From positions 684,580 to 748,579 of the forward strand of contig OZ220467.1 in NCBI GenBank assembly GCA_965116075.1: DNA of 64,000 bases. Direction: 5' to 3'. Shown here one piece after another: positions 1 to 64,000 of this stretch (position 1 is the first letter of the stretch; the number at the start of each line of letters is the position of its first letter). Under the pieces are notes generated by a model. The model ran no database searches and had not been told where the DNA came from. It saw only the letters and a list, made by a program, of their open reading frames with translations. The stretch is from Thermodesulfobacteriota bacterium. GTDB taxonomy: Bacteria; Desulfobacterota_D; UBA1144; Nemesobacterales; Nemesobacteraceae. The position numbers and the translations under genes were made by a program.

Positions 1-231
1 CTTGATGAAACTGATTCTGGACTTGACATAGACGCGCTGAAAATAGTGGCTGACGGGGTCAATTCCATGAGAGATGGGAACAGATCCTTTATCGTGATAA
101 CCCATTACCAAAGACTTCTGAACTATATAGTGCCTGATTTCGTTCATGTGATGATAGACGGCAAAATCGTGAAATCAGGGGGCAGAGAACTTGCTCACGA
201 GCTTGAGGAAAAAGGCTACGGGGATTTTTGA
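1..231 (+). CDS. sufC: Fe-S cluster assembly ATPase SufC, C-terminal part (gene runs off window start)
   Basis: Frame-1 translation from nt 1 reads [76 protein letters not shown]. This is the typical SufC C-terminus ([15 protein letters not shown]...G.IVKSG...L...LE..GY), and it is followed by a SufB/D-family gene. Confidence 0.85.
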
Positions 232-264
232 TGCGTAGCGCAAAGACTAAAGGAGTATATTACA

Positions 265-1593
265 ATGGCGATTGTTTTTGATGGTACGCGCGAGAGTTAT
301 GTCGGAGGACTTTCTGAATTTGCGCATAATGTGGGCAAAGATGACCCACAGTGGATAAGAGACCTGCGCGAAAAGGGAATCTCGGGATTTAAAAACCATG
401 GATTTCCTACTATTTTTGATGAGGAATGGAGATTTACGAATCTTGAGGCTCTTCGCAGAAATTCCTTTTTAATTGCGCAAAACGGTATCTCAGACGTATC
501 CGTAGAAACTGTGGATTCGTACGTATTTGAGGGATTGGCGACTCTACTTCTTGTTTTTGTTAACGGTAGATTCGCTCCTTCGTTTTCAAACGCGGACCAA
601 AGCCAGAGCGGAGTTGCGGTTACAAATCTTCGCGAGGCTATATTTACGCAAGAGGAATTGGTAAGGAAACACTTAGCCAAATACGCAGATTACAATAAAG
701 ACCCTTTTATCTCACTTAATACTTCTTATTTTACCGATGGAGCGTTCATTCACATTTCTCCAAATACAGTTCTTGATACGCCAGTGCATGTTCTCCACAT
801 ATCAACTGATCAAGGACAACCGCAATTTATCAATCCGAGAAATCTTATAATTATCGGTAAAAATGGAGCCACAAAAGTCATAGAACACTACGTTTCTACC
901 TCCAAAGGAGTTTATTTTTCAAATGTGGTGACAGAGATCGTATGCGCAGAGAATTCTGACATTGAACATTATAGGCTTGAGTTTGAAAGCCCGAATGCGT
1001 TTAATTTCCTGAATCTGAGGACAAATCAGCAAAAAGACAGCAATGTGACTTCCCATTCGGTTCTCTATGGAGGGGCGATCGTGAGAAACACGGTTCATCC
1101 AGTCCTCCAAGGGCAAGGTGGAAACTCTGATATATACGGTCTTTTCATGTCAGAAGGACGTCAGCACATGGACAATTTCATGCGGGTTGAGCACGCAAGT
1201 CCTCACTGCGACAGTCGTCAGTTTTACAATGGGGTTCTTGATGATCGCTCAAAGGGAGTTTTTCATGGAAGAATACTTGTACACGAAGGTTCAGAAAAAA
1301 CTGACGCTAAGCAGACCAACAGGAACCTTCTTCTTTCAGATGCCGCGCAGATAGATACAAAGCCCCAACTTGAGATATACAACAGTGATGTGAAATGCAC
1401 GCATGGGGCCACCATAGGACGGATGGATGAGCAAGCTATTTTCTATCTTCGCTCTAGAGGTATTTCCGCAAAAAAATCTAAGATGATTATGCTCCGCGCT
1501 TTTACCGGAGAAACTCTCGAAAACATGTCGATAGAACCTGTAAGGCAGGCGCTTGAGGGTGAGACTACGACTTGGTTTGATCGGAGACTATAA
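265..1593 (+). CDS. sufD: SufB/SufD-family Fe-S cluster assembly protein, probably SufD (442 aa)
   Basis: The C-terminal region NRNLLLSDAAQIDTKPQLEIYNSDVKCTHGATIGRMDEQAIFYLRSRGI is the conserved SufB/SufD signature. The call as SufD rests on its position directly after sufC and its size; SufB cannot be excluded. An RBS (aaaggagt) lies 8 nt upstream of the ATG. Confidence 0.8.
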   Translation: MAIVFDGTRESYVGGLSEFAHNVGKDDPQWIRDLREKGISGFKNHGFPTIFDEEWRFTNLEALRRNSFLIAQNGISDVSVETVDSYVFEGLATLLLVFVNGRFAPSFSNADQSQSGVAVTNLREAIFTQEELVRKHLAKYADYNKDPFISLNTSYFTDGAFIHISPNTVLDTPVHVLHISTDQGQPQFINPRNLIIIGKNGATKVIEHYVSTSKGVYFSNVVTEIVCAENSDIEHYRLEFESPNAFNFLNLRTNQQKDSNVTSHSVLYGGAIVRNTVHPVLQGQGGNSDIYGLFMSEGRQHMDNFMRVEHASPHCDSRQFYNGVLDDRSKGVFHGRILVHEGSEKTDAKQTNRNLLLSDAAQIDTKPQLEIYNSDVKCTHGATIGRMDEQAIFYLRSRGISAKKSKMIMLRAFTGETLENMSIEPVRQALEGETTTWFDRRL

Positions 1594-1615
1594 CGCAAGA
1601 TCAGGAGGCCAATCC

Positions 1616-1930
1616 ATGTCCGATTTTGAGAAAGTGGCTAAGGTTTTGGATGTGCCGGAAGGAGAAGTGAAAGCTTTTTTCGCTGGTGGAGAATCCATAG
1701 CAATATGCAGAGTTGATGGGAACTTTTACGCTTTTAAAGATGAGTGCACGCATCAGGCGTTTACGATTTCAGATGGAGATCTCAACGGAGACTGCATTAA
1801 GTGTTGTTATCACGGAGCGGAGTTTAACGTGAAAACTGGCGAAGCTCTATGCCTCCCAGCGGTGGAACCTCTGGAAACTTATGAAGTGAAGGTCCAGGGA
1901 GAAGACATACTCGTAAAGGTTGAATACTAG
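1616..1930 (+). CDS. Rieske [2Fe-2S] domain ferredoxin-like protein (start moved to ATG 1616)
   Basis: Contains CTHQAFTISDG...CIKCCYHGAEF, i.e. the CXH...CXXH Rieske motif. AGGAGG at 1603-1608 precedes ATG 1616, and the 4-nt overlap with the sufD stop suggests an operon. The tracked ORF start at 1553 is probably an upstream extension. Confidence 0.8.
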   Translation: MSDFEKVAKVLDVPEGEVKAFFAGGESIAICRVDGNFYAFKDECTHQAFTISDGDLNGDCIKCCYHGAEFNVKTGEALCLPAVEPLETYEVKVQGEDILVKVEY

Positions 1931-1982
1931 AAGACAGCGTGATTAAGCGTGTTATTGAAGCATCGTTTTTTGAATATGGTCC

Positions 1983-2003
1983 CAACTTAAACTGTGAAGC
2001 GCA
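1983..2003. repeat. solo IS30-IR-like motif cttaaactgtgaagcgcaacac
   Basis: The same ~20-nt motif forms the tip of the IS30 element at 4449-4470 (inverted) and of the IS30 end fragment at 9750-9770. Confidence 0.4.
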
Positions 2004-2689
2004 ACACTTAGGGTTGGGTTCACTACGTTCTGATAAGATTTAGCACAACCTCGCGGAAATTGCCCTGCGGAAGTCGCCGCCAAACGCAAACTGAATTCCG
2101 AATCGACAGCCAAGACTACACCCCCAAACGACCGACACCTTTATACACTGTTCTGGGAGACTTTCTCAAAGAATGATGTTAATGTCCTTTGTTGACTAGA
2201 CGGAACTTGCGGAACAATTTTGAGATAAGGCATTGGTATTATTGATAAAGTAGAAAAATAAAATGTTCTTTACTGGACAGGTTTTAGTTTAACCCCAGAT
2301 GAGTCAGAAACAGCGTGGTCGCCTTTGAATAGTACATGCAATCCTTGAATAACTTTGGGTGAACATTTGGATAAACTAGAGATGGTACGTTTATGGGCTT
2401 TTCTGTTTTTCGATAGGACTCACATAGCAGGATAGCGGGTGGAGAATTTCTGTTTGGGATGCGATCTACATACATGCACAGGATAATATATAAGAAAATG
2501 AAGCCTGTCAAGTGGAAAAAGCAAATAAACTACAAATATACATGGACAGAATATTACACGAAAAACAGATAAAAGTAAACTAATATGAATAAGTTACACT
2601 CAAAAAAAGGTAGATTTTTCCCACAAGTTCAGACTAGAGAAAGCATAGTTGGTGTTCGCCAGAAAACCCCCTTTTTACAGGGATGTATT

Positions 2690-2844
2690 CTAGTGTTGCG
2701 TCAAGGGCATATTTCCTGTACAATGTGTTTCAAAGCGAGGAATTTGCGGTCCAAGCCGTCCTTGCACAACCAAGGATCAGTTGCCGATGTCCGCTACAGA
2801 CACAAGTCCATCTACCCCCAAATCATTATTTGACGGAACACTAG
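2690..2844 (+). mobile_element. 155-bp MITE derived from the IS630-family element (terminal inverted repeats, no transposase)
   Basis: Starts ctagtgttgcgtcaag and ends ttgacggaacactag. Its internal sequence matches both extremities of the full IS630 copies with the middle deleted (for example gtccgctacagacacaagtccatctaccccc versus the revcomp of 6258-6320). Confidence 0.7.
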
Positions 2845-3292
2845 GTTTGAGGTTCAATTCAATGTTTTCAATGCGAATCTTGCCGAATTCTAGTTGTGTA
2901 TTGCGTACTTGTTTCATACTTTCCTCCCGAAGAATTGCTAAAATTGGTCAATTTGTGCATAAATGGCCCAAAAACGGCTTTTTTGCCTCAATTTTCGGAT
3001 AAAAACACCTGATTAGTTAAGTAAAAACAATGCATAATGTCTTTTTCTGACAAACACTAGTTTACCTGCCAATCACCTCTACTACGGACGTGATCTCTTC
3101 TCTGGGAAGATGAATCTATTATGCAACCTGATTGCTACACTCTCATCTCGGGTTGCAATTCCTCTCGGCCTTCTGTCGGCACGCTTACTCTATGAGCCGA
3201 CTTAACGATACAAGGTGATGGACCTACGTTGGAAGCGCACAGGTATGCAAATGCCACAACCAACACAAGCAATTCACCTAATCCCCTATGAC

Positions 3293-4472
3293 CCCTAAAC
3301 TCTATGCGTTTACCACGTCCCCACAATCATCATACTATCCTGTCCGCTGAACTTTGCTGACCACGTTTACAATCGCTTCTTGAACCGAACACCCTCTGTT
3401 CTCCAGCGCTTGCTCAAATACTTCCTGGGGCGTACAGAATCCCAGAACTTTACGTGGACGATTATTCAGCAAGTCTTGTACTCGTTGTACCTCTGCATCT
3501 TTTAACCGACTCAAGTCCGTCCCCTTCGGCCAGTACTGCCGAATTAACCCATTGCTGTGTTCGCTCAACCCTCGCTCCCACGAATGAACGGTATCGCAAA
3601 ATAAAACCCAGCTCCCAATGCTTTAGATACATCCTCGTGATCCGCAAACTCCTTGCCGTTGTCAGACGTCAGCGTCAAACACAAATCCTTATTCGGCTTT
3701 AACTTCTTCTTTATCGCACCGCTTACTTCCTGCGCTGTCTTTCGCTTTACCTTCTGCATCAATACAAACTTTGACCCTCGCTCTACTAACGTCACCAACA
3801 CCCCACAATGCTTAGACCCTATCATCGTGTCAAACTCCCAGTCCCCAACCCGATTCTTCTCCTCCACCACCTCCGGTCGTTCCCTTATATCTATCCTGTT
3901 CTTTATCACTCCACGGCCTGCCCCCTTGCCACTACGGTTATACTTCTTCCCACGATGTCGTAGATGACAATATAGGTCGCCTCCTTGTTCACGGTCCTGC
4001 CAAATGTGTTGATATATCCTTGTATGGCTTATATCCACTACTCCTTCCATCTTCAAACGACCCGCTATCTGTTCAGGACTAAACTGATAAACTGTCAACA
4101 ACTCCTCTATTATCGTCAGCACCTCTGCTGTTATTTTGCGACAACACGATGACGCTTCTCTTCGCCTATTCTCTGATAGCTCTTGGGCCTGCTCGTGATT
4201 ATAACTTCTTCATCCATGATTCCTTCTCAGCTCCCAGCTGATCGCGGAAACAGAACGTCCAAGTCGCTTGGCAATCTGCCGAAGCGACAACCCCACACTA
4301 ATCATAATTTCTATCTGGACTCGTTCATCGCAACTAAGGTGATGATAGCATGATGACATAAGAGACTCCTCCTTTAGTACAGTCTCGGAGCGTATCACCA
4401 TCCCTCAGCCCTTTCAACTACTCGCTTTTAAGAACCCTCTTCGTTATAATCGTTGTGTTGCGCTTCGCAGTT
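3293..4472 (-). mobile_element. IS30-family insertion sequence (~1.18 kb) with frameshifted transposase
   Basis: It encodes an IS30 transposase in three consecutive minus-strand ORFs. The imperfect terminal repeats are cccctaaactctatgcg at 3293 and ccattaaactgcgaagcgcaac (revcomp) at 4449-4472. The element abuts the hsdS fragment. Confidence 0.75.
3335..4401 (-). pseudogene. IS30-family DDE transposase broken by two frameshifts (ORFs 4210-4401, 3565-4122, 3335-3568)
   Basis: The N-terminal HTH ORF contains RQIAKRLGRSVSAISWELRRN. The central ORF contains the DDE region WEFDTMIGSKHCGVLVTLVERGSKFVLMQKV. The C-terminal ORF contains GLIRQYWPKGTDLSRLKDAEVQRVQDLLNNRPRKVLGFCTPQEVF. All three are IS30 hallmarks. 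Confidence 0.8.
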
Positions 4473-4660
4473 TAATGGACGTTCCAAAATTGGAAGAACA
4501 AACAGCCATCGCTGGCATCCTCTCCGACATGGACAGCGAAATCAATACCCTCGAACAGCGCCTTGAAAAAGCCCGCAACCTCAAAACCGGCATGATGCAA
4601 GAACTTTTAACTGGCAAAACACGATTAATCAAAACCGGTAAAAAGCAGGAGGTAGCATGA
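4473..4660 (+). pseudogene. hsdS: Type I restriction-modification HsdS specificity subunit, C-terminal ~60 aa only (truncated by IS30)
   Basis: Reads VPKLEEQTAIAGILSDMDSEINTLEQRLEKARNLKTGMMQELLTGKTRL, the conserved C-terminal helix of HsdS target-recognition domains. It begins exactly at the IS30 end. Confidence 0.6.
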
Positions 4661-5508
4661 AAAAAGAGCTCATCACCACACTTACAGATAATTTTGAGCT
4701 TCATGCCCAGCAGACCGAAATCGGTATTGAATACTGGCTTGCCCGTGATCTGCAGCACCTTCTGGGTTATGATCAGTGGCGAAACTTTGCTCAGGTGATT
4801 TCCAAGGCCAAAGTGGCTTGCGAAGTGAGTGGCCATGAAGTTTCAGACCATTTTGCTGACGTCGGCAAAATGGTCAATCTAGGTTCCGGCGGTAAGCGAG
4901 AGATCGATGATGTGATGCTCACCCGATACGCTTGCTATCTTATTGCCCAGAATGGCGATCCACGAAAAGAGCAGATTGCTTTTGCTCAGACGTACTTTGC
5001 CATGCAAACGCGCAGAGCTGAGCTGATCGAGCAACGTATCCTAGAGCAAGAACGCCTTTCTGTCCGTAAGAAGCTAATACAGACAGAAAAAGAACTCTCC
5101 GAGGTCATATACGAGCAAACAGAACAAGATCGCAACTTTGGGATTATTCGCAGCAAAGGTGACCAAGCGCTCTTTGGTAAAAGCACGCAGCAAATGAAAG
5201 CGCAGTGGAAAGTGCCTAACAGCCGCCCACTTGCTGATTTTGCACCAACCATCATCCTCAAGGCAAAAGACTTTGCTACGGAAATCACCATTCACAATGC
5301 CTGTGAGAAGAACATGAGCACTGAATCGGCTATATCCGGAGAACATATTACCAACAATCAGGCGGTACGCAGAACCTTGATTGAACGGGGCATCCGTCCT
5401 GATGCCTTGCCGCCATCAGAAGATATCAAGAAGCTAGAGCGACGCATTGCATCGCAGGAGAAGAAAGCACTTAAATCACCAGATAGTTTGGACAGTAATG
5501 ATGAGTAA
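4657..5508 (+). CDS. dinD: DNA-damage-inducible protein D (DinD) homologue, 283 aa
   Basis: GIEYWLARDLQHLLGYDQWRNFAQV, RYACYLIAQNGDPRKEQIAFAQTYFAMQTRR and other blocks align with E. coli DinD (GQEYWSARELAPLLGYRDWRNFQKV...RYACYLVVQNGDP...QTYFAIQTRR). AGGAGG lies 5 nt upstream of the ATG. The gene is embedded in the R-M locus remnant. Confidence 0.85.
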   Translation: MKKELITTLTDNFELHAQQTEIGIEYWLARDLQHLLGYDQWRNFAQVISKAKVACEVSGHEVSDHFADVGKMVNLGSGGKREIDDVMLTRYACYLIAQNGDPRKEQIAFAQTYFAMQTRRAELIEQRILEQERLSVRKKLIQTEKELSEVIYEQTEQDRNFGIIRSKGDQALFGKSTQQMKAQWKVPNSRPLADFAPTIILKAKDFATEITIHNACEKNMSTESAISGEHITNNQAVRRTLIERGIRPDALPPSEDIKKLERRIASQEKKALKSPDSLDSNDE

Positions 5509-6257
5509 GGTTGGAGCCATAGAGCGCGTTATGCGAAACCGCATCGTTAAACTGTTTAAAGAACAACTTGGATACGAATATCTGGGAGACTGGAAAGACC
5601 GCGCCGATAACAAAAACATTGAAATAAGCCTGTTAAAGCCATTTTTTCGGAAGCAAGGTTATAGCGAAAAGCTAATTGAACGCGCCTTGCGGGAACTGGA
5701 TAAAGCTGCCGCGCTTGGCGATGGCCGAAGCCTCTATGATGTCAACAAGGATGTTTACCGACTGCTGTGCTATGGCATCAAGGTCAAAGAAGGTGGCGGG
5801 GAGCAAAAAAACCGTCTGGTTGGTTAACTGGAAAAACCCGGAAAAGAATGACTTTGCTATTGCAGAGGAAGTCACCGTCAAAGGCAACAATACCAAACGC
5901 CCGGATGTGGTAATTTACCTCAACGGCATTGCCATTGGTGTGATTGAACTGAAACGCTCCATCATTGGTCTAACGGAAGGCATTTGCCAGAACCTGCTCA
6001 ATCAGCGCAGGGACTTTATCCGCCCATTCTTCACCACCATGTAGCTGGTGATGGCCGGAAACCATACGCAAGGCTTGCGCTATGACACTATCAAGACCAG
6101 CGAGAAGTATTATCTGGAATGGAAAGAAAATGGCGGCATTGGTAAATACAAACTAGATCGACACCTTTCCCTCATGTGTGAGAAGCGCCGTTTTCTTGAG
6201 TTGATCCATGATTTCATTGTATTTGAAGCTGGCACCAAAAAGATCTGCCGCCAGAAC
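5501..6257 (+). pseudogene. hsdR: Type I restriction enzyme HsdR, N-terminal ~250 codons; frameshifted near 5810, stopped near 6044, truncated by IS630 at 6257
   Basis: Three consecutive frames read MMSKVGAIERVMRNRIVKLFKEQLGYEYLGDWKDRADNKNIEISLLKPFFRKQGY..., then KKTVWLVNWKNPEKNDFAIAEEVTVKGNNTKRPDVVIYLNGIAIGVIELKRS (the classic HsdR N-terminal nuclease-domain motif), then a further fragment ending at the IS630 terminal repeat. Confidence 0.75.
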
Positions 6258-6267
6258 TAGTGTTGCG

Positions 6268-6936
6268 TCAAGCAATGATTTTGGGGTAGATGGATTTGAG
6301 TCTGCAGCGGGCATCGGCAACCGACATACGCCAATTCACACCACGCTGGCTTGCGTTGACATGTTGCGACCACGCCGCCGCCTCGGCCCGCAACTCGTCC
6401 AGGTCCCCGATCCGTCGACCCTTCAGACACTGCCGCGTCAGACAACTCAACTCACACTCAGCCACGTTCAGCCAACTCGCGTGCTTTGGGGTGTACTGGA
6501 ACTTGATGCGCTGCCTCAACCGCCTCGCCCGCTTCGGCTCAAAAGCCTCGTACAACGCTCCCGGTGTATGCGTGTTAAGGTTGTCCAGCACCAGTGTAAT
6601 TCTCTCGCAGTTTGCATAGCGACTCTCCAGCAGAGCCGACACCTCCTCCGCCCAGTCCAATTTAGTGCGCCGCTCTCGCACCGTCACCGTGCGCCAACCT
6701 GCCAGCGGTTCACAGAACAGGAACACCGAGGCCATGCCAGCCCGTTGATACTCATAGTCCACACGGCGCGGATGCTCCGTGGTTGCAGGCAATGGCTGGC
6801 GGGTTTCCCCCACCATCTGTACCGGCTGTTCGTCCATACAGACCACTGGCCGTCGCTCATCGTAAGGCTCTTCGTAGGTCGACAGAACATCTTCCATGGC
6901 CGCCACATACTCCCCGTCCGCCTTCGGCGGAATCAC
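6268..6936 (-). CDS. IS630-family transposase, DDE catalytic part (orfB)
   Basis: The 222-aa product contains LVLDNLNTHT...KFQYTPKHASWLNVAECELSCL, the DDE_3 (Tc1/IS630) motifs. Confidence 0.8.
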   Translation of the reverse strand: MIPPKADGEYVAAMEDVLSTYEEPYDERRPVVCMDEQPVQMVGETRQPLPATTEHPRRVDYEYQRAGMASVFLFCEPLAGWRTVTVRERRTKLDWAEEVSALLESRYANCERITLVLDNLNTHTPGALYEAFEPKRARRLRQRIKFQYTPKHASWLNVAECELSCLTRQCLKGRRIGDLDELRAEAAAWSQHVNASQRGVNWRMSVADARCRLKSIYPKIIA

Positions 6937-7404
6937 CCAGTACTGCAGATAGCGCCCCGCAATGCCGTTTTTTTTAACGTCTGGTTGACGGTTTCGTGGC
7001 TGATTGATTCACAGATGCCAACCTCAACCGCCTCGCTTGCCAGCAGCCGTAGCGACCATTGGCCGTAGCCGACCGGTGGCGGCCCCAGCCGTAGCGCGAT
7101 CAGCGCGGCTTCCTGCCGCCCGTCCAAGAGCTTCGGTGGCCAAGTGGACGGGTCCCGTTGCCGCCCGTTGAGAGCCAACTCAAAACCTTCCAGCACGCAA
7201 CATTTACGCACGTTCGCAACAGTGCGCTCCTGACAACCATATGCCTCCGCAACCTGGTGGTCGCACCAGTTTGACCCGTCCGCATCAACTTGTAGCAGAA
7301 TACGTGCCCGGCGCGCTTTCTGACTGCTACCCTTGAGCTTCTTGATGACCTCCTGACATGTCTTGCGTTCGGCCTCCGACAGCCGCACAATGTACTTCTT
7401 CATG
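6933..7404 (-). CDS. IS630-family transposase, N-terminal HTH part (orfA); likely fused to orfB by programmed frameshift
   Basis: Begins MKKYIVRLSEAERKTCQEVIKKLKGSSQKARRARILLQVDADGSNWCDHQVAEAYG. An A8 run (plus-strand tttttttt at 6963-6970) sits exactly at the orfA/orfB junction and is a candidate slippery site. Confidence 0.7.
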
Positions 7405-7567
7405 GTGTTCCTCCTCCTTTGTTGTAGAAAGACGGCTTGGGACATGAATCCCTCGCCTTGAAACACATTATACAAGAAATGTTGCCATTGACGCAACACT
7501 AGTTGAATTTTTTCCCTTCTTTCAGCATACCCGCCCCCTCGGGAACAGGAAGGTCAAATCATCATGA

Positions 7568-7722
7568 CTAGTGTTGCGTCAAGTAATGGTTTTTGAGTAG
7601 ATGGACTTAAGTCTGCAACGGGCATCGGCGACCGACCCTTTTTTGTGCAAAAACGGCTCGGACCACGGAGTCATCGCCTTGGACACATTGCACAAAAAAT
7701 ATAGCCCTTGACGCAACACTAG
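7568..7722 (-). mobile_element. 155-bp MITE derived from the IS630-family element
   Basis: Bounded by ctagtgttgcgtcaag and cttgacgcaacactag, with ~120 bp of internal sequence, no ORF, and the same length as the MITE at 2690. Confidence 0.75.
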
Positions 7723-8013
7723 GTGGTTTTGCTACGCTTGTGCACAACCATGATCTTGACCGGACGATTAAACTTAAACTGACACTTGATGTTTCCAGTG
7801 AGCAGAATAGTAGTTTCCTATCTCTGAAAAAAGGGGTTTTCTGGCGAACACTTGCTTGTTGGCTTCTAGGTGGTTTTGCTACGCTTGTGCACAACCATAA
7901 TCTTGACCGGACGATTAAACTTAAACTGACACTTGATGTTTCCAGTGAGCAGAATAGTAGTTTCCTATCTCTGAAAAGGGGGTTTTCTGGCGAACACTTG
8001 CTTGTTGGCTTCT
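7722..8013. repeat. direct tandem duplication, 2 x ~147 bp
   Basis: ggtggttttgctacgcttgtgcacaacca...gggggttttctggcgaacacttgcttgttggcttc is repeated at 7722 and 7869 with 2-3 mismatches. The second unit overlaps the 3' end of the 7965-8237 gene. The fragment ggggttttctggcgaacac also occurs (inverted) at 2651-2680. Confidence 0.8.
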
Positions 8014-8237
8014 TCCAGCAACCCAGCCAAAGCCTTATAAATATCTTCAATGCCACCCTGCATTAGTTCCCTAGTATCAACAGGTGATTCACCATAAAGG
8101 CTCACATATAAATCAGATAGCCTCTTGGATATTTTCTGATCTATGACCTCTCTCTCTTGCAAGAGGTTGGTGATCTCACCCATCTTGTTCCAGTTTTCTT
8201 TATATGAAATAAAATCTACATTTTGAGCCATGATCAT
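7965..8237 (-). CDS. hypothetical small protein (90 aa)
   Basis: The ORF is intact in the low-GC region, MIMAQNVDFISYKENWNKMGEITNLLQEREVIDQKISKRLSDLYVSLYGESPV.... No recognisable family; coding status uncertain. Confidence 0.4.
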   Translation of the reverse strand: MIMAQNVDFISYKENWNKMGEITNLLQEREVIDQKISKRLSDLYVSLYGESPVDTRELMQGGIEDIYKALAGLLEEANKQVFARKPPFQR

Positions 8238-8314
8238 ATTATAACCATTTCCTTCAGGTTGTCAACAGTTATGTGCGTGATGTAAGTTATTGGGGCAAAA
8301 TGGGAGACTTAAAA

Positions 8315-8437
8315 ATGAAGAAGATTTTCTTGGTTATCTACATACTGCTTGGTTCTGTTGCTTGTGGTGGCGGTGATGGCGGTGGCGAAAATGTAGATGG
8401 AGAGACTGCGATGCGGTTGCTGTGCGAGAACTTTTGC
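8315..8437 (+). pseudogene. small lipoprotein gene interrupted by IS630 copy B
   Basis: MKKIFLVIYILLGSVACGGGDGGGENVDGETAMRLLCENFC carries a signal peptide plus lipobox (LGSVA-C). The reading frame runs straight into the IS terminal repeat at 8438. Confidence 0.4.
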
Positions 8438-9686
8438 CTAGTGTTGCGTCAAGTAATGATTTTTGGATAGATGGACTTGAGTCTGCAGCGGGCATCGGCA
8501 ACCGACATACGCCAGTTCACACCACGCTGGCTTGCGTTGACACGTTGCGACCACGCCGCCACCTCAGCCCGCAACTCGTCCAGGTCCCCGATCCGTCGAC
8601 CCTTCAGACACTGCCGCGTCAGACAACTCAACTCGCACTCAGTCACGTTCAGCCAACTCGCGTGCTTCGGAGTGTACTGGAACTTGATGCGTTGCCTCAG
8701 CCGCCGCGCCCGCTCCGGCTCAAAAGCCTCGTACAACGCTCCCTGCGTGTGCGTGTTGAGGTTGTCCAGCACCAGCGTGACCATCTCGCAGTCTGCATAG
8801 TGACTCTCCAGCAGAGCCGCCACTTCCTCCGCCCAGTCCAACTTGGTGCGCCGCTCTCGCACCGTCACCGTGCGCCAACCTGCCAGCGGTTCATAGAACA
8901 GGAACACCGAGGCCATGCCGGCCCGCTGATACTCGTAGTCCACACGGCGCGGATACTCCATGGTTGCGGGCAATGGCTGGCGGGTTTCCCCCACCATCTG
9001 TACCGGCTGTTCGTCCATGCAAACCACTGGCCGCCGCTCATCATAAGGCTCCTCGTAGGTCGACAGAACATCTTCCATGGCCGCCACATACTCCCCGTCC
9101 GCCTTCGGCGGAATCACCCAGTACTGCAGGTAGCGTCCCGCTATACCGTTTTTTTTAATGTCTTGTTGACGGTTTCATGGCTGATCGATTCACAGATGCC
9201 GACCTCAACCGCCTCGCTTGCCAGCAGACGTAGCGACCATTGGCCGTAGCCAGAGCAGCCGGTGGCGGCCCCAACCGCAACGCGATCAGCGCGGCTTCCT
9301 GCCGCCCGTCCAGAAGCTTCGGCGGCCAGGTGGATGGGTCCCGTTGCCGCCCGTTGAGGGCCAACTCAAAACCTTCCAGCACGCAACATTTACGCACGTT
9401 CGCGACAGTACGCTCCTGACAACCGTAGGCCTCCGCAACCTAGTGGTCGCACCAGTTCGGCCCGTCCGCATCAACTTGTAGCAGAATACGCGCCCGGCGC
9501 GCTTTCTGACTGCTACCCTTGAGTTTATTGATGACCTCCTGACATGTTTTGCGTTCAGCCTCCGACAGGCGCACAATGTACTTCTTCATGGTTCCTCCTC
9601 CTTTGTTGTAGAAAGACGGCTTGGGACACGAAGCCCTCGCCTTGAAACACATTATACAAGAAATGTTGCCTTTGACGCAACACTAG
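8438..9686 (-). mobile_element. IS630-family insertion sequence, copy B (degenerate)
   Basis: Same terminal repeats as copy A and ~93-95% identity. The DDE ORF 8449-9117 is intact, but the N-terminal part is split into 9155-9397 and 9440-9652 by extra indels. Confidence 0.85.
8449..9652 (-). pseudogene. IS630-family transposase of copy B, multiply frameshifted
   Basis: The N-terminal ORF begins ...MKKYIVRLSEAERKTCQEVINKLKG, the middle fragment reads MRKCCVLEGFELALNGRQRD..., and the C-terminal DDE ORF is 222 aa. Confidence 0.75.
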
Positions 9687-9744
9687 TATTTCGGCATCGG
9701 GGAGGCGCAAGATGATATTCGCCGCCGTCAAGGTGGTATTATTT

Positions 9745-9860
9745 GGCGCCCATTAAATTGTGAAGCGCAACGAAACAATTATAACGAAGAGGGTTCTTAA
9801 AGGCGAGTAGTTGAAGGGACCAAGAGATGGTGATACGCTCCGAGACTGTACTAAAGGAGG
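9745..9860 (+). mobile_element. IS30 end fragment (~115 bp: terminal repeat plus first codons of the transposase), inverted relative to the IS30 at 3293-4472
   Basis: 9745-9860 is the reverse complement of 4360-4475 (ccattaaattgtgaagcgcaac...atggtgatacgctccgagactgtactaaaggagg), then diverges. Confidence 0.6.
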
Positions 9861-10142
9861 TTCGCCATTTCTAGAGCTTCAACCAAAAATGGATCAGGAT
9901 AATTCACAGACATACCATGAAACTGAACTAAGTACCTGTCTGATTCCGTTTTCTTTGGAACCCTGTTGTAAACGTAATCACCGAGGGGGGCGAGTTCTTA
10001 TACAAATGACCTTTGATCTGGAACCTTAAAAGAACTTGTTACGGCGGCGTTAAGCGTTTTCTCGCTAGGAGAATGCGGGGGTCATCGGGCAATTCGTCTA
10101 GTTTCTCCTACTCGCTTTGATAAAGTATATTATCCGATCAAT

Positions 10143-11243
10143 ATGGAACTCGGATATTTCTCAATACCTCTTCATCCTGCCGGTTCTCCGCTTTTTCTGA
10201 CGCTTGACCAAGACCTAGAGCAGATGGTCTTTCTTGACCAGGTTGGTTTTTCAGAAGTGTGGATAGGGGAGCATTTCACCGCAGGTTGGGAGAATATCGC
10301 GGCCCCCGATCTGTTCATAGCGAAAGCTTCTACTCTTACGGAAAAAATAATATTTGGTACAGGTGTTTCCTGTTTACCTGAGCATGACCCTTTTATGCTT
10401 GCGCATAGAATCGCGGTTCTAGACAATCTGCTCAAGGGAAGGTTCTACTGGGGTGTGGGAGCGGGAAGTTTTATAGGGGATTTTGAGGCATTTGGCATAA
10501 ATCCAAAAACAGGAGAGCAGAGACAACTGATGAATGAAGCGCTTGAGGCGATACTGGACCTCTGGGATAACCCTACTCCGGGTACGTATAGTGGCTCAAA
10601 GTGGAGGTACACGGTTCCTAATCCTGTGGAAGAAGTTGGTCTCGGAGTGCACACAAAACCTTTCCAAAAGCCTCATCCTCCCATAGCTGTCGCGGGGATT
10701 TCTGAAGGTTCTTTGAGTCTGAAAACAGCGGGGGAGCACGGCTGGATGCCGATGAGCATAAATTTTGTGATTCCAGATGTCCTTAAATCTCACTGGGAGA
10801 TGTACGAGCAGGGAGCTTTTGCTGTGGGAAATAGTAATCCTGACAGGAAAAAATGGAGAATCTCAAGGGATATTTACGTGGCGGATACAACAGAGCAAGC
10901 TAGAAGGGATGTTAAGGGAAGCACTTTAGCAAGAGATTTCCGTGATTATTTTTTCAAGATAGTTCCAATGATAAGAAAAAACCTAGACTTGTTCAAAATT
11001 GATAAGTCAATGCCTGATAGTGAAGTTACGATTGACTATATGATTGACAACATGTGGCTTGTCGGAAGTCCAGAAGATGTAGCCGCAAAGATAGTACGGC
11101 TTTACGAATTTGTTGGAGGATTCGGAGTGCTTTTGGTAATGGGACACGAATGGAATCCAAAAGAGAAATGGGAGAAGTCTCTGACTCTTCTTAGAGAACA
11201 AGTCATTCCCATGGTGAAAAAGAATCTACGGGTAAAGGACTAA
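10143..11243 (+). CDS. LLM-class (luciferase-like) flavin-dependent oxidoreductase
   Basis: 366 aa containing GEHFTAGWENIAAPDLFIAKASTLTEKIIFGTGVSCLPEHDPFMLAHRIAVLDNL, typical of bacterial luciferase-like monooxygenases. Confidence 0.85.
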   Translation: MELGYFSIPLHPAGSPLFLTLDQDLEQMVFLDQVGFSEVWIGEHFTAGWENIAAPDLFIAKASTLTEKIIFGTGVSCLPEHDPFMLAHRIAVLDNLLKGRFYWGVGAGSFIGDFEAFGINPKTGEQRQLMNEALEAILDLWDNPTPGTYSGSKWRYTVPNPVEEVGLGVHTKPFQKPHPPIAVAGISEGSLSLKTAGEHGWMPMSINFVIPDVLKSHWEMYEQGAFAVGNSNPDRKKWRISRDIYVADTTEQARRDVKGSTLARDFRDYFFKIVPMIRKNLDLFKIDKSMPDSEVTIDYMIDNMWLVGSPEDVAAKIVRLYEFVGGFGVLLVMGHEWNPKEKWEKSLTLLREQVIPMVKKNLRVKD

Positions 11244-11265
11244 AACTGGCAAAAAACCGGCAATC

Positions 11266-11997
11266 TCATTTAGAATCCACAGTTGGGTCGAAATGAAGCC
11301 CACACTCCTTATCCGTTCCTTGTTCCCACCACCACCTGCCCGCTCTTGGATCTTCACCTTCTTTAATGGCTCTTGTACATGGAGCGCATCCGATGCTCGG
11401 ATAGCCCTTGTCGTGTAGTTCATTGTATGGGACTTTGTTTTCCATTATATAATCCCAGACTTGGTCTACGCTCCAATCAAGAAGTGGATTTACCTTAAGT
11501 ATCTTTCCGTGAAGGTAGTCAAGTTCAAATTTCTTAGCTACCGCCCGCTGTTCGGTCTGATCTTTTCTTATAGAAGTGATCCAGCAGTCAAGAGTCTTGA
11601 GATACGCGGTAAGAGGATTGGTCTTTCGTATCATACAACAACGTCTTCTATTTTCCTTGCTTTTATAGAAAAGATTCACTCCATAACGAGCCACCATCTC
11701 CTCCACTTCCACTTTTTTAGGGAAAATCACGTCAATGACGATTCCGTATTGGTTCCTTGCCTTGTCCATAATCTTGTATGTTTCTGATGGAAGTCTTCCA
11801 GTGTCTAAAGCGAAGACCCTAGCGTCAGAGTCAATCTTTACAAACATATCAAGAAGCACCATTCCTTGAATCTGGAAACTTGTTGAAAGAGCGGCTGAAG
11901 AACCAAGATTTCTAGACACCCAAGCAAGTATCTCTTGAGGGGAACTCGCCTCAAACTCTGAGTTGAGTTTTTCCACTTCTTTTTCAGAAAAATTCAT
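11266..11997 (-). CDS. cysH: Adenylyl-sulfate / phosphoadenylyl-sulfate reductase (CysH family; Cys-rich Fe-S type)
   Basis: 243 aa; the PAPS_reduct fold is visible. RRRCCMIRK plus ECGLHF give the CC...CxxC cluster cysteines typical of APS reductases. Confidence 0.85.
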   Translation of the reverse strand: MNFSEKEVEKLNSEFEASSPQEILAWVSRNLGSSAALSTSFQIQGMVLLDMFVKIDSDARVFALDTGRLPSETYKIMDKARNQYGIVIDVIFPKKVEVEEMVARYGVNLFYKSKENRRRCCMIRKTNPLTAYLKTLDCWITSIRKDQTEQRAVAKKFELDYLHGKILKVNPLLDWSVDQVWDYIMENKVPYNELHDKGYPSIGCAPCTRAIKEGEDPRAGRWWWEQGTDKECGLHFDPTVDSK

Positions 11998-12001
11998 AAT
12001 A

Positions 12002-13009
12002 TCAGAAAAGAGAACTTAAATGCGAAGCCAAGTTGTACTTGATGTAGATCATGCATATATAATAACTCACTCCGACAGTTATTAATGGGACAACAAACCA
12101 GAAAAATCCAATCCTAACGACATGTCTATTTTTCGAAGTCTGCGCAAATCCATGTTGAGCGCATGAAAAACCCACTACGCCTGCTGTGACTATTTCGGCG
12201 ATTGAAACTGGAATTCCATAGATTGACGCAAGTAATATTATCGTTGCGGCGGTGAATTCAACCGAGATGGCCCTTATTATGCATATCTCTGTGATCTTTT
12301 TTCCAACCGTATCAAGAACTCTGCCTCCTAGTAGAATAGCTCCCACTCCCATCGCCACGCCGGCAAGAATCGCCCCAGGAAAGGAATCTATCAGACCAAG
12401 ACTTACTATAGGGGCTATCGCGTTTGCTGAATTGTTGGCGCCTCCTGAAAACGCGATAAAAGTTCCTGATATGGTGACCAGCACGGTCAGTATTCCATTC
12501 ACTCTTTTTTCTGAGAAGTTACTCGCCAGATAATGCACTATTTTGAAATAAAAGAACTTGGCTACAGCGAAGTTTATTAACCAAGCCACTATTGGCGCGA
12601 CTATCCACCATTTGAGTACGCGGAAAAAACTGTCATGAGCAAGAGTGTTGGTATAAAGTCCAATACCAACTATTGCGCACACTATCGCGTGGGTCGTGGC
12701 TATTGGCGTGCGTTCAATGTTCGCCCAAGAGATAAATACTATTCCTACGAGCAAAATTATGAATATGAAACCTATTTCAGAGGAAAGAGTTTCAGATGGC
12801 ACTATACCCTTACCGACAGTTTCCACCACTGGAGCCCCGGCGGTAATAGCTCCCAAAAGAGCAAAAACAGCTATAAGCCACACAGCCTGTCTTTTGGATC
12901 TTACCCCGGCGCCATATGAGGTTGCCATGGATGCCGCGGAATTGTTAGCTCCTATGTTAAGGGCTAGAAAACCCGAAAGCAACAATATTACAATCAGTAA
13001 AGCGCTCAA
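12002..13009 (-). CDS. cysP: PiT-family inorganic anion (sulfate/phosphate) permease; by context CysP-like sulfate permease
   Basis: 335-aa polytopic protein with duplicated GANNSA(A/N)A signatures (PHO4/PiT). It ends 4 nt upstream of cysH, as in the Bacillus cysH-cysP arrangement. Confidence 0.75.
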   Translation of the reverse strand: MSALLIVILLLSGFLALNIGANNSAASMATSYGAGVRSKRQAVWLIAVFALLGAITAGAPVVETVGKGIVPSETLSSEIGFIFIILLVGIVFISWANIERTPIATTHAIVCAIVGIGLYTNTLAHDSFFRVLKWWIVAPIVAWLINFAVAKFFYFKIVHYLASNFSEKRVNGILTVLVTISGTFIAFSGGANNSANAIAPIVSLGLIDSFPGAILAGVAMGVGAILLGGRVLDTVGKKITEICIIRAISVEFTAATIILLASIYGIPVSIAEIVTAGVVGFSCAQHGFAQTSKNRHVVRIGFFWFVVPLITVGVSYYICMIYIKYNLASHLSSLF

Positions 13010-13111
13010 TAAATTTCTCCTAATCTACATTACTGGCAAAAACGGTTGAATAAAAATTAGTTGGTATCCTGATTTTCATGAAAGAATTAACGGATTTCAG
13101 AAGGAACTTTT

Positions 13112-13303
13112 TCAGAGAAGTTCCGAAATCCTGAATATGGAAAAGACGCTACACTCTATGTCCGAAAAATCCTTCTCGGTTCCCCTTTTGTGGTCAACTA
13201 GGCAGAATGCCCACTTGATCGAGGGTTCCGCGGACTCAACAAGATCAATCGTCTTTACCATGGAACCACACCCAGTTGTTCTTAAATCTTCTACAACCAC
13301 CAC
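13112..13303 (-). pseudogene. orotate phosphoribosyltransferase-like C-terminal fragment (remnant paralogue of pyrE)
   Basis: VVVVEDLRTTGCGSMVKTIDLVESAEP...SVFSIFRISELL parallels the C-terminus of the intact pyrE at 27103 (VVMVEDVINTGGSVLTAIEQAEAEG...KFFSIFKLSELL). An in-frame stop lies immediately upstream of the fragment. Confidence 0.4.
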
Positions 13304-13456
13304 ACTCCTGTCTCCTTTCCCAAACTCGCCTTACGTTAGCGTAAATGCCCCAAGCGGGATTGATTTGCTATTGGGAATTAGTTTTAATCCTTCTTTGCTT
13401 GTTCCCATATTGAGGGATTTCGAACTGAATGAAATTTAATCCCGGTATTTTACCCG

Positions 13457-14878
13457 TTGAAAAGAAAAATCAACAAAACCAATTTCCTTCTTCTATTGTG
13501 TGGAACCGCTATATTCGTTGTTCTATCTATTATCGCTAGGATTTCCATACGACTTCCTTCAGACGAATTCGAAAAAGACGTCATACCGTTTTTTGTAGCC
13601 CTTTTAGTCATGGCGGGAGTTTTTTATCTCGTAGCGGTGAAATTTTCTTGGAAAAACCGCAGTTGTTCCATTTTTTTAATACTGCTTTTCGGACTGGCCT
13701 TCCGAGTTACGTTTGTAAATTCAACTCCAATTCTTGAAAACGATTTTTACCGTTATCTGTGGGATGGAGCGGTTGTGGCGAGCGGAGTCAATCCGTATGA
13801 GCATTCGCCTCACAGTGTAAGCGAAGAGTTTCTGGGTGAGAAGCTTGAGAATCTGAAACAGCGATACGGCGCGACGCTTGAAAAAATAAATCATCCACAT
13901 ATAAAGACGATCTATCCGCCAGTCGCGCAATTCTTTTTCACCTTGTCCTATTGGATATCTCCCATGAATCTTGAGGCGTGGAGGATTTTGTTGCTTCTGT
14001 TTGATCTTACGACCTTCGCCCTTGTTCTACTGAGTTTGAAGAAATTGGGACTGCCTTTGCAGAACTCTTTGATCTACTGGTGGAATCCACTTTTGGTAAA
14101 AGAAATATTTAACTCTGTTCACATGGATGTTCTCGTTTTGCCGTTCGCGCTTGGCGCAATGCTTCTTTTTCTCTACGGAAGGAAAAAACTCTGGGCGCCG
14201 GCGCTTTCTATTGCTGCAGGAATTAAGTTGTGGCCCGCGCTTCTCTTTGGAGTGTTTATAAAAACATTGACAGGAAAACGGGAAAGGGTTGTGGCGGTAG
14301 CGCTTTTTATTTTTACTCTCGCGATTGTATTTTCCCCTATGATGGTGGCGCAAATCGATTCTTCTTCAGGCATTGTGGCGTATGGAAAAAGTTGGCAGAA
14401 CAATAGCCCGTTTTTTAGTCTGGTTGTCGGGGGGTCCAGATCTGTTTTACAAACGCTTGATATACACCCGGGGCATGCGCATTGGTATTCCAGAGTCGTC
14501 ATTTTGCTTATTATGCTTTTTTGGAAATTCTACGTAGTGTTTATGTGTAGGGACTTAGATATTTATAGAAAAACCCTTCTTATAGCAGGGGGGTTGTTTC
14601 TTTTGAGTCCGACGCAGTTTCCATGGTATTACACGTGGGTTGTTCCGTTTCTCTGCGTGGCTCGGAGTCCGGGTTTTTTACTACTTACCGCGCTACTTCC
14701 GCTTTACTACCTTCAGTACTGGCTTATTGATGGCAAGCATGGCGCGTTCACGAATATGGTAGTGTGGATAGAGTTTGCGCCCGTATGGATATTACTTGTT
14801 TGGGAATGGTTAAGATTCCGGCCGCAACGCAAAGAGTTGCTGACAGATCGCGATAAATCGCGTTTAGCGAATATGTAA
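13457..14878 (+). CDS. polytopic membrane protein, GT-C-like glycosyltransferase (DUF2029/GT87-like)
   Basis: 473 aa with at least 10 predicted TM helices, conserved acidic loops (ENDFYRYLWDG) and aromatic-rich periplasmic loops typical of lipid-linked sugar transferases. Confidence 0.45.
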   Translation: MKRKINKTNFLLLLCGTAIFVVLSIIARISIRLPSDEFEKDVIPFFVALLVMAGVFYLVAVKFSWKNRSCSIFLILLFGLAFRVTFVNSTPILENDFYRYLWDGAVVASGVNPYEHSPHSVSEEFLGEKLENLKQRYGATLEKINHPHIKTIYPPVAQFFFTLSYWISPMNLEAWRILLLLFDLTTFALVLLSLKKLGLPLQNSLIYWWNPLLVKEIFNSVHMDVLVLPFALGAMLLFLYGRKKLWAPALSIAAGIKLWPALLFGVFIKTLTGKRERVVAVALFIFTLAIVFSPMMVAQIDSSSGIVAYGKSWQNNSPFFSLVVGGSRSVLQTLDIHPGHAHWYSRVVILLIMLFWKFYVVFMCRDLDIYRKTLLIAGGLFLLSPTQFPWYYTWVVPFLCVARSPGFLLLTALLPLYYLQYWLIDGKHGAFTNMVVWIEFAPVWILLVWEWLRFRPQRKELLTDRDKSRLANM

Positions 14879-14893
14879 GGGTTTTTATTCCTG

Positions 14894-16246
<1,353 letters not shown>

Positions 16247-16393
16247 CTAAAAAATACATTTTGCCATTTTTACTGTCAACGAACAAAAAAATCTCCAAGT
16301 TATAGAGTCTTTTAAGTCTAGGCTTTTGCCGTAGTCAAATAATCCTTGCGATTGACACTTACGCGCCCTTTCGGTAATCTGGGAAAAGTGAAT

Positions 16394-16672
16394 ATGGAAC
16401 AGCGGGCGGTTATTCTCGTAAAGGGTAGGGTGCAGGGAGTATGCTTTAGGGCATTGACTGCGCGTGTCGCTAAAAAACTCTATCTCAAAGGGCGTGTGGA
16501 AAATCTTAGGAATGGGGATGTGAGAATAGAGGCGGAAGGAGAGACGGAGAATTTAAGAGAACTTGCCAAATGGTGCCGCAAAGGTCCTCCTTTGGCAAAA
16601 GTGGACTCGGTCGAATTCAGTTTATTGCCTCCTAGCGGATCATATTCGGATTTCCAGATAAAAAGATCATAG
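16394..16672 (+). CDS. acyP: Acylphosphatase (start moved to ATG 16394)
   Basis: ILVKGRVQGVCFRALTARVAKKLYLKGRVENLRNGDVRIEAEGE...WCRKGPPLAKV matches the VQGVGFR...G.V.N..DGSV acylphosphatase signatures. Confidence 0.85.
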   Translation: MEQRAVILVKGRVQGVCFRALTARVAKKLYLKGRVENLRNGDVRIEAEGETENLRELAKWCRKGPPLAKVDSVEFSLLPPSGSYSDFQIKRS

Positions 16673-16684
16673 AGGAGTTCAAAA

Positions 16685-17323
16685 TTGATACTTAAATGCA
16701 TTCCTGGCGGAATATTTGCTGAGAACTGCTACATCATAGGGGATGAGCGAACAGGGGAAGCGATGCTTGTTGACCCTGGAGAACAGATAAGAGAAATAGA
16801 GCAGGAAATTGAAAGATCTGGGGTTAAAGTAAAAAAGATAGTTAACACCCATGCGCATCTTGACCATGTGGCTGGCGTTGAGTTTTTCAAAAAGCGTTTC
16901 GGCATCCCTTTTTACATACACCGTGAGGAGCAGCGCGTGCTTGATGCGCTCCCTGAGGCTAAGCAGCGGTTCCCTGGATTTGATTTCGTTGAAGTTCCCC
17001 AAGTGGATGGCTACGTTCAGGAAGGGGACTTTGTTTCAGTTGGAAATCTCAGGGGTGAGATACTGCTTGTTCCGGGGCACACTTGGGGACATATATGCTT
17101 TGTTTTTGGGGAAACGATATTAGCGGGAGATACTGTTTTCGCCGGAAGCGTTGGAAGAGTGGACCTCACTGGTGGGACCAACATGGAAGAACTTGTTGGA
17201 GCGATTCGCTCCCAGATACTCAGGTATCCAGAACACTACCAAATTCATCCTGGTCACGGCCCCAGCACCACAGTGGGGATTGAGAAAAAATCTAATCCTT
17301 TTATTCTCGAAATGGGCGTATAA
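16685..17323 (+). CDS. MBL-fold metallo-hydrolase (glyoxalase II-like)
   Basis: THAHLDHVAG (HxHxDH) together with downstream H/D ligands (PGHTWGHICF, DTVFAGSVGRVD). Confidence 0.85.
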   Translation: MILKCIPGGIFAENCYIIGDERTGEAMLVDPGEQIREIEQEIERSGVKVKKIVNTHAHLDHVAGVEFFKKRFGIPFYIHREEQRVLDALPEAKQRFPGFDFVEVPQVDGYVQEGDFVSVGNLRGEILLVPGHTWGHICFVFGETILAGDTVFAGSVGRVDLTGGTNMEELVGAIRSQILRYPEHYQIHPGHGPSTTVGIEKKSNPFILEMGV

Positions 17324-17329
17324 AAAGGA

Positions 17330-17606
17330 GATGGAGCTGCAGAGATTTGTCAAAATTGCGGCGTTAGCGGTAGTTGTTCTCGTTGTGGGCGCTTTATTTT
17401 TTCGCGAGATATCTGAGCTCTTTATGCTGAAGAATGAAAACAAAAAAATAGAAAAAAACATAGAGGAACTCAGAAAGCAGAACGAAGAGTACAGACGGGA
17501 GATAGAAGCTGTAAAAAATGACAAGAAATACCTTGAGAAAATACTTAGAGAAGATCTCGGAATGATAAAAGAACGGGAAAAAATATTCAGGTTCAATGAA
17601 GAATAA
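17330..17606 (+). CDS. ftsB: FtsB/DivIC-like septum formation initiator (short TM plus coiled coil)
   Basis: MELQRFVKIAALAVVVLVVGALFF has one TM helix and is followed by a heptad-rich NENKKIEKNIEELRKQNEEYRREIEAVKNDKKYLEKILREDLGMIKEREKIFRF. The tracked ORF 17151-17606 overlaps the MBL gene, so ATG 17330 is preferred. Confidence 0.6.
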
Positions 17607-18850
17607 CGCATTGGATCTGACTAACTCTGTATCTCTCTAAATTCTGCATAATCTCTTAGCAGAGCCGAGATGTAAAAACTTCTGTAAAACCGCAATTTAA
17701 GTTCACCTGTCTATTTCTTGAGGCATTTGAGTTATAGCGATTTTTGGGGAGTGGTTTTGACGTAATGAGGACATATGAACAGTATGTTCACCACTGTTTG
17801 AGTCCGTATTGATTCGTATTTGAGTAATCTGACGGGCGGATTTCTTGATTTCCCCGCAGTTTGCTGCTGATTTCCGCCCAATTATCAGCCTTTGGGCGCA
17901 ACAATCCATTCACCGTCATTGCCGCTAAATTCCTCTGGTCAAATTTCCGTATTACCCGTATTACTGAGAAAAACCTTACCAACCTGAGGATGACGCCCAG
18001 AAACAAGAGACCTCATCTTGTCAGCCTTTGAGGTTATTTGTTCTATAGAATTCCTAAGCTTGTACCCCCTCTCCCATATTACAGAACCATGCGGAGTCGG
18101 CGTAAAAATACGAGGTTTCTTCTCCAACGAGACGCGTATTGATAATCCATATTCACTGTTCTTACGACCCGTATCTTTGTGACGCTTCTTCCTGCCTATA
18201 CAATTCAGTTTATGCGCTGCCGGAGAACAACGAAACTTCAAGGTCCCTCGCTTATCTTCACGTTCCCCCCTCACCAACTTACTCTTGGTCTTGTGTTGTA
18301 GGACAGCGACACCAACCCTCGCCCTCCTCCATGTAGAATGTGTTGTTAATATCTTCTCAAAAGTCTTATGATCTTTTGCCCAGCGAAATAGTCCTAATTC
18401 TGCTTCTCCTGCCTACACATAATGATTTATATCAATAATTGGGGTCAGTTCTATATTCATTCCAAAACTTTCTCTTCAATTCTCTACTGTCAAGCCCCGG
18501 GTCCCCCGCTGAAATATTCGCATTGCTCCACCAACTCACGGTTCTGTGGAAGCAACTTGTCTATCATCCTGCCCAACTCCTTAACCTCTGACACAGAAGC
18601 ATTGGTAAGACTCATCTAGTATCTCATATTTGCTATCGCCAATTACGTGCAGTTTATAACCAAACGACTTTGATTTCTCTACGATTGAGCCAACCTAGAA
18701 CCGAACTCTATTACTCACATACAACCGAGAAAGGAAAGATAGACACACCAGTGACAACGTACTTGGCAAGACAGAAACCAAAAAATGCAGAGTCCTTCTT
18801 CAAAAGTGATTTCCTTATGCTATGTCCGAAAAAGTATGGGGTTGAAAACA

Positions 18851-19333
18851 CTATGACAACTCAAGCATCTTTTTCAGTCGAATACCACTTTGACTGAGTT
18901 GCCTGGCCTGAGGAGAGTTTTTTGGCATTTTCATGCTACCGCTGGCAATCCAGGTATATCGAATATCTTTATTGGTGCGGGCGGTCATCTTTTTGAGTTG
19001 TTCAGCATCTTTATTCAACCAGTCTTTTAGCCATTGTAATTTTTTGAGAACCGCTGAAACTTCCTTTGTCGTAGCCGGATGAACCTCTACCCAAACTGCC
19101 CATTGGCTCTTATGCTTTGGATGTTTATATCCTATACCATAGTCCCATCGGGGCGAATTAGCGTGGCGAGGCTCAAGTTTAAGAGCCAAGTCGAGATTTA
19201 TACTTCCTGTCAATCGTCGCGGGTTTGCGCATTTTATCAATTTCCCGTGCTTTTTACCTGATGCTTGCTTTTCACTTCGGTATGCGCAGTTCACCGGATG
19301 TGACGTAGACCTCACCGCATCTTTGAAATTCAT
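18851..19333 (-). CDS. 160-aa partner protein of the upstream ATPase (RloB/DUF4276-like?)
   Basis: Its start overlaps the ATPase stop by 4 nt (translational coupling). The product is basic, with no TM helix or signal peptide, and has no strong motif. Confidence 0.55.
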   Translation of the reverse strand: MNFKDAVRSTSHPVNCAYRSEKQASGKKHGKLIKCANPRRLTGSINLDLALKLEPRHANSPRWDYGIGYKHPKHKSQWAVWVEVHPATTKEVSAVLKKLQWLKDWLNKDAEQLKKMTARTNKDIRYTWIASGSMKMPKNSPQARQLSQSGIRLKKMLELS

Positions 19334-20517
19334 AATCCTTTAGATAATCCCTTCCCGGCTACTTCGGCGACAACATCTCCAACTCTTCCGGAAAACTCTG
19401 TCAGACCACCCCACCCCTCTTCGGCAACGTTCTTTGAGCCGGGATCAAGGTTTGATATATCACAAACCTTACCATCGCGTTTAAAGTAGTAAGTCTTAAA
19501 TTTGCTTTTGAGCGAACAGGTTGCGAGATCTTTTGTCTTTTGCGTACTGGGAAGATTAAGAAGTTTGACAATATCTCCAGAACTACCGCCATTTTTTTGC
19601 AAGAATTGGATTGCCCAAACGATATCAAGAACATGAGACGAATGCGTGGAGAGACAAATCCGATAACCTCGTAGTCGCAACTCCAAGATAAGGTTGATCA
19701 CAGCGCCAATACCGTTTGGATGCAAACCCATCTCAGGCTCTTCAATTACTACCCATTCAAGTTTTTCGCGCTTAGCTACCTTTGATGAGGGTAAAAGCCA
19801 GTAGATCCCAAGTAATAACGGTACGAACTCTCGCTGCCCAGCTGACCAAACCAAGTATGGTAGAGCATGTTCAGCATCTGCGCGTGCACGTAACACTAAG
19901 CGGCTTTGGTGGTATCTAGACGTTTGAGTACGAAGACGAAACCCACCGAAGATGTGCTCTTCAATCGGTCCTCGTAGAACCTTATCTAGCCGTTGGGAAC
20001 GCGGAAAAACTTTCTCATTAAAACCAATCTCATTCTGCACTATATAATGGAGTTTATCGCCAAAGTCTCGCAGAACGAATGGGTCGCCCGCTTTGAAGTC
20101 GGAAAACGGATATGGCATACCGTCTCGTAAACTCATGACTCGTTGAGCTGGAATATAAAACATTTTTTCTGAAGGTATAACTCTTGGCGTACGAGAATGA
20201 GTTAAGGTTGATATTTTGACTTCCTTTTGCGAATTGCCCAAAAACAGGCGGCTCTTTTCTTTTGACCAAATTGAGGACATCCCTTCCCCAAGGTACAGAT
20301 CAAAGAAACTATGGAAATTATCATCTTGATCTTTGATCACCAAACCAGACTTGCGCATAGTTTGGTGTATCGCCTGTTTGTCTTCAAGAAGTTTTAGAAG
20401 TTGCAAAAAGATGCTTTTTCCAGTGGCTTGTGGTCCGACAAATATAGTCAGATCACCAAACCTTACGTCCGCTTCCTTGATCGGTCCGATTTCATGCGCT
20501 CTTATCCGTTTAATCAT
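19330..20517 (-). CDS. AAA_21/AAA_15-type ABC-like ATPase (OLD/PtuA/AbiL-like family)
   Basis: Walker A FVGPQATGKS, Walker B-like VVIEEPEMGLHP and H-loop LSTHSSHVLD, 395 aa. This is the architecture of ATPases found in two-gene phage-defence systems. Confidence 0.85.
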   Translation of the reverse strand: MIKRIRAHEIGPIKEADVRFGDLTIFVGPQATGKSIFLQLLKLLEDKQAIHQTMRKSGLVIKDQDDNFHSFFDLYLGEGMSSIWSKEKSRLFLGNSQKEVKISTLTHSRTPRVIPSEKMFYIPAQRVMSLRDGMPYPFSDFKAGDPFVLRDFGDKLHYIVQNEIGFNEKVFPRSQRLDKVLRGPIEEHIFGGFRLRTQTSRYHQSRLVLRARADAEHALPYLVWSAGQREFVPLLLGIYWLLPSSKVAKREKLEWVVIEEPEMGLHPNGIGAVINLILELRLRGYRICLSTHSSHVLDIVWAIQFLQKNGGSSGDIVKLLNLPSTQKTKDLATCSLKSKFKTYYFKRDGKVCDISNLDPGSKNVAEEGWGGLTEFSGRVGDVVAEVAGKGLSKGL

Positions 20518-21265
20518 ACTCTTTGTATCGCCTTAACTATAACTCCGCATCATACCACAGATTACAACTACAAACTTACACGCTAAAAACTCGCCAATTA
20601 AACTATAAAATATAACACACAAAAAAGCCGAGGCATTTGCGCTGTCCAAAATGTGGATGCATATCAAAGGCTTTTAGAAGCCCCCAAAATACCCAAAAAA
20701 AGTCCTAAAATCGGCTAATGTAAGCCAAACCCCACAAATTCACTCCTCACTAAAATCGGTTGATATAACCTCTGTAAAAATTCCCCAAAAATAGAAATAA
20801 CTTGATAATCTCACTTGTTTTTAATGTCACTATAAAAGCGTCTTCATAGGTTGAAATTATAATTTGCTAGCAGAATCTTCTCTTCTCCTATAAGAGTGAG
20901 TGAATGTTGTTTTTGGTCATCCTCAAGGAAAAAGCCCCCACCCCAAAATCGTTGTAGCGTAATTATCTCAAGTTAACAACAAATTTATCATCTACAAAAG
21001 AAGTAAACCCGTAGCGGTTCCACAATCATCAAAGGGAATCAGCATCAAGCATCACTACATCGCAAATGCCTTTTTCTTTTTTTAGCTTTGCTCCTTTAGT
21101 TGATTTGTTATTCTTTGCGGTACGCTTTTTAGTTGGTAAAGTCCTTGAGAGTAAATTTTCAAGAATTGCGCGCAGGGCTGAGTTTGGAAAAAAGTCTAAT
21201 CAATGTCAGATGCGAAAAATGACTTTACAATTTTTTTTGTATCTGAGGGTGCCGGAGAATAAAAG

Positions 21266-22102
21266 ATGGATGACGCTGAGAGAGCAGAGGTATTTTATCA
21301 GAGAAAGAAACTCGGACAGAATTTCCTGAGAGACAAAAACGTTCTCCGCAAAATCTGCGATGTGGCGCAACTGCGTGAACAAGACGCAGTAATTGAGATT
21401 GGACCGGGAAAAGGGTCCCTAACCGAACATATCGCAAACCGCGCGGCAACGGTTATTGGAATTGAAAAAGACGACAGGCTTTGGTCTTTTCTTGATCAAA
21501 AATTCAAAGATTCCAAAAATATATCAATTCTCTATCAAGACGTTCTTCAGACCCGTTTTGAGCGATTTTTTTCTGGGGATAGAATAAAACTGGTTTCAAA
21601 CCTTCCCTATAACATTTCCACCCCTGTGTTGCTAAAGATATTTGAAGAGAGAAGACTTTTTTCAAAAATAGTAGTGATGTTACAAAAGGAAGTGGCGCAG
21701 AGAATATCTTCCCCTAGTGGAAGCAAAACCTATGGATCGCTATCTGTAGTTCTGCAGAGTTGCTTTGCGGTGAAATTGCGCTTTGAGGTTTCTCGTCATC
21801 TGTTCTTTCCTACCCCCAAAGTGGATTCAGCAGTAGTGACTCTTGATCCTCTGCCAGAGGATTTGCTTACTTCTACATGTGAAGAGACTTTCAGAACTGT
21901 CGTAAGGCAGGCGTTTTCATCACGTAGAAAGACATTGAGAAATTCACTCGGTAGTTTTTTCACAAAGGATGTGGCCCAACGCGCGCTTGCAGACTCGGAG
22001 ATAGACTATGGTAGGAGAGCAGAGTCTCTTTCAGTAGAAGAATTTGTGAGACTTTCACAGAGCTTTTGCCAGATAATCAATACACAAGCTCCCGTAAAAT
22101 AA
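21266..22102 (+). CDS. rsmA: 16S rRNA (adenine1518/1519-N6)-dimethyltransferase
   Basis: LGQNFLRDKNVLRKI...EIGPGKGSLT...SNLPYNISTP are the canonical KsgA/RsmA motifs. Confidence 0.9.
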   Translation: MDDAERAEVFYQRKKLGQNFLRDKNVLRKICDVAQLREQDAVIEIGPGKGSLTEHIANRAATVIGIEKDDRLWSFLDQKFKDSKNISILYQDVLQTRFERFFSGDRIKLVSNLPYNISTPVLLKIFEERRLFSKIVVMLQKEVAQRISSPSGSKTYGSLSVVLQSCFAVKLRFEVSRHLFFPTPKVDSAVVTLDPLPEDLLTSTCEETFRTVVRQAFSSRRKTLRNSLGSFFTKDVAQRALADSEIDYGRRAESLSVEEFVRLSQSFCQIINTQAPVK

Positions 22103-23468
22103 TTTCTTGAAGTTTTCTTGTCGTATTGGATGAGCCACCGTTTGCTATGATGGAAAATATATAGACTTGGCCATTTCTACCGTATGCATATCCAGAAAGA
22201 GCTCTGACTCCATCCAGATAACCAGTTTTGGCGAATACTTGGTTTTTAAGCGTACGAAATCTTTTTTTCAATGTTCCATCCACCCCAGCGATGGGAAGAG
22301 ATGATATGAATTCAGAGGAGAGATCCCGATTTTTGTAAATATTGGCAAGTACTAGGGTGAGACCTTCAGCGGATACTTTGTTCAGATTTGAGAGTCCAGA
22401 GCCGTCCACCACCGAAGTATCTTCATTAATCCCGATTCTTCTCAAGTAGTTCTTTATTACATAAGATCCGTTCTCCCACGTGCCTGGAGTGCCCATAAAC
22501 TCTGCGGCAAGAGTCTTTATTATACTGTCGCCGATTATGTTTATGCTTTCCTTATTGTACTCTTTGAGAACAGTCTCCAATGGCTTGGAATAATGGGTGA
22601 ATATCAAACCTGCCCACTTGGGAACTTTTTCTCTTTTTATCTCTCCTTTAATTTTTATCCCGTTTTTTGCAAAAACGCTTTTCATCATAGATCCAAAATA
22701 AAGTAACGGGTCTGGCACTGAAATCTCCAGAGTCTCTGACCTTCTCTTAGGGTGAACAAATCCTGAAAGTCGAATGTGGTTTTCAGCATCGAATTTTGCG
22801 GATACTCCTGATTTTTTAGTGGATGTAGAGACCATATTGCTTATCCGAAAAGGAAACGGGGATGGGTCGGTTGTTATCTGTGCGGGGAGTCCTTGTACGG
22901 CTGATGCGGAAACTTTTAGTTTGACCGTATTGTAGTTAAAAGATACTGCGGTTATAGGAGGACAATAAGATTTTCCTATCCAATCCTTTTCCCATCCCGG
23001 TCCGTAATAGTTATTGTCAAAATAGGAAGCGTCAATTGAGATGCCGCCGTTTATCTCATTTATTCCAAGCGCTTTTATCTCTCTTGCGATTTTATTTATC
23101 GCTTTAAGATCAACTGTGGGGTCTCCGTATCCTTTGACGTAAAGACTTCCGTATCCCGCGCCTGAGTGTATGCCGCCGCCGAGGTAGAATTCAGTTTTAA
23201 AACGAAAATCTTTTCCCAAAAGCGTAAGCGCCGCCAAAGATGACAATATCTTGTTATTGGATGCTGGAATAAACATCTTTTGACTGTTGTAGCGGAAAAG
23301 AGATTTACCGGTGTTGGCAGATCGGACCATGATGCCGACCTGTTGTTTTTTGGGCATGTTATTTGAGATAAACAAAAGGATTTTCCTCTCGTTTATCTCT
23401 GCTTGGGAAATGGCGGGAGAGAGGGCGAGCAATGCTACCGCAAGGCGCAGAATCAGATTTTTTCTCAT
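22077..23468 (-). CDS. dacB: D-alanyl-D-alanine carboxypeptidase/endopeptidase (PBP4 family, peptidase S13) with signal peptide
   Basis: Signal peptide MRKNLILRLAVALLALSPAISQA, with SNNK and DGSGLS motifs. The gene overlaps rsmA convergently by 26 nt. Confidence 0.85.
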   Translation of the reverse strand: MRKNLILRLAVALLALSPAISQAEINERKILLFISNNMPKKQQVGIMVRSANTGKSLFRYNSQKMFIPASNNKILSSLAALTLLGKDFRFKTEFYLGGGIHSGAGYGSLYVKGYGDPTVDLKAINKIAREIKALGINEINGGISIDASYFDNNYYGPGWEKDWIGKSYCPPITAVSFNYNTVKLKVSASAVQGLPAQITTDPSPFPFRISNMVSTSTKKSGVSAKFDAENHIRLSGFVHPKRRSETLEISVPDPLLYFGSMMKSVFAKNGIKIKGEIKREKVPKWAGLIFTHYSKPLETVLKEYNKESINIIGDSIIKTLAAEFMGTPGTWENGSYVIKNYLRRIGINEDTSVVDGSGLSNLNKVSAEGLTLVLANIYKNRDLSSEFISSLPIAGVDGTLKKRFRTLKNQVFAKTGYLDGVRALSGYAYGRNGQVYIFSIIANGGSSNTTRKLQEIILRELVY

Positions 23469-23487
23469 AAGAGTTGGTTGTTTTTCG

Positions 23488-26184
23488 TTAATGGACGTCA
23501 GCCCAGTTTTGTCCCTCTCTGATCTCCACCCTAAAAGGCACTGCGAGGTCCCATGCGTTTTCCATTTCCTCTTTTACGCAGACCCGAAGTCGCTCAAGTT
23601 CATCTTCGTAAACTTCAAAGAGAAGTTCATCATGCACTTGTAAAATCATCTTGGAAGAAAATCCTTGCTTTTCGAATCTTCTGAATATGCGTACCATACC
23701 GAGATTTATTATATCTGCAGCAGACCCTTGTATAGGGGTGTTTATAGCTTCTCTCTCCCCTCTTGATCTCTCGATTTTATTTTTTGAGAATAGCTCCGGT
23801 ATAGGCCTTCTTCTCCCTACTAGAGTTTCTGCGTATTTCTTAGTCCTCGCGCTTTCAATAGATGAGCGCATATATTCTTTGACTTTCGAATATTTTTCAA
23901 AGTACCTGTCTATATAGTTTTTTGCTTCGGAAACAGGCATTCCAAGTTGTTTTGAGAGCCGGAAGGGGCTTATGCCATAGATTATGCCGAAGTTTATCGT
24001 CTTGGCATGGTTTCTCAACTCAGAGGTGATTTCGGCTTCACCTGCGTTAAAGATTTCACATGCGGTGGTGAGATGAACGTCTTTTCCGCTTCGCAAGGAC
24101 TGTAGTAAAGTTGGGTCTCCGGAGAAATGAGCAAGTAGTCGGATCTCTATTTGAGAGTAGTCGGCTGAGAGTATTAGACATTCGTTTTTCGCTGCGAACG
24201 CCCTTCTTATTCTTTTCCCTTCTGAGGTTTTTATGGGGATGTTTTGAAGGTTTGGGTCGCTTGAACTCAGTCTCCCGGTTAAAGTGCCTGCGGGGTTAAA
24301 CGATGTATGGATTCTTTTTGTTTTAGGGTTAACGAGTTTGGGAAGTTGATCAACGTATGTGGATTTAAGTTTGGAGAGAAGTCTGTGTTTGAGTAGCAGG
24401 TTGGGCACTTCATGCATAGTTGAGAGATTTTGAAGAACTTCTGAGTCTGTTGAGAAAGCCCCTTTTGCGGTTTTTCTCCCGGCGGGAAGCCCGAGTTTTT
24501 TAAACAGTATTTCCGCAAGTTGCTTTGTTGAGTTTATGTTGAATCGCTGCTCGGTCTTTTCATATATTCGAGTCTCTATAGAGTTTAAGTCCCGTTCAAA
24601 CTCTTCTGACATTTGTTCAAGAATCATGTTGTCCACGGCTACGCCGGTGAACTCCATATCGCAGAGCACGCAAAGAAACTCAAGAACATTTTTTTCGTAG
24701 AACTCAAAAAGATTTTCCTTTGAAAGAGTCTGTAGAAGTTCCTTTGAGAGCGCTAGCGCGACATTGGATTTTTCGCAGGAATAGTTTTTCGCGGTTTTGA
24801 TGTCAACTTCCGCATAGTTTTTTTTATGCTTTCCTTTTCCGGTGATTTCCTCGTGGGGAATCAACCTTCGACCTAGAATCGTTCTTGAGAGTTCGCCAAG
24901 TTTGTAATTATTGCGAGAAGAGTCAAGAAGATGCCCCGCCAACATGGTGTCAAAATAAGCGCCTTTGAGCGTAACGTCATGATTGCGAAGCGCAAGCATT
25001 TCGTATTTTATGTTATGGCCGATTTTTTTAATGTCTTTAGATTCAAGTATTGGTTTGAGCGTCAATAGCGCTTCCTCAAGCTTCATCTGCCCAAATACGG
25101 GAATGTTTCCAACATGATGTCCCACCGGGACGTAAAAAGCTCTCTCCAAAGAAAAGCAAAGAGAAAAACCCGCTATCTTTGCGTTCATCGGGAGTTCCGA
25201 GTCGGTCTCAATCTTTATTGACAGCTCTTTTGCCTTTTCGGCGCCCGCTATCACTTCTTCGAGTTTGTCCCTGCTAGAAACAATCTCATAGCGGTCGTAT
25301 TGCGCTTCTTCACCCTGTTTGTTCGTGTTCTCGTCACTCAGTTCTTTGAGCAGATTGTTGAACTCAAGTTCTTTGAATATTTGCGCAAGACGTTTCGTTT
25401 CGCTGTCTTCATATTTGAAGTTTGTGATTTCTGTTGGCACAGGCACATCGGTTTTTATAGCGACCAGTTCCCGGCTCATGTATGCGACTTCTTTGTGGGC
25501 GCTGAGTCTTTTTGCTACAGAACCCCTTATTTTGTCAAGATTATCATATACGCCATCAAGGTTCTCGTAGTCAGAAATAAGTTTCGCCGCTGTTTTCACC
25601 CCTACGCCCAAAACTCCCGGCACGTTGTCTGACTTATCTCCCACAAGCGCGAACAAATCAACCATCTGCTCTGGAGATACCCCGTATTTTTGTTGTACTT
25701 GCTGAGGGTCGGTCTTTGTGTTTTTCATTGTGTCAAGAAGAGTTATGCGTTTAGATACCAATTGGCAAAAGTCTTTATCTCCTGTGACGAGCACAACTTC
25801 CGTTTCTCCCTTTGCGTTGGCCGTGGCGATGGTTCCCATGATGTCATCAGCTTCGTATCCTTCAATGCTAAACATAGGGATTGAAAACGCCTCCACCAGT
25901 TCGAATATCTTGGGAAACTGAATCTTGAGACTCTCTGGAGCCTCATCCCTGTTGGCCTTGTATTCAGGGTATATATTGTTTCTAAAGACCTTCCCTTTAG
26001 GATCAAACACCATAGCTAAGTAACGTGGTCTGTTTTCCTTTAGGAATTTAAGCAACATTGTCACAAACCCGTAGGTGGCGTTTGTTGGAAATCCCTTGGA
26101 GGTGGAAAGATCCGCCTTTATTCCGTAATACGCCCTGAATACGTAAGAACTTCCGTCGATCAGATAAAGCGTATTGTCGGGCAT
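23488..26184 (-). CDS. polA: DNA polymerase I
   Basis: 898 aa with an N-terminal 5'-3' exonuclease (LIDGSSYVFRAYYG), a 3'-5' exonuclease domain and polymerase motifs DYSQIEIRLLAH and QVHDELLFE. Confidence 0.95.
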   Translation of the reverse strand: MPDNTLYLIDGSSYVFRAYYGIKADLSTSKGFPTNATYGFVTMLLKFLKENRPRYLAMVFDPKGKVFRNNIYPEYKANRDEAPESLKIQFPKIFELVEAFSIPMFSIEGYEADDIMGTIATANAKGETEVVLVTGDKDFCQLVSKRITLLDTMKNTKTDPQQVQQKYGVSPEQMVDLFALVGDKSDNVPGVLGVGVKTAAKLISDYENLDGVYDNLDKIRGSVAKRLSAHKEVAYMSRELVAIKTDVPVPTEITNFKYEDSETKRLAQIFKELEFNNLLKELSDENTNKQGEEAQYDRYEIVSSRDKLEEVIAGAEKAKELSIKIETDSELPMNAKIAGFSLCFSLERAFYVPVGHHVGNIPVFGQMKLEEALLTLKPILESKDIKKIGHNIKYEMLALRNHDVTLKGAYFDTMLAGHLLDSSRNNYKLGELSRTILGRRLIPHEEITGKGKHKKNYAEVDIKTAKNYSCEKSNVALALSKELLQTLSKENLFEFYEKNVLEFLCVLCDMEFTGVAVDNMILEQMSEEFERDLNSIETRIYEKTEQRFNINSTKQLAEILFKKLGLPAGRKTAKGAFSTDSEVLQNLSTMHEVPNLLLKHRLLSKLKSTYVDQLPKLVNPKTKRIHTSFNPAGTLTGRLSSSDPNLQNIPIKTSEGKRIRRAFAAKNECLILSADYSQIEIRLLAHFSGDPTLLQSLRSGKDVHLTTACEIFNAGEAEITSELRNHAKTINFGIIYGISPFRLSKQLGMPVSEAKNYIDRYFEKYSKVKEYMRSSIESARTKKYAETLVGRRRPIPELFSKNKIERSRGEREAINTPIQGSAADIINLGMVRIFRRFEKQGFSSKMILQVHDELLFEVYEDELERLRVCVKEEMENAWDLAVPFRVEIREGQNWADVH

Positions 26185-26272
26185 GCGAAGAAGGTTGTCT
26201 CTTAGGCGTTTGATAGAACTTCTATATGAGAACTATAACTGAAAAGAGATGTCGTGCGTGAGATGTCTGTCT

Positions 26273-26923
26273 TTATTTTTCCGCGCAGTAAACAAATGCG
26301 GGAGGAAAATTGGACCATACGGTTTTTGATTTCCCTACTTTTGCGAATCTGCTCTGCATCATTGAGCGGAACCTGCGCGCGCCAGGGGTCATCATGCTGA
26401 TTGAATAGGCATATGTTATCATTCTGCCTCCTGGTCTAAGCGCGTCTAATATAATTTCAAGCAGATTTTTCTGGGTTTTCCGGTCAAATATCGTCCATGG
26501 AAGACTAGAGATTACGCAATCGCAAGAGTCCTTGCCATGCCGCAGCAGATATTTTTTTAAGTTTTCCGCGGAATCCAGATAGACGGTGACTGAAGGACAA
26601 CGGAATCTTGTAGCTTGGCAGAACTCAGAGTTTATCTCTATTGCGAAGAACGTAGACCCAGGTTTTCTCTTTTCTACGATCTTCTCGGTAAAAATTCCAG
26701 TTCCCGGACCCAACTCCACCACCGTCTCCGTTTCTTCTAGGCGGGCAGTTTTGGCGACAAGTTGCGCGAGTTCTTCGTTGGAAGGAACTATGGAACCCGT
26801 GCTTTTTGGACTTTTGACAAACTGTTTTATGTAGCCATATGCGCCCAGTTTCAATTTTATCTCCGCAAAATCGCGCGTTGAAAGATGATTGCAATTATCA
26901 ATGGGTTGCGCGGCTTTGTCCAC
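26273..26923 (-). CDS. class I SAM-dependent methyltransferase (small rRNA-adenine-MTase-like fold)
   Basis: VVELGPGTGIFT is the glycine-rich SAM motif I; 216 aa. Confidence 0.6.
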   Translation of the reverse strand: MDKAAQPIDNCNHLSTRDFAEIKLKLGAYGYIKQFVKSPKSTGSIVPSNEELAQLVAKTARLEETETVVELGPGTGIFTEKIVEKRKPGSTFFAIEINSEFCQATRFRCPSVTVYLDSAENLKKYLLRHGKDSCDCVISSLPWTIFDRKTQKNLLEIILDALRPGGRMITYAYSISMMTPGARRFRSMMQSRFAKVGKSKTVWSNFPPAFVYCAEK

Positions 26924-27102
26924 TTAAGATACCTGCTCTGTCCAAAATACGCATATAAATCAACTTTGGATTGGTCTCTGAAAACCAACTCTTTTTCCTA
27001 GCCAGAATCAGTTGGAGAGAGTACTCGCCTGTTGGGACCTAGACGCTTCAAAATATTAAGAACCGTTCTTAAATCTATATTTTTTGCCGGCATATATTTA
27101 CC

Positions 27103-27627
27103 TTAGAGAAGTTCTGAAAGCTTAAAGATAGAGAAGAACTTGTACCCCTTTTCCTTAAAGGTCTTTTCCGTATCTTTTCCTCTGTCAATGACGCAAAGAA
27201 CGCGATCAACCTCTGCGCCCTCTGCTTCCGCTTGCTCAATAGCCGTTAATACGGACCCTCCAGTGTTAATCACATCCTCAACCATAACAACCTTACAACC
27301 ATCTATCGGTTCGCCTTCTACGGCTTTTTTAGTTCCGTGCTCTTTTTTTTCTTTTCTCACTATGAATCCGCGAAGTGGAGAGTCTTCAGCGTTCTCTGAA
27401 TTATAACTTCTAAGAACAGTCGCCCCTACGATGGAACACGCTCCTACGGACAAAACGCAACCCACCGCTTTTATTTCCTTATCACTCGCAATCTCATCAA
27501 GGAATATTTTTGATATTAGGTTTATTCCTTTTGGAGATAGCGCGGTAATTCTAACATCAACATAAAAATCACTTGACTCCCGCGAAGCCAAAGTGAAATT
27601 TCCGCGCAGAACAGACTTGCTCCTCAA
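27103..27627 (-). CDS. pyrE: Orotate phosphoribosyltransferase
   Basis: The PRPP-binding motif VVMVEDVINTGGS is present. The N-terminus GNFTLASRESSDFYVD matches PyrE (GEFTLKSGRKSPYFFN). TTG is the only canonical start codon in frame. Confidence 0.85.
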   Translation of the reverse strand: MRSKSVLRGNFTLASRESSDFYVDVRITALSPKGINLISKIFLDEIASDKEIKAVGCVLSVGACSIVGATVLRSYNSENAEDSPLRGFIVRKEKKEHGTKKAVEGEPIDGCKVVMVEDVINTGGSVLTAIEQAEAEGAEVDRVLCVIDRGKDTEKTFKEKGYKFFSIFKLSELL

Positions 27628-27872
27628 GATTCCCCTTAACTCTTCTCTATCTCTATTGATTGGGCTAAATCTCCTAGATAACGCGACTGGAGATCCTGAG
27701 AAAAACGATTAGACTCAGGCAACAAAAGCGTATTACTGAACTGAACTATAACAAAATAAAGTTTTTGGTCAAAAAAGTAAGGACTTCTTAGCGATTCGGA
27801 GTAGTCTTCATGGAAATCACGAAAAACCCTACCAAACGCACATGCGCGTTCTCAATAGCGTAAACTTCTATT

Positions 27873-27902
27873 TTGACAGAAATCATTAAAGTGTGGTAAA
27901 CT
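27873..27902 (+). promoter_or_regulatory. candidate sigma70 promoter of the giant gene (TTGACA - 18 nt - TGgTAAACT extended -10)
   Basis: ttgaca at 27873-27878 and tg.taaact at 27894-27902. The predicted +1 falls at ~27909, the A of an ATG, which would give a leaderless transcript. Confidence 0.4.
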
Positions 27903-27908
27903 GACAAA

Positions 27909-27983
27909 ATGACTCCTGTTACTCTACCTGCTGCTGCCCCCCCCCCCCCCTTAAAAATTCAGATGCGGGGCCGAAGCGCGTGA
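27909..27983 (+). promoter_or_regulatory. 24-codon uORF (MTPVTLPAAAPPPPLKIQMRGRSA*) containing the poly-C tract; its TGA overlaps the GTG start of the giant gene (GTGA)
   Basis: ATG 27909 is in frame 3 and the stop falls at 27981-27983. Adding one C to the tract would put this ATG in frame with the signal-peptide ORF. Confidence 0.35.
27937..27950 (+). repeat. homopolymeric C14 tract 30 nt upstream of the giant-gene start
   Basis: ctgctg-cccccccccccccc-ttaaaa. It lies exactly at the GC-content boundary. Confidence 0.9.
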
Positions 27984-28453
27984 GAGACCTGCGCGGGACG
28001 CTTCGCTTGGCGGCGCTGGCCGCCGTTCTCCTGTTCGCGCTGAGCGCGGGCCTTGCGCCCCAGGCTGCGCATGCCACGTGGGGGGTCTTGACGGCCACCC
28101 CGGGCGATGGGCAGGTTACGCTGACCTGGACTTGGACGCACTCAAGACCTAACTTCAGCCACTGGTTTTTCAGGTATGTAAGAGCTGGCCAACCTTATCC
28201 CGGGTATGACTGTTTGCCTAGATTTAATATCTGCTCCATTGACGACCCAAAGTACAGACTGACAGGGGCTCATCATCGCACCCAGACGATTACCGGACTC
28301 ACCAATGGGGTCGAGTACGTGTTTGAGGTACGCGCCCATGTTCCTAATACGGTTTTGGAGGTGAGGGCGACCCCGTCGCGCTATCCCATTGCCCCGAAGG
28401 GCGTACGCGACGCCGGGAACCAGCCAGGTCACCTTGTCCTGGGACGCTCATAA
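27980..28453 (+). CDS. giant secreted repeat protein, N-terminal segment (signal peptide plus first FN3-like domain), frame 2; separated from the main frame by a +/-1 frameshift
   Basis: MRDLRGTLRLAALAAVLLFALSAGLAPQAAHA-TWG... has the n-, h- and AHA-cleavage regions of a Sec signal peptide. It is followed by an FN3-like fold (TITGLTNGVEYVFEVRA). The frame ends at TAA 28451, while frame 3 opens at 28365. Confidence 0.7.
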   Translation: MRDLRGTLRLAALAAVLLFALSAGLAPQAAHATWGVLTATPGDGQVTLTWTWTHSRPNFSHWFFRYVRAGQPYPGYDCLPRFNICSIDDPKYRLTGAHHRTQTITGLTNGVEYVFEVRAHVPNTVLEVRATPSRYPIAPKGVRDAGNQPGHLVLGRS

Positions 28454-31400
28454 CGACTCGCGCGTCACGCGCTGGGAGTACGAGCAGACCAGCGGGGGCA
28501 CAACCGGGAACTGGAAGAAGATCTCCGCGAGCAATGCCTCAACCACCAGCCACACGGTGACGGGTCTGACCAACGGCACGCGGTACGGCTTCAGGGTCCG
28601 CGCGGCAAGCGATGGTCTCGGCGCCCCGTCGGCCTCCGTGTTCGCAACGCCACGGCCCGCTCCCTGCGCTTTGAGAATTGCCAGTGTCAGTGGGCCGGGT
28701 CCGACGGTCGCGTTCCGTTGGGGGCCCACCAAGGCAAATTGCGGCGACATCAGCCGGACGCAGGTTCAGAAGAAACTCGCCAGCAGCCCGGACTGGAGCG
28801 GGAGTGTCTGGGAAACCCTGTCCACGAATTACTATCGAAACTCCGGTGTCGCATTTACCGTGGACGACACCTTGCGGGTGAGTCTTGCCGAGGGCAACAG
28901 CTACCATGTGCGCGTCCGCGCGGTCAACGAAGGCCTCACCGTCACGTCCGAGGAAGGCGTCGCCGGCCCGCCGTCCTCGGAAACTCTTCTGTGGCTCGGT
29001 CCTCCAGGGTCTCCAACCGGGCTGAAAGCCGCGCCCTTTCAGGCTGCGATCCAGCTCACCTGGAACCAGCAGGCGTCAGGACAGAAGGTGACCGGGTGGG
29101 ATGTTCGGAGGAAGGAGGGCGCCGGCAGTTACGGCGAATGGGGCCGTATTACGGGTTCCGGCGCGAACACCGTCCTCCATTCGGCGAGCGGGCTGACGTC
29201 CGGGGTCGACTACACGTTTCAGATTCGGGCGGTGAACGCCGCCGGCGACGGTCGGGCTTCCGAAGAAGTGACCGAAACGCCGACCGGCGTGACGATCTCC
29301 CAACCCGCGCTGACGGTAGAAGAAGGTAGCAGCAGCACCTATACGGTGGTGCTTGATGCCGAGCCGTCGGCCGACGTCACGGTGATCGTGGGCGGCGCTG
29401 CGGCCGGCGTGTCGGTGAATCCGCCGTCGCTGGTCTTCTCGCTGCTGAACTGGAACCAGCCGCAGACGGTCACGGTCTCCGCGGCCGAGGACGACAACGC
29501 GGTTTCCGAACCGGTGACACTGACCCACAGCGCCAGCGGCGGAGGCCTGGACTCGGTGCTCATCCGCACGGTCGTGGTGACCGTGACGGAGAACGAAACG
29601 GCCGGATTCGCCCTGTCGGAGTCCGATCTGGAGCTGGAGGAGGGCGAGTCCGGCTCCTGGACGGTGGCGCTGACCTCCGAGCCGACCGCCGATGTGACGG
29701 TCACCATCAGCGGCGCCCCGAGCGGCGTGACGGTGACTCCGCCCACGCTGACGTTCACGGCCGCGGACTGGCAGACGCCGCAGACGGTGATGGTCGCGAC
29801 GGTCGACGATGAAGACGCGGCGCCGTTGCCCGCGGTGACGCTGACCCACAGCGCGTCCGGCGGCGACTACGGCTCGCTCACCGCCTCGGTTGCGTTGACC
29901 GTGACCGAGAACGACACGGCTGGGCTGACGTTCTCGGATGGCGACAAGGAGATCAGCCAGCTGGAGGTCATCGAGGACGGGTCGGGCAACTACATGGTGG
30001 CGCTGACGTCCGAGCCGACCGCCGATGTGACGGTGACCATCACGCCGGGGCCGGGCGACGTGACGGTGCAGTCGGGGTCGCTGACCTTCACTGCCCTCAA
30101 CTGGAGCGCCGCGCAGCAGGTGGTTGTCCTCGCGGCCGATGACGACGACGCGAAGACGGATCCTGCGGTGACACTGACCCACAGCGCGTCCGGCGGCGAT
30201 TACGGCTCGGTGACCGGCGTGCTCACGGTGGCCGTGCTGGAACATGATCCGCCCAGGAAGCCCGTGAACTTCAGCGCGACGGCGGGCGACAGCCAGGTGA
30301 CGCTGTCCTGGAACGATCCGCAGAATCCCGACATCAGCGGCTGGGAGTTCCAGCAGGCCGTGCGCGGCGCCAGCTTCGGCGCGTGGACGCCCATCCCCGA
30401 TTCCGACGCCGCGACCACCAGCCACACGGTCACGGGTCTGACCAACGGCGTCTTCTACAGTTTCAAGCTCCGCGCCGTCGCCCAGCTCCGGGAGTCCCTC
30501 AGGGGGGAGAAGGAAGACGCCGAGGGCGTCAGCTCCGACGAGATCAGCGCGCTGCCGCGCCGGGTGGGCAAGAACGTCACCCTGTTCGTCTCCGACGCAC
30601 AAATTGAAGAAGGACAGGCCGGCACGACACCTGTCTTGATCCGTCTCGTTCTCGGTGAGCCGGCGCCCGCTGGCGGGCTCGGCCTCGCCTTCGAGGTCGA
30701 TGGAACCTCGACGGCAACGGCGAGCGCGCCGGTCGCGACCAGTTGCTCGGCGCCAAACCCGATGGATGCGGACATGTGCTGGCCGCGGGGCGCCCGTGTT
30801 CTTGTGCCCGCAGCCCAGGACGTTGCCGTGCATCAAGTCGCTGTCCGAGGCGACCGGGCGATCGAGCCGAACGAGACCCTCGTGCTGAATGTCGTGCCCG
30901 CCATCGATGGCTGGACCGGGGACTCGGCCACCATCACCATCGTCGACGACGAGGTGGCGCCCGCCGCGCCGACGGGCCTCGCCGCCGGGCCGCGCAACGA
31001 ACAGGCGCTCCTCACCTGGGACGACCCGCAGAATCCCGGCATCACGCGCTGGGAGTTCCAGCAGAAGGAAGGCTCGGGCGGCAGCTACGGCGCCTGGACG
31101 GCCATCCCGGGTTCCGATGCCGCGACCACCAGCCACACGGTGACGGGCCTGACCAACGGCACGGAGTACGGCTTCAAGGTGCGCGCGGTGAGCCCCCGCG
31201 GCAACGGCGCCGAATCGGCCGAGGCGACGGTGACGCCGGGAGCGGTTCCCGCCGCGCCCACTGGCTTCAGGGCGACCCCAGGCGACGCGCAGTTAGAGCT
31301 GTTCTGGGATGCTGCCCCGGACAACTCCGGCATCCTTCGTTGGGAAGTGCGGTTCAGGAAGGGCAGTGAGGACTACCAACAACCGTGGGCGCCGATCCCG

Positions 31401-34400
31401 GGCGGCGCCGCAACAACGAAATTGGGGCCGCTCACCGCTGAAAACGGCATCGTGCGCACCTACCAGTTGCGCGCAGTGAATGCCGCCGGCCCCGGAGAGG
31501 CCGCCGAACTGACCGCGACGCCGCTTCCGCCCTTGCCCCGGAAGCCGGCGGCGCTGAAGGCGACCGCTGGCAACGCGCAGGTGGCTCTCGCCTGGGATCA
31601 TCCCCCTATCGTCCCTGGGAGTGATTTGCGCAAATACGAACTCCAGCGCAAGCAAGGCGCCAGCGTCAGCTACGGCGCCTGGACGCGGGTCGACATCGTT
31701 CGGGAAGATCTGGGATTCCTTCGGTACGAGGCGCGCCATGTGGTCACGGGCCTGACCAACGGTGAGACCTACAGCTTCAGGGTGCGCGAGTTGAATGAGG
31801 CCGGCGCCGGCCCCGCATCGGACGAGGTGACGGTGACGCTGCCGGCCGTCGTGCCCGCTGAACCGACCGGAGTCCGCGCCATCGCCAGCAACCGTCAGGT
31901 GCTGCTGCGCTGGGACGACCCGAACAACCCCGGCATCACCCGCTGGGAATTCCAGGGGAAGGAAGGCCCCAGCGTCAGCTACGGCCCCTGGGCGCCCATC
32001 TCCGGTTCCGACGCTGAGACCACCAGCCACACGGTGACCGGTCTGACGAACGACACCGTCTACGCCTTCAAGGTGCGCGCCGTGAACGCGACCGGCGCCG
32101 GCGCCGCGTCTTCCGAGGTCACGGCGACGCCGATCGCCGTGCCGGCGCCGCCGTCGGGCTTCCGGGCGACGCCGGACCACCGCAGCGTGATCCTGACCTG
32201 GGACGACCCGAAGGACAGCAGCATCACGCGCTGGCAGGTACGGTTCTTGCCGGAGACAGAGGAGTTCCAGGATGCGAACTCGAACTGGCTGGACATCCGC
32301 GGTTCCGGCGCGACCACCACGCGGCACGAAGTGGGCCGCTTGCCGTCCGGCCAGATCCACCGCTTCCAGGTGCGTGCTGTCAGCAATGCCGGCGTCGGGC
32401 CCGCGTCGGACGAGGCGCTCGCCGGCCCGGCGGATCCCGGCGTGACCGTCTCGACCTCCAGCCTGACGGTGGAGGAAGGCGGCAGCGGCGAGTACACGGT
32501 GAAGCTGAACACCTCGCCCCTGGGCCGCCAGGTGGTGATCGCCGTGGCCGGCGCGTCCGGCGAGCTGAGCGCGGCGCCGGCGACCCTCACCTTCACCGGC
32601 GCGAACTGGATGGAAGCGCAGACGGTCACGGTGACCCTGGCCGAGGACGGCGACGCGCAGACCGATGCCGCGCAGACCCTGACCCACAGCGCCCGGGGCG
32701 GCGGCTACGACCATGTGGACATCGCCTCGGTGACGGTGACGCTGGCGGAGAACGACCCGCCCCTGAAACCGGCGAACTTGCGCGCCATCGCGGGCAACGG
32801 CCAGGTCATGCTGTCCTGGGACGACCCGGAGAATCCCGACATCACCGGCTGGGAGTTCGCGCAGAAGACGGGCGACGGTAGCTATGGCGGCTTCACGGCC
32901 ATTTCCGGTTCCGACGCTGAGACCACCAGCCACACGGTGACGGGGCTGACGGACGGCACGCGGTACGGCTTCAAGGTCCGCGCCGTGAGCGCCGTCGGCG
33001 ACGGCGCCGAGTCGGACGAGGCGACCGCGACCGCGGGGCGGCCGAGTCTGAGCGTGGCGGATGTGACCGCGGCCGAGGACGGCACGTTCACCTTCACGGT
33101 GACGCTGGATCCGGCGGCGCCGGCGGACGTGACCTTCAAGTACGCAGTGACCGCGGAGAGCGGCGACACCGCGACGGCGGACACGGACTTCACCGAGGTG
33201 GCGGCGACCGCGGCCACCATCTCGGCGGGCGATACCACCTTCACGTTCACGGTGACGGTGGCCGACGACAAGCTCGACGAGGACGACGAGACCTTCACCG
33301 TGACGCTGTCGGAGCCGTCCGCCAACGCCCAGCTCGGCGACGCCGCGGCGACCGGCACGATTACCGACAACGACGCCTCGCCGGTGCTGGCCGATATCGA
33401 CAACCTCACGCTCAGGCTCGGCCGGACCGTGGACATCACCGCCACGGCGACGGACGCCGACGCCGGCGACACGATCACCTACGCCTGGACGCGCAAGGCC
33501 GGCGAGACCACGCCGCCGCTGCCGAGCAGCCCGGCCCCGGACCTGGACAAGGCCCGGCTCACCTTCACCCCGACCGAGGCCGGCGTCTACACGATGACGG
33601 TGACGGCGAGCGACGGCGACAGCAACGGCAACAAGCACGGCAACACGGACACCGGGGAAGTGGTCATCACCGTGGTCGGCAAGGCCGCGGTGTCCGTGCC
33701 GGCGGCGCTGTCCGTCACCGAGGGCACGGACACGAACGCCACGGTGACGGTGACCACCGAGGAGGCGTTCGGCGAGGACGTGACCTTCGACGTGAGCTAT
33801 GGCGACACCAGCGCCACCGGAGCGACCAATGCGGCAGACGGCGACTACGACAACGACGCCGTGACGTCGGTGACGTTCTCGGGCGCCGACACCACGAAGA
33901 CCATCGCGATCCCGATCAACGACGACGGGCTCGACGAGGACGACGAGACCTTCACGGTCATCATCGCGCTGGCGGAGGGCAGCGCCCTGCCGGCCGGTTT
34001 CGCGGACGGCAACCTCACGACGACGGTGACGATCGTCGACAACGACCACTCGCCGGTGCTGCCCGACTATCCACCCACCGGAACGATCCGGGTGGGCCAG
34101 GAGGTGGATCTCTCGGCCGAGGCGACGGACGAGGACGGGGACACGGTGACGTACACCTGGACGCGCAAGGCCGGCGAGACCACGCCGCCGCTGCCGGACG
34201 GCACGAACCTGAATCAGGCCCAGCTACTCTTCACGCCGACCGAAACCGGCGCCTACACGATGACGGTGACGGCGAGCGACCCGTACGGCAACACCGACAC
34301 CGCGACGGTGGCCCTCACGGTGGTCCGAGCGCACGTGGTCTCGGCGCCGCCGGCGCTGTCGGTGACCGAGGGCACGGACGCGAACGCCACAGTGACGGTG

Positions 34401-37400
34401 ACGACGGAGGCCGTGTTCGGCGAGGACGTGACCTTCAACGTGAGCTACGGCGGCACGAGCGCGACCGGCGCGGCCGATCCGGCGAACGGCGACTACGAGA
34501 ACGACGCCGTGACATCGGTGACGTTCTCAAGCGCCGAGACGACGAAGGACATCGCGGTCCCGATCACCAATGACGACCTCGACGAGGACGACGAGACCTT
34601 CACGGTCACCGTCGCCCTGCCGGAGGGAGCCTCCCTGCCGGTCGGCTTCGCGCCCGGCAACCTCGCGACGACGGTGACCATCGCCGACGACGACCACTCG
34701 CCGGTGCTGGCGGAGATCAAGGACCGGATGGTCACGCCGGGCGATGACATCGACATCACCGCGTCCGCAACCGACGAGGACGGGGACACGGTGACGTACG
34801 CTTGGACGCGCAAGGCGGGCGAAACGCCGGCAATCCCGAACGGCACGGATCTGAACGCCGCGCGCCTGATGTTCACGCCTGAGGTCGGCGCCTACACGAT
34901 GACGGTGACGGCGAGCGACCCGCACGGCAACACGGACACCGAAGAGGTGACGATCACGGTGGCCAGCGTGGAGGCGCCGGTGCTGACCGGGGTCACCTCG
35001 ACGAGCGCCGCCGTGGTCAACCTCGCGTGGACGCACTCCGGTACGGCCCCGGGCGATTTCATCGGCGACCCCGGCGGCGCTCTGCGGATCTACTGGGAAG
35101 CGGAACATCGGCTGAAAGGCGCCGGCGACAGCGACTGGGACGATTACTCGAACGCCAGCCCCAGCGTGGGCGGAGGCAACACCCGGCGCACCATGGCGGT
35201 CACTGTTGTGAGCGATTACCCGCACGGCGCGGCGGTTGAGTGGCGGGTGCGAGCCTCGGTCGGCGGCGGTTCGCATGGTCCCTGGTCGAACGTTCGGGAA
35301 GTTACGTTGCAGAACAGCGAGCTGGCGGCGCTGACGTTCACTGGTGCGCCGGTGACGGTGGCGCCGGGTTCCAGCAAGACCTACACGGTGGCCCTGACCG
35401 AGGCGTTTGCCGGCACGCTCAGCATCACGAGTTCGGACACGGCGACGGCGACGATCAATCCGCCCAGCCTGACGTTCACGGCGCAGAATTACAACATGGC
35501 GCAGGACGTGACGGTGACCGGCGTCAAGGCCGGCAGCGCCACCATCGGCCACGCCTTCCGTCTGACCGGCGCCACGGCGGATGCGATTGCGGACGCTGGT
35601 ACGGTGGCGGTGACGGTGGTCGCCACACCCGCGGCGCCGGCGGGCCTGACGGCGACGGCGGGCGACGCGCAGGTGGAACTGTCGTGGACCGACCCGGGTA
35701 ATGCCGGCATCACCGTCTGGGAATTCCAGCAGAAGGAAGGCTCCGCCGGCAGCTACGGCGCCTGGACGGCGATTTCCAATTCGGACGCCGAGACCACGAG
35801 CCATACGGTGATGGGTCTGACCAACGACACGCTCTATGGCTTCAAGGTGCGGGCGGTGAATGGTGCGGGCGCCGGCACGGCCTCGGCCGAAGTGACGGCG
35901 ACGCCGGAGAAGCCAGTTTCGCTGAGCATTGCGGACGTGACGGCGTTGGAGAACGCGGGGACGATGTCGTTCACGGTGACAGCGGACCCGGCGCCGGCCT
36001 CGCCGATCACGTTCAGTTATAGGGTGACGGCGGAGAGCGGCAACACGGCGACGGCGGGCGTGGACTTCACGGAGGTGGCCACGGCGACCGAGTTGACCAT
36101 TGCGGCGAGCGCGACCACGGCGACGATCGCAGTGACGGTGACGGACGACGACCTCGACGAGGACGACGAGACCTTCACGGTGACGCTGTCGGGGCAGTCC
36201 GCCGGCGTGCTCCTGGGCGACGACAAGGCGACGGAGGCGATCACGGCGATGGGCACGATCACCGACGACGACCACTCTCCGGTATTGAAGGAGATCAAGG
36301 ACCAGAGGATCACGCTGGGCGAGGCCGTAGACATCACGGCGTCCGCCACGGACGAGGACGGGAACACGGTGACGTACGCCTGGACGCGCAAGGCGGGCGA
36401 GACGACGCCGTTGCTGCCGGACGGCACGGTGGAGAACGTGGCTCGCCTGACGTTTACGCCGCCCGATGTCGGTGCCTATACGTACACGGTGACGGCCTCG
36501 GACGGCAACGGCAACACGGACACCGAGGAGGTGACCATCCGGGTGGTGGCGGCCGTGACGGCGCCGGTACTGACCGGCGCCACTTCGTCGAGCGCCGCCG
36601 TGGTCACGCTCACCTGGACGCACTCCGGTACGGCCCCGGGCGATTTCATCGGCGACCCCGGCGGCGCTCCGCAGATCTACTGGGAAGCGGAACATCGGCT
36701 GAAAGGCGCCGGCGACAGCGACTGGGACGATTACTCGAACGCCAGCCCCAGCGTGGGCGGAGGCAACACCCGGCGCACCATGGCGGTCACTGTGGTGAGC
36801 GATTACCCGCACGGCGCGGCGGTTGAGTGGCGGGTGCGAGCCTCGGTCGGCAGTTCGCATGGTCCCTGGTCGAACGTTCGGGAAGTTACGTTGCAGAACA
36901 GCGAGCTGGCGGCGCTGACGCTGACCGGTGCGCCGGTGACGGTGGCGCCGGGTTCCAGCAAGACCTACACGGTGGCCCTGACCGAGGCGTTTGCGGGCAC
37001 GCTCAGCATCACCAGTTCGGACACGGCGACGGCGACGATCAATCCGCCCAGCCTGACGTTCACAGCGCAGAATTACAACATGGCGCAGGACGTGACGGTG
37101 ACCGGCGTCAAGGCCGGCAGCGCCACCATCGGCCACGCCTTCCGTCTGACCGGCGCCGCGGCGGATGCGATTGCGAACGCCGGCGCGGTGGCGGTGACGG
37201 TCGCAGCCGCCACCAAGCCCGCCGAGCCGACCGGTCTGGAGGCGACCCCGGGCGACACCCAGGTGACGTTGTCCTGGGACGACCCGGACGATGATTCCAT
37301 CACCGGGTATCGGGTACAGCGACATGGAGGAAGTCGCTGGGGCAGGTGGACAGACATCGCCAATTCGGACGCCGACACCGTGAGCCACACGGTGACGGGC

Positions 37401-40400
37401 CTGACCAACGGCACCAAGTACCGTTTCCGCATCCGGGCGGTGAACGACGTCGGTAACGGCGCCGAGTCTTCGGTGGTGCGGGCGACGCCGACGTTCGTCG
37501 AGCCTGTCACCCTCACCGCCACGGCCGGACCGCGCGGCGCCGTGACGTTGAACTGGACCGTCAAGAGCAGCAACCCCAATCGGCTGGTCAAGGGTGCCGA
37601 CCGCGTCAGCGGGTGGGAAAGCCGGTACCGGCTGAAAGGAAGACAGGACTGGAACGGATTCGTCCGCCACACAACCACCGGAGGCGATTCGCGGACCGTC
37701 TCGACGAACATGTCGGATCTCATTCCGCATGGCGGGATCGTGGAGATTCAGATCCGGCCGGCCGGTTCCTCCGGCGCCTCGGTCTCGACGCGAACAGGCC
37801 CCTGGTCGAACACGGCGACGGTCACCCTCAACGACGTGGACGACGCCAATACCGCCCTCAAGTTCACCGGTGTTCCGATCACGGTGGCGCCGGGCGAGGA
37901 TGCCACCTACACGGTCCGGCTGACCAAGCCATACGCGGCGGGTACTGTGTCAATCACGAGCGACGCCACGGGCAAGGCGACGGTGGACCCGGCGTCCCTG
38001 ACGTTCACGGCGCAGAATTACAATGTGGCGCAGGACGTGACGGTGAGCGGCGTGGAGGCCGGCACGGCGACCCTCAACCACTCGTTCCGGGTGACCGGCG
38101 CCAGCGCCGATGCGGTTCCCGACGCGGGTACGGTGGCGGTGACGGTCAGCGCGGCCCCCGCCCCCGGCGTGACGCTCTCGTCGACCGAGCTGACGGTGGA
38201 GGAAGGCGCCAGCGGCGAGTACACGGTGAAACTGGACACGGCGCCGTCGGCGAACGTGACGGTGACGGTGGGCGGCGAATCGGGTGAGGTGACGGTGGAC
38301 CCGTCTTCGCTGACGTTCACGCCGTCGAACTTCGGCACGGCGCAGACGGTTACGGTCAACGCCGGGGCTGACGAGGACACGACGGACGACACGGCGACGC
38401 TGACGCATAAGGCTTCCAGTAGCGACATGGGCTACGGCGACTCCCTGGACATCGACGATGTCACGGTCATGGTGACGGACACGACGCCGATATTGCAGCT
38501 ATTGACGGATCCTGCGGCGGTGATGGAGGGCTCGGACATCAGCCTGATGGTGACGTCGGACCGCGCGTTGACGGGCGATCTGACGGTGAGTCTGACGCTT
38601 TCGGGTCGGGGTTTGAGCGGTTTCGACGCGGACGACATCCCGGGTATGCTGGGTCCGCGGCCCTTCACCGCGTCGTTCGGCAACAGCGCCAGCACGACGG
38701 GTACGGTGACGATCCCGACCAGCACGGACTCGGATGCGGAGGGCGCGGAGACCTACACGATCACGCTGAACGACGGGACCGGCTACGCGCTCGGCGCCGA
38801 CAAGACGGCGGACGGCACGCTGAACGACCCGCCGCAGTCCACCGCGCTGAGCATCGCGGACGTGACGGCGGCGGAGGACGGGACGTTTACATTCACGGTG
38901 ACGGCGGCGCCGTCGCCGTCCTCGCAGGTGACGTTCAAGTACACGGTGACGGCGGAGAGCGGCGACACGGCGACGGCGGATACGGACTTCACGGCGGTGG
39001 CGACAGCGACCGCGGCGACCATCGCGGCGAACGCGAGCAGCGCGACGATCACGGTGACGGTAACGGACGACGCCCTCGACGAATCGGACGAGACGTTCAC
39101 GGTGACGCTGTCGGAGCCGTCGTCCGGCGTGACGCTCTCTGACGCCACCGCAACGGGCACGATCCAGGACAACGACCCCTCGCCGGCCCTGTCGATCGCG
39201 GCGCCGGCGGCGGTCGCGGAAGGCGACAGCGGTAGCGCCGATATGATATTCACGGTCACGCTGGACGCGCCCAGCGGTCGTGCGGTGACGGTGGACTACG
39301 CGGTGGATGAGACCTCGACTGCGACGGCGGGGACGGACTTCAGCGGTGGCGCCGGCACGCTAACCTTTGCGGCGGGTGAGACCAGCAAGACGATTACGGT
39401 TGCGGTTGCGGGCGACGAGTTGGACGAGGTGGACGAGACGGTGACGCTTAAGCTTTCGAACGCGACCAACGCCAGCATCGCCACCGCGACGGCGACGGGG
39501 ACAATCACGGACGACGATCCGGCCCCTGGCGTGACGGTTTCCGTCTCCGAACTGACGGTGACGGAAAGCAGCACCGCCAACTACACCGTGGTGCTGAATA
39601 CGCGGCCGGCGGGTGAGGTGACGGTCACGCCGCGCAGCGACGACCCCGGAGCGGCGACGGTGTCCGGTCCGCTGACCTTCACCCGCTTTAATTGGAACAG
39701 GCCCCGGACGGTGACGGTCACGGCGGTGCCGGATGGCGATACCGGCGACGAGAGCGTCACTGTGAGTCATGCCGTGACCGGCTACGGTAGTGTGAGCGCG
39801 GCCCCGTCCGTATCGGTGACGGTGACGGACACGACGCCGACGCTACAGTTATCGACGGATCCGGCGGCGGTGACCGAGGGTGAGGCGATCAATCTGACAG
39901 TGACATCGGACAAGGCGCTGGCGGGTGGTCTGGCGGTGAGTCTGACGCTGGAGGACCGTGACACGAGCGGTTTCAAGGCGGAGGACATCCAGGGATCCTT
40001 GGGTCCGCGCGACTTCATCGCATCCTTCGGCGCCACCGCCAGCACAACAGGGACGGTGACGATCCCGACCAGCACGGACTACCTTGAGGAGGGCCAGGAG
40101 ACCTACCGAATCACGCTGAACGAGGGCGCCGGCTACGCGGTAGACGAGGACAACAACACGGCCGACGGCGCGCTGAACGATGGCACGCCGGCCCTGGGCG
40201 CCGGTGCGATTGCGCTGTTCATTTCGGACACGGAGGCGGCGGAGGGCGAGAAGATGTTGTTCACGGTGTCGGTGGCGCCGGCGTCGTCCTTGCCGATCAC
40301 GTTCAAGTACACGGTGACGGCAGAGAGCGGCGACACCGCGACCGCCGGCTCGGACTTCACGGCGGTGACGATGCCGATGGAGGCGACGATTGCGGCGAGC

Positions 40401-43400
40401 GCGACGAGCGCGACGATCAGCGTGTCGCTCCTCCAGGACACCGAGGTCGAGGGCGACGAGACGTTCACGGTGACGCTGTCCGAGCCGTCTTCGGGCGTGA
40501 CGATCACGGATGCGACGGCGACCGGAACGATCGCTGACGACGACGAGGGCATCGCCAGGCCGACCTCGTTGCGCATCACGGCGGTGGAGGACGCGATCAC
40601 GCTGCGGTGGACCGCCCGGACCGACCCCGAGATCGACAAGTGGCAGTACCGGTTCAAGAACAAGGAGCGCAGCTGGCGCGGCTGGAACCCGTTTGATGTC
40701 AGGAACAGCACGGCGTCGACCCGATCCGTCACCCTGAACAAGAGGGGTACATTGCACGGGGGCGTGGGTCAGTATCAGGTCCGGGCGGTGGTTGTCGTCC
40801 CGATCCGGCCGGAGTTTGGCGGAGGCGAGGAGGAGACCTTCGGTCCGTGGTCGGAACTGGCGGAGGTGAGCATTGTCAACACCGACAACCTGGGTCTGGA
40901 GTTCAGCGGCGGCGGGATCACGAGGACGGGAGGCGCCAGCGTTGCCTGGAACGCAAGCGTTGCGCAGGATGCCAGCATAACCTATGGCGTGAGGCTGAGC
41001 GCCGCGGCGCTGCCCTACCTGGATCGGACGGCGGAGGTGACGCTGACGGGCGGCAGCGGTGTGCGGGTAAGCCCGGCCTCGCTGACGTTCACCCGTGCCA
41101 CCGCCCGGACCGCGCAGCCGGTGACGATCACGGGGGTTGCCGCCGGCAGCGCCGCCATTGAGCACGCCGTCCGTTTTCCGGCGCTGGCGCTGCTTGATCC
41201 CGCGGGGACGATTGCGGTGACGGTGACGGAGGAGGAAGCGGTGTCGCTGAGCGTGGCGGACGTGACAGCGGCGGAGGGTGGTACGTTTACGTTCACGGTG
41301 ACGGCCAATCCGGCGCCTTCGGCAGAGGTGACGTTCAAGTACAAGGTGACGGCTGAGAGCGGTGACACGGCGACTGCGGATACGGACTTCACGGTGGTGA
41401 CGACGGCAACGGCAAAGACGATTGCGGCGAACGCGAGCAGCGCGACGATCACTGTGTCGGTGACGGACGACACCCTGGATGAGGCTGATGAGACGTTTAC
41501 GGTGACGTTGTCGGACCCGTCCTCCGGGGTGACGCTCTCGGACGCCACCGCAACAGGCACGATTACGGACAACGACGATCCGCCTGCTCTGTCGATCGCG
41601 GCGCCGGCTACGGCGGTTGCGGAAGGCGACAGCGGCAGCGCGGATATGACGTTCACCGTCACGCTGGATGCGGCCAGCGGTCGTGCGGTGACGGTGGATT
41701 ACGCGGTGGATGCGACCTCGACTGCGACTGCAGGGACGGACTTCAGCGGTGGCGCCGGCACTCTAACCTTTGCGGCGGGTGAGACCAGCGAGACGATTAC
41801 GGTTGCGGTGACGGGCGACGAGTTGGACGAGGTGGACGAGACGGTGGTGTTGAAGCTTTCGAATGAGAGCAACGCCACGATCCCCACTGCGACGGCGACG
41901 GCGAGTGGAACGATAACGGATGACGACGCATCGCCGGTGCTGGCGGCGCTGACGGCTCAGACGGTGACGGTCGGCGAGGACGTGGACATCACGGCGTCGG
42001 CAACGGACGGAGATGGGGACACGGTGACGTACGTCTGGACGCGCAAGGTGGGCGAGACGACGCCGGCGATTCCGAATGACACTGTGCTGGACGAGGATCA
42101 ACTGACGTTCACGACGACGGCGCCGGGCACGTACACGATGACAGTGACGGCCTCAGACGGCAACGGCAACGAGGACACCGAGACTGTGACGATCACGGTG
42201 ACGACGTCCACAGTCATGGCGGCGCCGTGCAGGATTGCGATTTCGTCGTTGAGTAGTCCGAATCAGCGGATACTGTTTGTGACGGTGAGCGTACCGGCCA
42301 ACTGCGGACCAGTTCCGAAGGCGGAGATACAGGTCAAGACCGCGGCTCAGGAGTGGAGCGACGTGTCCTGGATTGCCTTGGGGAACCTGGCCCTGTCCAA
42401 CAGCGATCAGCCGCAGACGGTCTCTAGAGTGTTCAACCTGTCGCCACCGGGCCTTCCGCCGCTGACGGGTTTGCGCAATGTGCGGGCGCGGGCGCTCAAC
42501 GGGGATAAGGCGGGTCCGGAATCGGTGGTTGCGCACATCTGGTTTGGTCCGCTGTCGCAGCCGGCAGGTTTGCAGGCGGTGGCGGGCAACCGGCACGTGA
42601 AGTTGAGTTGGACGGACGCGGCGAACCCGACGTTGACGGGTTGGGAGTACCGACAGAAGCCGGATGGCGGTGAGTACGGCGAGTGGACGGCGATGAGCGG
42701 TTCCGGCGCGGGGACGACCAGTTATCCGGCGCCGGGGCTTACGAACGGTACGGAGTACGCGTTCCAGATTCGCTCAAGGAGCGGGAGCGCCGCCAGCGCG
42801 GCTTCTTCGGAAGTGACGGCGACGCCGACGGGGGGCGTACCCAGGCAGCCGGAGCTCACGTCCGGCGAGCCGGGCGACGGTCAGGTACGGGTGTTGTGGC
42901 GCGCCCTTGGGGACCCGAGCGTGACGAAGTGGCAGTCGCGACGGAAGCTGGACAGCGCTACCAACTGGCCTGATACCTGGATGGACATCAGCGGTTCCGA
43001 TGCGGAGACGACGAGTCATACGTTCACCGGTCTGACGAACGGTACGCCGTACGCGTTCCAGGTCCGCGCGGTGAACGACCAGGGCGCGGGTCCGGCTTCG
43101 ACGGGTTTGAGCGCGACGCCGAGCGTTGAGCCGTTCGTGAGGCCTGTGGGCGTGGCCGCGAAGGCGGGCAATGGTCAGGTGACGCTGTCATGGACGGACC
43201 CGGGCAACGCGTCAATCACGAAGTGGCAGTATCGTTGGAAGCTTGCCAGCGTGAGCGCTTGGGGCGCGGTGAAGGACGTGTCCGATTCGGATGCGGAGAC
43301 GACGAGCGTGGAGGTGACGGGGCTTACGAACAGCGCGGCGTATGACTTCCAGGTGCGCGCGTTCGGTACCGTGAGTGGTTACTGGTCGTTGGTGGTGTCG

Positions 43401-46400
43401 GCGACGCCGCTTACGCCGCCTGGGGCTCCGCAGAACCTGGCGACGAGTGACGGCGACGGTCAGGTGATATTGCGGTGGCGTAATCAGGGTGATAGTACGA
43501 TCACCGGCTGGGAGTACCGGCAGAAGCCGGATGGCGGTGAGTACGGTGAGTGGATGGCGATCGACGGTTCCGGTTCGGGGACGACGACCCACACGGTGAC
43601 GGGGCTTACGAACGGCACCCGGTACACGTTCGAGGTGCGCGCGGAGAACGGCGGTGGCAAGGGGGCGTCGTCGGAGGTGATGGCGACGCCGGTACGGGGT
43701 CCTGCCGAGGCGCCGACGGGTTTCACGGTGACGCCGGGGGACGGTCAGGTGACGTTGTCTTGGGACAGTTCGGATGATGATCGTATCAGCCGCTGGAGCT
43801 ACCGGCAGAAGGCGGGCGACGGCGAGTACGGCAGGTGGACCGCTATTCCGGGTGATGCGACGACGACGAGCCACACGGTGACGGGGCTTACGAACGGCAC
43901 GAAGTACACGTTCCAGGTTCGGGCGTGGCAGAAGGACAGTGTGGCGGGCAAGTCTACCGCCGGGATCACAGTGACGCCGACGCCGGCCCCAGCGACGGCG
44001 GTTTCGCTAAGTATCGCGGATGCGACGGTAGCGGAGGCTGCGGGTACGATGTCGTTCACGGTGACGGCGACTCCGGCGCCGAGTTCGCTGATAACGTTCC
44101 AGTACGCGGTGACGGCGGAGAGTGGGAACACGGCGACTGCGGGTACGGATTTCACCGGGGTGTCGACGCCGACTGAGGTGACGATTGCGGCTAACGCGAG
44201 TAGCGCGACGATTGCGGTTGCGGTGACGGACGATGTTCTGGTAGAGGGTGATGAGACGTTTACGGTGACGTTGTCAGCGCCGTCTGCCGGAGTGACGATT
44301 TCCGATGCTACGGCGACGGGTACGATCACCGATGACGACTTCTTGCCGGGCAAGCCTGCGGGATTTGAGGCGACGGGAGGCAACGCTCAGGTGGCCCTGT
44401 CGTGGGACGATCCGGAGGACGCGAGCATCACGCGTTACGAGTTGCAGCAGAAGGAGAGGAGCAACGCCTGGGGTTCGTGGACTGCGATATCGGATTCGGA
44501 CGCGGAGACGACGACCCATACGGTGACGGGACTGGATAACGGCAGTGAGTATCGCTTCCGCATCCGTGCGGTAAACCCGAGCGGCGCGGGCGCGCAGTCT
44601 TCGGTGGTGAAGGCGACGCCGCAGGCGAATCCCGCAAAGCCTGTGCTGACGGCGACGGCGGGCAACGCTCAGGTGACGTTGAGTTGGCAGTTGCAGCCGG
44701 GCATTGCGATCGCGACCTGGACGTATCAGTACAGCAGCGACGGCGGTTCTACGTGGAGCGCGTCGCAGACGGTGACGGGCGCGAGCGCGACGAGCACGGT
44801 GGTGACGGGGCTTACGAACGACACGGAGTACGCGTTCCGTATGTTCGCTGCGGTGGGTCCGGGCGCGCAGTCCGCGTGGTCGGACTTTGTGAAGGCGACG
44901 CCGAGGGCGCCGGCGCCTGCCGCCCCGGCGAATTTCAGCGCGAGTCCCGGCAACGCCCAGGTGAAGTTGACGTGGGATGATCCTGAGGACGCGAGCATCA
45001 GCGTCTGGCAGTTGCGCTACGGCAAGCAGGGTGAGGACTGGGGTTCATGGAAGAGGATGTCGGGATCGGACGCGAGCACGACCACTCACACGGTGACGGG
45101 TCTTGAGAACGGCAGCGCGTACCGTTTTCGGATTCGGGCGAAGAACAGCAGTGGCTTGGGCGCGCGGTCGCCTGCGGTGACGGCAACGCCCCGGGTGCTG
45201 GTGAAGCCTGTGGTGACGGCGCAAGCGGGCGACGGTAAGGTGACGTTAAGCTGGTCTGCGCAGCCGGGTTCCGGCGTGACGGCCTGGGTCTACCAGTCGA
45301 GTAGCGATGGTGGTTCTACGTGGAGCGCGTCGCAGACGGTGACGGGCGGCAGCGTGACGAGCGTGGTGGTGACGGGACTTACGAACGACACGGAGTACGC
45401 GTTCCGTATGTTCGCCCGCGCTGGCAGCGCGCAGTCTTCGTGGTCGGACCATGTGAAGGCTACGCCGAAAGCGGCATCGCTGAGCGTTGCGGACGTGACG
45501 GCTGCGGAGGATGGCGCGTTCACATTCACGGTGACGGCTGATCCTGCGCCGGCCTCGGAGATCAGTTTCAAGTACACGGTGACGGCGGAGACCGGCGATA
45601 CGGCGACTGCGGGTACGGACTTCACGGCGGTTACGACAGCGACGGAGAAGACGATTGCTGCGAACGCGACCAGCGTGTCGATAACGGTGACGGTGACGGA
45701 TGATGATATTGACGAGGACAATGAGACGTTTACGGTGACGTTGTCAGAGCCGTCCTCCGGGGTGACGCTCACCGACGCTACGGCGACGGGTACGATAACG
45801 GACAATGACACGGCGGGCGTGACGATCTCGCCGACCTCGCTGACGGTGGAGGAAGGTGATAGCGGCGAGTACACGGTGGCGCTGGACACGGAGCCGACGG
45901 CGGACGTGACGGTGACGGTGGGCGGAGAATCAGGCGAGGTGACGGTGGACCCGTCTTCGCTGACGTTCACGTCGTCGAACTACGGCACGGCGCAGACGGT
46001 GACGGTGAGCGCCGGGTCGGATGCGGACGCGACGGACGATACTGCGACGCTGACGCATGAGGCGTCCGGCAGCGACACGAACTACGGCTCGTCGCTTGAC
46101 ATAGACGAAGTCTCGGTGACGGTGACGGACACGACGCCGACGTTGCAGTTATTGACGGACCCTGCGGCGGTGACGGAGGGGACGGCGATCAGTCTTTCGG
46201 TGACGTCGGACCGGGCGCTGACGGGTAATCTGACGGTGAGCCTGACGCTTTCGGGCCGTGGTTCGAGCGGTTTCGATGCGGACGACATTCCGGGCGGGTT
46301 GGGTCCGCGTGACTTCACCGCATCGTTTGGCAACACCGCCGGCAGGACGGGCGTGGTGACGATCCCGACCAGCACGGACTCGACCACGGAGGGCGCGGAG

Positions 46401-49400
46401 ACATACCGGATCACGCTTAGCGATGCCGACGGCTATGCGGTTGGCGACGATGTGACGGCTGACGGCACGTTGAACGACGGCGCGGCGACGCCCTGCAAGG
46501 TGTCGGTGACGAACTACCGCGCGATTGACGACAGTGGTTTTCTGCCGGTTTACTCGATTTCGTTCGGTTTGCGGATACCGGCGAACTGTGGTCCGATCAC
46601 GGGGATGCAGCGTCAGATCAAGACCTTGAGTCAGGGCTGGGGCGATGTGGAGTGGGTGGACCTGGAGAATGCGGGTCTGCGTACGTTTGCTAACAGCGCC
46701 ACTGCCAGGACGCCTTCCGGAATCGAGCTGGTCTTCCTGAATTCCGGCAGCGGCAAGCATCAGGTTCGGGTGCGCGCGCAGAACGGCGCGCGAGTCGGTC
46801 CGGCATCCGACGAGGTGTCGGTGACGTTCGAAGTCCCGCCCACACCGAGCGGGCTGAGCGCGACCCCTGGCGCTGCCTCGGTGACGCTGACCTGGAATGC
46901 GCAGTCCGGGGAGCAGATCACGTCGTGGAACGTCCAGTACAAGCGGGGTTCCGAGTCGTACCGGAACCTGCACGTGGCGGATGCCGGGGACGGCAGCACG
47001 ACGACGGCTACGGTGACGGGTCTGTCGGCAGAGGAGTACACGTTCCGTTTGCAGGCTAGGAACGAGAACGGTCTGAGCGCGGCCTCGTCGACGGTGACGG
47101 CGACGCCGACAGCAGCGACCGTGGTTCCGCCCGCTCCGACGGGCGTGAGGGCGACGGGGGGTGACGGCGAGGTGACGCTGTCGTGGACCGACCCGCAGAA
47201 CGATACGATCACGAAGTGGCAGTACCGGCAGAAGACGGGTAGCGGCGCTTACGGTGAGTGGACGGACCTTGAGCACAGCCGGACACGTAGCGCGTTTCCG
47301 ACGCTGACGGGTACGGTTGGTGATCTGACGAACGGGAGTTCGTATACGTTCGAGCTTCGCGCGGTGAACGGTGTCGGCGCTGGCGCGGCTTCTTCTGAGG
47401 TTACGGTGACGCTGGGCGCGGATGCGGATGCGGTATCGCTGAGCGTTGCGGACCTGACGGCGGCGGAGGGCGGTACGTTCGCGTTCACGGTGACGGCGAC
47501 GCCTGCGCCGGCCTCGGAGATCAGCTTCAAGTACACGGTGACGGCGGAGACCGGCGATACGGCGACTGCCGATACGGATTTCACAGAGGTTGATACGGCG
47601 ACCGAGGTGACGATTGCGGCGAACGCGACCACGGCGACGATAACGGTGTCGGTGACGGATGACGATCTTGATGAGGACAATGAGACGTTTACGGTGACGT
47701 TGTCAGAGCAGACCTCCGGGGTGACGCTCTCTGACGCCACTGCGACAGGGACGATAACGGATGATGATAATTCCCCGGTATTGGAAGATATAGAGGATTT
47801 AACGATAAGGCTGGGGCAGTCGGTGGATATAACTGCGGTGGCGACGGATGCGGACGACGATGACATCGGCTATGTCTGGACGCGTAAGTCCGGGGAGACG
47901 TCCCCTGCGATACCTGGTAGCGCGGATCTGGAAGTGGCTCGGTTGATGTTCAAGTCTACCTCGGTGGGTACGTACACGATGACGGTGACCGCATCTGACG
48001 GCAATGGGAACAGCGATACGGAGGAAGTGGAGATCACGGTGGTACGGGCGCGCGTGGTCTCGGTGCCGGCGACGCTGTCGGTGGCGGAGGATGATGGCGA
48101 TGCGGTGGTGACGGTGACGACGGAGGGCGCGTTTGGTGAGAATGTGACGTTTAACGTGACGTACGGTGGTACGAGCGCGACGGGGCACAACGACCCTGCC
48201 AGCGGCGACTATGACAATGATGCGGTGACGGCGATAACGTTTGGAGCGGGCGACCTGACAAAAGACATTGAGGTGCCGATAACGGATGATAATCTTGAAG
48301 AGGCTGATGAGACGTTCACGGTGACGATTGCCCCTGCGACCGCCACGCTGCCTGATGGTTTCGCAATGGGAGATGCCACGACGACGGTGACGATAGAGGA
48401 CAATGATACGCAAGCGCCGTGTAAGGTGGAGGTGGTGGATGTATCAACGACGGCGGATGCCAGTCCGTTCCCCGGCGGTCAATCAATTTACTCAATATCG
48501 TTTAAGGTGAGGATACCTGCGGATTGCGGCGCTATAACCAATATGCAGAGGCGTATAAAGACGAACGGGCAGTGGGGTGAATGGACGGATAATGAGGTGT
48601 TGCGCAGTTTTGCTGACAGCGCTACGGCAAGGACGCCTGCGGAGATGGAGTTGATACTCGTAGCGGATGGTAGCGCGAGGGAGGTGCAGGTTCGGGCGTT
48701 AAACGGTAGTAAGACAGGTCCTGAGTCAGAAGCTGTTGGCGTCACGTTTACCGCGCCGGGCAAGCCGGGTGGTTTGAGCGCTACAGGCGGGGCTGGTTCC
48801 GCAGCGTTGAGTTGGGATGGGCAGACGGGAGAGCAGATCACGGCATGGGTGGTGGAGTACAAGCGTGGTTCAGAGAGTTATAAGAGTAAGGTGATAGTGG
48901 ATGCTGGAGATGGTAGCGCTACAGCGACGACTATCACGGGTTTAGCGTCTGAGGAATACACTTTTCGTATAAAGGCGCGTAATCCAAACGGAGACAGTCC
49001 TTATTCAGATGAGACGACAGCTACGCCAGAGGCGGTGACCGCTGCTCCTGCGGCGCCGACGGGAGTGACGGGCAGTCCGGGGGACGGGGAAGTGAGGTTG
49101 GAGTGGGCAGACCCAGAAGATGCGAACATAACGAAGTGGCAATATGAGCAGAAGGCCGGTAGCGGCGCTTATGATGGGGCTTGGACGGACATCACGGTAT
49201 CAAAGAGCGGATCTCTTTCCAGGTTAACGGGTACGGTCACGGGTTTGACAAATGGCGTCAGTTATACGTTTAAGGCGCGCGCGGTGAATAGCGCGCTAAA
49301 TAGCGCTGTCGCCGGCTCGGGCAACGGCGCGGAATCGGATGAGGTGACGGTAGTGCCGATAGCGGCGCCGACGGGATTAACGGTGACGCCTGCGGGCAGT

Positions 49401-52400
49401 GGCAAGTTGCGTTTGAGGTGGACGGCGCCGACGGATGCGTCCCGTACGGGATGGGAGGTTAGGCACAGGGCGTCTGGAGGTGAATGGGGTGAGTGGGCTG
49501 CCATAACGGGCGCGGGTACGACGAGTCATCTTCTTACGGGATTAACGACGGGGACTTACTACAGGGTGCAGGTTAGAGCGGTGAACGGTAATGTAAAGAG
49601 CGCGACGGCGTTTGGTACTGCGGAGGTGAGAGGGACCGTATCGTTGAGCGTTGCGGACGTGACGGCTGCGGAGGATGGCGCGTTCGCATTCACGGTGACG
49701 GCGACGCCTGCGCCGGCTTCGGATATAAGCTTTAAGTACACGGTGACGGCGGAGAGTGATGACACTGCGACTGCGGGTACGGACTTCACGGCGGTTGAGA
49801 CGGCGACCGAGGTGACGATTGCGGCGGGTGAGACCACGGCGACGATAACGGTTGTGGTGACGGATGATGACATTGATGAGTCGGATGAGACGTTCACGGT
49901 GACGTTGTCAGACCTTCCGGAATGGGTGGAGTTGGGTGATCCCACCGCGACAGGGACGATAACGGACAACGATGAGACGCCAGCGCCGTGTAAGGTGGAG
50001 GTGGTGGATGTATCAACGACGGCGGATGCCAGTCCGTTCCCCGGCGGTCAATCGATTTACTCAATATCATTTAAGGTGAGGATACCTGCGGATTGCGGCG
50101 CTATAACCAATATGCAGAGGCGTATAAAGACGAACGGGCAGTGGGGCGAATGGACGGATAATGAGGTGTTGCGCAGTTTTGGGGACAGCGCTACGGCAAG
50201 GACGCCTGCGGAGATGGAGTTGATACTCGTAGCGGATGGAAGCGCGAGGGAGGTGCAGGTTCGCGCGTTAAACGGTAGTAAGACAGGTCCTGAGTCAGAA
50301 GCTGTTGGCGTCACGTTTACCGCGCCGGGCAAGCCGGGTGGTTTGAGCGCTACAGGCGGGGCTGGTTCCGCAGCGTTGAGTTGGGATGGGCAGACGGGAG
50401 AGCAGATCACGGCATGGGTGGTGGAGTACAAGCGTGGGTCAGAGAGTTATAAGAGTAAGGTGATAGTGGATGCTGGAGATGGTAGCGCTACAGCGACGAC
50501 TATCACGGGTTTAGCGCCTGAGGAATACACTTTTCGTATAAAGGCGCGTAATCCAAACGGAGACAGTCCTTATTCAGATGAGACGACGGCTACGCCGGGC
50601 GCGGTGACCGCTGCTCCTGCGGCGCCGACGGGAGTGACGGGCAGTCCGGGGGACGGGGAAGTGAGGTTGGAGTGGGCAGACCCAGAAGATGCGAACATAA
50701 CGAAGTGGCAATATGAGCAGAAGGCCGGTAGCGGCGCTTATGATGGGGCTTGGACGGACATCACGGTATCAAAGAGCGGATCTCTTTCCAGGTTAACGGG
50801 TACGGTCACGGGTTTGACAAACGGCGTCAGTTATACGTTTAAGGCGCGCGCGGTAAATAGCGCGCTAAATAGCGCTGTCGCCGGCTCGGGCAACGGCGCG
50901 GAATCGGATGAGGTGACGGTAGTGCCGATAGCTGCGCCGACGGGATTAACGGTGACGCCTGCGGGCAGTGGCAAGTTGCGTTTGAGGTGGACGGCGCCGA
51001 CGGATGCGTCCCGTACGGGATGGGAGGTTAGGCACAGGGCGTCTGGAGGTGAATGGGGTGAGTGGGCTGCCATAACGGGCGCGGGTACGACGAGTCATCT
51101 TCTTACGGGATTAACGACGGGGACTTACTACAGGGTGCAGGTTAGAGCGGTGAACGGTAATGTAAAGAGCGCGACGGCGTTTGGGACTGCGGAGGTGAGA
51201 GGGACCGTATCGTTGAGCGTTGCGGACGTGGAGGCTGCGGAGGATGGCGCGTTCACGTTCACGGTGACGGCGACGCCGGCGCCGGCTTCGGATATAAGCT
51301 TTAAGTACACGGTGACGGCGGAGAGTGATGATACTGCGACTGCGGGTACGGACTTCACGGCGGTTGAGACGGCGACCGAGGTGACGATTGCGGCGGGAGA
51401 GACCACGGCGACGATAACGGTTGTGGTGACGGATGATGACATTGATGAGTCGGATGAGACGTTCACGGTGACGTTGTCAGACCTTCCGGAATGGGTGGAG
51501 TTGGGTGATCCCACCGCGACAGGGACGATAACGGACAATGATGAGACTCCTGCGCCGTGTAAGGTGGAGGTGGTGGATGTATCAACGACGGCGGATGCCA
51601 GTCCGTTCCCCGGCGGTCAATCGATTTACTCAATATCGTTTAGGGTGAGGATACCTGCGACTTGCGGCGCTATAACCAATATGCAGAGGCGTATAAAGAC
51701 GAACGGGCAGTGGGGCGAGTGGACGGATAATGAGGTGTTGCGCAGTTTTGGGGACAGCGCTACGGCAAGGACGCCTGCGGAGATGGAGTTGATACTCGTA
51801 GCGGATGGTAGCGCGAGGGAGGTGCAGGTTCGGGCGTTAAACGGTAGTAAGACAGGTCCTGAGTCAGAAGCTGTTGGCGTCACGTTTACCGCGCCGGGCA
51901 AGCCGGGTGGTTTGAGCGCTACAGGCGGGGCTGGTTCCGCAGCGTTGAGTTGGGACGGGCAGACGGGAGAGCAGATCACGGCATGGGTGGTGGAGTACAA
52001 GCGTGGTTCAGAGAGTTATAAGAGTAAGGTGATAGTGGATGCTGGAGATGGTAGCACTACAGAGGCGACTATCACGGGTTTAGCGCCTGAGGAATACACT
52101 TTTCGCATAAAGGCGCGTAATCCAAACGGAGACAGTCCTTATTCAGATGAGACGACGGCTACGCCAGAAGCGGTGACCGCTGCTCCTGCGGCGCCGACGG
52201 GAGTAATGGGCAGTCCGGGGGACGGGGAAGTGAGGTTGGAGTGGGCAGACCCAGAAGATGCGAACATAACGAAGTGGCAATATGAGCAGAAGGCCGGTAG
52301 CGGCGCTTATGATGAGGCTTGGACGGACATCACGGTATCAAAGAGCGGATCTCTTTCCAGGTTAACGGGTACGGTCACGGGTTTGACAAACGGCGTCAGT

Positions 52401-55400
52401 TATACGTTTAAGGCGCGCGCGGTGAATAGCGCGCTAAATAGCGCTGTCGCCGGCTCGGGCAACGGCGCGGAATCGGATGAGGTGACGGTAGTGCCGATAG
52501 CGGCGCCGACGGGATTAACGGTGACGCCTGCGGGCAGTGGCAAGTTGCGTTTGAGGTGGACGGCGCCGACGGATGCGTCCCGTACGGGATGGGAGGTTAG
52601 GCACAGGGCGTCTGGAGGTGAATGGGGTGAGTGGGCTGCCATAACGGGCGCGGGTACGACGAGTCATCTTCTTACGGGATTAACGACGGGGACTTACTAC
52701 AGGGTGCAGGTTAGAGCGGTGAGTTCTAATGGAAGAAGCGCGACGGCGTTTGGTACTGCGGAGGTGAGAGGGACCGTATCGTTGAGCGTTGCGGACGTGG
52801 AGGCTGCGGAGGACGGCGCGTTCGCATTCACGGTGACGGCGACGCCTGCGCCGGCTTCGGAGATAAGCTTTAAGTACACGGTGACGGCGGAGAGTGATGA
52901 CACTGCGACTGCGGGTACGGACTTCACGGCGGTTGAGACGGCGACCGAGGTTACGATTGCGGCGGGTGAGACCACGGAGACGATAACGGTTGTGGTGGCG
53001 GATGATGACATTGATGAGTCGGATGAGACGTTCACGGTGACGTTGTCAGACCTTCCCGAATGGGTGGAGTTGGGTGATCCCACCGCGACAGGGACGATAA
53101 CGGACAATGACAATTCACCTGTGGTGGCGGCGATAGAGGATAAGACGATTAGTTTGGGGCAGCCGGTGGATATAACGGCGTCTGCGACGGATGCGGACAG
53201 TGGCGATACGATCAGCTACGCATGGACGCGTAAGTCCGGGGAGACGTCCCCTGCGATACCGGATGGCACGGCGCTGGACGCTGCGCGGTTGATGTTCACG
53301 CCGCTTGCGAAGGGTAAGTACACGATGACGGTGACTGCAAGTGACGGCAACGGCAACACGGGCGTTGAGGAAGTGACGGTCACGGTAAGCGATAAGGGTA
53401 CGGTGTCGGTGTCGCCGACGGCGTCGGTGACGGAGGGTACGGACGCGGCGGCGGTGAGGGTAACGGCTTCGTCGGCGTTGGGTAAGTCTGTGACGTTTAA
53501 CGTGACGTATGGTGGTACGAGCGCGACGGGGCACAACGACCCTGCCAGCGGCGACTATGACAACGATGCGGTGACGGCGGTAACGTTTGGAGCGGGTGAT
53601 CTGACAAAAGACATTGCAGTGCCGATAACGGATGATGATCTGGACGAAGATGACGAGACGTTCACGGTAACAATCGCCCTGGCGGGGGGCAGTTCGCTGC
53701 CTGCGGGTTTTGAGTTAGGGAATGTCCGAACGACGGTGACGATAACGGATGATGATAGTTCTCCGGAGTTGGAGGAGATAGATGATAGTACGGTGAAGCG
53801 AGGGGGTGAAGTGGACATCACTGCGGTGGCGACGGATGCGGACGGTGATACGGTGACGTACGCCTGGACGCGCAAGGCGGGTGAGACGTCACCGGCGCTT
53901 CCGAACGGCGTGGCGTTGAATGCGGCTCGTCTGACGTTCACTACGACCGAGGTGGGTAAGTACACGATGACGGTGACGGCATCTGACGGCAATGGGAACA
54001 GCGATAGTGAAGAGGTGGTGATAACGGTCAGTAACCCTCCCGCAAAGCCTAAGGGGTTTGAAGTCAGTGCGGGCAACGCGCGTGTGGTGTTGTCGTGGAG
54101 AGACCCTGAAGACGATAGCATAACCGGTTGGGAGATGCGGCAACGGAAGGGTAGCGCGTCTTGGGGGCAGTGGGCAGGCATTGCGGATTCCGACGCTGAT
54201 ACTACCACTCACGCGGTGACGGGGCTTACGAACGGTAGCGAGTACCGTTTTCAGATACGAGCGGTGAACGACGCTGGTAAGAGTAAACCGTCGCCGGCGC
54301 TGGCAGCGACGCCGAAGGAGAGTTTGCTGGTCAAGCCGGTGTTGACGGCGACTGGTGGCGACAGATCAGTGACATTGAGTTGGACGCACCCGGACACGGG
54401 GATTACCAGTTGGGTTTACCAGTACAAAAGCGGTACGCAGGAGTGGAGTACGGACCGACAGGAGACTATAACAGGAGGGAGCGGGACGAGCAAAGTGGTG
54501 ACGGGGCTTACGAACGGAACGGAGTACATGTTCCGCGTATTCGTTCGCGCAGGGCTGACGTCGCAATCCGGATGGTCGTCGGAGGCGACGGCGACGCCGG
54601 GCGCGCTTACGATTTCCGTGGAGGCTATGACGGTGGAGGAGGGGGATTCCGGGGAGACGCCGATGGATTTTCAGGTGAGGTTAAGCGGTTCTCCGAGCGA
54701 TAGGGTGGAGATAGAAGTTACGGCGTGGGCGAAGGGGGTTACGGGAGCGGCGGCAAAGGGAGGTAAAGGGGCTGGTCAGGATTTCATAGGGTTTAGGGCT
54801 CGGAGGATAGTTTTTGCCGCAGGCGCGACGGGCGCTGATTTAAGTAAGACGGTGCGAGTGAAGGTATTGGGAGATGAGGTGGATGAGGAGGATGAGAAGT
54901 TTATCCTGCGACTCAACTATATACGTACTAATTTGACAGGCGTGGGTTTTGCGGGAGGTGAGTCCAAGTTGGAAGTGACAGGCACGATAACGGATGATGA
55001 TGAGGCTACGGCTAGCGGGCATGAGATTTCGGTAGAGGATGTGACGATAGCCGAGGGTGACGTGGGAGAGAAGGAGATGAGTTTCACGGTGACGCTAAGC
55101 GGGACTCCGAGTCACGAGGTGGGGATAGAAGTTACGGCGTGGGCGAAGGGAGTTACGGGAGAGGCGGCTAAGGGAGGCAGGGGGCCTGGGCGTGATTTCA
55201 TAGGTTTTAGGGCTCGGAAGATAGCTTTTGCCGCAGGCGCGACAGGCGCTGGTCTAAGTAAGACAGTGCGAGTGAAGGTACTGGGAGATGAGGTGGATGA
55301 GGAAGATGAGGAGTTTATCCTGCTACTCAACAACCTAAGGACGGAAGATACCCGCGTGGTTTTTGCGGGAGGTGAGTCCAAGTTGGAAGTGACAGGCACG

Positions 55401-58400
55401 ATAACGGATGATGACGAGGCTACGGCTAGCGGGCATGAGATTTCAGTGGGGGATGCGACGGTAACCGAGGGTGACTCTGGCGCGCGTACGAGTATGAATT
55501 TCACCGTGACGTTAAGTGGTACGCCGAGTCATGAGGTTAAGGTTCGCGCTGTTGCCAAGGACGGTACGGCAGAGGAAGGCGCTGGGAAGGACTTCAGGCA
55601 GTACTCTGGAAACAAGGAGGTGGTTTTTGCCGCGGGCGCGACGGGTAGTGGATTAAGTAAGACGGTGGTGGTGCAGGTACTGGGGGATGATATAGATGAG
55701 GGAGAACAAGAGGAGTTTACTCTGCAGTTGAGTAGCATAAGGACGGAAGATGCGCGTGTGGTATTTGCCGGGAACAAAGGGAACATAGAAGCCACTGGTA
55801 CGATAACGGATGATGATACGGCGGGCGTGACGTTGTCTGAGTCTGCGCTGACGGTGGAAGAAGGTGGTAGCGGGACCTACGAGGTGAAGCTTGACACTAA
55901 ACCTTCAAGTGAAGTGACGGTGACGGTGAGCGGTGAGTCAGGTGAAGTGACGGTTATGGGTTCGCCGCTGACGTTCACGCCGGCCAACTACAACGTGGCG
56001 CAGACGGTGACGGTGAATGCGGGGACGGATGCGGACGCGACGGATGACACTGCGACGCTGACGCATGCGGCATCCAGTACCGATACGAACTACGGTTCTT
56101 CTCTGGAAGTGGAAGACCTTTCGGTGACGGTGACGGATACGACGCCGACGTTGCAGCTATTGACGGACCCTGCGGCGGTGACGGAGGGGACAAGCATAAG
56201 TCTCTCGGTGTCTTCGGACCGCGCGTTAACGGGCGATCTGACGGTGAGTCTGACGCTTGCGGACCGTGGACCAAGCGGTTTTGATGCGGACGACATTCAG
56301 AGTACGCTGGGTCCGCGGGACTTCACCGCTTCGTTCGGCGACACCGCCGGCACGACAGGTACGGTGAGTATTCCGACTATCTCAGATGCCACTTCAGAGG
56401 GCGCGGAGACATACCGGATAACGCTTAACGACGGTACGGGGTACGTAGTGGGCGCCAAGACTACGGCGGATGGGGCGGTGAATGACCCGCTGGCAAAGCC
56501 GGCGGGACTTACGGCCAGTCCCGGCAATACGCGGGTGGAGTTGTCGTGGGACGACCCTGAGAACGGTAGCATAACGGTTTGGCAGGCGCAGCATAGCAAG
56601 GTAGGCGAGAGTTGGGGTTCCTGGACGGATATTAGCGGTTCTGACGCGAGCACTACCACTCACGCGGTGACTGGTCTGGATAACGGTAGCGAGTACCGTT
56701 TCAGGATACGAGCGAAGAGCAGTAGTGAGGTGGGACCGCAGTCGGCTGTGGTGAGAGCGACGCCGCGTGTAGTGGTGAAGCCGGTGGTGACGGCGACTGC
56801 GGGCGCCGGGTCGGTGACGTTGAGTTGGCCTGCGCAGCCGGGTTCCGGCGTGACGGCGTGGGGCTACCAGTCGAGTAGCGATGGTGGTACGAGCTGGACG
56901 TCGACGAAGATCGTGAACGACGGCAGCGCGACGAGCGTGGTGGTGAAGGGGCTTACCAACGGTACGGAGTACACGTTCCGGGTGTTTGGTCGCGCTGGCT
57001 CTGCGCAGTCGTCCTGGTCAGACCACGTGAAGGCGACCCCGTTGGCGAAGCCTGGAAGGCCGGCGGGTTTTTCGGTAAGCGGTGGTGACGCGCAGGTGGA
57101 GTTATCGTGGAACGACCCTGACAACGACACTATAACGGTTTGGCAGGCGCGTTACGGCAAGGTGGGCGAAGACTGGGGCGATTGGACAGATATAGAAAGT
57201 TCTGACGCCGATACTACGAGTCACACGGTGAGTGGGCTTGATAACGGCAGCGAGTACCGTTTCAAGGTACGGGCGGTGAACAGTAGCGGTAACGGTCGTG
57301 AGTCGGCTACGCTTAAAGCGACGCCGGAGGAGAATAGGGTAGCCAAGCCGGTCTTGAGAGCTACGGCAGGTGACGGGTCAGTGACATTGAGGTGGAAGAG
57401 ACAGGCCGGAGTTACGAGTTGGGTATATCAGTACAAAAGCGGTACGCAGGAGTGGAGCGCGCGACCACAGAAGACTGTAACAGGAGGAAACACGACGAGC
57501 GTGGTGGTGACGGGGCTTACGAATGATACGGAATACACGTTTCGGATGTTTGCCCGCGCTGACTCTGCGCAGTCTGCGTGGTCGGACTTCGCGAAGGCGA
57601 CGCCGAAGGCGCCGGCGCCCGCTATGCCGACGGGGCTTGTGGCAAGCGCGGGCAATGCGCAGGTGGAGTTGTCATGGTCCGACCCTGAGAACGACAGCAT
57701 AACGGTTTGGCAGGCGCGTTACGGCAAGGTAGGGGGATCATGGGGCGCTTGGACGGACATCTCCGGTTCTGACGCGGATACCACAAGCCACACCGTATCA
57801 GGGCTTACCAACGGCAGCGAGTATCGTTTCCGAATCCGGGCGAAGAACAGCAGTGGGCCAAGCGACCCGTCGGCTGTGGTGAGAGCGACGCCGGAGCAGC
57901 CGGAGACCGCGGGCGTGACGGTGTCAGTGTCGTCGCTGACGGTGAAGGAAGGAGGCAGCAGGACCTACAAGGTGAAGCTTGACACCGCGCCGGGGGCGAA
58001 TGTGACGATAACGGTGGGTGGCGCATCGGGTGATGTGACGGTGGACCCGGCTTCCCTTACGTTCACGGCGGGCAACTACAACACGGCGCAGACGGTGACG
58101 GTGAGCGCGGCTGCGGACGCGGACACGACGGATGATGCGGTGACGCTGACGCATACGTCGGCCAGCACCGATACGAACTACGGCGCCTCGCTTGACATAG
58201 ACGACGTCTCGGTGACGGTGACGGATACGACGCCGACGTTACAGCTATTGACGGCTCCTGCGGAAGTGGCGGAGGGGTCAAGCATAAGTCTTTTGGTGAC
58301 ATCGGACAAGGCCCTGCGTGGTACGTTAAAAGTGAAGTTGACGTTATCTGACCGGGACTCAAGTGGATTTACAGCGGCGGATATTGTTGGTACGCTCGGG

Positions 58401-61400
58401 CCGCGAGAGTTCACGGTGAACTTCGGCAATACCCGTAGAACGACAGGTACGGTGAGCATTCCGACCAGCGCGGACGCGACTGCGGAGGGAGAGGAGACAT
58501 ACCGGATAACGCTTAACGCCGGTACGGGCTATGCGGTGGGTGACGATGCGACGACGGAGGGCGCGGTGAAAGACCCGCTGACAAAGCCGACGGGCTTTAG
58601 CGTGAGTCCTGGCAATGCGCAGGTGGAGTTGTCGTGGAACGACCCGGATAACGACACCATAACGGGTTGGCAGGTACAGTACGGCAAGGCAGGGAAGTCA
58701 TGGGGTTCCTGGACGGATATTAGCGGTTCTGACGCGAGCACCACTACTCACACCGTGAGTGGGCTTACGAACGGTAGCGAGTATCGGTTCAGGATACGAG
58801 CGGTGAACAGTCTGGGCGATGGACCGAAGTCGTCTATAAAAACCACGACGCCGCGTGTAGTGGTGAAGCCGGTGGTGACGGCGACTGCGGGCGCCGGGTC
58901 GGTGACGTTGAGTTGGCCTGCGCAGCCGGGTTCCGGCGTGACGGCGTGGGGCTACCAGTCGAGTAGCGATGGTGGCACGAGCTGGACGTCGACGAAGATC
59001 GTGAACGACGGCAGCGCGACGAGCGTGGTGGTGAAGGGGCTTACGAACGGTACGGAGTACACGTTCCGGGTGTTTGGTCGCGCTGGCTCTGCGCAGTCAT
59101 CCTGGTCAGACCACGTGAAGGCGACCCCGTTGGCGAAGCCTGGAAGGCCGGCGGGTTTTTCGGTAAGCGGTGGTGACGCGCAGGTGGAGTTATCGTGGAA
59201 CGACCCTGACAACGACACTATAACGGTTTGGCAGGCGCGTTACGGCAAGGTGGGCGAAGACTGGGGCGATTGGACGGATATAGAAAGTTCTGACGCCGAT
59301 ACTACGAGTCACACGGTGAGTGGGCTTGATAACGGCAGCGAGTACCGTTTCAAGGTACGGGCGGTGAACAGTAGCGGTAACGGTCGTGAGTCGGCTACGC
59401 TTAAAGCGACGCCGGAGGAGAATAGGGTAGCCAAGCCGGTCTTGAGAGCTACGGCGGGTGACGGGTCAGTCACATTGAGGTGGAAGAGACAGGCCGGAGT
59501 TACGAGTTGGGTATATCAGTACAAAAGCGGTACGCAGGAGTGGAGCGCGCGACCACAGAAGACTGTAACAGGAGGGAGCGCGACGAGCGTGGTGGTAACG
59601 GGGCTTACGAATGATACGGAATACACGTTTCGAATGTTTGCCCGCGCTGGCTCTGCGCAGTCTGCGTGGTCGGACTTCGTGAAGGTGACGCCGAAGGCGC
59701 CGGCGCCCGCTGCGCCGACGGGACTTACGGCAAGCGCGGGCAATGCGCAGGTGGAGTTGTCATGGTCCGACCCTGAGAACGACAGCATAACGGTTTGGCA
59801 GGCGCGTTACGGCAAGGTGGGAAGATCATGGGGCGCTTGGACCGACATCTCCGGTTCTGACGCCGATACCACAAGCCACACCGTATCAGGGCTTACCAAC
59901 GGCAGCGAGTATCGTTTCCAAATCCGCGCGAGAAACAGCAGTGGACCAAGCGACCCGTCGGCTGTGGTGAGAGCGACGCCGGAGCAGCCGGAGACCGCGG
60001 GCGTGACGGTGTCAGTGTCGTCGCTGACGGTGAGGGAAGGAGGCAGCAGGAACTACAAGGTGAAGCTTGACACCGCGCCGGGGGCGAATGTGACGATAAC
60101 GATAGGTGGCGCATCAGGCACGGATGTGACGGTGGACCCGGCTTCCCTTACGTTCACGCCGGCCAACTACAACACGGCGCAGACGGTGACGGTGAGCGCG
60201 GCCGCGGATGAGGACACGACGGATGATGCGGCGACGCTGACGCACGCCGCATCTGGCGCTGATGGCTACGATGCCTCACTAGTAATAAAAAGCGTCTCGG
60301 TGACGGTGACGGATACGACGCCGACGTTACAGCTATTGACGGCTCCTGCGGAAGTGGCGGAGGGGTCAAGCATAATCCTGACGGTGACATCGGACAAGGC
60401 CCTGCGTGGTACGTTAAAAGTGAAGTTGACGTTATCTGACCGGGACTCAAGTGGATTTACAGCGGCGGATATTGTTGGTACGCTCGGGCCGCGAGAGTTC
60501 ACGGTGAACTTCGGCAATACCCGTAGAACGACAGGTACGGTGAGCATTCCGACCAGCGCGGACGCCACTGCGGAGGGAGAGGAGACATACCGGATAACGC
60601 TTAACGACGGTACGGGCTATGCGGTGGGTGACGATGCGACGACGGAGGGCGCGGTGAAAGACCCGCTGACAAAGCCGACGGGCTTTAGCGCCACTAAGGG
60701 TGACAGGCAGGTGGAGTTGTCATGGAACGACCCGGATAACGACACTATAACGGGTTGGCAGGCGCAGTACGGCAAGGTAGGGCAGTCATGGGGCGCTTGG
60801 ACGGATATTAGCGGTTCTGACGCGAGCACCACTACTCACACGGTGAGTGGGCTTACGAACGGTAGCGAGTATCGGTTCAGGATACGGGCGGTGAGCAGTC
60901 TGGGCGATGGACCGAAGTCGTCTATAAAAACCGCGACGCCGAAGGCGGTATCGCTAAGCGTGGCTAACGTGACGGCGGATGAGGATGGGACGTTCGCGTT
61001 CACGGTGACAGCCAGGCCGGCGCCATCATCAGAGGTGAGTTTTAAGTATACGGTGACGGCAGAGAGTGGAGACACGGCGACTGCGGGTACGGACTTCACG
61101 GCGGTTGAGACAGCGGCAGCGAAGACGATTGCGGCAAACGCGACCACAGCGACGATAACGGTGTCGGTGACCGATGATGGTCTTGATGAGAAAAACGAGA
61201 CGTTCACGGTGACGCTATCGGAGCCATCCGAAGGCGTGATGATAAGCGATGCCACGGCGAAGGGCAGGATAAGGGATAATGACAGTTCACCGGAGTTGGC
61301 GGAGATAACAAACAAGACGGTCATGCTGGGAGATGATGTGGATATTACAGCTTCTGCGACGGATGCGGACGGCGATGCCATAAGTTACGCCTGGACGCGT

Positions 61401-64000
61401 AAGTCCGGAGAGACATCGCCTGCCATACCGGGTGGCGCCAGCGTGAGCCAGGCGCGGTTAACGTTTACGCCACCGGATATAGGTACGTACACGATGACGG
61501 TGACGGCGTCTGACGGCAACGGCAACAGCGATACGGAGAGCGTGGTGATCACGGTCACCAACGTTGCGCCGGCCCAGCCGACGGGTTTATCGGCCAAGGC
61601 GAGACATGGACAGGTGGAGTTGTCATGGACAGACCCGGACAACGACAGTATAACGGTTTGGCAGGCGCAGTACGGCAAGGTGGGCGCCGCCTGGGGTGGT
61701 TGGACGGACATCACCGGTTCCGACGCTGATACGACGAGGCACACGGTGACGGGACTTGACAACGGTAGCGAGTACCGCTTCCGAATCCGGGCGAAGAACA
61801 GCAGTGGAACGAGCGACCCGTCAGTTGTGGTGAGAGCGACGCCGACCGCCTCAGGCGTGACGATCTCACCGACCGCGCTTAGGGTGGATGAAGGGAGTAG
61901 CAATACCTACACGGTGGCGCTGGACACGGAGCCTTCAAGTAACGTGACGATAACGGTTGGCGGCGCATCGGGTGAAGTGACGGTGGACCCGGCTTCCCTG
62001 ACGTTCACGCCGGCGAACTACAACACGGCGCAGACGATAACGGTGAACGCCGCAGCCGACGGAGATGCGGACGACGATACGGCGACGCTGACGCACGCCG
62101 CATCCGGTAGCGATACGAACTACGGCGCCTCACTCAACATAGACGATGTCTCGGTGACGGTGACGGACACGACGCCAACGCTGCAGCTGCTAACCGACCC
62201 GGCGGCGGTGACCGAGGGTACGGATATAAGCCTCACGGTGACCTCCGACCGAGAGCTGACGGGTGATCTGACGGTGAGTCTGACCCTGGCGGCTCGTGGT
62301 TCAAGCGCCTTCGACGCCGATGACATTACCGGCGCGCTCGGTCCACGGAACTTCACCGCCAGCTTCGGCAACACAGCCAGCTCTACCGCCACGGTGACGA
62401 TACCGACCAGCCCGGATTCAGATGTGGAGGACGACGAGACCTACCGGATAACGCTTGGCGACGGGACCGGTTATGCGGTCGGCGACGATGTGACCGCCGA
62501 CGGTACGCTAAACGACAGTACCGCGAAGACGGTTTCAGTGCCAACGGCGTTAACGGTGGCGGAGAATGCGGGCACTGCGCAAGTAACGATAACGGCATCT
62601 AAAGCTTTTGGTGAAGCGGTGACGTTTAACATCACTTACGGCGGCACGGCGACAGGGGCGTCAGACCCGTCAAACGGAGACTACGACAATGATGCGCTCG
62701 CCTCTGTGAGTTTTAACGCGACTGAAACGACTAAGGACATAGCGATACCGATAACGGATGATGACGAAGCTGAGTCCGACGAGACTATAACGGTAACGAT
62801 AGCGTCAGCAAGCGCGCTACCCGATGGGTTTACGCTGGGTAACTCAACCACCACGGTGACAATCACGGACAATGATACGCCGGAGCCCTTGGGTACGATG
62901 AGCGTGACGGTGGGCGATGGGCAAGTGACGTTAACATGGGAAGACCCCTCAGATGACAGAATAGCCAAGTGGCAATACCAACAGAAGCCCGCAGGGGGTG
63001 GAGAGGGTAGTTCCGGGAATAGTCTCCGCCTTCAATCTCAGAATGCAGGGGAAGAGAGTTACGGGCCCTGGATAGATATTCCGAATTCAGGGCCAACCAC
63101 GACCAGTCATACGGTGACGGGATTGACCAATGGCACGCAATACAGCTTCAGGGTAAGAGCCCTAGATTCTTCCGGAAACGTGCTTAAGACCTATCAGGAG
63201 GCAAGCGCCACGCCAAGAGTAAAGACCACCGGCGTCTCACTGAGCATTGCGGATGTGTCAGCGGATGAAGGCGGGACGTTCGCATTTACGGTGACGGCTA
63301 CGCAAGCGCCATCGTCACAAATAAGTTTCAAATACACGGTAACAGCGGAAGGAGAAGATACTGCGGTGGCAGGAGAGGACTTCACTGCGGTTAGTACGGC
63401 TACGGAGGGGAGCATACTGGCTGACGCCACTACGACGACAATAACGGTGTCGGTGACGGATGACAGCGTTGATGAGGATGATGAGACGTTCACGGTGACG
63501 CTGTCAGAACCGTCCGAAGGGGTAAGCATTTCAGACGGAGTGGCCAAAGGGACGATAATAGATAATGACATAGCGGCTGCGGTGACGGTTGCGCCGACTG
63601 AATTGGTAGTGGAAGAAGGAGCGAGCGGCGCGTATACGGTGGCGCTGGATGCTAAGCCCACGGGTGAGGTGACGATAACGGTAAGCGGGATGGCGGGAGA
63701 TGTGACGGTGGATAACTCATCGCTTAAGTTCACCGTGGACAGTTGGGATACTGAGCAGACGGTGACGGTAAACGCGTCGGAAGATGATGACGCGGTTGCG
63801 GATGCCGCGGTAATGCTGACGCATAGCGCGTCAGGCGGTGGTTACGATGCGGTAGAGATAGACTCGGTGGAGATAACGGTAACGGAAGATGACACCGCAG
63901 GGGTGAAGGTGGAGCCTACGTCGTTGACAGTGAAGGAAGGGTCAAGCGGTACATACGCGGTAGCGCTTGAGACCGAGCCTACGGATGAGGTGACGATAAC
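28365..64000 (+). CDS. giant secreted multi-domain adhesin-like protein, main reading frame (frame 3), >=11,878 codons, 3' end beyond the window
   Basis: No stop codon in frame 3 from 28365 to 64000; the frame was checked at 29280, 35640, 50211 and 63900. The translation is a continuous array of FN3 (..QVTLSWDDP.N..IT.WEYQQK....YG.WT.I.GSDA.TTSHTVTGLTNGT.Y.F.VRAVN..G), Calx-beta (..DDDLDEDDETFTVTLSEPS.GV.L.DATATGTITDND), cadherin-like (D.DGDTVTY.WTRK.GETTP) and other beta-sandwich modules. It was not listed in the ORF track because it has no stop in the window. Confidence 0.85.
29283..30250 (+). repeat. three tandem ~105-aa 'TLTH' modules (Calx-beta-like variant: LTVEEG.SG.YTV.L...P.A.VTV.V.G..G.V.V.P.SLTFT..NW...QTVTV.A..D.D.....TLTH.ASG..Y)
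   Basis: Seen directly in the frame-3 translation. The same module recurs at roughly 32440, 38160, 39530, 45810, 55810, 57900, 59990, 61860 and 63590. Confidence 0.6.
30947..32440 (+). repeat. run of five consecutive FN3 domains
   Basis: Each ~95 aa with the W..D/NP.N..IT.WE.Q start and the Y.F.VRAVN..G...S..V.ATP end. Confidence 0.7.
33041..33375 (+). other. canonical Calx-beta domain (example; more than 20 in the gene)
   Basis: PSLSVADVTAAEDGTFTFTVTLDPAAPADVTFKYAVTAESGDTATADTDFTEV...TFTVTVADDKLDEDDETFTVTLSEPSANAQLGDAAATGTITDND. Confidence 0.75.
33376..33680 (+). other. cadherin-like / He_PIG-type Ig domain (example; about 9 copies)
   Basis: ASPVLADIDNLTLRLGRTVDITATATDADAGDTITYAWTRKAGETTPPLP....ARLTFTPTEAGVYTMTVTASDGDSNGN. 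The same DxDGDTVTY.WTRK.GET motif recurs at about 34060, 34700, 36280, 41925, 47770, 53110, 53760 and 61270. Confidence 0.65.
34967..37205 (+). repeat. dispersed duplicate of a ~650-bp unit (FN3-variant plus Big_2-like Ig) at 34967-35625 and 36543-37205, ~97% identical
   Basis: VLTGVTSTSAAVVNLAWTHSGTAPGDFIGDPGGA...SITSSDTATATINPPSLTFTAQNYNMAQDVTVTGVKAGSATIGHAFRLTGA occurs twice. The off-frame ORFs 35240-35701 and 36827-37294 in the track are near-identical. Confidence 0.8.
38840..41915 (+). repeat. duplicated pair of Calx-beta domains (38840-39525 and 41225-41915, ~85-90% aa identity)
   Basis: ALSIADVTAAEDGTFTFTVTA...ELDEVDETVTLKLSNATNASIATATATGTITDDD matches VSLSVADVTAAEGGTFTFTVTA...ELDEVDETVVLKLSNESNATIPTATATASGTITDDD. 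Confidence 0.7.
42565..43990 (+). repeat. run of five to six consecutive FN3 domains
   Basis: Repeated ..GQVTLSWTDP.N..IT.W.YR.K....YGEW....GS...TTSHTVTGLTNGT.Y.FQVRA. Confidence 0.7.
48415..53121 (+). repeat. three near-identical (>98%) tandem copies of a 1,569-bp unit (523 aa: two-Cys FN3-like, FN3, FN3, FN3, Calx-beta)
   Basis: The unit boundaries gcgccgtgtaaggtggaggtggtggatgtatcaacg recur at 48415, 49984 and 51553. The artefactual minus-strand ORFs 48488/50057/51626, 49262/50831/52400 and 49559/51128/52697 are spaced exactly 1569 apart and are almost identical. An older diverged copy lies at ~46490-48414. Confidence 0.9.
54600..55818 (+). repeat. three tandem Calx-beta domains
   Basis: The block ISVE(D/A)(M/V)T(V/I)(E/A)EGD.G......FTVTLSG.PS..V.......DG.........DF........F.AGATG..LSKTV.V.VLGD..DEE.E.F.L.L..........F.......TGTITDDD occurs three times. 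Confidence 0.7.
56488..60950 (+). repeat. tandem repeat of a ~2,088-bp unit (696 aa: FN3a, FN3b, FN3a, FN3b, FN3a, TLTH module, Calx-like module), 2 copies plus a partial third, 95-100% identical
   Basis: Unit starts (PLAKPAGLTASPGN.../PLTKPTGFSVSPGN.../PLTKPTGFSATKGD...) lie at 56488, 58573 and 60661. The artefactual minus ORFs 56864/58952, 57428/59516, 57805/59893 and 58529/60617 are spaced 2088 apart. Confidence 0.85.

Follow-up and report, generated by a model that had tools for sequence, protein, structure and literature searches.

A 2-bp frame disruption between the first two FN3 domains of a giant FN3/Calx-beta surface-protein gene that carries a poly-C tract at its 5' end

Introduction

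Very large repetitive proteins are found on the surfaces of several bacteria. SwmB of marine Synechococcus is reportedly a giant repetitive surface protein, and Chlorobium chlorochromatii is said to carry giant ORFs. Sponge symbionts carry 'eukaryotic-like' FN3/cadherin/Calx-beta proteins. When a bacterial protein is assembled from two overlapping reading frames, programmed +1 frameshifting is of the prfB CUU_UGA type, and programmed -1 frameshifting is of the dnaX and IS-element type. Contingency loci with poly-G/C tracts occur in genes of Neisseria, Haemophilus, Campylobacter and Bordetella (for reviews, see for example PMC2831843 and PMC8355987).

The locus described here lies in a 64,000-nucleotide stretch of DNA, referred to as the window. 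It contains the 5' end of a giant gene for a secreted or surface protein, more than 35.6 kb in length and composed of FN3/Calx-beta/PKD repeats, which is split over two reading frames close to its beginning. The split was compared with homologous loci, and its possible origins were weighed against each other together with the composition and the surroundings of the gene.

Results

Overall organization of the split gene

The region 27600–29000 was composed of an AT-rich intergenic region, a C14 run, and then GC-rich coding sequence. The coding sequence was divided between two overlapping ORFs, as follows.

27980–28453, plus strand: frame-2 ORF of 157 aa, from GTG 27980 to TAA 28451–28453, with an fn3 match (E = 5e-4)
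28365–64000, plus strand: frame-3 ORF of at least 11,878 codons, 63–70% GC, running off the window

Frame 2 was open from 27905, and its earliest start codon was GTG 27980. The ORF was composed of a predicted Sec-type signal peptide (27980–28075), FN3 domain 1, and 16 out-of-frame residues (VRDAGNQPGHLVLGR) before the TAA, so that its C-terminal end read ...EVRATPSRYPIAPKGVRDAGNQPGHLVLGRS*. The signal peptide (VRDLRGTLRLAALAAVLLFALSAGLAPQAAHA, followed by TW) was called by eye from its n-h-c layout and an AXA motif, and ended in ...APQAAHA before TW. Frame 3 opened at 28365, immediately after TGA 28362–28364, read ...AYATPGTSQVTLSWDAHNDSRVTRWEY, and contained no stop codon through base 64000. 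The longest open stretch in the other two plus-strand frames was 551 codons. The two ORFs overlapped by 88 nt (28365–28453), and the frame ends and openings in the sequence agreed with the coordinates and overlap given for both ORFs in the initial annotation.

The frame-3 product contained at least 33 fn3 and at least 19 Calx-beta domains of Pfam, in addition to PKD/He_PIG/Big_9 domains. Read together, the two ORFs showed the layout of a giant FN3/Calx-beta surface protein, in which an N-terminal export signal (here the one called by eye) was followed by FN3/Calx-beta/PKD arrays. Within the gene, the region 48000–56000 differed from the first 20 kb, with the GC content falling to 56–60% and a strongly positive GC skew (+0.27 to +0.38). 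This composition probably reflects a different repeat module or origin.

Comparison with homologues and position of the lesion

Homologues were searched with a protein query containing a repaired N-terminus, followed by a scan of species-representative genomes. An ENA metagenome assembly was one source, of two matches (P0003 and P0002). The loci that covered the junction of the two frames were as follows.

L001 (P0003): orthologue on a 2.0-Mb cyanobacterial contig of 60% GC that carries Psb34
L002 (P0002): 7.3-kb metagenome contig, 96% identical to the window
L004 (Pseudohongiella), L005 (Binatia), L006 (Pseudomonadales), L007 (Thermoanaerobaculia) and L008 (Gammaproteobacteria): chromosome-level MAGs
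L009 and L010: paralogue pair in another Pseudomonadales MAG, 54% identity

The N-terminal region of L004–L008 shared 92–93% amino-acid identity, and the DNA was about 95–96% identical to the window. Every listed locus was contiguous across the junction (L001, L002 and L004–L010). The comparison with orthologues, which had been proposed as a check, gave a uniform result: eight homologous loci (L001 and L004–L010) were in frame through the junction. In L004–L010 a single frame was already open ahead of the signal peptide and remained so up to the locus end (2,328–2,607 codons), and in L004–L008 the open frame exceeded 2,550 codons in each copy. Both window ORFs aligned to these single contiguous frames, which bears out the proposal that they are one gene split over two frames.

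The alignments placed the lesion as follows.

28403–28407, plus strand: frameshift site, GTACG in the window and GTCACCG in all close homologues, a net loss of 2 bp

At the junction, the close copies read GGCGTCACCGCGACGCC (PKGVTATPG), whereas the window read GGCGTACGCGACGCC. In codons, L002 and L004–L008 had AAG GGC GTC ACC GCG ACG CCG (KGVTATP), and L001 had AAA GGC CTC ACC GTG ACG CCG (KGLTVTP), compared with AAGGGCGTACGCGACGCCG in the window. The sequence GTCACCGCG of the homologues thus corresponded to GTACGCG in the window, with a net change of -2 bp that is equivalent to +1 in frame terms. Compared with GTC ACC, the window lacks the C of the first codon and one of the two C in the second; a deletion of 2 bp combined with a single substitution describes the difference equally well. 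The initial annotation had placed an indel within 28401–28414, in sequence that was not a homopolymer. The site fell inside that interval, and neither a simple repeat nor a homopolymer was found at the lesion site GGCGTACGCGACG. Its size had been given as a single base gained or lost, which the net 2-bp loss contradicts. The linker between FN3 domains 1 and 2, guessed as PKGVRATPG (KGVRATPG), reads KGVTATPG in the homologues, and the intact form is PKGVTATPGTSQ.

Across the approximately 7 kb shared with the five MAG copies (L004–L008), the 2 bp at 28404 were the sole frame-breaking difference. When the window was compared with these MAGs up to ~34.9 kb, where the alignment was reliable, all of the remaining indels were multiples of three. 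The MAG frames were still open past ~34.9 kb, where the repeat region is divergent. The two adjacent ORFs were therefore collinear with an intact homologue and separated by an indel that, relative to the intact relatives, was not a multiple of three, as in a split gene. The gene is split, at this exact position, and the split is unique to the window copy.

Age of the lesion

The constraint on the window copy was compared with that on the other copies in order to judge the age of the lesion. Frame 3 was undisrupted elsewhere across 35.6 kb. Under neutrality, a 35.6-kb ORF is expected to gain a stop codon with 95% probability by ~0.3% divergence, and the private divergence of the window copy was ~1%. 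In the first ~6.5 kb past the junction, the private substitutions of the window copy were 26.5 synonymous and 43.5 nonsynonymous, compared with 26 and 40, respectively, for the other five copies pooled. Pairwise dN/dS values were 0.38–0.60 throughout. Since there was no second lesion, and since the private substitutions showed no relaxed selection, the lesion is either very recent or a consensus error. It is young in both cases.

Decay within the family was seen in L001, where the region 10001–20831 was cut into more than 10 ORFs. L001 is a decayed copy of the giant FN3 gene family. Two features of this locus were a CAG-to-TAG nonsense change at 10828–10830 and a G12 run at 10986–10997.

Mutation or consensus error

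The evidence leans, with little more than even confidence, towards a genuine, very recent, non-programmed inactivating mutation that is possibly still polymorphic in the population. In this event, two bases would have been lost from the non-repetitive linker between FN3 domains 1 and 2 in the window copy only. The signal peptide and FN3 domain 1 would be translated as the 157-aa fragment ending at TAA 28453, and the remaining 11,878 or more codons would be left in the +1 frame, without a signal peptide and with their first ATG only after ~900 nt. Export of the large protein would presumably be abolished by the loss.

The main alternative is an assembly or polishing artefact, in which the DNA of the organism contains GTCACCGCG and the two bases are missing only from the consensus, for instance because reads of near-identical copies from co-assembled genomes gave it mixed support. 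We regard it as possible, at clearly less than even confidence. An error would be expected to leave just such an otherwise intact 35.6 kb, with substitutions that look constrained. Related assemblies contained at least six other copies with 95–98.6% identity, and 95–98% identical copies in other genomes of the metagenome series could in principle confuse polishing. Consensus errors do occur in this type of data, as the L002 contig indicates. L002 contained five 1-bp indels (236, 1574, 1585, 6387 and 6474), four of them in short C/G runs, and at all five positions the window matched the MAG copies. L002 is thus either error-laden or decaying, and its indels are probably consensus errors of a low-coverage contig.

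Several observations stand against the artefact. Homopolymers are the usual place of long-read consensus errors, and the lesion lies outside any homopolymer. It also affects two bases, at two positions. No other frame-breaking error was found in the 35.6 kb of this GC-rich gene or in the flanking genes examined, where polA, thrC, sufD and cysH were full length; the rate of frame-breaking indels in the assembly is therefore low. In addition, a unique AT-rich flank lies only ~450 bp away, so long reads should assign the region unambiguously. The loss is accordingly presumed to be present in the DNA itself and not just in the consensus.

Two points count against a real mutation. The lesion needs two events, either a pair of 1-bp deletions separated by 2 nt or one 2-bp deletion together with a substitution, which is unusual for one spontaneous mutation. 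Furthermore, exactly one lesion in an ORF of more than 35 kb requires a mutation that was caught very early. In the collections searched, exact-sequence look-ups with polA, with its 100%-identical match P0092, with the S13 peptidase and with the 157-aa ORF gave no second assembly of the strain. A template for the deletion was also sought in a second GTACGCG close by, at 28328. Of the possible double deletions in the vicinity, ~9% (40/440) had a local match of the same length; the match was thus not significant, and this candidate was rejected.

Improbable alternatives: internal start, recoding and switching at the site

If the split were tolerated, an internal start or termination-reinitiation would allow expression of the large ORF, its product would be exported in some other way, and the two parts would be separate genes under selection. 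The absence of any second lesion in 35.6 kb and the private-change dN/dS pattern, which resembles that of intact copies, are compatible with such an arrangement. However, frame 3 had no ATG for ~900 nt past its opening, the TTG and GTG codons in this stretch had no evident Shine-Dalgarno sequence, and none of these candidate starts lay near the frame-2 stop. The product would lack the conserved Sec signal that was present in every intact homologue, and a recent event explains the same data more simply. A tolerated split is therefore improbable.

Programmed +1 ribosomal frameshifting or another form of recoding, which the initial annotation had offered as an option, would join both frames into a full-length protein. 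The geometry alone fits, with an 88-nt frame overlap and an intact downstream ORF. A scan of 28365–28453 for X_XXY_YYZ heptamers, for sites of the CUU_UGA or CUU_AGG type and for A/T runs was negative in each case, and the junction codons GGC GUA CGC allow no re-pairing in the +1 frame. The minimum free energy of the region was -39 kcal/mol, compared with a shuffle mean of -39.2 (z = 0.06), and neither a stimulatory RNA structure nor a Shine-Dalgarno-like element was found beside the frameshift site. A shift elsewhere than at the junction would put out-of-frame residues in place of a conserved FN3 strand. The two-frame arrangement was not conserved, as the eight homologous loci each had a single frame. 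Given that neither a slippery motif nor an unusual RNA structure is present and that the shift is not conserved, recoding is rejected as very improbable.

The family may use repeat-mediated switching, though at the 5' poly-C tract and not at 28403–28407, and a reversible phase-variation switch at the frameshift site itself is hardly credible because no simple sequence repeat is present there and all of the homologues have the same intact sequence.

Promoter match, short ORF and poly-C tract at the 5' end

The region upstream of the signal peptide contained three features.

27873–27902, plus strand: sigma-70-like promoter match, from a consensus scan only, with a putative function
27909–27983, plus strand: short frame-3 ORF, ATG...TGA, MTPVTLPAAAPPPPLKIQMRGRSA*, 24 codons, passing through the poly-C tract
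27937–27950, plus strand: poly-C tract, C14; no other C/G run in the window reaches 8

The promoter match was composed of TTGACA, an 18-nt spacer, and TAAACT preceded by TG, with a predicted transcription start at ~27909. ATG 27909, in frame 3, was located 7 nt past the -10 element, and the C14 tract began 28 nt after this ATG. The TGA of the short ORF overlapped GTG 27980 as GTGA. ATG 27909 would be in frame with the signal peptide only at C15 or C12. On account of the position of the promoter match, and because L004, L007 and L008 have an ATG in frame before the tract, ATG 27909 is a candidate for the true gene start if the tract were C15 or C12. Since the ATG lies only 7 nt after the promoter match, the transcript may be leaderless or nearly so. 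Translation could use a leaderless start, or could be coupled to the signal-peptide ORF when the tract is C14.

Tracts were located at the same position in the homologues, with lengths of C14, C21, C16, C18, C9, C36, C19 and similar. Their positions included the following.

L004, 5597–5610: poly-C tract
L005, 5657–5677: poly-C tract
L007, 5606–5621: poly-C tract
L008, 5659–5676: poly-C tract
L011, 5705–5740: poly-C tract
L037, 5376–5394: poly-C tract
L040, 4654–4690: poly-C tract

The giant FN3 genes of many MAGs, from different phyla, had such a tract at the 5' end, with lengths of C9 to C36 and rarely composed of G. A set of 78 related loci contained 31 C/G runs of at least 9, and 19 of these were located within 300 nt on either side of the opening of the gene frame, a zone that represented 4.1% of the sequence (binomial p = 4e-19). 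The coding strand carried C in 17 of these 19 runs. The upstream ATG was in frame in 7 of ~18 loci, close to the one-third expected by chance. The window tract is a long homopolymer near the 5' coding region of a surface-protein gene, as in a contingency locus, and the recurrence of such tracts suggests slipped-strand phase variation.

The poly-C tract was also considered in relation to the lesion. The tract is one base short of C15, and this shortfall and the 2-bp loss sum to three. The two do not compensate for each other because frame 3 contains many stop codons between 27981 and 28364, and this explanation was rejected.

In L003, a contig of a related Dadabacteria genome, two HemolysinCabind/collagen-like genes had a G9 run inside the promoter spacer, TTGAC(A/T)...TAGAAT (297–326 and 10265–10291). 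This layout is the classical promoter-spacer form of phase variation; the contig had 2x coverage, and the tract length is uncertain. A literature search on homopolymer phase variation in sponge symbionts found no paper.

Low-GC segment in FN3 domain 1

One segment upstream of the lesion differed in composition from the rest of the gene.

28141–28330, plus strand: low-GC hypervariable segment in FN3 domain 1, 48.9% GC, with AGA as 4 of the 6 Arg codons

The GC content of 48.9% was lower than in the upstream signal-peptide part (71–72%), in the next 6.4 kb (69%) and in the rest of the gene in the window (63%). The segment was ~2.6 sd under the mean of 190-bp windows, and no other stretch in the first 20 kb of the gene was as low; equally GC-poor 190-bp windows occurred near 48.8, 52.0 and 54.8 kb. 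The homologous stretch had 51.6–52.2% GC in L004–L008, compared with 69%, and 50.2% in L001, compared with 59–60%. The genomes that host these copies have 60–72% GC. Since the GC content was equally depressed in every homologue, the segment is evidently an inherited property of FN3 domain 1 and not host DNA. An origin as host-derived or inserted DNA was rejected in view of the homologous and equally low-GC copies in genomes of 60–72% GC. The AT-rich character of 28141–28330 noted in the initial annotation was real. It is unconnected with the neighbouring frameshift, and the segment is conserved in every homologue.

Identity to the homologue consensus was 85.9% in this segment, which also contained a 6-nt indel, compared with about 97% elsewhere; no part of the 5' region was more divergent. 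At 28205–28262, the window read PGYDCLPRFNICSIDDPKYRLTG, and the five MAG copies read HEYNVVRGIGSIYDSKYNLIG, a difference that included the 6-nt indel. Because this stretch diverged while its flanks were ~97% identical, FN3 domain 1 appears to contain a hypervariable segment, which fits a variable surface segment of the domain.

Genomic context and copies in other lineages

The left 27.9 kb of the window had a GC content of 43–45% and contained sufD, dinD, cysH, a sulfate permease gene, thrC, and genes for an S13 peptidase, polA, a methyltransferase (MTase) and a phosphoribosyltransferase (PRTase). The closest named relatives of polA were Candidatus Dadabacteria, with 67–69% identity. In L003, polA was 82% identical, and the order PRTase-MTase-polA-S13 was kept. 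Beside the PRTase gene, L003 had a different gene, encoding a HemolysinCabind protein on the other strand, and the giant gene was absent at the syntenic site. The GC content rose to 63–70% at ~27960 and stayed high through the window end. The jump from 43–45% in the flank marks the giant gene as a probable foreign island in a Dadabacteria-like chromosome. A tRNA scan for a tRNA gene as a marker of an integration site found none.

Traces of mobile elements were observed in the left flank.

6254–7510 and 8435–9694: two IS-like copies of ~1.25 kb, 2.18 kb apart and 93–97% identical
7565–7730: third, partial IS-like end between both copies
3565–4122, minus strand: ORF with a weak integrase-core (rve) match, under the Pfam curated cut-off

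The IS-like copies had terminal inverted repeats (ACTAGTGTTGCGTCAAG...) and a minus-strand transposase in two overlapping ORFs, with an HTH_32/HTH_23 N-terminal part. The ORF at 3565–4122 was located in a gene-poor stretch (~1950–4650), and may be a mobile-element remnant.

The copies in six genomes shared 94.8–98.6% DNA identity, with dS values of 0.026–0.05; the comparison covered window 27960–64000, L004–L008 from 6001 to the end of each locus, and L002. The closest pairs, Pseudohongiella and Thermoanaerobaculia (98.6%) and Binatia and Gammaproteobacteria (97.8%), crossed phylum or class labels, and the gene tree conflicted with the taxonomy. At least 5.4 kb upstream of the gene was unrelated between copies, except for the last 40–290 nt. 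Provided that the chromosome assemblies are sound and not chimeric, this pattern suggests a recent cross-phylum transfer of a very large gene. Many of the related loci were from MAGs named Poriferihabitaceae or Poriferisocius, and L001 resembles a small symbiotic cyanobacterium of 60% GC, so that a sponge microbiome is the probable source.

The JGI metagenomes were scanned in two ways. An exact-pattern scan for either junction allele gave zero matches, and a protein-based scan gave only distant FN3 proteins, with at most 37% identity and no close relative. A literature search found no description of the giant gene family or of its near-identical cross-lineage copies.

Discussion

The mechanism of the frameshift is ordinary, being a non-programmed 2-bp loss or a consensus slip; what is noteworthy is the affected gene. 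In annotation, the 157-aa ORF and the giant ORF should be treated as one gene, with this copy flagged as disrupted. The split should not be annotated as a recoding site or as two genes.

A broader picture is put forward tentatively, at less than even confidence. The frameshift may be a hard knock-out on top of a soft switch, in a gene family that was recently exchanged among at least six lineages of one host-associated, probably sponge, community, and that is controlled by slipped-strand changes in a 5' poly-C tract. The assembled C14 tract would itself be out of register with ATG 27909. If this picture is true, phase-variable and horizontally shared giant adhesins would be common among these symbionts. 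The recurrent 5' poly-C tracts would provide a testable approach to surface variation in uncultured symbionts. The occurrence of a gene of more than 35 kb at 95–98.6% identity in Dadabacteria-like, Binatia, Thermoanaerobaculia and several Gammaproteobacteria genomes, with a metagenome contig equally close, would be an unusually large recent cross-phylum transfer, if the assemblies are sound.

Comparison with known systems

The window copy resembles young split pseudogenes of large bacterial surface-protein genes. As in these, the adjacent ORFs align to one contiguous homologue, and the indel shifts the frame, falls outside any repeat and is confined to one lineage; L001 represents a case of advanced decay. 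The window copy differs in having only one lesion in more than 35 kb, and the event would thus be extremely young or not real in the DNA.

When compared with the frameshifting of prfB, dnaX and IS elements, the locus shares the two overlapping frames that would need joining into one protein. It differs from these systems in that shift-prone codons and a stimulatory element, whether a Shine-Dalgarno sequence or an RNA structure, are absent, and in that the homologues do not share the frameshift.

The likeness to the poly-G/C contingency loci of Neisseria, Haemophilus, Campylobacter and Bordetella concerns 27937–27950 and not the frameshift site. A surface-protein gene has a C14 tract at its 5' end, 28 nt past an ATG; the tract varies from C9 to C36 between homologues, and the upstream ATG is in frame in some loci and out of frame in others. 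Unlike those pathogen loci, the genes belong to MAGs of uncultured Dadabacteria, Binatia, Acidobacteriota and Gammaproteobacteria, in which switching is hypothetical.

The encoded protein is similar to the giant and 'eukaryotic-like' surface proteins represented by SwmB, the Chlorobium ORFs and the proteins of sponge symbionts. It has an N-terminal signal peptide, tens of FN3/Calx-beta/PKD modules and more than 11,000 residues, and its composition differs from that of the host genome. In contrast to those systems, near-identical copies of the gene (95–98.6% DNA identity) are located in unrelated contexts in at least six distant lineages.

Follow-up and report, generated by a model that had tools for sequence, protein, structure and literature searches.

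A single open frame that runs off the end of the 64,000-nucleotide stretch of DNA analysed here (the window) encodes a protein of at least 11,878 residues with very little cysteine, and nearly all of the cysteine it has lies in a module that occurs six times. What kind of domain is this module, what would its two cysteines do, and what part might it play in so large a protein?

A recurrent module in a giant, cysteine-poor protein

The giant frame is a mosaic of approximately 51 canonical fibronectin type III (FN3) domains, approximately 45 to 55 Calx-beta domains, approximately 11 PKD-like domains, and 6 two-cysteine modules, and the 3' end of its gene lies beyond the window. Its features are as follows.

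28365 to 63998, + strand: giant open frame (frame +3), at least 11,878 aa, no stop before the window end
28656 to 29021, + strand: two-cysteine module copy 1, aa 98-219, Cys101/Cys126, spacing 25
30552 to 30965, + strand: Cys-loop module, aa 730-867, Cys794/805, CSAPNPMDADMCW, a Calx-beta-like variant by motif
42219 to 42569, + strand: module copy 2, aa 4619-4735, Cys4622/4647, spacing 25, no Pfam match
46485 to 46853, + strand: module copy 3, aa 6041-6163, Cys6044/6075, spacing 31
48367 to 53110, + strand: tandem repeat, three units of 1,566-1,569 nt (Cys module, 3 FN3, Calx-beta), 97-98% DNA identity
48411 to 48773, + strand: module copy 4, aa 6683-6803, Cys6686/6721, spacing 35, in repeat unit 1
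49980 to 50342, + strand: module copy 5, aa 7206-7326, spacing 35, 99% identical to copy 4
51549 to 51911, + strand: module copy 6, aa 7729-7849, spacing 35, 97% identical to copy 4

The recurrence proposed in a sequence-only reading of this DNA is real: the peptides it quoted are present in the giant frame, and the codons of the first cysteine (nt 28665, 42228, 46494, 48420, 49989, and 51558) lie no more than 5 nt from where it had placed the copies. Its count of 6 is right for occurrences but not for independent sequences, since copies 4 to 6 owe their 97-99% identity to the tandem repeat that contains them and the window therefore holds 4 independent module sequences. Among the 6 window copies, the best internal match of each module is another module, at 25-51% identity. 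Chance and recent duplication can be ruled out as the source of the pattern, with copies that share only 25-30% identity yet invariably retain both cysteines.

The 14 cysteines of the giant protein (0.12% of residues) all fall in 7 tight pairs (aa 101/126, 794/805, 4622/4647, 6044/6075, 6686/6721, 7209/7244, and 7732/7767), 6 of which belong to the module, while the canonical FN3 domains contain none. None of 200,000 random placements of 14 cysteines gave 7 pairs at separations within 36 residues (analytic estimate approximately 1e-10). The module had been said to hold the only cysteines in long, nearly cysteine-free stretches, which is true of these 6 pairs but overlooks the seventh, at aa 794/805, in a Cys-loop module that stands outside the two-cysteine FN3 family. 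The proposed separation of approximately 35 residues fits copies 4 to 6 (35) but not copies 1 to 3 (25, 25, and 31), and the wider family spans 24-36.

Membership in the FN3 superfamily

Judged by predicted fold and profile homology, the two-cysteine module is a divergent FN3 domain, and so a new subtype of a very familiar fold rather than a new kind of domain. AF2 models were obtained for copy 1 (pLDDT 80, pTM 0.73) and, from 18 sequences, for copy 4 (pLDDT 89, pTM 0.79). The predicted structure, a seven-strand beta-sandwich of FN3 topology, can be superposed on FN3 domains of known structure, and the best 50 PDB matches from Foldseek are all FN3, with probability 1.0. In hhalign comparisons, the module matches the alignment of the protein's own 51 canonical FN3 domains at 96.3% (E 1.9e-9), against 0.9% for its own Calx-beta domains and 0.5% for its own PKD-like alignment, and no Pfam match to Calx-beta (PF03160) was found. 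Profile matches to the PDB are FN3 without exception, among them FN3 domains of L1CAM and contactin (down to E 1.5e-6), and are confined to module positions 44-115; nothing in the PDB corresponds in sequence to the first 40 or so residues.

The divergence from canonical FN3 is considerable. An HMM of the protein's own FN3 domains scores 5 of the 6 modules at only 6-13 bits, compared with 77-123 bits for most canonical copies. None of 18 family members reaches the Pfam fn3 (PF00041) gathering threshold of 25 bits, the best being copy 1 at 16.8 bits; only 2 of the 18 give even weak fn3 matches (E at least 0.012), 3 of the window copies have no match, and NCBIfam returned no match to the module. 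At approximately 110-135 aa, the module is some 25-45 residues longer than canonical FN3 (approximately 88 aa), and the canonical N-terminal motif P.xP.gL.a..g.gqVtLsW gives way to xPC[KRQ]ΦxΦ…ΦPANCG. Neither the B-strand Trp (…LsW) nor the N-terminal P-x-x-P-x-x-L is present in the module consensus or alignment; the Trp position is occupied by F, Y, L, or V, and xPC[KRQ]ΦxΦ stands in place of the N-terminal motif. The C-terminal two-thirds (strands C to G, with the F-G signature VRVRAxNGxxxGPxS) are ordinary FN3, and the N-terminal 40 or so residues form a remodelled A-B beta-hairpin that is longer and variable.

Of the FN3/Ig variant suggested earlier, the FN3 part is borne out by the predicted fold and profile homology, but the Ig part is not: the classical B-F disulfide joins cysteines approximately 55-75 residues apart, whereas in the module one precedes strand A and the other follows strand B. 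The same reading had proposed an uncharacterised domain family, to be given up if a confident profile match to a described family such as PKD or Big emerged. No module matches PKD or Big in Pfam; taken strictly, FN3 is a described family with such a match. What survives of the proposal is that the module escapes every existing model in Pfam and NCBIfam and that it forms its own score class, but as a subfamily inside the FN3 superfamily.

That subfamily is discrete by sequence score, with a clear separation between classes: every full-length match above 31 bits has 2 cysteines and no match below 25 bits has any. Both cysteines are invariant in 28 divergent copies spread over at least 9 other giant proteins, found in metagenome-assembled genomes (MAGs) of six lineages. 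Of the carrier lineages at least one, Ca. Poriferihabitaceae, has been reported from a sponge metagenome (PMC12859430). Mean column identity is 33% in an alignment of 18 copies, whose only invariant positions are the 2 cysteines, R95, G103, and S106; the differences in cysteine spacing (24-36) fall in the hairpin turn, and the A-B hairpin and C'-E region vary most in length and sequence. Nine further copies from MAG genomes all keep both cysteines. Genome searching worked with a subgroup of 4 closer sequences, the 18-sequence alignment being too divergent for pattern extraction, while one module alone as query gave no match. Word-indexed homologue searches missed even the parent protein and are uninformative for this family.

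The position of the module is also consistent. The earlier statement that the module precedes an FN3 run holds for all 6 window copies: a canonical FN3 domain follows each, and when every complete instance is counted the figure is 21 of 22. Copy 2 is preceded by a PKD-like domain and followed by 5 FN3 domains, and copy 3 by a Calx-beta domain and 2 FN3 domains, respectively. In the homologues P0006, P0015/P0151, and P0016, no other domain stands between the signal peptide and the module, and elsewhere its upstream neighbour is Calx-beta, PKD, or another FN3. Most FN3 runs in the giant protein have no two-cysteine leader, and an FN3 array can therefore begin without the module.

Export and the cysteine pair

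The start of the gene has the following features.

27937 to 27950, + strand: poly-C tract (14 C), upstream of the start codon by approximately 30 nt and located at a GC step from 43% to approximately 68%
27980 to 28453, + strand: short ORF, not in the giant frame, coding for a Sec-type signal peptide (…LFALSAGLAPQAAHA) followed by the first FN3
28403 to 28408, + strand: 2-nt deletion site relative to orthologue L002, GGCGT--ACGCG versus GGCGTCACCGCG

L002 reads continuously from the signal-peptide ORF into the giant one, and the 2-nt deletion accounts for the frameshift that separates the two here. The window's copy, frameshifted away from its own signal peptide, may not be expressed. A chimeric contig, which a GC jump with poly-C at its junction would suggest, is largely ruled out because L001, a circular MAG locus, has the same poly-C and GC step at its ORF boundaries (a C9 tract approximately 10 nt upstream of the start). 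As to an autotransporter barrel (type V, PF03797), the homologues P0016 and P0151 have C-termini that resemble one by eye, but Pfam, blank for them at E up to 0.01, does not confirm it.

In the copy 4 model, strands 7-20 and 24-35 form a hairpin in register i+j of approximately 44 (pLDDT 96 for both blocks), which sets Cys4 opposite residue 40 or so, adjoining Cys39. The copy 1 model, of lower confidence, has a hairpin register that leaves the 2 cysteines not exactly opposite. A single intradomain disulfide between Cys1 and Cys2 is most likely, given the invariance of both cysteines, the Sec signal peptide of the protein, and a model register that sets the pair opposite one another; the near absence of cysteine from the rest of the protein adds to its plausibility. 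Lipidation of Cys1 is ruled out by the lack of an L-x-x-C context and by the internal position of most copies, and a Cys-Gln thioester by the lack of an invariant Gln in the alignment.

Role of the module and comparison with known systems

We consider it probable that the module is a divergent FN3 domain, stapled by a disulfide, and that at the head of FN3 runs in giant secreted surface proteins it plays a structural part, as a lead or cap. The signal peptide points to export by Sec, and the pair would be oxidised in the periplasm or outside the cell. As Cys1 immediately precedes strand A (xPC[KRQ]ΦxΦ) and Cys2 immediately follows strand B (ΦP[AS][ND]CG), the disulfide would close the base of the A-B hairpin and tie the incoming linker to the BC-loop pole. 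Whether it heads an FN3 run or opens the mature protein, the module would serve as a stabilised lead or cap in giant, rod-like surface proteins, and its variable hairpin may offer a binding surface.

Other readings share parts of this evidence. If the module were a new domain family unrelated to FN3, the complete lack of members at the Pfam gathering score, the blank NCBIfam search, and the 40 or so N-terminal residues without PDB counterpart would all be accounted for, but this reading is already disfavoured by the fold and homology and we regard it as very improbable. The cysteines might instead act outside their own domain, cross-linking molecules into covalent oligomers or attaching partners, or might bind metal. 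Any essential chemical role would explain their invariance, and the copy 4 model places them near the N-terminal pole, where they may be solvent-exposed. Such roles seem improbable to us, however, given exactly 2 cysteines per module that always occur together, a modelled hairpin register that brings them together, and other cysteine pairs in the protein that are likewise short closed loops; for metal, the alignment offers no conserved His, Asp, or extra Cys to complete a site.

It is also conceivable that the module chiefly binds a ligand or host, with the A-B hairpin and C'-E loops as recognition surface and the disulfide merely making it rigid, rather than acting as a structural cap. The concentration of variation in just these regions, the outermost N-terminal position of the module in P0006, P0015/P0151, and P0016, and the sponge metagenome origin of Ca. 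Poriferihabitaceae (PMC12859430) are in its favour. On the other hand, copies 4 to 6 sit buried in a tandem structural repeat, the module has no known binding motif, and a weakly constrained, purely structural domain would show variable loops too, so that we think this unlikely.

The giant gene has foreign codon usage. Near-identical gene segments occur in MAGs of different phyla, and the region of copy 3 shares 83-85% DNA identity with loci in Pseudomonadales, Thermoanaerobaculia, and Binatia MAGs. One could combine these threads into a joint reading, in which the two-cysteine FN3 is the signature of mobile giant FN3/Calx-beta/PKD surface-protein genes that are exchanged between phyla in the microbiomes of sponges or similar hosts and switched on and off by the upstream poly-C, with the stapled, hypervariable A-B hairpin serving host recognition and perhaps imitating matrix or aggregation factors of the host that are rich in Calx-beta/FN3. 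We offer this as a long shot.

The module leaves knowledge of the FN3 fold itself unchanged. It does provide a searchable signature (xPC[KRQ]ΦxΦ, 15-30 residues, ΦPANCG, then VRVRAxNG) for an FN3 subfamily overlooked by current Pfam and NCBIfam models, and this signature tags rare giant secreted proteins in uncultured bacteria of several phyla. One conserved, predicted disulfide in an otherwise cysteine-free protein of approximately 12,000 aa would be a handle for studies of export and folding, as well as for engineering stabilised FN3 scaffolds. The cross-phylum sharing of segments, the upstream homopolymer tract, and the foreign codon usage may prove of greater interest than the domain itself.

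FN3 domains with disulfides are familiar from eukaryotes, where the D1 domain of the cytokine-binding module in class I cytokine receptors has 2 disulfides with a spacing of approximately 10 residues and a WSXWS partner domain. The module instead has a single pair, with a spacing of 24-36 residues, that encloses the A-B hairpin from end to end, and a sequence relationship is undetectable beyond generic FN3. Among the matches to the profile, bacterial multi-FN3 proteins such as P0048, P0066, P0123, and P0126 have 1 conserved cysteine pair per repeat, approximately 31-32 residues apart (GGTCSAAV…YSDSxC), but with another motif and other cysteine positions, and their repeats are not full-length profile matches. 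Giant Gram-negative adhesins such as SiiE are built of extender arrays of BIg, Calx-beta, or FN3 domains (PMC6272769), and the protein described here resembles them as a very large, repetitive, cysteine-poor surface protein of beta-sandwich modules with specialised domains among the extenders. SiiE-type adhesins, however, leave by type I secretion, lack a Sec signal peptide, and owe their stability to Ca2+, not to disulfides, whereas the giant protein here has a Sec signal peptide.

A two-cysteine module within a giant domain mosaic

A single + strand frame runs for 11,878 codons without a stop, from 28365 to the window end, and its product, enriched in Thr, Ala, Gly, Ser, Val and Asp, is a mosaic in which Pfam and locally iterated profiles find ~51 canonical FN3, ~45-55 Calx-beta and ~11 PKD-like domains. 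This product contains just 14 Cys, grouped as seven close pairs, a pattern with a chance probability of ~1e-10 that appeared in 0 of 200,000 simulations. Six of the seven pairs lie where the sequence-only reading had placed a recurrent two-Cys module, with the peptides it quoted, and that observation as a whole is confirmed; the six modules are also mutual best internal matches within the giant ORF.

Features of the window
27937-27950: poly-C tract (C14), ~30 nt before the GTG start
27980-28453: short ORF, in a frame other than that of the giant ORF, with a Sec-type signal peptide (…LFALSAGLAPQAAHA) and the first FN3
28403-28408 (~28,405): 2-nt deletion relative to the orthologous locus L002, parting signal peptide and first FN3 from the giant ORF
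28365-63998, + strand: giant ORF, running off the window end
28656-29021, 42219-42569, 46485-46853, 48411-48773, 49980-50342, 51549-51911: module copies 1 to 6
30552-30965: second Cys-pair module (aa 730-867, Cys 794/805), the seventh pair, with loop C-x2-4-P-x4-9-D-[IM]-C-[WY]
48367-53110: tandem repeat, 3 copies of a 1,566-1,569-nt unit (Cys module, 3 FN3 and Calx-beta) at 97-98% DNA identity

Although six occurrences are present as proposed, copies 4-6 are 97-99% identical to one another because they are part of the tandem repeat, which indicates recent expansion or ongoing homogenisation, and there are therefore four independent module sequences (pairwise identity 25-51%). Their Cys-Cys spacings are 25, 25, 31 and 35, so the spacing of ~35 residues described from the sequence alone is that of copies 4-6, and copies 1-3 depart from it. 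The module around Cys 794/805 is not recognised by Pfam; judged by its motif it appears Calx-beta-like and different from the two-Cys FN3 module, and its type also occurs in the database proteins P0068 (four times), P0079 and P0152.

Relation of the module to FN3 domains

When copies were run alone against Pfam fn3, copy 1 scored 16.8 bits against a cut-off of 25 and copies 2-6 gave no match. An in-house profile trained on the 51 canonical FN3 domains of this protein, and on none of the modules, picks up five of the six modules at 6-13 bits and scores 77-123 bits on most canonical copies. Profile-profile comparison with hhalign nevertheless matches module columns 16-105 to positions 11-87 of the protein's own FN3 (96.3%, E 1.9e-9), with <1% each for Calx-beta and for PKD, one of the families that the earlier reading had named as speaking against its proposal. 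AlphaFold models of copy 1 (alignment of the six window sequences; pLDDT 80) and copy 4 (alignment of 18 family sequences; pLDDT 89, pTM 0.79) are both beta-sandwiches with FN3-fold domains as PDB neighbours, and the best 50 Foldseek matches in the PDB are all FN3 (probability 1.0). Taken together, the hhalign match, the models and their structural neighbours identify the module as an FN3-fold domain, homologous to the FN3 domains beside it.

When 1.84 billion representative proteins were searched exhaustively with the module profile (HMMER), 880 matched, mostly generic multi-FN3 proteins aligned to the profile's C-terminal half alone. Re-scoring of the 150 proteins listed out of these 880 gave two classes, full-length matches above 31 bits, all with exactly two Cys, and ordinary FN3 below 25 bits, with zero Cys. 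At least 15 further copies occur among the matches listed (P0006 ×4, P0010 ×3, P0015 ×2, P0016 ×2, P0023, P0068 ×2, P0079). Mean column identity in an 18-copy alignment is 33%, and the invariant positions are the two Cys together with R95, G103 and S106, the last three in the FN3 F-G core; the family consensus is AAPCKIEIANVRAVGSRSLEFKVTIPANCGDITKVEIQIKT…VRVRALNGSEAGPASEEVSVWLG, compared with KPTGLSATAGDGQVTLSWTDPEDSSITKWEVRQKK…YTFRVRAVNSSGAGAASDEVTA for canonical FN3. Pfam fn3 gives two weak matches across the 18 members and nothing more, and an NCBIfam search of the module found nothing relevant. FN3 matches in a PDB profile search are confined to module positions 44-115, and the first ~40 residues therefore have no sequence counterpart in the PDB.

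The gene, its flank and its carriers

The window shares 93.9% DNA identity across 7.9 kb with L002, where the signal peptide and first-FN3 part runs continuously into the giant ORF. Despite the 2-nt deletion the giant ORF stays open for >35 kb. Possible explanations of the deletion are very recent inactivation of the gene, a phase-off state and an error in sequencing. The first FN3 has an additional Cys pair of its own (PGYDCLPRFNICS, 28205-28240, 7 residues apart), which the orthologue P0152 lacks, having PYHEYNVVRGIGS at the corresponding position.

GC rises from ~0.43 to 0.65-0.70 near 27,950-28,000, and third-position GC is 0.66-0.88 in the giant ORF (27950-64000), declining along the gene, versus 0.38-0.48 in ten upstream housekeeping genes (1-27900); the codon usage of the giant gene does not match that of its host. 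No such contrast exists in L002, whose host has ~60% GC. A chimeric contig might account for the step in the window, but the circular MAG locus L001 has the same third-position contrast, its GC steps coincide exactly with both ORF ends and it too has poly-C near the start, all of which argues against chimerism. Homopolymer tracts lie upstream of the start in three of three loci (C14 in the window; C9 at 2984-2992 of L001, ~10 nt before an ATG; G23 at 9832-9854 of L002, ~150 nt upstream), and such a position before a surface-protein gene suggests a candidate slipped-strand phase-variation (contingency) tract. In the 43% GC flank a transposase-like ORF pair occurs twice (6268-7499 and 8449-9117; 222 aa, ~90% identical by eye), within a local GC-rich patch (0.53), and there is an integrase/transposase-like ORF at 3565-4122.

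Proteins that carry the module are uncommon (their 90% clusters have 1-2 members), and contigs of 2-3 Mb encode several of them. A genome scan found nine loci in MAGs labelled Pseudomonadales (two), Thermoanaerobaculia, Ca. Binatia, Ca. Multivorans (three), Thermodesulfobacteriota and Ca. Poriferihabitaceae, and both Cys are kept in all nine. Ca. Poriferihabitaceae is reported from a sponge metagenome (PMC12859430). To judge by record names, the remaining carrier lineages may share a sponge habitat. Between MAGs assigned to different phyla, gene segments share 94-99% identity (loci L003-L006): Thermoanaerobaculia and Ca. Binatia are 98.9% identical across 4.4 kb, and the Pseudomonadales segment is 94% identical to both. 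Window positions 45455-47761 are 83-85% identical to all of these. Such near-identity implies either recent cross-phylum transfer or assembly and binning artefacts on repeated giant genes.

Position, cysteine pair and other FN3 variants

In 21 of 22 complete instances the domain after the module is a canonical FN3. What comes before it can be a signal peptide, FN3, Calx-beta or PKD, and in P0006, P0015/P0151 and P0016 the mature protein begins with the module. From this placement, the module is probably a stabilised FN3 with a lead or cap role, standing where segments join and at N-termini; a two-Cys leader is absent from many FN3 runs. At their C-termini, the homologous giant proteins P0016, P0151 and P0007 (the last assessed by eye only) have a ~300-400-aa Gly/Ala-rich region of alternating beta-like segments with a terminal aromatic residue, which suggests a putative outer-membrane barrel; Pfam did not recognise it in P0016 and P0151.

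In the copy 4 model, strands A (residues 7-20) and B (24-35) form a long hairpin, whose register, when extrapolated (i + j ~44), sets Cys4 opposite residue ~40, adjoining Cys39, with pLDDT 96 in both blocks; the Cys are less well in register in the lower-confidence copy 1 model. Since a Sec signal peptide is present and the remainder of the protein is nearly Cys-free, the simplest reading would be a single disulfide that pins the A-B hairpin shut at its base, at the pole where the BC loop and the incoming linker come together. Cys spacing across the family is 24-36, the variation mapping to the hairpin turn, and a binding role for this variable hairpin is a live alternative to the lead or cap role.

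The module is a new, apparently disulfide-stapled variant in the FN3 superfamily, and the earlier interpretation is supported in part. The proposed uncharacterised family survives in that Pfam and NCBIfam miss the module and it forms a separate score class, but FN3 homology (hhalign 96.3%) and the FN3 fold make it a variant outside current family libraries, not a new fold.

Four bacterial multi-FN3 proteins among the HMMER matches (P0048, P0066, P0123 and P0126) carry in every repeat a conserved Cys pair unlike that of the module (GGTCSAAV…YSDSxC), 31-32 residues apart, which suggests repeated origins of Cys-stapled FN3 variants.

Follow-up and report, generated by a model that had tools for sequence, protein, structure and literature searches.

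A probable in-frame tandem triplication of a five-domain module in a giant adhesin-like gene of a Dadabacteria-like genome

Results

The window (the whole 64,000-nt stretch of DNA that was analysed) carries on its forward strand, to which all features below belong, a giant open frame of 11,878 codons (28365-64000) that is still open at 63998 and continues beyond the window end. From base composition, about 367 stops would be expected across these stop-free codons. The frame encodes about 47 domains of fn3 type, about 27 of Calx-beta type, and PKD domains as well. Besides the array described below, it holds a second, older in-frame tandem duplication at 55815-60941, with a period of 2,088 nt (696 codons), about 2.4 copies and 89.5-93% identity.

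The gene appears to begin with a separate ORF in a different frame (27980-28453, GTG start), which encodes a Sec-type signal peptide, MRDLRGTLRLAALAAVLLFALSAGLAPQAAHA, ending in AHA as judged by eye, and an initial fn3-like domain scoring 20.6 bits, below the cutoff of 25. Upstream of this ORF, a consensus scan returned a promoter-like site at 27873-27902 (TTGACA, an 18-nt spacer and TG-TAAACT), a consensus match alone, with 10 of 12 positions and an extended -10 TG. Between this site and the start codon lies a C14 homopolymer (27937-27950), the sole homopolymer of at least 9 nt within the 64-kb window, exactly where GC switches from low to high. The signal-peptide ORF and the giant frame overlap at 28365-28453, where they read ...PIAPKGVRDAGN and ...AYATPGTSQVTLSW, with a probable frameshift site at 28400-28412. 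Adding back 2 nt in a CGCG run yields APKGVRATPGTSQVTLSW, similar to the linker APTGVRATGGDGEVTLSW, and an assembly error in that run could explain the frameshift; if the frameshift is real, the protein is not produced as a single secreted chain. Taken as a whole, the sequence points to an adhesin-like protein that is secreted to the cell surface and is at least 11,900 aa long.

Within this frame, three units of 1,569 nt (3 x 523 codons) lie head-to-tail at 48414-53120. Identity at a lag of 1,569 nt spans about 48396 to 51541, which puts the array end near 53110 and corresponds to 3.0 copies; all three units are in frame with the giant ORF, and the frame is kept throughout the array. Unit 1 (48414-49982), delimited at domain and codon boundaries, is followed by unit 2 (49983-51551) and unit 3 (51552-53120). 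Units 1 and 2 are 98.28% identical at the nucleotide level (27 differences), and the two pairs involving unit 3 are 97.32% (42 differences) and 97.13% (45) identical. Unit 2 has 14 private substitutions and unit 3, the most altered copy, has 29; unit 3 also shows a clustered change, NGNVK>SSNGR, at 52723-52736 and a C-terminal end reading ...DNDNSP. The array is absent from the Tandem Repeats Finder output only because the longest period there was 500.

These data confirm, through lag identity and ORF frame, the three in-frame 1,569-bp tandem units that the first-pass annotation had placed inside the giant gene at 48415-53121, a trivial shift of one base. Its figure of more than 98% identity holds for units 1 and 2 but not for the other pairs, and what it called a handful of substitutions amounts to 46 variable codons (25 synonymous, 21 non-synonymous). 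The A/P difference that it gave between copies 1 and 2 is actually a Ser-to-Pro change (unit residue 179; GLASEEY versus GLAPEEY). It was right that the units offer homology usable by RecA, since they share perfect-identity tracts of 220-331 nt; given RecA substrate requirements, such lengths are enough for homologous recombination. Its overall interpretation of the array is partly supported. The source is a metagenome-type assembly, and a distance of 2-3% between units also matches what is expected of strain variants.

Each unit encodes five domains. In unit 1 these are an fn3-like domain A (48414-48755), three fn3 domains, F1 (48756-49034), F2 (49035-49367) and F3 (49368-49625), and a Calx-beta domain (49626-49982). 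Taken alone, F1 and F3 score 36.4 and 47.8 bits, above the Pfam gathering threshold of 25 bits for fn3 (PF00041), which assigns them to this family, and F2 scores 23.6 bits, just below it; the segment 46002-54002 gives a PF00041 score of 281 bits over 8 stretches. Domain A had no match in Pfam and aligned to the gene's own fn3 profile with an hhalign probability of 74% (E = 2.8e-5). The Calx-beta domain, at 47.4 bits, belongs to PF03160 (threshold 27 bits) by its score and by an acidic motif of the NCX CBD1 type. It aligns to NCX1 CBD1 (3us9, E = 1.3e-7) with DDDIDESDETF opposite DDDIFEEDKNF, and it probably binds Ca2+. An AlphaFold2 model of unit 1 (mean pLDDT 83) shows five domains, all-beta, with domain A as a beta-sandwich, and the best PDB matches of this model in Foldseek were four consecutive FN3 domains, with 416-429 columns aligned.

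The array is bordered directly on its left by a PKD domain (47778-48071; Pfam K319L-like_PKD, 40 bits) and a Calx-beta domain (48072-48413; Pfam, 37.5 bits), and on its right by a further PKD and Calx-beta pair (53121-53765; K319L-like_PKD at 54.8 bits in Pfam, Calx-beta by phmmer). The PKD parts of 47778-48413 and 53121-53765 share 77% nucleotide identity (family D15), so that the two flanks are paralogous. Further to the left, phmmer mapped a diverged paralogous module, A'-fn3-fn3-Calx-beta, at 46491-47777. An older diverged copy of the unit had been proposed at 46490-48414. A paralogous module is indeed found there, but it is shorter, lacking the third fn3, and the remainder of the proposed copy (47778-48413) is instead the left-hand PKD and Calx-beta pair, paralogous to that at 53121-53765. 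The age attributed to this module is also weakened, since it is 64% identical in amino acids to unit 1 and 84% identical to the module of the other-phyla relatives L001 and L002 (85% in nucleotides). The block containing it has 80-97% DNA identity to genes from other phyla, and recombination may have placed the module beside the array, in which case it would not be an older duplicate that arose in situ.

The unit boundaries coincide with the linker just after the conserved "xDND" end of Calx-beta, a position consistent with unequal recombination between paralogous Calx-beta 3' ends. Ahead of APCKVEV, the left flank reads ...TIEDNDTQ and the units read ...ITDNDETP. Since the left junction offers only short (about 20 nt) and imperfect homology, with a 3-nt indel, the recombination step is one that we infer and not one that is demonstrated.

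Synonymous divergence is nearly equal for the three unit pairs (dS 0.055, 0.051 and 0.063), and the per-branch synonymous counts (8, 12.5 and 11) are clock-like. Each unit carries 11-29 private substitutions, interleaved over its whole length, and we observed no gene-conversion tracts between units in the private-substitution pattern of the three. Since dS is about equal for all pairs, the tripling was essentially one episode. Furthermore, dS values of 0.05-0.06 together with private changes in every unit imply that it was not very recent and was not followed by homogenisation; the aligned units are therefore at odds with the "recent" expansion first proposed. The repeats are not kept essentially identical by ongoing concerted evolution, as they are 97.1-98.3% identical with private changes throughout. 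Judging from these substitutions, the copies have long co-existed without gene conversion or turnover.

This record bears on the first-pass view of the array as a contingency repeat in active variation, in which frequent RecA-dependent unequal crossing-over would tune protein length. The perfect-identity tracts would permit it, module duplications of several ages occur in the giant gene and its relatives (one of them a 99.1% pair in L002), and the upstream C14 tract hints at a phase-variable locus. However, frequent gain, loss or conversion homogenises units, as in classic variable-repeat surface proteins, and the divergence of all pairs, the private changes in each unit and the lack of conversion tracts speak against such a process here. 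We consider this explanation unlikely, and the data do not establish that the array acts as a copy-number switch today.

Across the units, total dN/dS is 0.27 (p = 1.6e-6 versus neutrality), and per-branch non-synonymous counts are 4, 2.5 and 19. Since the duplication, units 1 and 2 have evolved with dN/dS of 0.16 and 0.07, a mark of strong purifying selection, and unit 3 with 0.57, indistinguishable from neutrality (p = 0.1). By this pattern the units are retained under purifying selection, with units 1 and 2 apparently constrained and the 3'-terminal unit 3 probably under relaxed or altered constraint. One might instead regard the giant gene as a relic of horizontal acquisition, a pseudogene inactivated not long ago, whose array has no present function. 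Such a relic could account for the near-neutral rate of unit 3, for the frameshift, which separates off the signal peptide after about 140 codons, and for the absence of the gene at the syntenic site in related Dadabacteria. Yet the stop-free length of the frame and the strong selection on units 1 and 2 are hard to reconcile with inactivation, and the frameshift itself is possibly an assembly error, so that we regard this reading as rather improbable.

The divergence is also relevant to the assembly. Collapsed further copies, or concatenated strain variants of a one- or two-copy region, could have produced an artefactual array or a wrong copy number: the contig is metagenome-derived, 2-3% is a typical between-strain distance, and highly similar giant genes in co-assembled taxa would be likely to make the assembly graph complex. 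Against this, the array is embedded in a source contig of 2,386,527 bp (2.39 Mb), the reading frame is intact and the per-branch synonymous counts are clock-like. The assembly contains both internal junctions (49982/49983 and 51551/51552), each with its own sequence, GAGACGCCAGCG versus GAGACTCCTGCG, and private substitutions extend along each whole unit. A related assembly has contig names that we read as being of long-read style. An assembly artefact seems to us improbable, and the first-pass suggestion of repeat collapse and a copy number above three is weakened.

PolA is 67-69% identical to that of 'Ca. Dadabacteria' MAGs, which makes the host lineage Dadabacteria-like. The giant gene has 57-70% GC versus 43% for this genome, is missing at the syntenic site of related Dadabacteria, and contains in its 5' part about 15 kb with 85-97% DNA identity to genes of Thermoanaerobaculia and Binatia MAGs, which represent two other phyla and whose giant genes are 98.4% identical to one another. 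The whole GC-rich gene looks to have been imported into the AT-rich Dadabacteria-like genome. The MAGs that harbour relatives belong to Thermoanaerobaculia, Binatia, Caldilineaceae, Dehalococcoidia and Ca. Poriferisodalis, and several of these relatives have tandem duplications of their own (L002, 99.1% at a lag of 1,494; L001 and L003, 94%). The class is common, with 3,659 library representatives matching at E <= 1e-30, many of them 2,000-7,900 aa long. We found no second genome or contig with the array in the GTDB representative genomes, JGI metagenomes and protein collections searched. Nor did the collections searched contain a near relative of the unit: the best matches were partial ones at 38-44%, genomic loci at 57% identity and library representatives at 52%.

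The 3' part of the giant gene has no close relatives and a GC3 of 0.56-0.74, and the tripled module starts about 0.6 kb or less from a mosaic breakpoint at about 47.8 kb. A tentative reading, which we hold possible but doubtful, is that the gene is a module library exchanged and recombined among unrelated co-resident bacteria. The GC-rich 5' part (about 20 kb) would then have been swapped recently into the Dadabacteria-like chromosome by recombination with the almost identical gene carried by a high-GC neighbour, either Thermoanaerobaculia- or Binatia-like, and the 3' part, including the tripled module, would be an older, partly ameliorated resident segment. In such a gene, the C14 tract and the slippage-prone frameshift could gate expression.

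Discussion

Considering all the above results, we believe that a five-domain module (A, three fn3, Calx-beta) in the stalk of a giant adhesin-like protein has probably been genuinely triplicated, in tandem and in frame. The starting state would have been a module with, on its left, a Calx-beta whose 3' end resembles that of the module's own Calx-beta. Exactly one module, with the break at an inter-domain linker, could then have been duplicated when these homeologous '...T-I-x-D-N-D' coding ends underwent unequal homologous recombination, or when replication slipped from one to the other. A second extra copy would have arisen almost immediately afterwards, as the equal synonymous divergence of all pairs suggests, and the copies would later have diverged independently, without concerted evolution. 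The tripling would have added ten beta-sandwich domains, for 15 in the array, or about 50-60 nm at 3.5-4 nm per domain. By analogy with the extender regions of other giant bacterial adhesins, the array may serve as a length/adhesion module, giving a longer, Ca2+-stiffened stalk with more potential binding surfaces.

Giant fn3/Calx-beta surface proteins are a common class, and within it the array is a module expansion of the ordinary sort. Given the 2,088-nt duplication (about 90%) in the same gene and the duplications in L001, L002 and L003, its expansion is, as far as these sequences tell, one case of recurrent birth-and-divergence in this gene family.

Repetitive extender regions are a hallmark of giant RTX adhesins exported by type I secretion, such as Marinomonas MpIBP, Pseudomonas LapA, Salmonella SiiE and Vibrio FrhA; these proteins have an N-terminal retention module and no Sec signal peptide, carry RTX nonapeptide repeats and a T1SS secretion signal at the C-terminus, and are encoded next to T1SS genes. 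SiiE is also mentioned as a giant adhesin in PMC6375660. Our gene shares with such extenders a very long tandem string of beta-sandwiches, acidic Ca2+-binding motifs and in-frame unit duplication, and in both the string may act as a stalk projecting binding domains off the cell. It differs in using fn3, Calx-beta and PKD instead of BIg domains, in repeating a five-domain module instead of a single domain, and in its Sec-type signal peptide. We did not observe RTX repeats, a T1SS signal or T1SS genes within the window, the gene's C-terminus lying beyond 64000, nor any T1SS components encoded upstream of the giant gene within the window. Its identity as an RTX/T1SS adhesin was rejected because the N-terminus has a Sec-type signal sequence in place of a retention module; the protein would only work like one.

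Near-identical long repeats whose copy number varies from strain to strain are known from alpha C and Rib of group B Streptococcus, Aap and SasG of Staphylococcus and Esp of Enterococcus. The array resembles these in being made of long in-frame DNA repeats in a surface-protein gene, where recombination can alter length. Unlike those essentially identical, number-variable repeats, our units are 2-3% diverged, with equal dS and no sign of homogenisation.

Sponge symbionts are enriched for eukaryotic-like fn3, cadherin and Calx-beta proteins, which also pass laterally between them (PMC8163846; PMC11706023). The domain repertoire, the Dadabacteria-like host, relatives in typical sponge-symbiont taxa and the evidence of inter-phylum transfer all agree with this setting, and a sponge origin of the window is suggested. 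The genes discussed in those studies are of a much smaller scale: ours spans at least 35 kb, and about 15 kb of it has 85-97% DNA identity across phyla. Intragenic recombination, exchange between distant taxa and a proposed role in adhesion have also been described for the extracellular Giant1-5 proteins of Apilactobacillus kunkeei (PMC12863079) and for the giant genes surveyed by West-Roberts et al. (bioRxiv 10.1101/2023.11.21.568195). Our gene is likewise a giant surface-protein gene with apparent intragenic recombination and distant-taxon exchange, but Giant1-5 are solenoid or alpha-helical, those of Omnitrophota contain dockerin and other domains, and the hosts differ too.

By itself, the triplication is a minor finding, a clean example of how a giant repetitive surface-protein gene may lengthen: unequal recombination at domain linkers adds copies, which then diverge independently. 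Its internal clock (dS about 0.055) indicates that such long repeats can last without homogenisation, and a 4.7-kb three-copy array at 97-98% identity is also a spot where short-read assemblies would fail. The genomic context carries more weight than the tripling: a gene of at least 35 kb and high GC content inside an AT-rich Dadabacteria-like genome. If the assemblies are sound, an adhesion gene would have been exchanged between phyla recently and on a large scale, probably among symbionts of a common host, and the spread and remodelling of such genes could be studied here in a tractable case.

The array and its units

The open frame of the giant fn3/Calx-beta/PKD adhesin-like gene runs on the plus strand from 28365 to the end of the window. 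It spans 11,878 codons without a stop, whereas its base composition would predict about 367. At a lag of 1,569 nt, a lag-identity scan revealed high identity over about 48396-51541, which brings the repeat end near 53110 and corresponds to 3.0 copies, and self-BLAST gave 97.5% identity over 3,178 nt. Tandem Repeats Finder did not report it solely because its longest period is 500; lag-identity scans and self-BLAST were used instead. Codon and domain phasing placed unit 1 at 48414-49982, unit 2 at 49983-51551 and unit 3 at 51552-53120, all on the plus strand, and since 1,569 = 3 x 523, the array is in frame. The three-unit in-frame tandem expansion proposed in the first-pass annotation is therefore real, and chance can be disregarded for repeats of 1.5 kb at such identity. 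The accompanying figure of more than 98% identity holds for units 1 and 2 (98.28%, 27 differences), but not for units 1 and 3 (97.32%, 42 differences) or units 2 and 3 (97.13%, 45 differences), and the substitution quoted as A/P is actually S179P. Altogether 46 codons vary among the three units, 25 of them synonymously and 21 non-synonymously.

A phmmer map of unit pieces against the whole protein, combined with Pfam scans, resolved five domains per unit, in the order A-fn3-fn3-fn3-Calx-beta ([A-fn3-fn3-fn3-Calx-beta] x 3 at 48414-53120, plus strand). The three fn3 domains scored 36.4, 23.6 and 47.8 bits and the Calx-beta domain 47.4 bits. The latter aligns to CBD1, the Ca2+-binding domain of the Na/Ca exchanger, and keeps its acidic motif (DDDIDESDETF vs DDDIFEEDKNF). 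Domain A, of 114 residues with two cysteines, had no match in the Pfam scan; aligned with hhalign to the giant gene's own fn3 profile, it gave a probability of 74%, and we tentatively read it as a divergent fn3-like domain. The AlphaFold2 model of the unit is all-beta with five domains (mean pLDDT 83), and the closest solved structures are runs of four consecutive FN3 domains.

Flanking modules and origin of the array

On both sides, the array is bordered by a PKD and a Calx-beta domain on the plus strand, mapped with phmmer and Pfam: PKD at 47778-48071 and Calx-beta at 48072-48413 on the left, PKD at 53121-53396 and Calx-beta at 53394-53765 on the right. Further upstream, an A'-fn3-fn3-Calx-beta module (46491-47777, plus strand, same mapping) begins the stretch previously described as an older, diverged copy of the unit (46490-48414). 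A paralogous module is indeed present there, but its A'-to-Calx-beta part, with 64% amino acid identity to the array unit, lacks the third fn3 domain. The whole stretch is paralogous to unit 3 plus the sequence that follows it (77% nucleotide identity in the PKD part), and it thus corresponds to a longer ancestral unit, A to Calx-beta followed by PKD and Calx-beta.

The left-flank junction reads ...TVTIEDNDTQ|APCKVEVV and the junctions closing units 1 and 2 read ...TGTITDNDETP|APCKVEVV, while unit 3 ends in ...ITDNDNSP|VVAAIEDK and leads into the PKD domain. Every unit boundary therefore lies precisely in the linker that follows the conserved motif at the Calx-beta C-terminus. Between the left-flank Calx-beta and the end of the unit itself, there are also about 20 nt of imperfect homology. 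The paralogous Calx-beta 3' ends may have served as the site of unequal recombination or slippage, of which such junctions would be the expected footprint.

Divergence since the tripling

Nei-Gojobori estimates were similar at synonymous sites for all pairs (dS 0.055 for units 1 and 2, 0.051 for 1 and 3, 0.063 for 2 and 3), with dN of 0.006, 0.020 and 0.018, respectively. On a three-branch tree, we assigned 8 synonymous and 4 non-synonymous changes to unit 1 (dN/dS 0.16), 12.5 and 2.5 to unit 2 (0.07), and 11 and 19 to unit 3 (0.57). Because the synonymous branches are equal and the tree thus star-like, we conclude that the three copies were born essentially together. Over all branches, 31.5 synonymous and 25.5 non-synonymous changes yield a dN/dS of 0.27 (p = 1.6e-6 vs neutrality), and we conclude that the array has been translated and under purifying selection after the tripling, unit 3, the 3'-terminal copy, being freer to change. 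Seven nucleotide changes in unit 3 fall within 14 nt at the end of its third fn3 domain (52723-52736, NGNVK>SSNGR). This cluster looks like one complex event; a search of the rest of the window, allowing up to 6 mismatches, found no donor for it.

The private substitutions (11, 14 and 29 in units 1, 2 and 3) are interleaved along the units without tract structure, and no gene-conversion tracts were evident among the three. We conclude that the copies are not very recent and that neither gene conversion nor repeated loss and regain has homogenised them. The earlier description of the array as a recent recombination hotspot was therefore overstated, given the dS in all pairs, the interleaved changes and the absence of conversion tracts. 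Perfect-identity tracts of 220-331 nt remain between units, which in principle still allows RecA-type recombination, although there is no sign that it occurs often.

We consider a collapse of further repeats in the assembly unlikely. The source contig measures 2,386,527 bp, and the three units, like the two internal junctions, all differ from one another. Moreover, the contigs of a related assembly carry names of the form ctgN_Nx_l, which would point to the output of a long-read metagenome assembler. A further copy identical to one of the three units is still conceivable.

Other repeats and relatives of the unit

The same gene holds a second in-frame tandem duplication at 55815-60941, with a period of 2,088 nt (696 codons), about 2.4 copies and 89.5-93% identity, whose module comprises a weak Calx-beta-like domain and five fn3 domains. 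It is older than the 1,569-nt array. A third array, at 54669-55537, repeats Calx-beta-like domains with a period of 414 nt (2.1 copies, 85% identity). The nearest relatives likewise duplicate modules of their own, at 99.1% identity (lag 1,494) in the Ca. Binatia locus L002 and at 94% in the Thermoanaerobaculia loci L001 and L003.

An exhaustive profile search of representatives returned 3,659 at E <= 1e-30, many of them 2,000-7,900 aa long, and none of these library representatives exceeded 52% identity to the unit. No close copy of the unit was found in GTDB representative genomes (best 57% at the amino acid level), a scan of JGI metagenomes gave nothing above 38% over a substantial length, and a word-indexed protein search gave only partial matches of at most 50% identity, all in proteins shorter than 905 aa. 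Considering these results, the expansion is typical for its gene class, which is common; the particular array is so far unique, and it is a new example of a well-known kind of feature.

Elsewhere on the contig, outside the window, the 803-aa protein P0091 carries Calx-beta domains 63% identical to the unit's, so Calx-beta modules occur in more than one gene of this genome. P0091 further carries a 'GGTPAATPTNPTGGGTRST' repeat and a hydrophobic C-terminus.

Host chromosome and gene start

The flank at 1-27.9 kb has 43-44% GC and a GC3 of 0.39-0.49, whereas the giant gene has 57-70% GC and a GC3 of up to 0.97, its GC declining steadily from 5' to 3'. The core genes of the flank (luciferase-like oxidoreductase, PAPS reductase, permease, ThrC, beta-lactamase-fold protein, KsgA, S13 peptidase, PolA and methyltransferase) are ordered as in Ca. 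Dadabacteria MAGs, and PolA is 100% identical to a protein on the 2,386,527-bp source contig, with 82% identity to one relative and 67-69% to proteins that carry the name Ca. Dadabacteria. In related Dadabacteria genomes, the giant gene is absent from the syntenic site, which in the closest one is occupied by a 488-aa HemolysinCabind protein. No rRNA or other RNA markers were found in 1-28500.

The flank also contains two IS630-like elements on the minus strand (HTH_32 and DDE_3 ORFs, 6257-7503 and 8438-9687), 93% identical to each other and far more GC-rich (57-63%) than the host (43%); the long plus-strand ORFs overlying them are spurious. Nearby, a weak, sub-cutoff Pfam match to the rve integrase core domain (3565-4122, minus strand) adjoins a DinD-like DNA-damage-inducible gene (4657-5508), and 3565-5508 may be another mobile-element remnant. 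Between the beta-lactamase-fold gene and KsgA, where related Dadabacteria have only a small DivIC gene, an AAA_15/AAA_21 ATPase with weak matches to anti-phage ATPase models lies together with a 160-aa ORF without a Pfam match (18851-20517), a pair that likely represents a small defence island.

The composition switches at 27.95 kb, where a C14 tract shortly precedes the start codon. This homopolymer (27937-27950), the only run of at least 9 nt in the window and a candidate slipped-strand phase-variation tract, has a promoter-like site (27873-27902) on its upstream side and, on its downstream side, the GTG start of a first ORF (27980-28453). That ORF is predicted to encode a signal peptide of the Sec type and an fn3-like domain. 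Its frame differs from that of the giant ORF (open from 28365), and the two overlap at 28365-28453. Judged from both reading frames, a frameshift probably lies near 28400-28412, and two additional nucleotides in a CGCG run would restore a normal inter-fn3 linker. The shift may stem from an error in the assembly, from very recent loss of function or from a switch of the slippage type. To judge by the selection seen in the array, the giant gene was functional after the triplication.

Cross-phylum relatives and probable mosaicism

The best GTDB relatives of the gene come from a Thermoanaerobaculia MAG (OZ220482.1; L001 and L003) and a Ca. Binatia MAG (OZ219754.1; L002), each locus being one open frame across its whole 22 kb at 69% GC. 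In the 5' part of the gene, window positions 33050-47780 match 1-15846 of L001, 1-15568 of L002, and L003, at 85-97% DNA identity. DNA identity reaches 96% to L001 at 33050-34964 and 90.7% to L002 at 34975-39520, and is 85-86% to all three loci at 42176-45914 and 85% to L001 and L002 at 46485-47761. Given these matches, the simplest reading is that the giant gene has been laterally transferred recently among unrelated bacteria. A chimeric assembly might conceivably join such a gene to this chromosome, but that the composition switch coincides with the gene start speaks against it.

Between themselves, L001 (6879-15846) and L002 (6137-15108) share 98.4% identity across about 9 kb, and their A-fn3-fn3-Calx-beta modules are 100% identical in amino acid sequence; this near-identity across two phyla points either to transfer between them in the very recent past or to a fault in assembly or binning. 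The same module shares 84% amino acid identity with the window's older copy and 64% with the array unit. In a tiled comparison, identity was 80-97% and GC3 0.74-0.97 up to about 47.8 kb, and 64-84% and 0.56-0.74 from there on, array included. Since both values drop at this point, immediately to the left of the array, the window gene appears to be a mosaic, the history of its 3' part, array included, being older and distinct.

Among sponge symbionts, fn3 and cadherin attachment genes have been reported to move laterally (PMC8163846), and sponge-associated Actinobacteriota are enriched in fn3 and Calx-beta domains (PMC11706023). The taxa involved suggest a possible sponge origin of the window; in the literature searched, no confirmation was found that 'Ca. 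Poriferisodalis' is a sponge symbiont. The proposed lateral transfer and mosaicism around the array merit more follow-up than the array itself.

Follow-up and report, generated by a model that had tools for sequence, protein, structure and literature searches.

The window analysed here, 64,000 nucleotides from a Thermodesulfobacteriota bacterium, carries on its + strand one giant gene, of whose protein more than 11,900 residues are visible. About 57 FN3 domains and about 56 Calx-beta-like beta-sandwiches, of about 90-115 residues each, make up this protein, and within it lies a tandem array whose unit is seven domains long, in the order X-Y-a-b-a-b-a (a and b, FN3 subtypes; X and Y, Calx-beta-like modules). 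The features are as follows.

27980..28453, + strand: 5' ORF of the giant gene; it begins with GTG and encodes a Sec-type signal peptide (MRDLRGTLRLAALAAVLLFALSAGLAPQAAHA) together with the first FN3 domain (fn3, E 5e-4)
28365..63998, + strand: frame without a stop over at least 11,878 codons, continuing past the 3' end of the window
38160..38825, + strand: distant X-Y pair, 71-76% identical to the X-Y pairs of the array
44352..46475, + strand: older paralogous block of a b a b (44352-45464), one Calx-beta (45465-45800) and X-Y (45810-46475)
54045..54596, + strand: isolated a-b pair of older date, which aligns colinearly with 57088-57612 (72%)
55815..56765, + strand: older partial copy X'-Y'-a' (X' 55818-56138, Y' 56142-56483, FN3a' 56496-56762)
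56758..56765, + strand: octamer CGACGCCG, an 8-nt microhomology (codons T/A-T-P) at the end of FN3a and at the breakpoint of the duplication
56766..58853, + strand: young copy 1 of 2,088 bp, 696 codons (FN3b 56778-57038, FN3a 57057-57323, FN3b 57345-57602, FN3a 57624-57890, X 57906-58223, Y 58230-58571, FN3a 58584-58850)
58854..60941, + strand: young copy 2 of 2,088 bp, 95.2% identical to copy 1 (FN3b 58866-59126, FN3a 59145-59411, FN3b 59433-59690, FN3a 59712-59978, X 59994-60311, Y 60318-60659, FN3a 60672-60938)
61575..62513, + strand: older a-X-Y block further downstream, with 73-74% identity to 57615-58552 and to 59703-60640

The signal peptide was recognised by eye, from a basic n-region, a hydrophobic core and an AHA cleavage motif; an N-terminal Sec signal peptide is a feature of type Va autotransporters. 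A +1 frame break near 28400 parts the signal-peptide ORF from the main frame, and expression of the giant gene could be lost by it; an apparent C14 tract lies within 27930-27955, upstream of the signal-peptide ORF. GC3 is 0.63-0.92 in the giant gene versus 0.40-0.48 in the flank, and the gene is compositionally foreign. The GC content of the genome, to be set against this composition, is 43%. Rfam and tRNA scans of the window gave no RNA genes.

Period and extent of the array

Tandem Repeats Finder, whose longest period is 500, did not report the array, and k-mer offsets, BLASTN and a repeat search were used instead. The self-offset of 2,088 bp is shared by 1,263 20-mers and ranks second among the 20-mer self-offsets of the whole window. 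BLASTN self-alignment pairs 55815-58853 with 57903-60941 (89.5% over 3,060 columns, offset 2,088 bp). In the repeat search, the type-a FN3 domains are spaced by 561, 567, 960 and then again by 561, 567, 960, and the X/Y copies by 2088 and 2088. Beyond the edges of the array, self-identity at the 2,088-bp offset falls to the random level of about 25-30%, and therefore the period is far beyond what chance would give; chance similarity was rejected as its source. The array sits in-frame within the one stop-free + frame, its unit being 696 codons.

The tandem array of ~2,088-bp (696-aa) units that the first-pass annotation had described, and that a self-comparison was expected to reveal, is indeed present in the k-mer offsets and in BLASTN, with an offset of exactly 2,088 bp and in-frame. 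Its contents were also described correctly, as five FN3 domains in strict a-b-a-b-a order and two non-FN3 modules. The details need correction. The unit starts had been placed at 56488, 58573 and 60661, spaced by 2,085 and 2,088, whereas the FN3a domains actually start at 56496, 58584 and 60672, exactly 2,088 apart. The extent, drawn from 56488 onward, was too short, since an older X'-Y' pair at 55815-56495 (about 75-80% identity) is also part of the array. The word "young" fits the two copies at 56766-58853 and 58854-60941 but not the third, upstream part, which is old: 55815-56765 has about 75-80% nucleotide identity to 57903-58853, with a pS of 0.40 and a pN of 0.195 in the Y-a part. Two 88-aa antisense ORFs at 56864 and 58952, given as 100% identical, agree at 87 of 88 residues; as genes they were rejected, since their repetition follows that of the array and the strand opposite them carries a GC-rich coding frame.

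FN3 subtypes and Calx-beta-like modules

Both FN3 subtypes match Pfam fn3 (PF00041) above the cut-off of 25, type a with 54.9 bits and type b with 32.2 bits, and 8 and 7 fn3 stretches were found by Pfam in two pieces of 1,666 aa and 1,667 aa. The consensus motifs proposed earlier for the two subtypes are borne out by clustering of the 52 full-length FN3 domains of the gene. The two form separate clusters, with a mean identity of 64% for a-a, 70% for b-b and 34% for a-b; the view that the distinction is mere noise was rejected. FN3a and FN3b are homologous by HMM-HMM comparison (hhalign probability 98.7%, E 3.8e-16).

The alternation had also been noted in older form elsewhere in the gene, and it is found at 44352-45464 (a b a b) and at 54045-54596 (a b). 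Homology continues across a/b boundaries between 56530-57263 and 57091-57830 (74%), between 44352-45473 and 56496-57611 (67.5% over 1,142 columns), between 44940-45467 and 56514-57041 (77.8%) and between 54076-54604 and 57088-57612 (72%). The block at 44352..46475 is colinear with the array, at 67.5% in a-b-a-b and at 72-80% in X-Y. Type b stands directly after type a in all 7 type-b domains of the gene, 5 of the 12 type-a domains have no type b directly after them, and the a-b adjacency is also found in the homologues P0011 and P0042 from other genomes. The proposal that an a+b super-repeat is the building block is thus upheld by colinear a-b recurrences, with the refinement that the latest event copied a stretch of seven domains rather than a single a+b pair. 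Homologues in other genomes also show the order "a b X Y a", which supports the a+b idea, X-Y being a second block.

The two non-FN3 modules are less easily assigned by profile. X has its best Pfam match in fn3_6, at 25.5 bits and under the cut-off of 26.4; Y has no credible Pfam match, and neither module reaches the 27-bit cut-off in sequence-profile matching to Calx-beta (PF03160). A sequence search of the PDB with the X-Y pair as the query gave no match at E up to 1. Pfam reports Calx-beta over neighbouring modules, around 54597-55808, 60939-61274 and 62517-62876. The fold came out only with structure prediction and Foldseek: the AlphaFold model of X-Y (pLDDT 87.7) has two all-beta domains, and in a Foldseek search of the PDB its best matches come from NCX1, with its Calx-beta domains in tandem (E 3.7e-10 and 2.7e-09). 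Furthermore, iterated in-gene profiles started from X or from Y converge on one set of about 55 domains and recover the Pfam Calx-beta regions at E 1e-25 to 1e-43. Taken together, the model, the Foldseek matches and the in-gene profiles argue that X-Y is a tandem of Calx-beta-like sandwiches, divergent relatives rather than canonical members of Calx-beta. The pair recurs at 38160, 45810, 55818, 57906, 59994 and 61848 and, by this recurrence, is a second two-domain block beside a-b.

Origin of the young copies

The young copies lie head-to-tail, in constant register, with high identity and definable breakpoints, as is characteristic of a recent tandem segmental duplication. Identity between copy 1 and copy 2 jumps from about 55% to 100% exactly at the octamer at 56758-56765. 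The octamer recurs at 58846-58853 and 60934-60941, and the end of the array falls exactly on it, two periods after 56758-56765. Within the 2,088-bp period, the identity jump (56766) and the array end (60942 minus 2 x 2088) fall at one and the same phase, which is what one duplication predicts. The peptide specific to the junction is TTTP-RVVVKP. On this sequence evidence, the array is best read as the product of a single recent in-frame duplication, of 56766-58853 into 58854-60941.

Overall, we consider it very probable that one tandem duplication of a seven-domain block occurred in a giant Sec-exported fibre and was followed by divergence and homogenisation. In our model, an ancestor had the order ...X'-Y'-a'-[b-a-b-a-X-Y-a]-Calx..., and the bracketed 2,088 bp was duplicated once, in tandem and in-frame. 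The breakpoints lie in the octamer with which every type-a FN3 domain ends, and the mechanism that we infer from this is slippage during replication or an unequal exchange in which two type-a domains, 2,088 bp from each other, took part. The breakpoints fall within an inter-domain linker, and the duplication would have been tolerated because the product only gains seven intact domains. FN3/Ig rods measure roughly 4 nm per domain and, on this assumption, the rod would have grown by about 25-30 nm. Since then, the copies have diverged by ~5%, and most of the changes are synonymous; homogenisation in patches, or conversion over short tracts, would have gone along with this. Before that, older duplications of this kind, with a-b and X-Y pairs as the blocks, would have given rise to the unit itself and to the related blocks at 38160, 44352-46475, 54045 and 61575.

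Copies 1 and 2 have 100 differences in 2,091 aligned columns, two compensating 3-nt indels and longest exact common runs of 179 and 183 bp. The differences are unevenly distributed, with 4 in the first 600 bp, all of them synonymous, and 43 in 57966-58365. Simple duplication and drift does not account for such patchy divergence, and gene conversion or a mixed-population consensus is needed in addition. Conversion might even explain the near-identity itself: the array could be an ancient one of roughly 2.5 copies, in which 56766-58853 and 58854-60941 were made alike by recent conversion tracts and not by duplication. The mosaic of 99-100% stretches alternating with ~90% patches would fit this history, as would the clearly old upstream X'-Y'-a' copy (pS 0.40) and one 50-nt patch with 25 differences; the start of this patch has a 12-mer in common with a paralogue at 62092, the single match in a search for donors of the divergent patches among paralogues. 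However, the onset of near-identity (56766) is in phase with the array end (60941/60942) and both lie on one octamer, which would then be a coincidence, and we regard a history of conversion instead of duplication as unlikely. Conversion may well have acted after the duplication.

Slightly less probable still is that the gene is a decaying pseudogene, acquired horizontally, whose function was lost through the frame break near 28400, with its arrays as neutral relics. There is a +1 shift of register between the ORF that carries the signal peptide (27980-28453) and the giant frame, the composition is foreign, and IS elements are nearby. Between the young copies, however, pS is 0.063 and pN 0.016 over 56766-58031, and a pN/pS of about 0.26 indicates a translated, constrained sequence and not an assembly artefact. 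Given this purifying selection and 35.6 kb without a stop, inactivation, if any, would be very recent or a sequencing error, and the duplication itself would not be contradicted even in a decaying gene. An assembly artefact, with the repeat expanded or mis-joined and the true gene having one copy or another copy number, is very unlikely: assemblers have difficulty with 2-kb repeats that are over 95% identical, one frame break is already in the gene, and gene calling in the long-read assembly ERZ24894574 splits related genes into several ORFs, consecutive or overlapping, perhaps as a result of indel errors, but the 100 differences between the copies with their strong synonymous bias (pN/pS 0.26), the clean in-frame junction and the 11,878 codons without a stop all speak against it.

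Relatives and known systems

The array region would belong to the extracellular stalk of a single giant surface protein that is exported by Sec. We propose a function as a long adhesive or spacer fibre, adhesive in so far as its domain types suggest, whose length the array copy number would tune. Among the closest relatives of a, b, X and Y are L034 and L037 (ENA assembly ERZ24894574; 46-61% identity), in which an Autotransporter domain (PF03797; a weak match in L037) comes after the FN3/X-Y arrays. This barrel is known from the relatives; the frame described here runs off the window at 63998. These type Va autotransporters resemble our gene in the domain orders 'a X Y' and 'a b X Y a', and L034 also in its high GC (0.63-0.67 across its FN3 genes), but they have roughly 1,400-2,600 residues (adjacent called ORFs summed) compared to at least 11,900 here. 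By analogy, the giant protein is probably an autotransporter-type adhesin, and export would probably involve the Sec pathway and a C-terminal autotransporter barrel, as in these closest relatives.

Giant repetitive adhesins, whose modules are beta-sandwiches or helical bundles in tandem, further include SiiE, LapA-type RTX adhesins, the Marinomonas ice-binding adhesin and Ebh. Embp of Staphylococcus epidermidis is a 1-MDa protein with 10 F and 40 FG repeats (PMC7587433). The protein described here is similar to such adhesins in its megadalton size, its ~100 small repeated domains in a rod, its presumed adhesion or spacer role and its near-identical internal tandem units, apparently from in-gene duplication; it differs in that FN3 and Calx-beta-like domains are mixed in multi-domain units, in place of one repeated domain. 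RTX adhesins of the LapA and SiiE type use type 1 secretion, with RTX repeats and a T1SS signal at the C-terminus, and have no Sec signal peptide; the Sec-type signal peptide found here argues against membership in this group, in a protein whose visible part stops before the C-terminus.

The A-band super-repeats of titin, a eukaryotic muscle protein, have 7- and 11-domain Ig/FN3 patterns that match the thick-filament periodicity. The likeness lies in two beta-sandwich types in a fixed multi-domain order, in tandem segmental duplication and in one super-repeat that also has seven domains, but only two young copies are present here, no periodic ligand is known, and a common origin is not implied. 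It is imaginable, although we give it little credence, that the two nested young arrays, of 1,569 bp and 2,088 bp, are the sign of an FN3/Calx-beta fibre of >1.2 MDa that was gained by horizontal transfer and is actively growing longer, in a host related to small-genome (1.6-2.1 Mb) Thermodesulfobacteriota MAGs, and that the fixed a-b and X-Y blocks are common to the co-resident bacteria of one community and reflect periodic host-matrix ligand binding. If true, the fibre would be a prokaryotic counterpart of titin super-repeats, with a copy number that varies in the population and tunes its reach.

The array is an ordinary way for repetitive fibre proteins to grow, in a known kind of protein; it reveals no new mechanism and answers no open question. 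Its value is that of a clean record of the growth of a megadalton bacterial fibre, by multi-domain blocks copied in-frame at short linker microhomology, with the two-domain blocks a-b and X-Y reused earlier and common to proteins in other genomes. Such a record is of use for annotating giant repetitive genes and checking the quality of their assembly, and for choosing module boundaries in structural work. More unusual is the gene as a whole, by its size, by a base composition foreign to a genome of 43% GC and by the symbiont context that is likely for it. Among the six homologues with names in the databases are two Synechococcus sp. SB06xx bins and Aphanocapsa feldmannii 277cV, three entries that we take to be sponge-symbiont MAGs, and Gammaproteobacteria bacterium AqS3, possibly a fourth. 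Sponge symbionts are enriched in eukaryotic-like proteins with FN3 and Calx-beta domains, both of them classes found here, in a study that counts domains per genome and describes neither the present gene nor its arrays (PMC11706023). A scan of JGI metagenomes with the unit returned two remote loci only, at 33-35% identity.

Periodicity and breakpoints of the 2,088-bp array

One plus-strand frame runs without a stop from 28365 to the window end (63998) and comprises at least 11,878 codons. When shared 20-mers were counted by offset, two dominant peaks emerged, at 1,569 and 2,088 bp. At an offset of 2,088, identity per 60 nt is 65-85% across 55801-56760 and 92-100% across 56761-58860, except for a short stretch that fits an offset of 2,091, and falls to random (about 25-30%) on either side of the array. 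BLASTN aligned 55815-58853 to 57903-60941, and a repeat search placed the type-a FN3 domains at spacings of 561, 567, 960 and then again 561, 567, 960. Therefore, the tandem array described in the first-pass annotation is real and in frame (2,088 bp = 696 codons); TRF missed it because its period limit was too short. The register had to be corrected: the unit starts proposed, 56488, 58573 and 60661, lie 2,085 and 2,088 bp apart, and the true ones are 56496, 58584 and 60672. The periodic array stands, but it begins earlier than assumed, at 55815, where an older X'-Y' pair opens it. Two 88-aa antisense ORFs reported as 100% identical actually match at 87/88 positions.

Translation and alignment of the copies gave the domain order X'-Y'-a' / b-a-b-a-X-Y-a / b-a-b-a-X-Y-a / next Calx-beta domain, in which a and b are FN3 subtypes, X and Y are non-FN3, Calx-beta-like modules and primes mark an older, partial copy. 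The two young copies are:

56766-58853, + strand: young copy 1, b-a-b-a-X-Y-a, 2,088 bp
58854-60941, + strand: young copy 2, b-a-b-a-X-Y-a, 2,088 bp

All three period-ending type-a domains terminate in CGACGCCG (56758-65, 58846-53 and 60934-41). Upstream of this octamer, copies 2 and 3 match each other and copy 1 differs; downstream of it, no difference separates copies 1 and 2, and copy 3 runs on into unrelated sequence. The junction is sharp, and the identity jump is in phase with the array end, exactly as a single duplication of 56766-58853 predicts. The most recent event copied these seven domains at once. The octamer common to type-a domains may have allowed slippage or unequal exchange to produce the duplication, and each added unit would lengthen the extracellular rod by about 25-30 nm.

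The young copies are 95.2% identical (100 of 2,091 aligned columns differ, with two compensating 3-nt indels), and their differences are far from evenly spread, with 4 across the first 600 bp, 43 within 57966-58365 and 21 within 58566-58765. Later gene conversion could account for this patchiness. A history of pure conversion is nevertheless unlikely, since the phase of the identity jump equals that of the array end, as a single duplication predicts. A hyper-divergent patch lies at the end of module X (58154-58204 versus 60245-60292), where about 50 nt contain 25 differences and a 3-nt indel. Its match to another paralogue, near 62092, ends after the first 12-14 nt, and a search among paralogues for donors of the divergent patches gave no clear source beyond this; the patch may be a short conversion tract or a product of local diversification.

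Between the young copies, pS is 0.063 and pN is 0.016 (pN/pS 0.26; 56766-58031), and the four differences in the first 600 bp are all synonymous; for the old Y'-a' against Y-a, the values are 0.40 and 0.195. This pattern is the signature of translated, constrained sequence and the main argument against two further explanations. The synonymous bias of the differences speaks against an array created by misassembly, and the selective constraint on the copies against a long-dead pseudogene.

Domain subtypes and older building blocks

With a Pfam fn3 cut-off of 25, type a scored 54.9 bits and type b 32.2 bits. An in-house iterated profile found 57 FN3 domains in the giant gene, and clustering of the 52 full-length ones put type a (n=12) and type b (n=7) in separate groups (mean identity a-a 64%, b-b 70%, a-b 34%). 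The HMM-HMM comparison of a versus b gave 98.7% probability (E 3.8e-16); the two share a fold and have diverged into subtypes. Modules X and Y had no Pfam match above threshold, and a PDB sequence search with X-Y gave no match. The AlphaFold model of X-Y (pLDDT 87.7) has two all-beta domains, and in the PDB it matches most closely the tandem Calx-beta domains of the NCX1 exchanger. Whether seeded with X or with Y, profiles end up with one and the same collection of about 55 domains, including regions of Pfam's best Calx-beta stretches. The visible protein therefore consists of about 113 beta-sandwich beads in a row.

The idea that a+b is a building block is supported by colinear homology across a/b boundaries. 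Within the unit, 56530-57263 matches 57091-57830 at 74%. The older a/b alternation was also found as suggested: the a-b-a-b block at 44352-45473 is colinear with the array (67.5% over 1,142 columns, with 77.8% identity between its second a-b pair and 56514-57041), as is the a-b pair at 54045-54596 (72%). Throughout the gene, type b is always preceded by type a. X-Y forms a second block, with pairs at 38160, 45810, 55818, 57906, 59994 and 61848. When the domains of database homologues were classified, P0011 and P0042 showed the order a b X Y a, and P0002 and P0009 the order a X Y; therefore, the blocks predate the giant gene.

Directly upstream of the array, 54597-55808 holds three tandem Calx-beta domains (period 414 bp, about 85% identity), of which TRF reported 2.1 copies over 54669-55537 and in-gene profiles supplied the third. 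The other young array, at 48400-53100, has about three copies with a period of 1,569 bp and 96-100% identity; its unit consists of four FN3 domains of other subtypes and one Calx-beta domain, with an older, partial version at 46551-47759.

Giant repetitive adhesins such as SiiE, LapA-type adhesins and Ebh normally evolve by amplifying domain blocks within the gene, and titin is the classic case of fixed multi-domain super-repeats. The giant gene resembles these adhesins and Embp in its internally amplified blocks, and its seven-domain unit recalls titin. Embp is one example of such growth (PMC7587433). The array is genuine and neatly resolved, yet unsurprising among giant repetitive adhesins; the main interest lies in the whole gene, with its size, foreign composition and possible role in symbiosis.

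Start, composition and relatives of the giant gene

An ORF that opens with GTG at 27980 carries a Sec-type signal peptide together with an FN3 domain. A +1 frame break near 28400, either a sequencing error (indel) or a very recent inactivating lesion, parts this ORF (27980-28453) from the 11,878-codon frame (overlap 28365-28453). A sigma-70-like promoter match lies upstream of the GTG, at 27873-27902. Between them is a C14 tract (27937-27950), the sole homopolymer of at least 8 nt in the 64 kb, which could switch the gene by slipped-strand phase variation or could simply be prone to error. We infer an adhesive or spacer role for the protein, with export via the Sec pathway and a C-terminal barrel.

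Composition shifts abruptly at about 27,900, from GC 0.36-0.49 to 0.64-0.67. Flanking genes have a GC of about 0.43 and a GC3 of 0.40-0.48 (seven genes); the giant gene has a GC of 0.57-0.71, and its GC3 declines from 0.84-0.92 in the 5' part (28365-43000) to 0.63-0.70 where the arrays lie (46000-64000). This change in composition suggests that the gene was acquired horizontally and is perhaps a mosaic. Four Thermodesulfobacteriota MAG chromosomes (L001, L002, L021 and L023; 1.6-2.1 Mb) encode the PolA closest to the flanking one, at 66-69% identity, and in none of them does polA have a giant or GC-rich neighbour within 10 kb. The giant gene therefore has the look of a horizontal acquisition. 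Opposite it, the minus strand at 29076-48413 contains many long antisense ORFs reaching 1,067 aa (e.g., 34527-37730); we rejected them as genes, as they are expected by-products of a GC-rich frame with high GC3.

The closest module homologues are 46-61% identical, and several lie on different contigs of the ENA long-read assembly ERZ24894574 (L034, L035, L036 and L037), which hints at sharing of modules within one community. A JGI metagenome scan with the unit found remote loci only. L034 and L037 carry an Autotransporter domain behind their FN3/X-Y array (a weak match in L037), and in both, adjacent called ORFs overlap; these may be single genes broken by frame errors. The L034 gene has a GC of 0.63-0.67 and a GC3 of 0.73-0.82, and GC differs between the two loci measured (L034, 0.53-0.67; L035, 0.44-0.60). 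Three of six named homologues, and possibly a fourth, come from MAGs that we regard as those of sponge symbionts, a group in which enrichment of FN3 and Calx-beta domains has been reported (PMC11706023).

Mobile elements are active in the window's genome. Two copies of an IS630-like element with a GC of about 0.53 occupy the minus strand at a distance of 2,181 bp (6268-7499, with a DDE_3 transposase ORF and an HTH ORF, and 8449-9117, of approximate extent), and an rve integrase-like ORF at 3565-4122 is a weak match under the Pfam cut-off. Rfam and tRNA scans of the window gave no matches. An AAA_15/AAA_21 (AbiEii-like) ATPase ORF (19330-20517, minus strand) overlaps by 4 nt a downstream 160-aa ORF without annotation (18851-19333, minus strand); the two may form a small defence or toxin-antitoxin pair.
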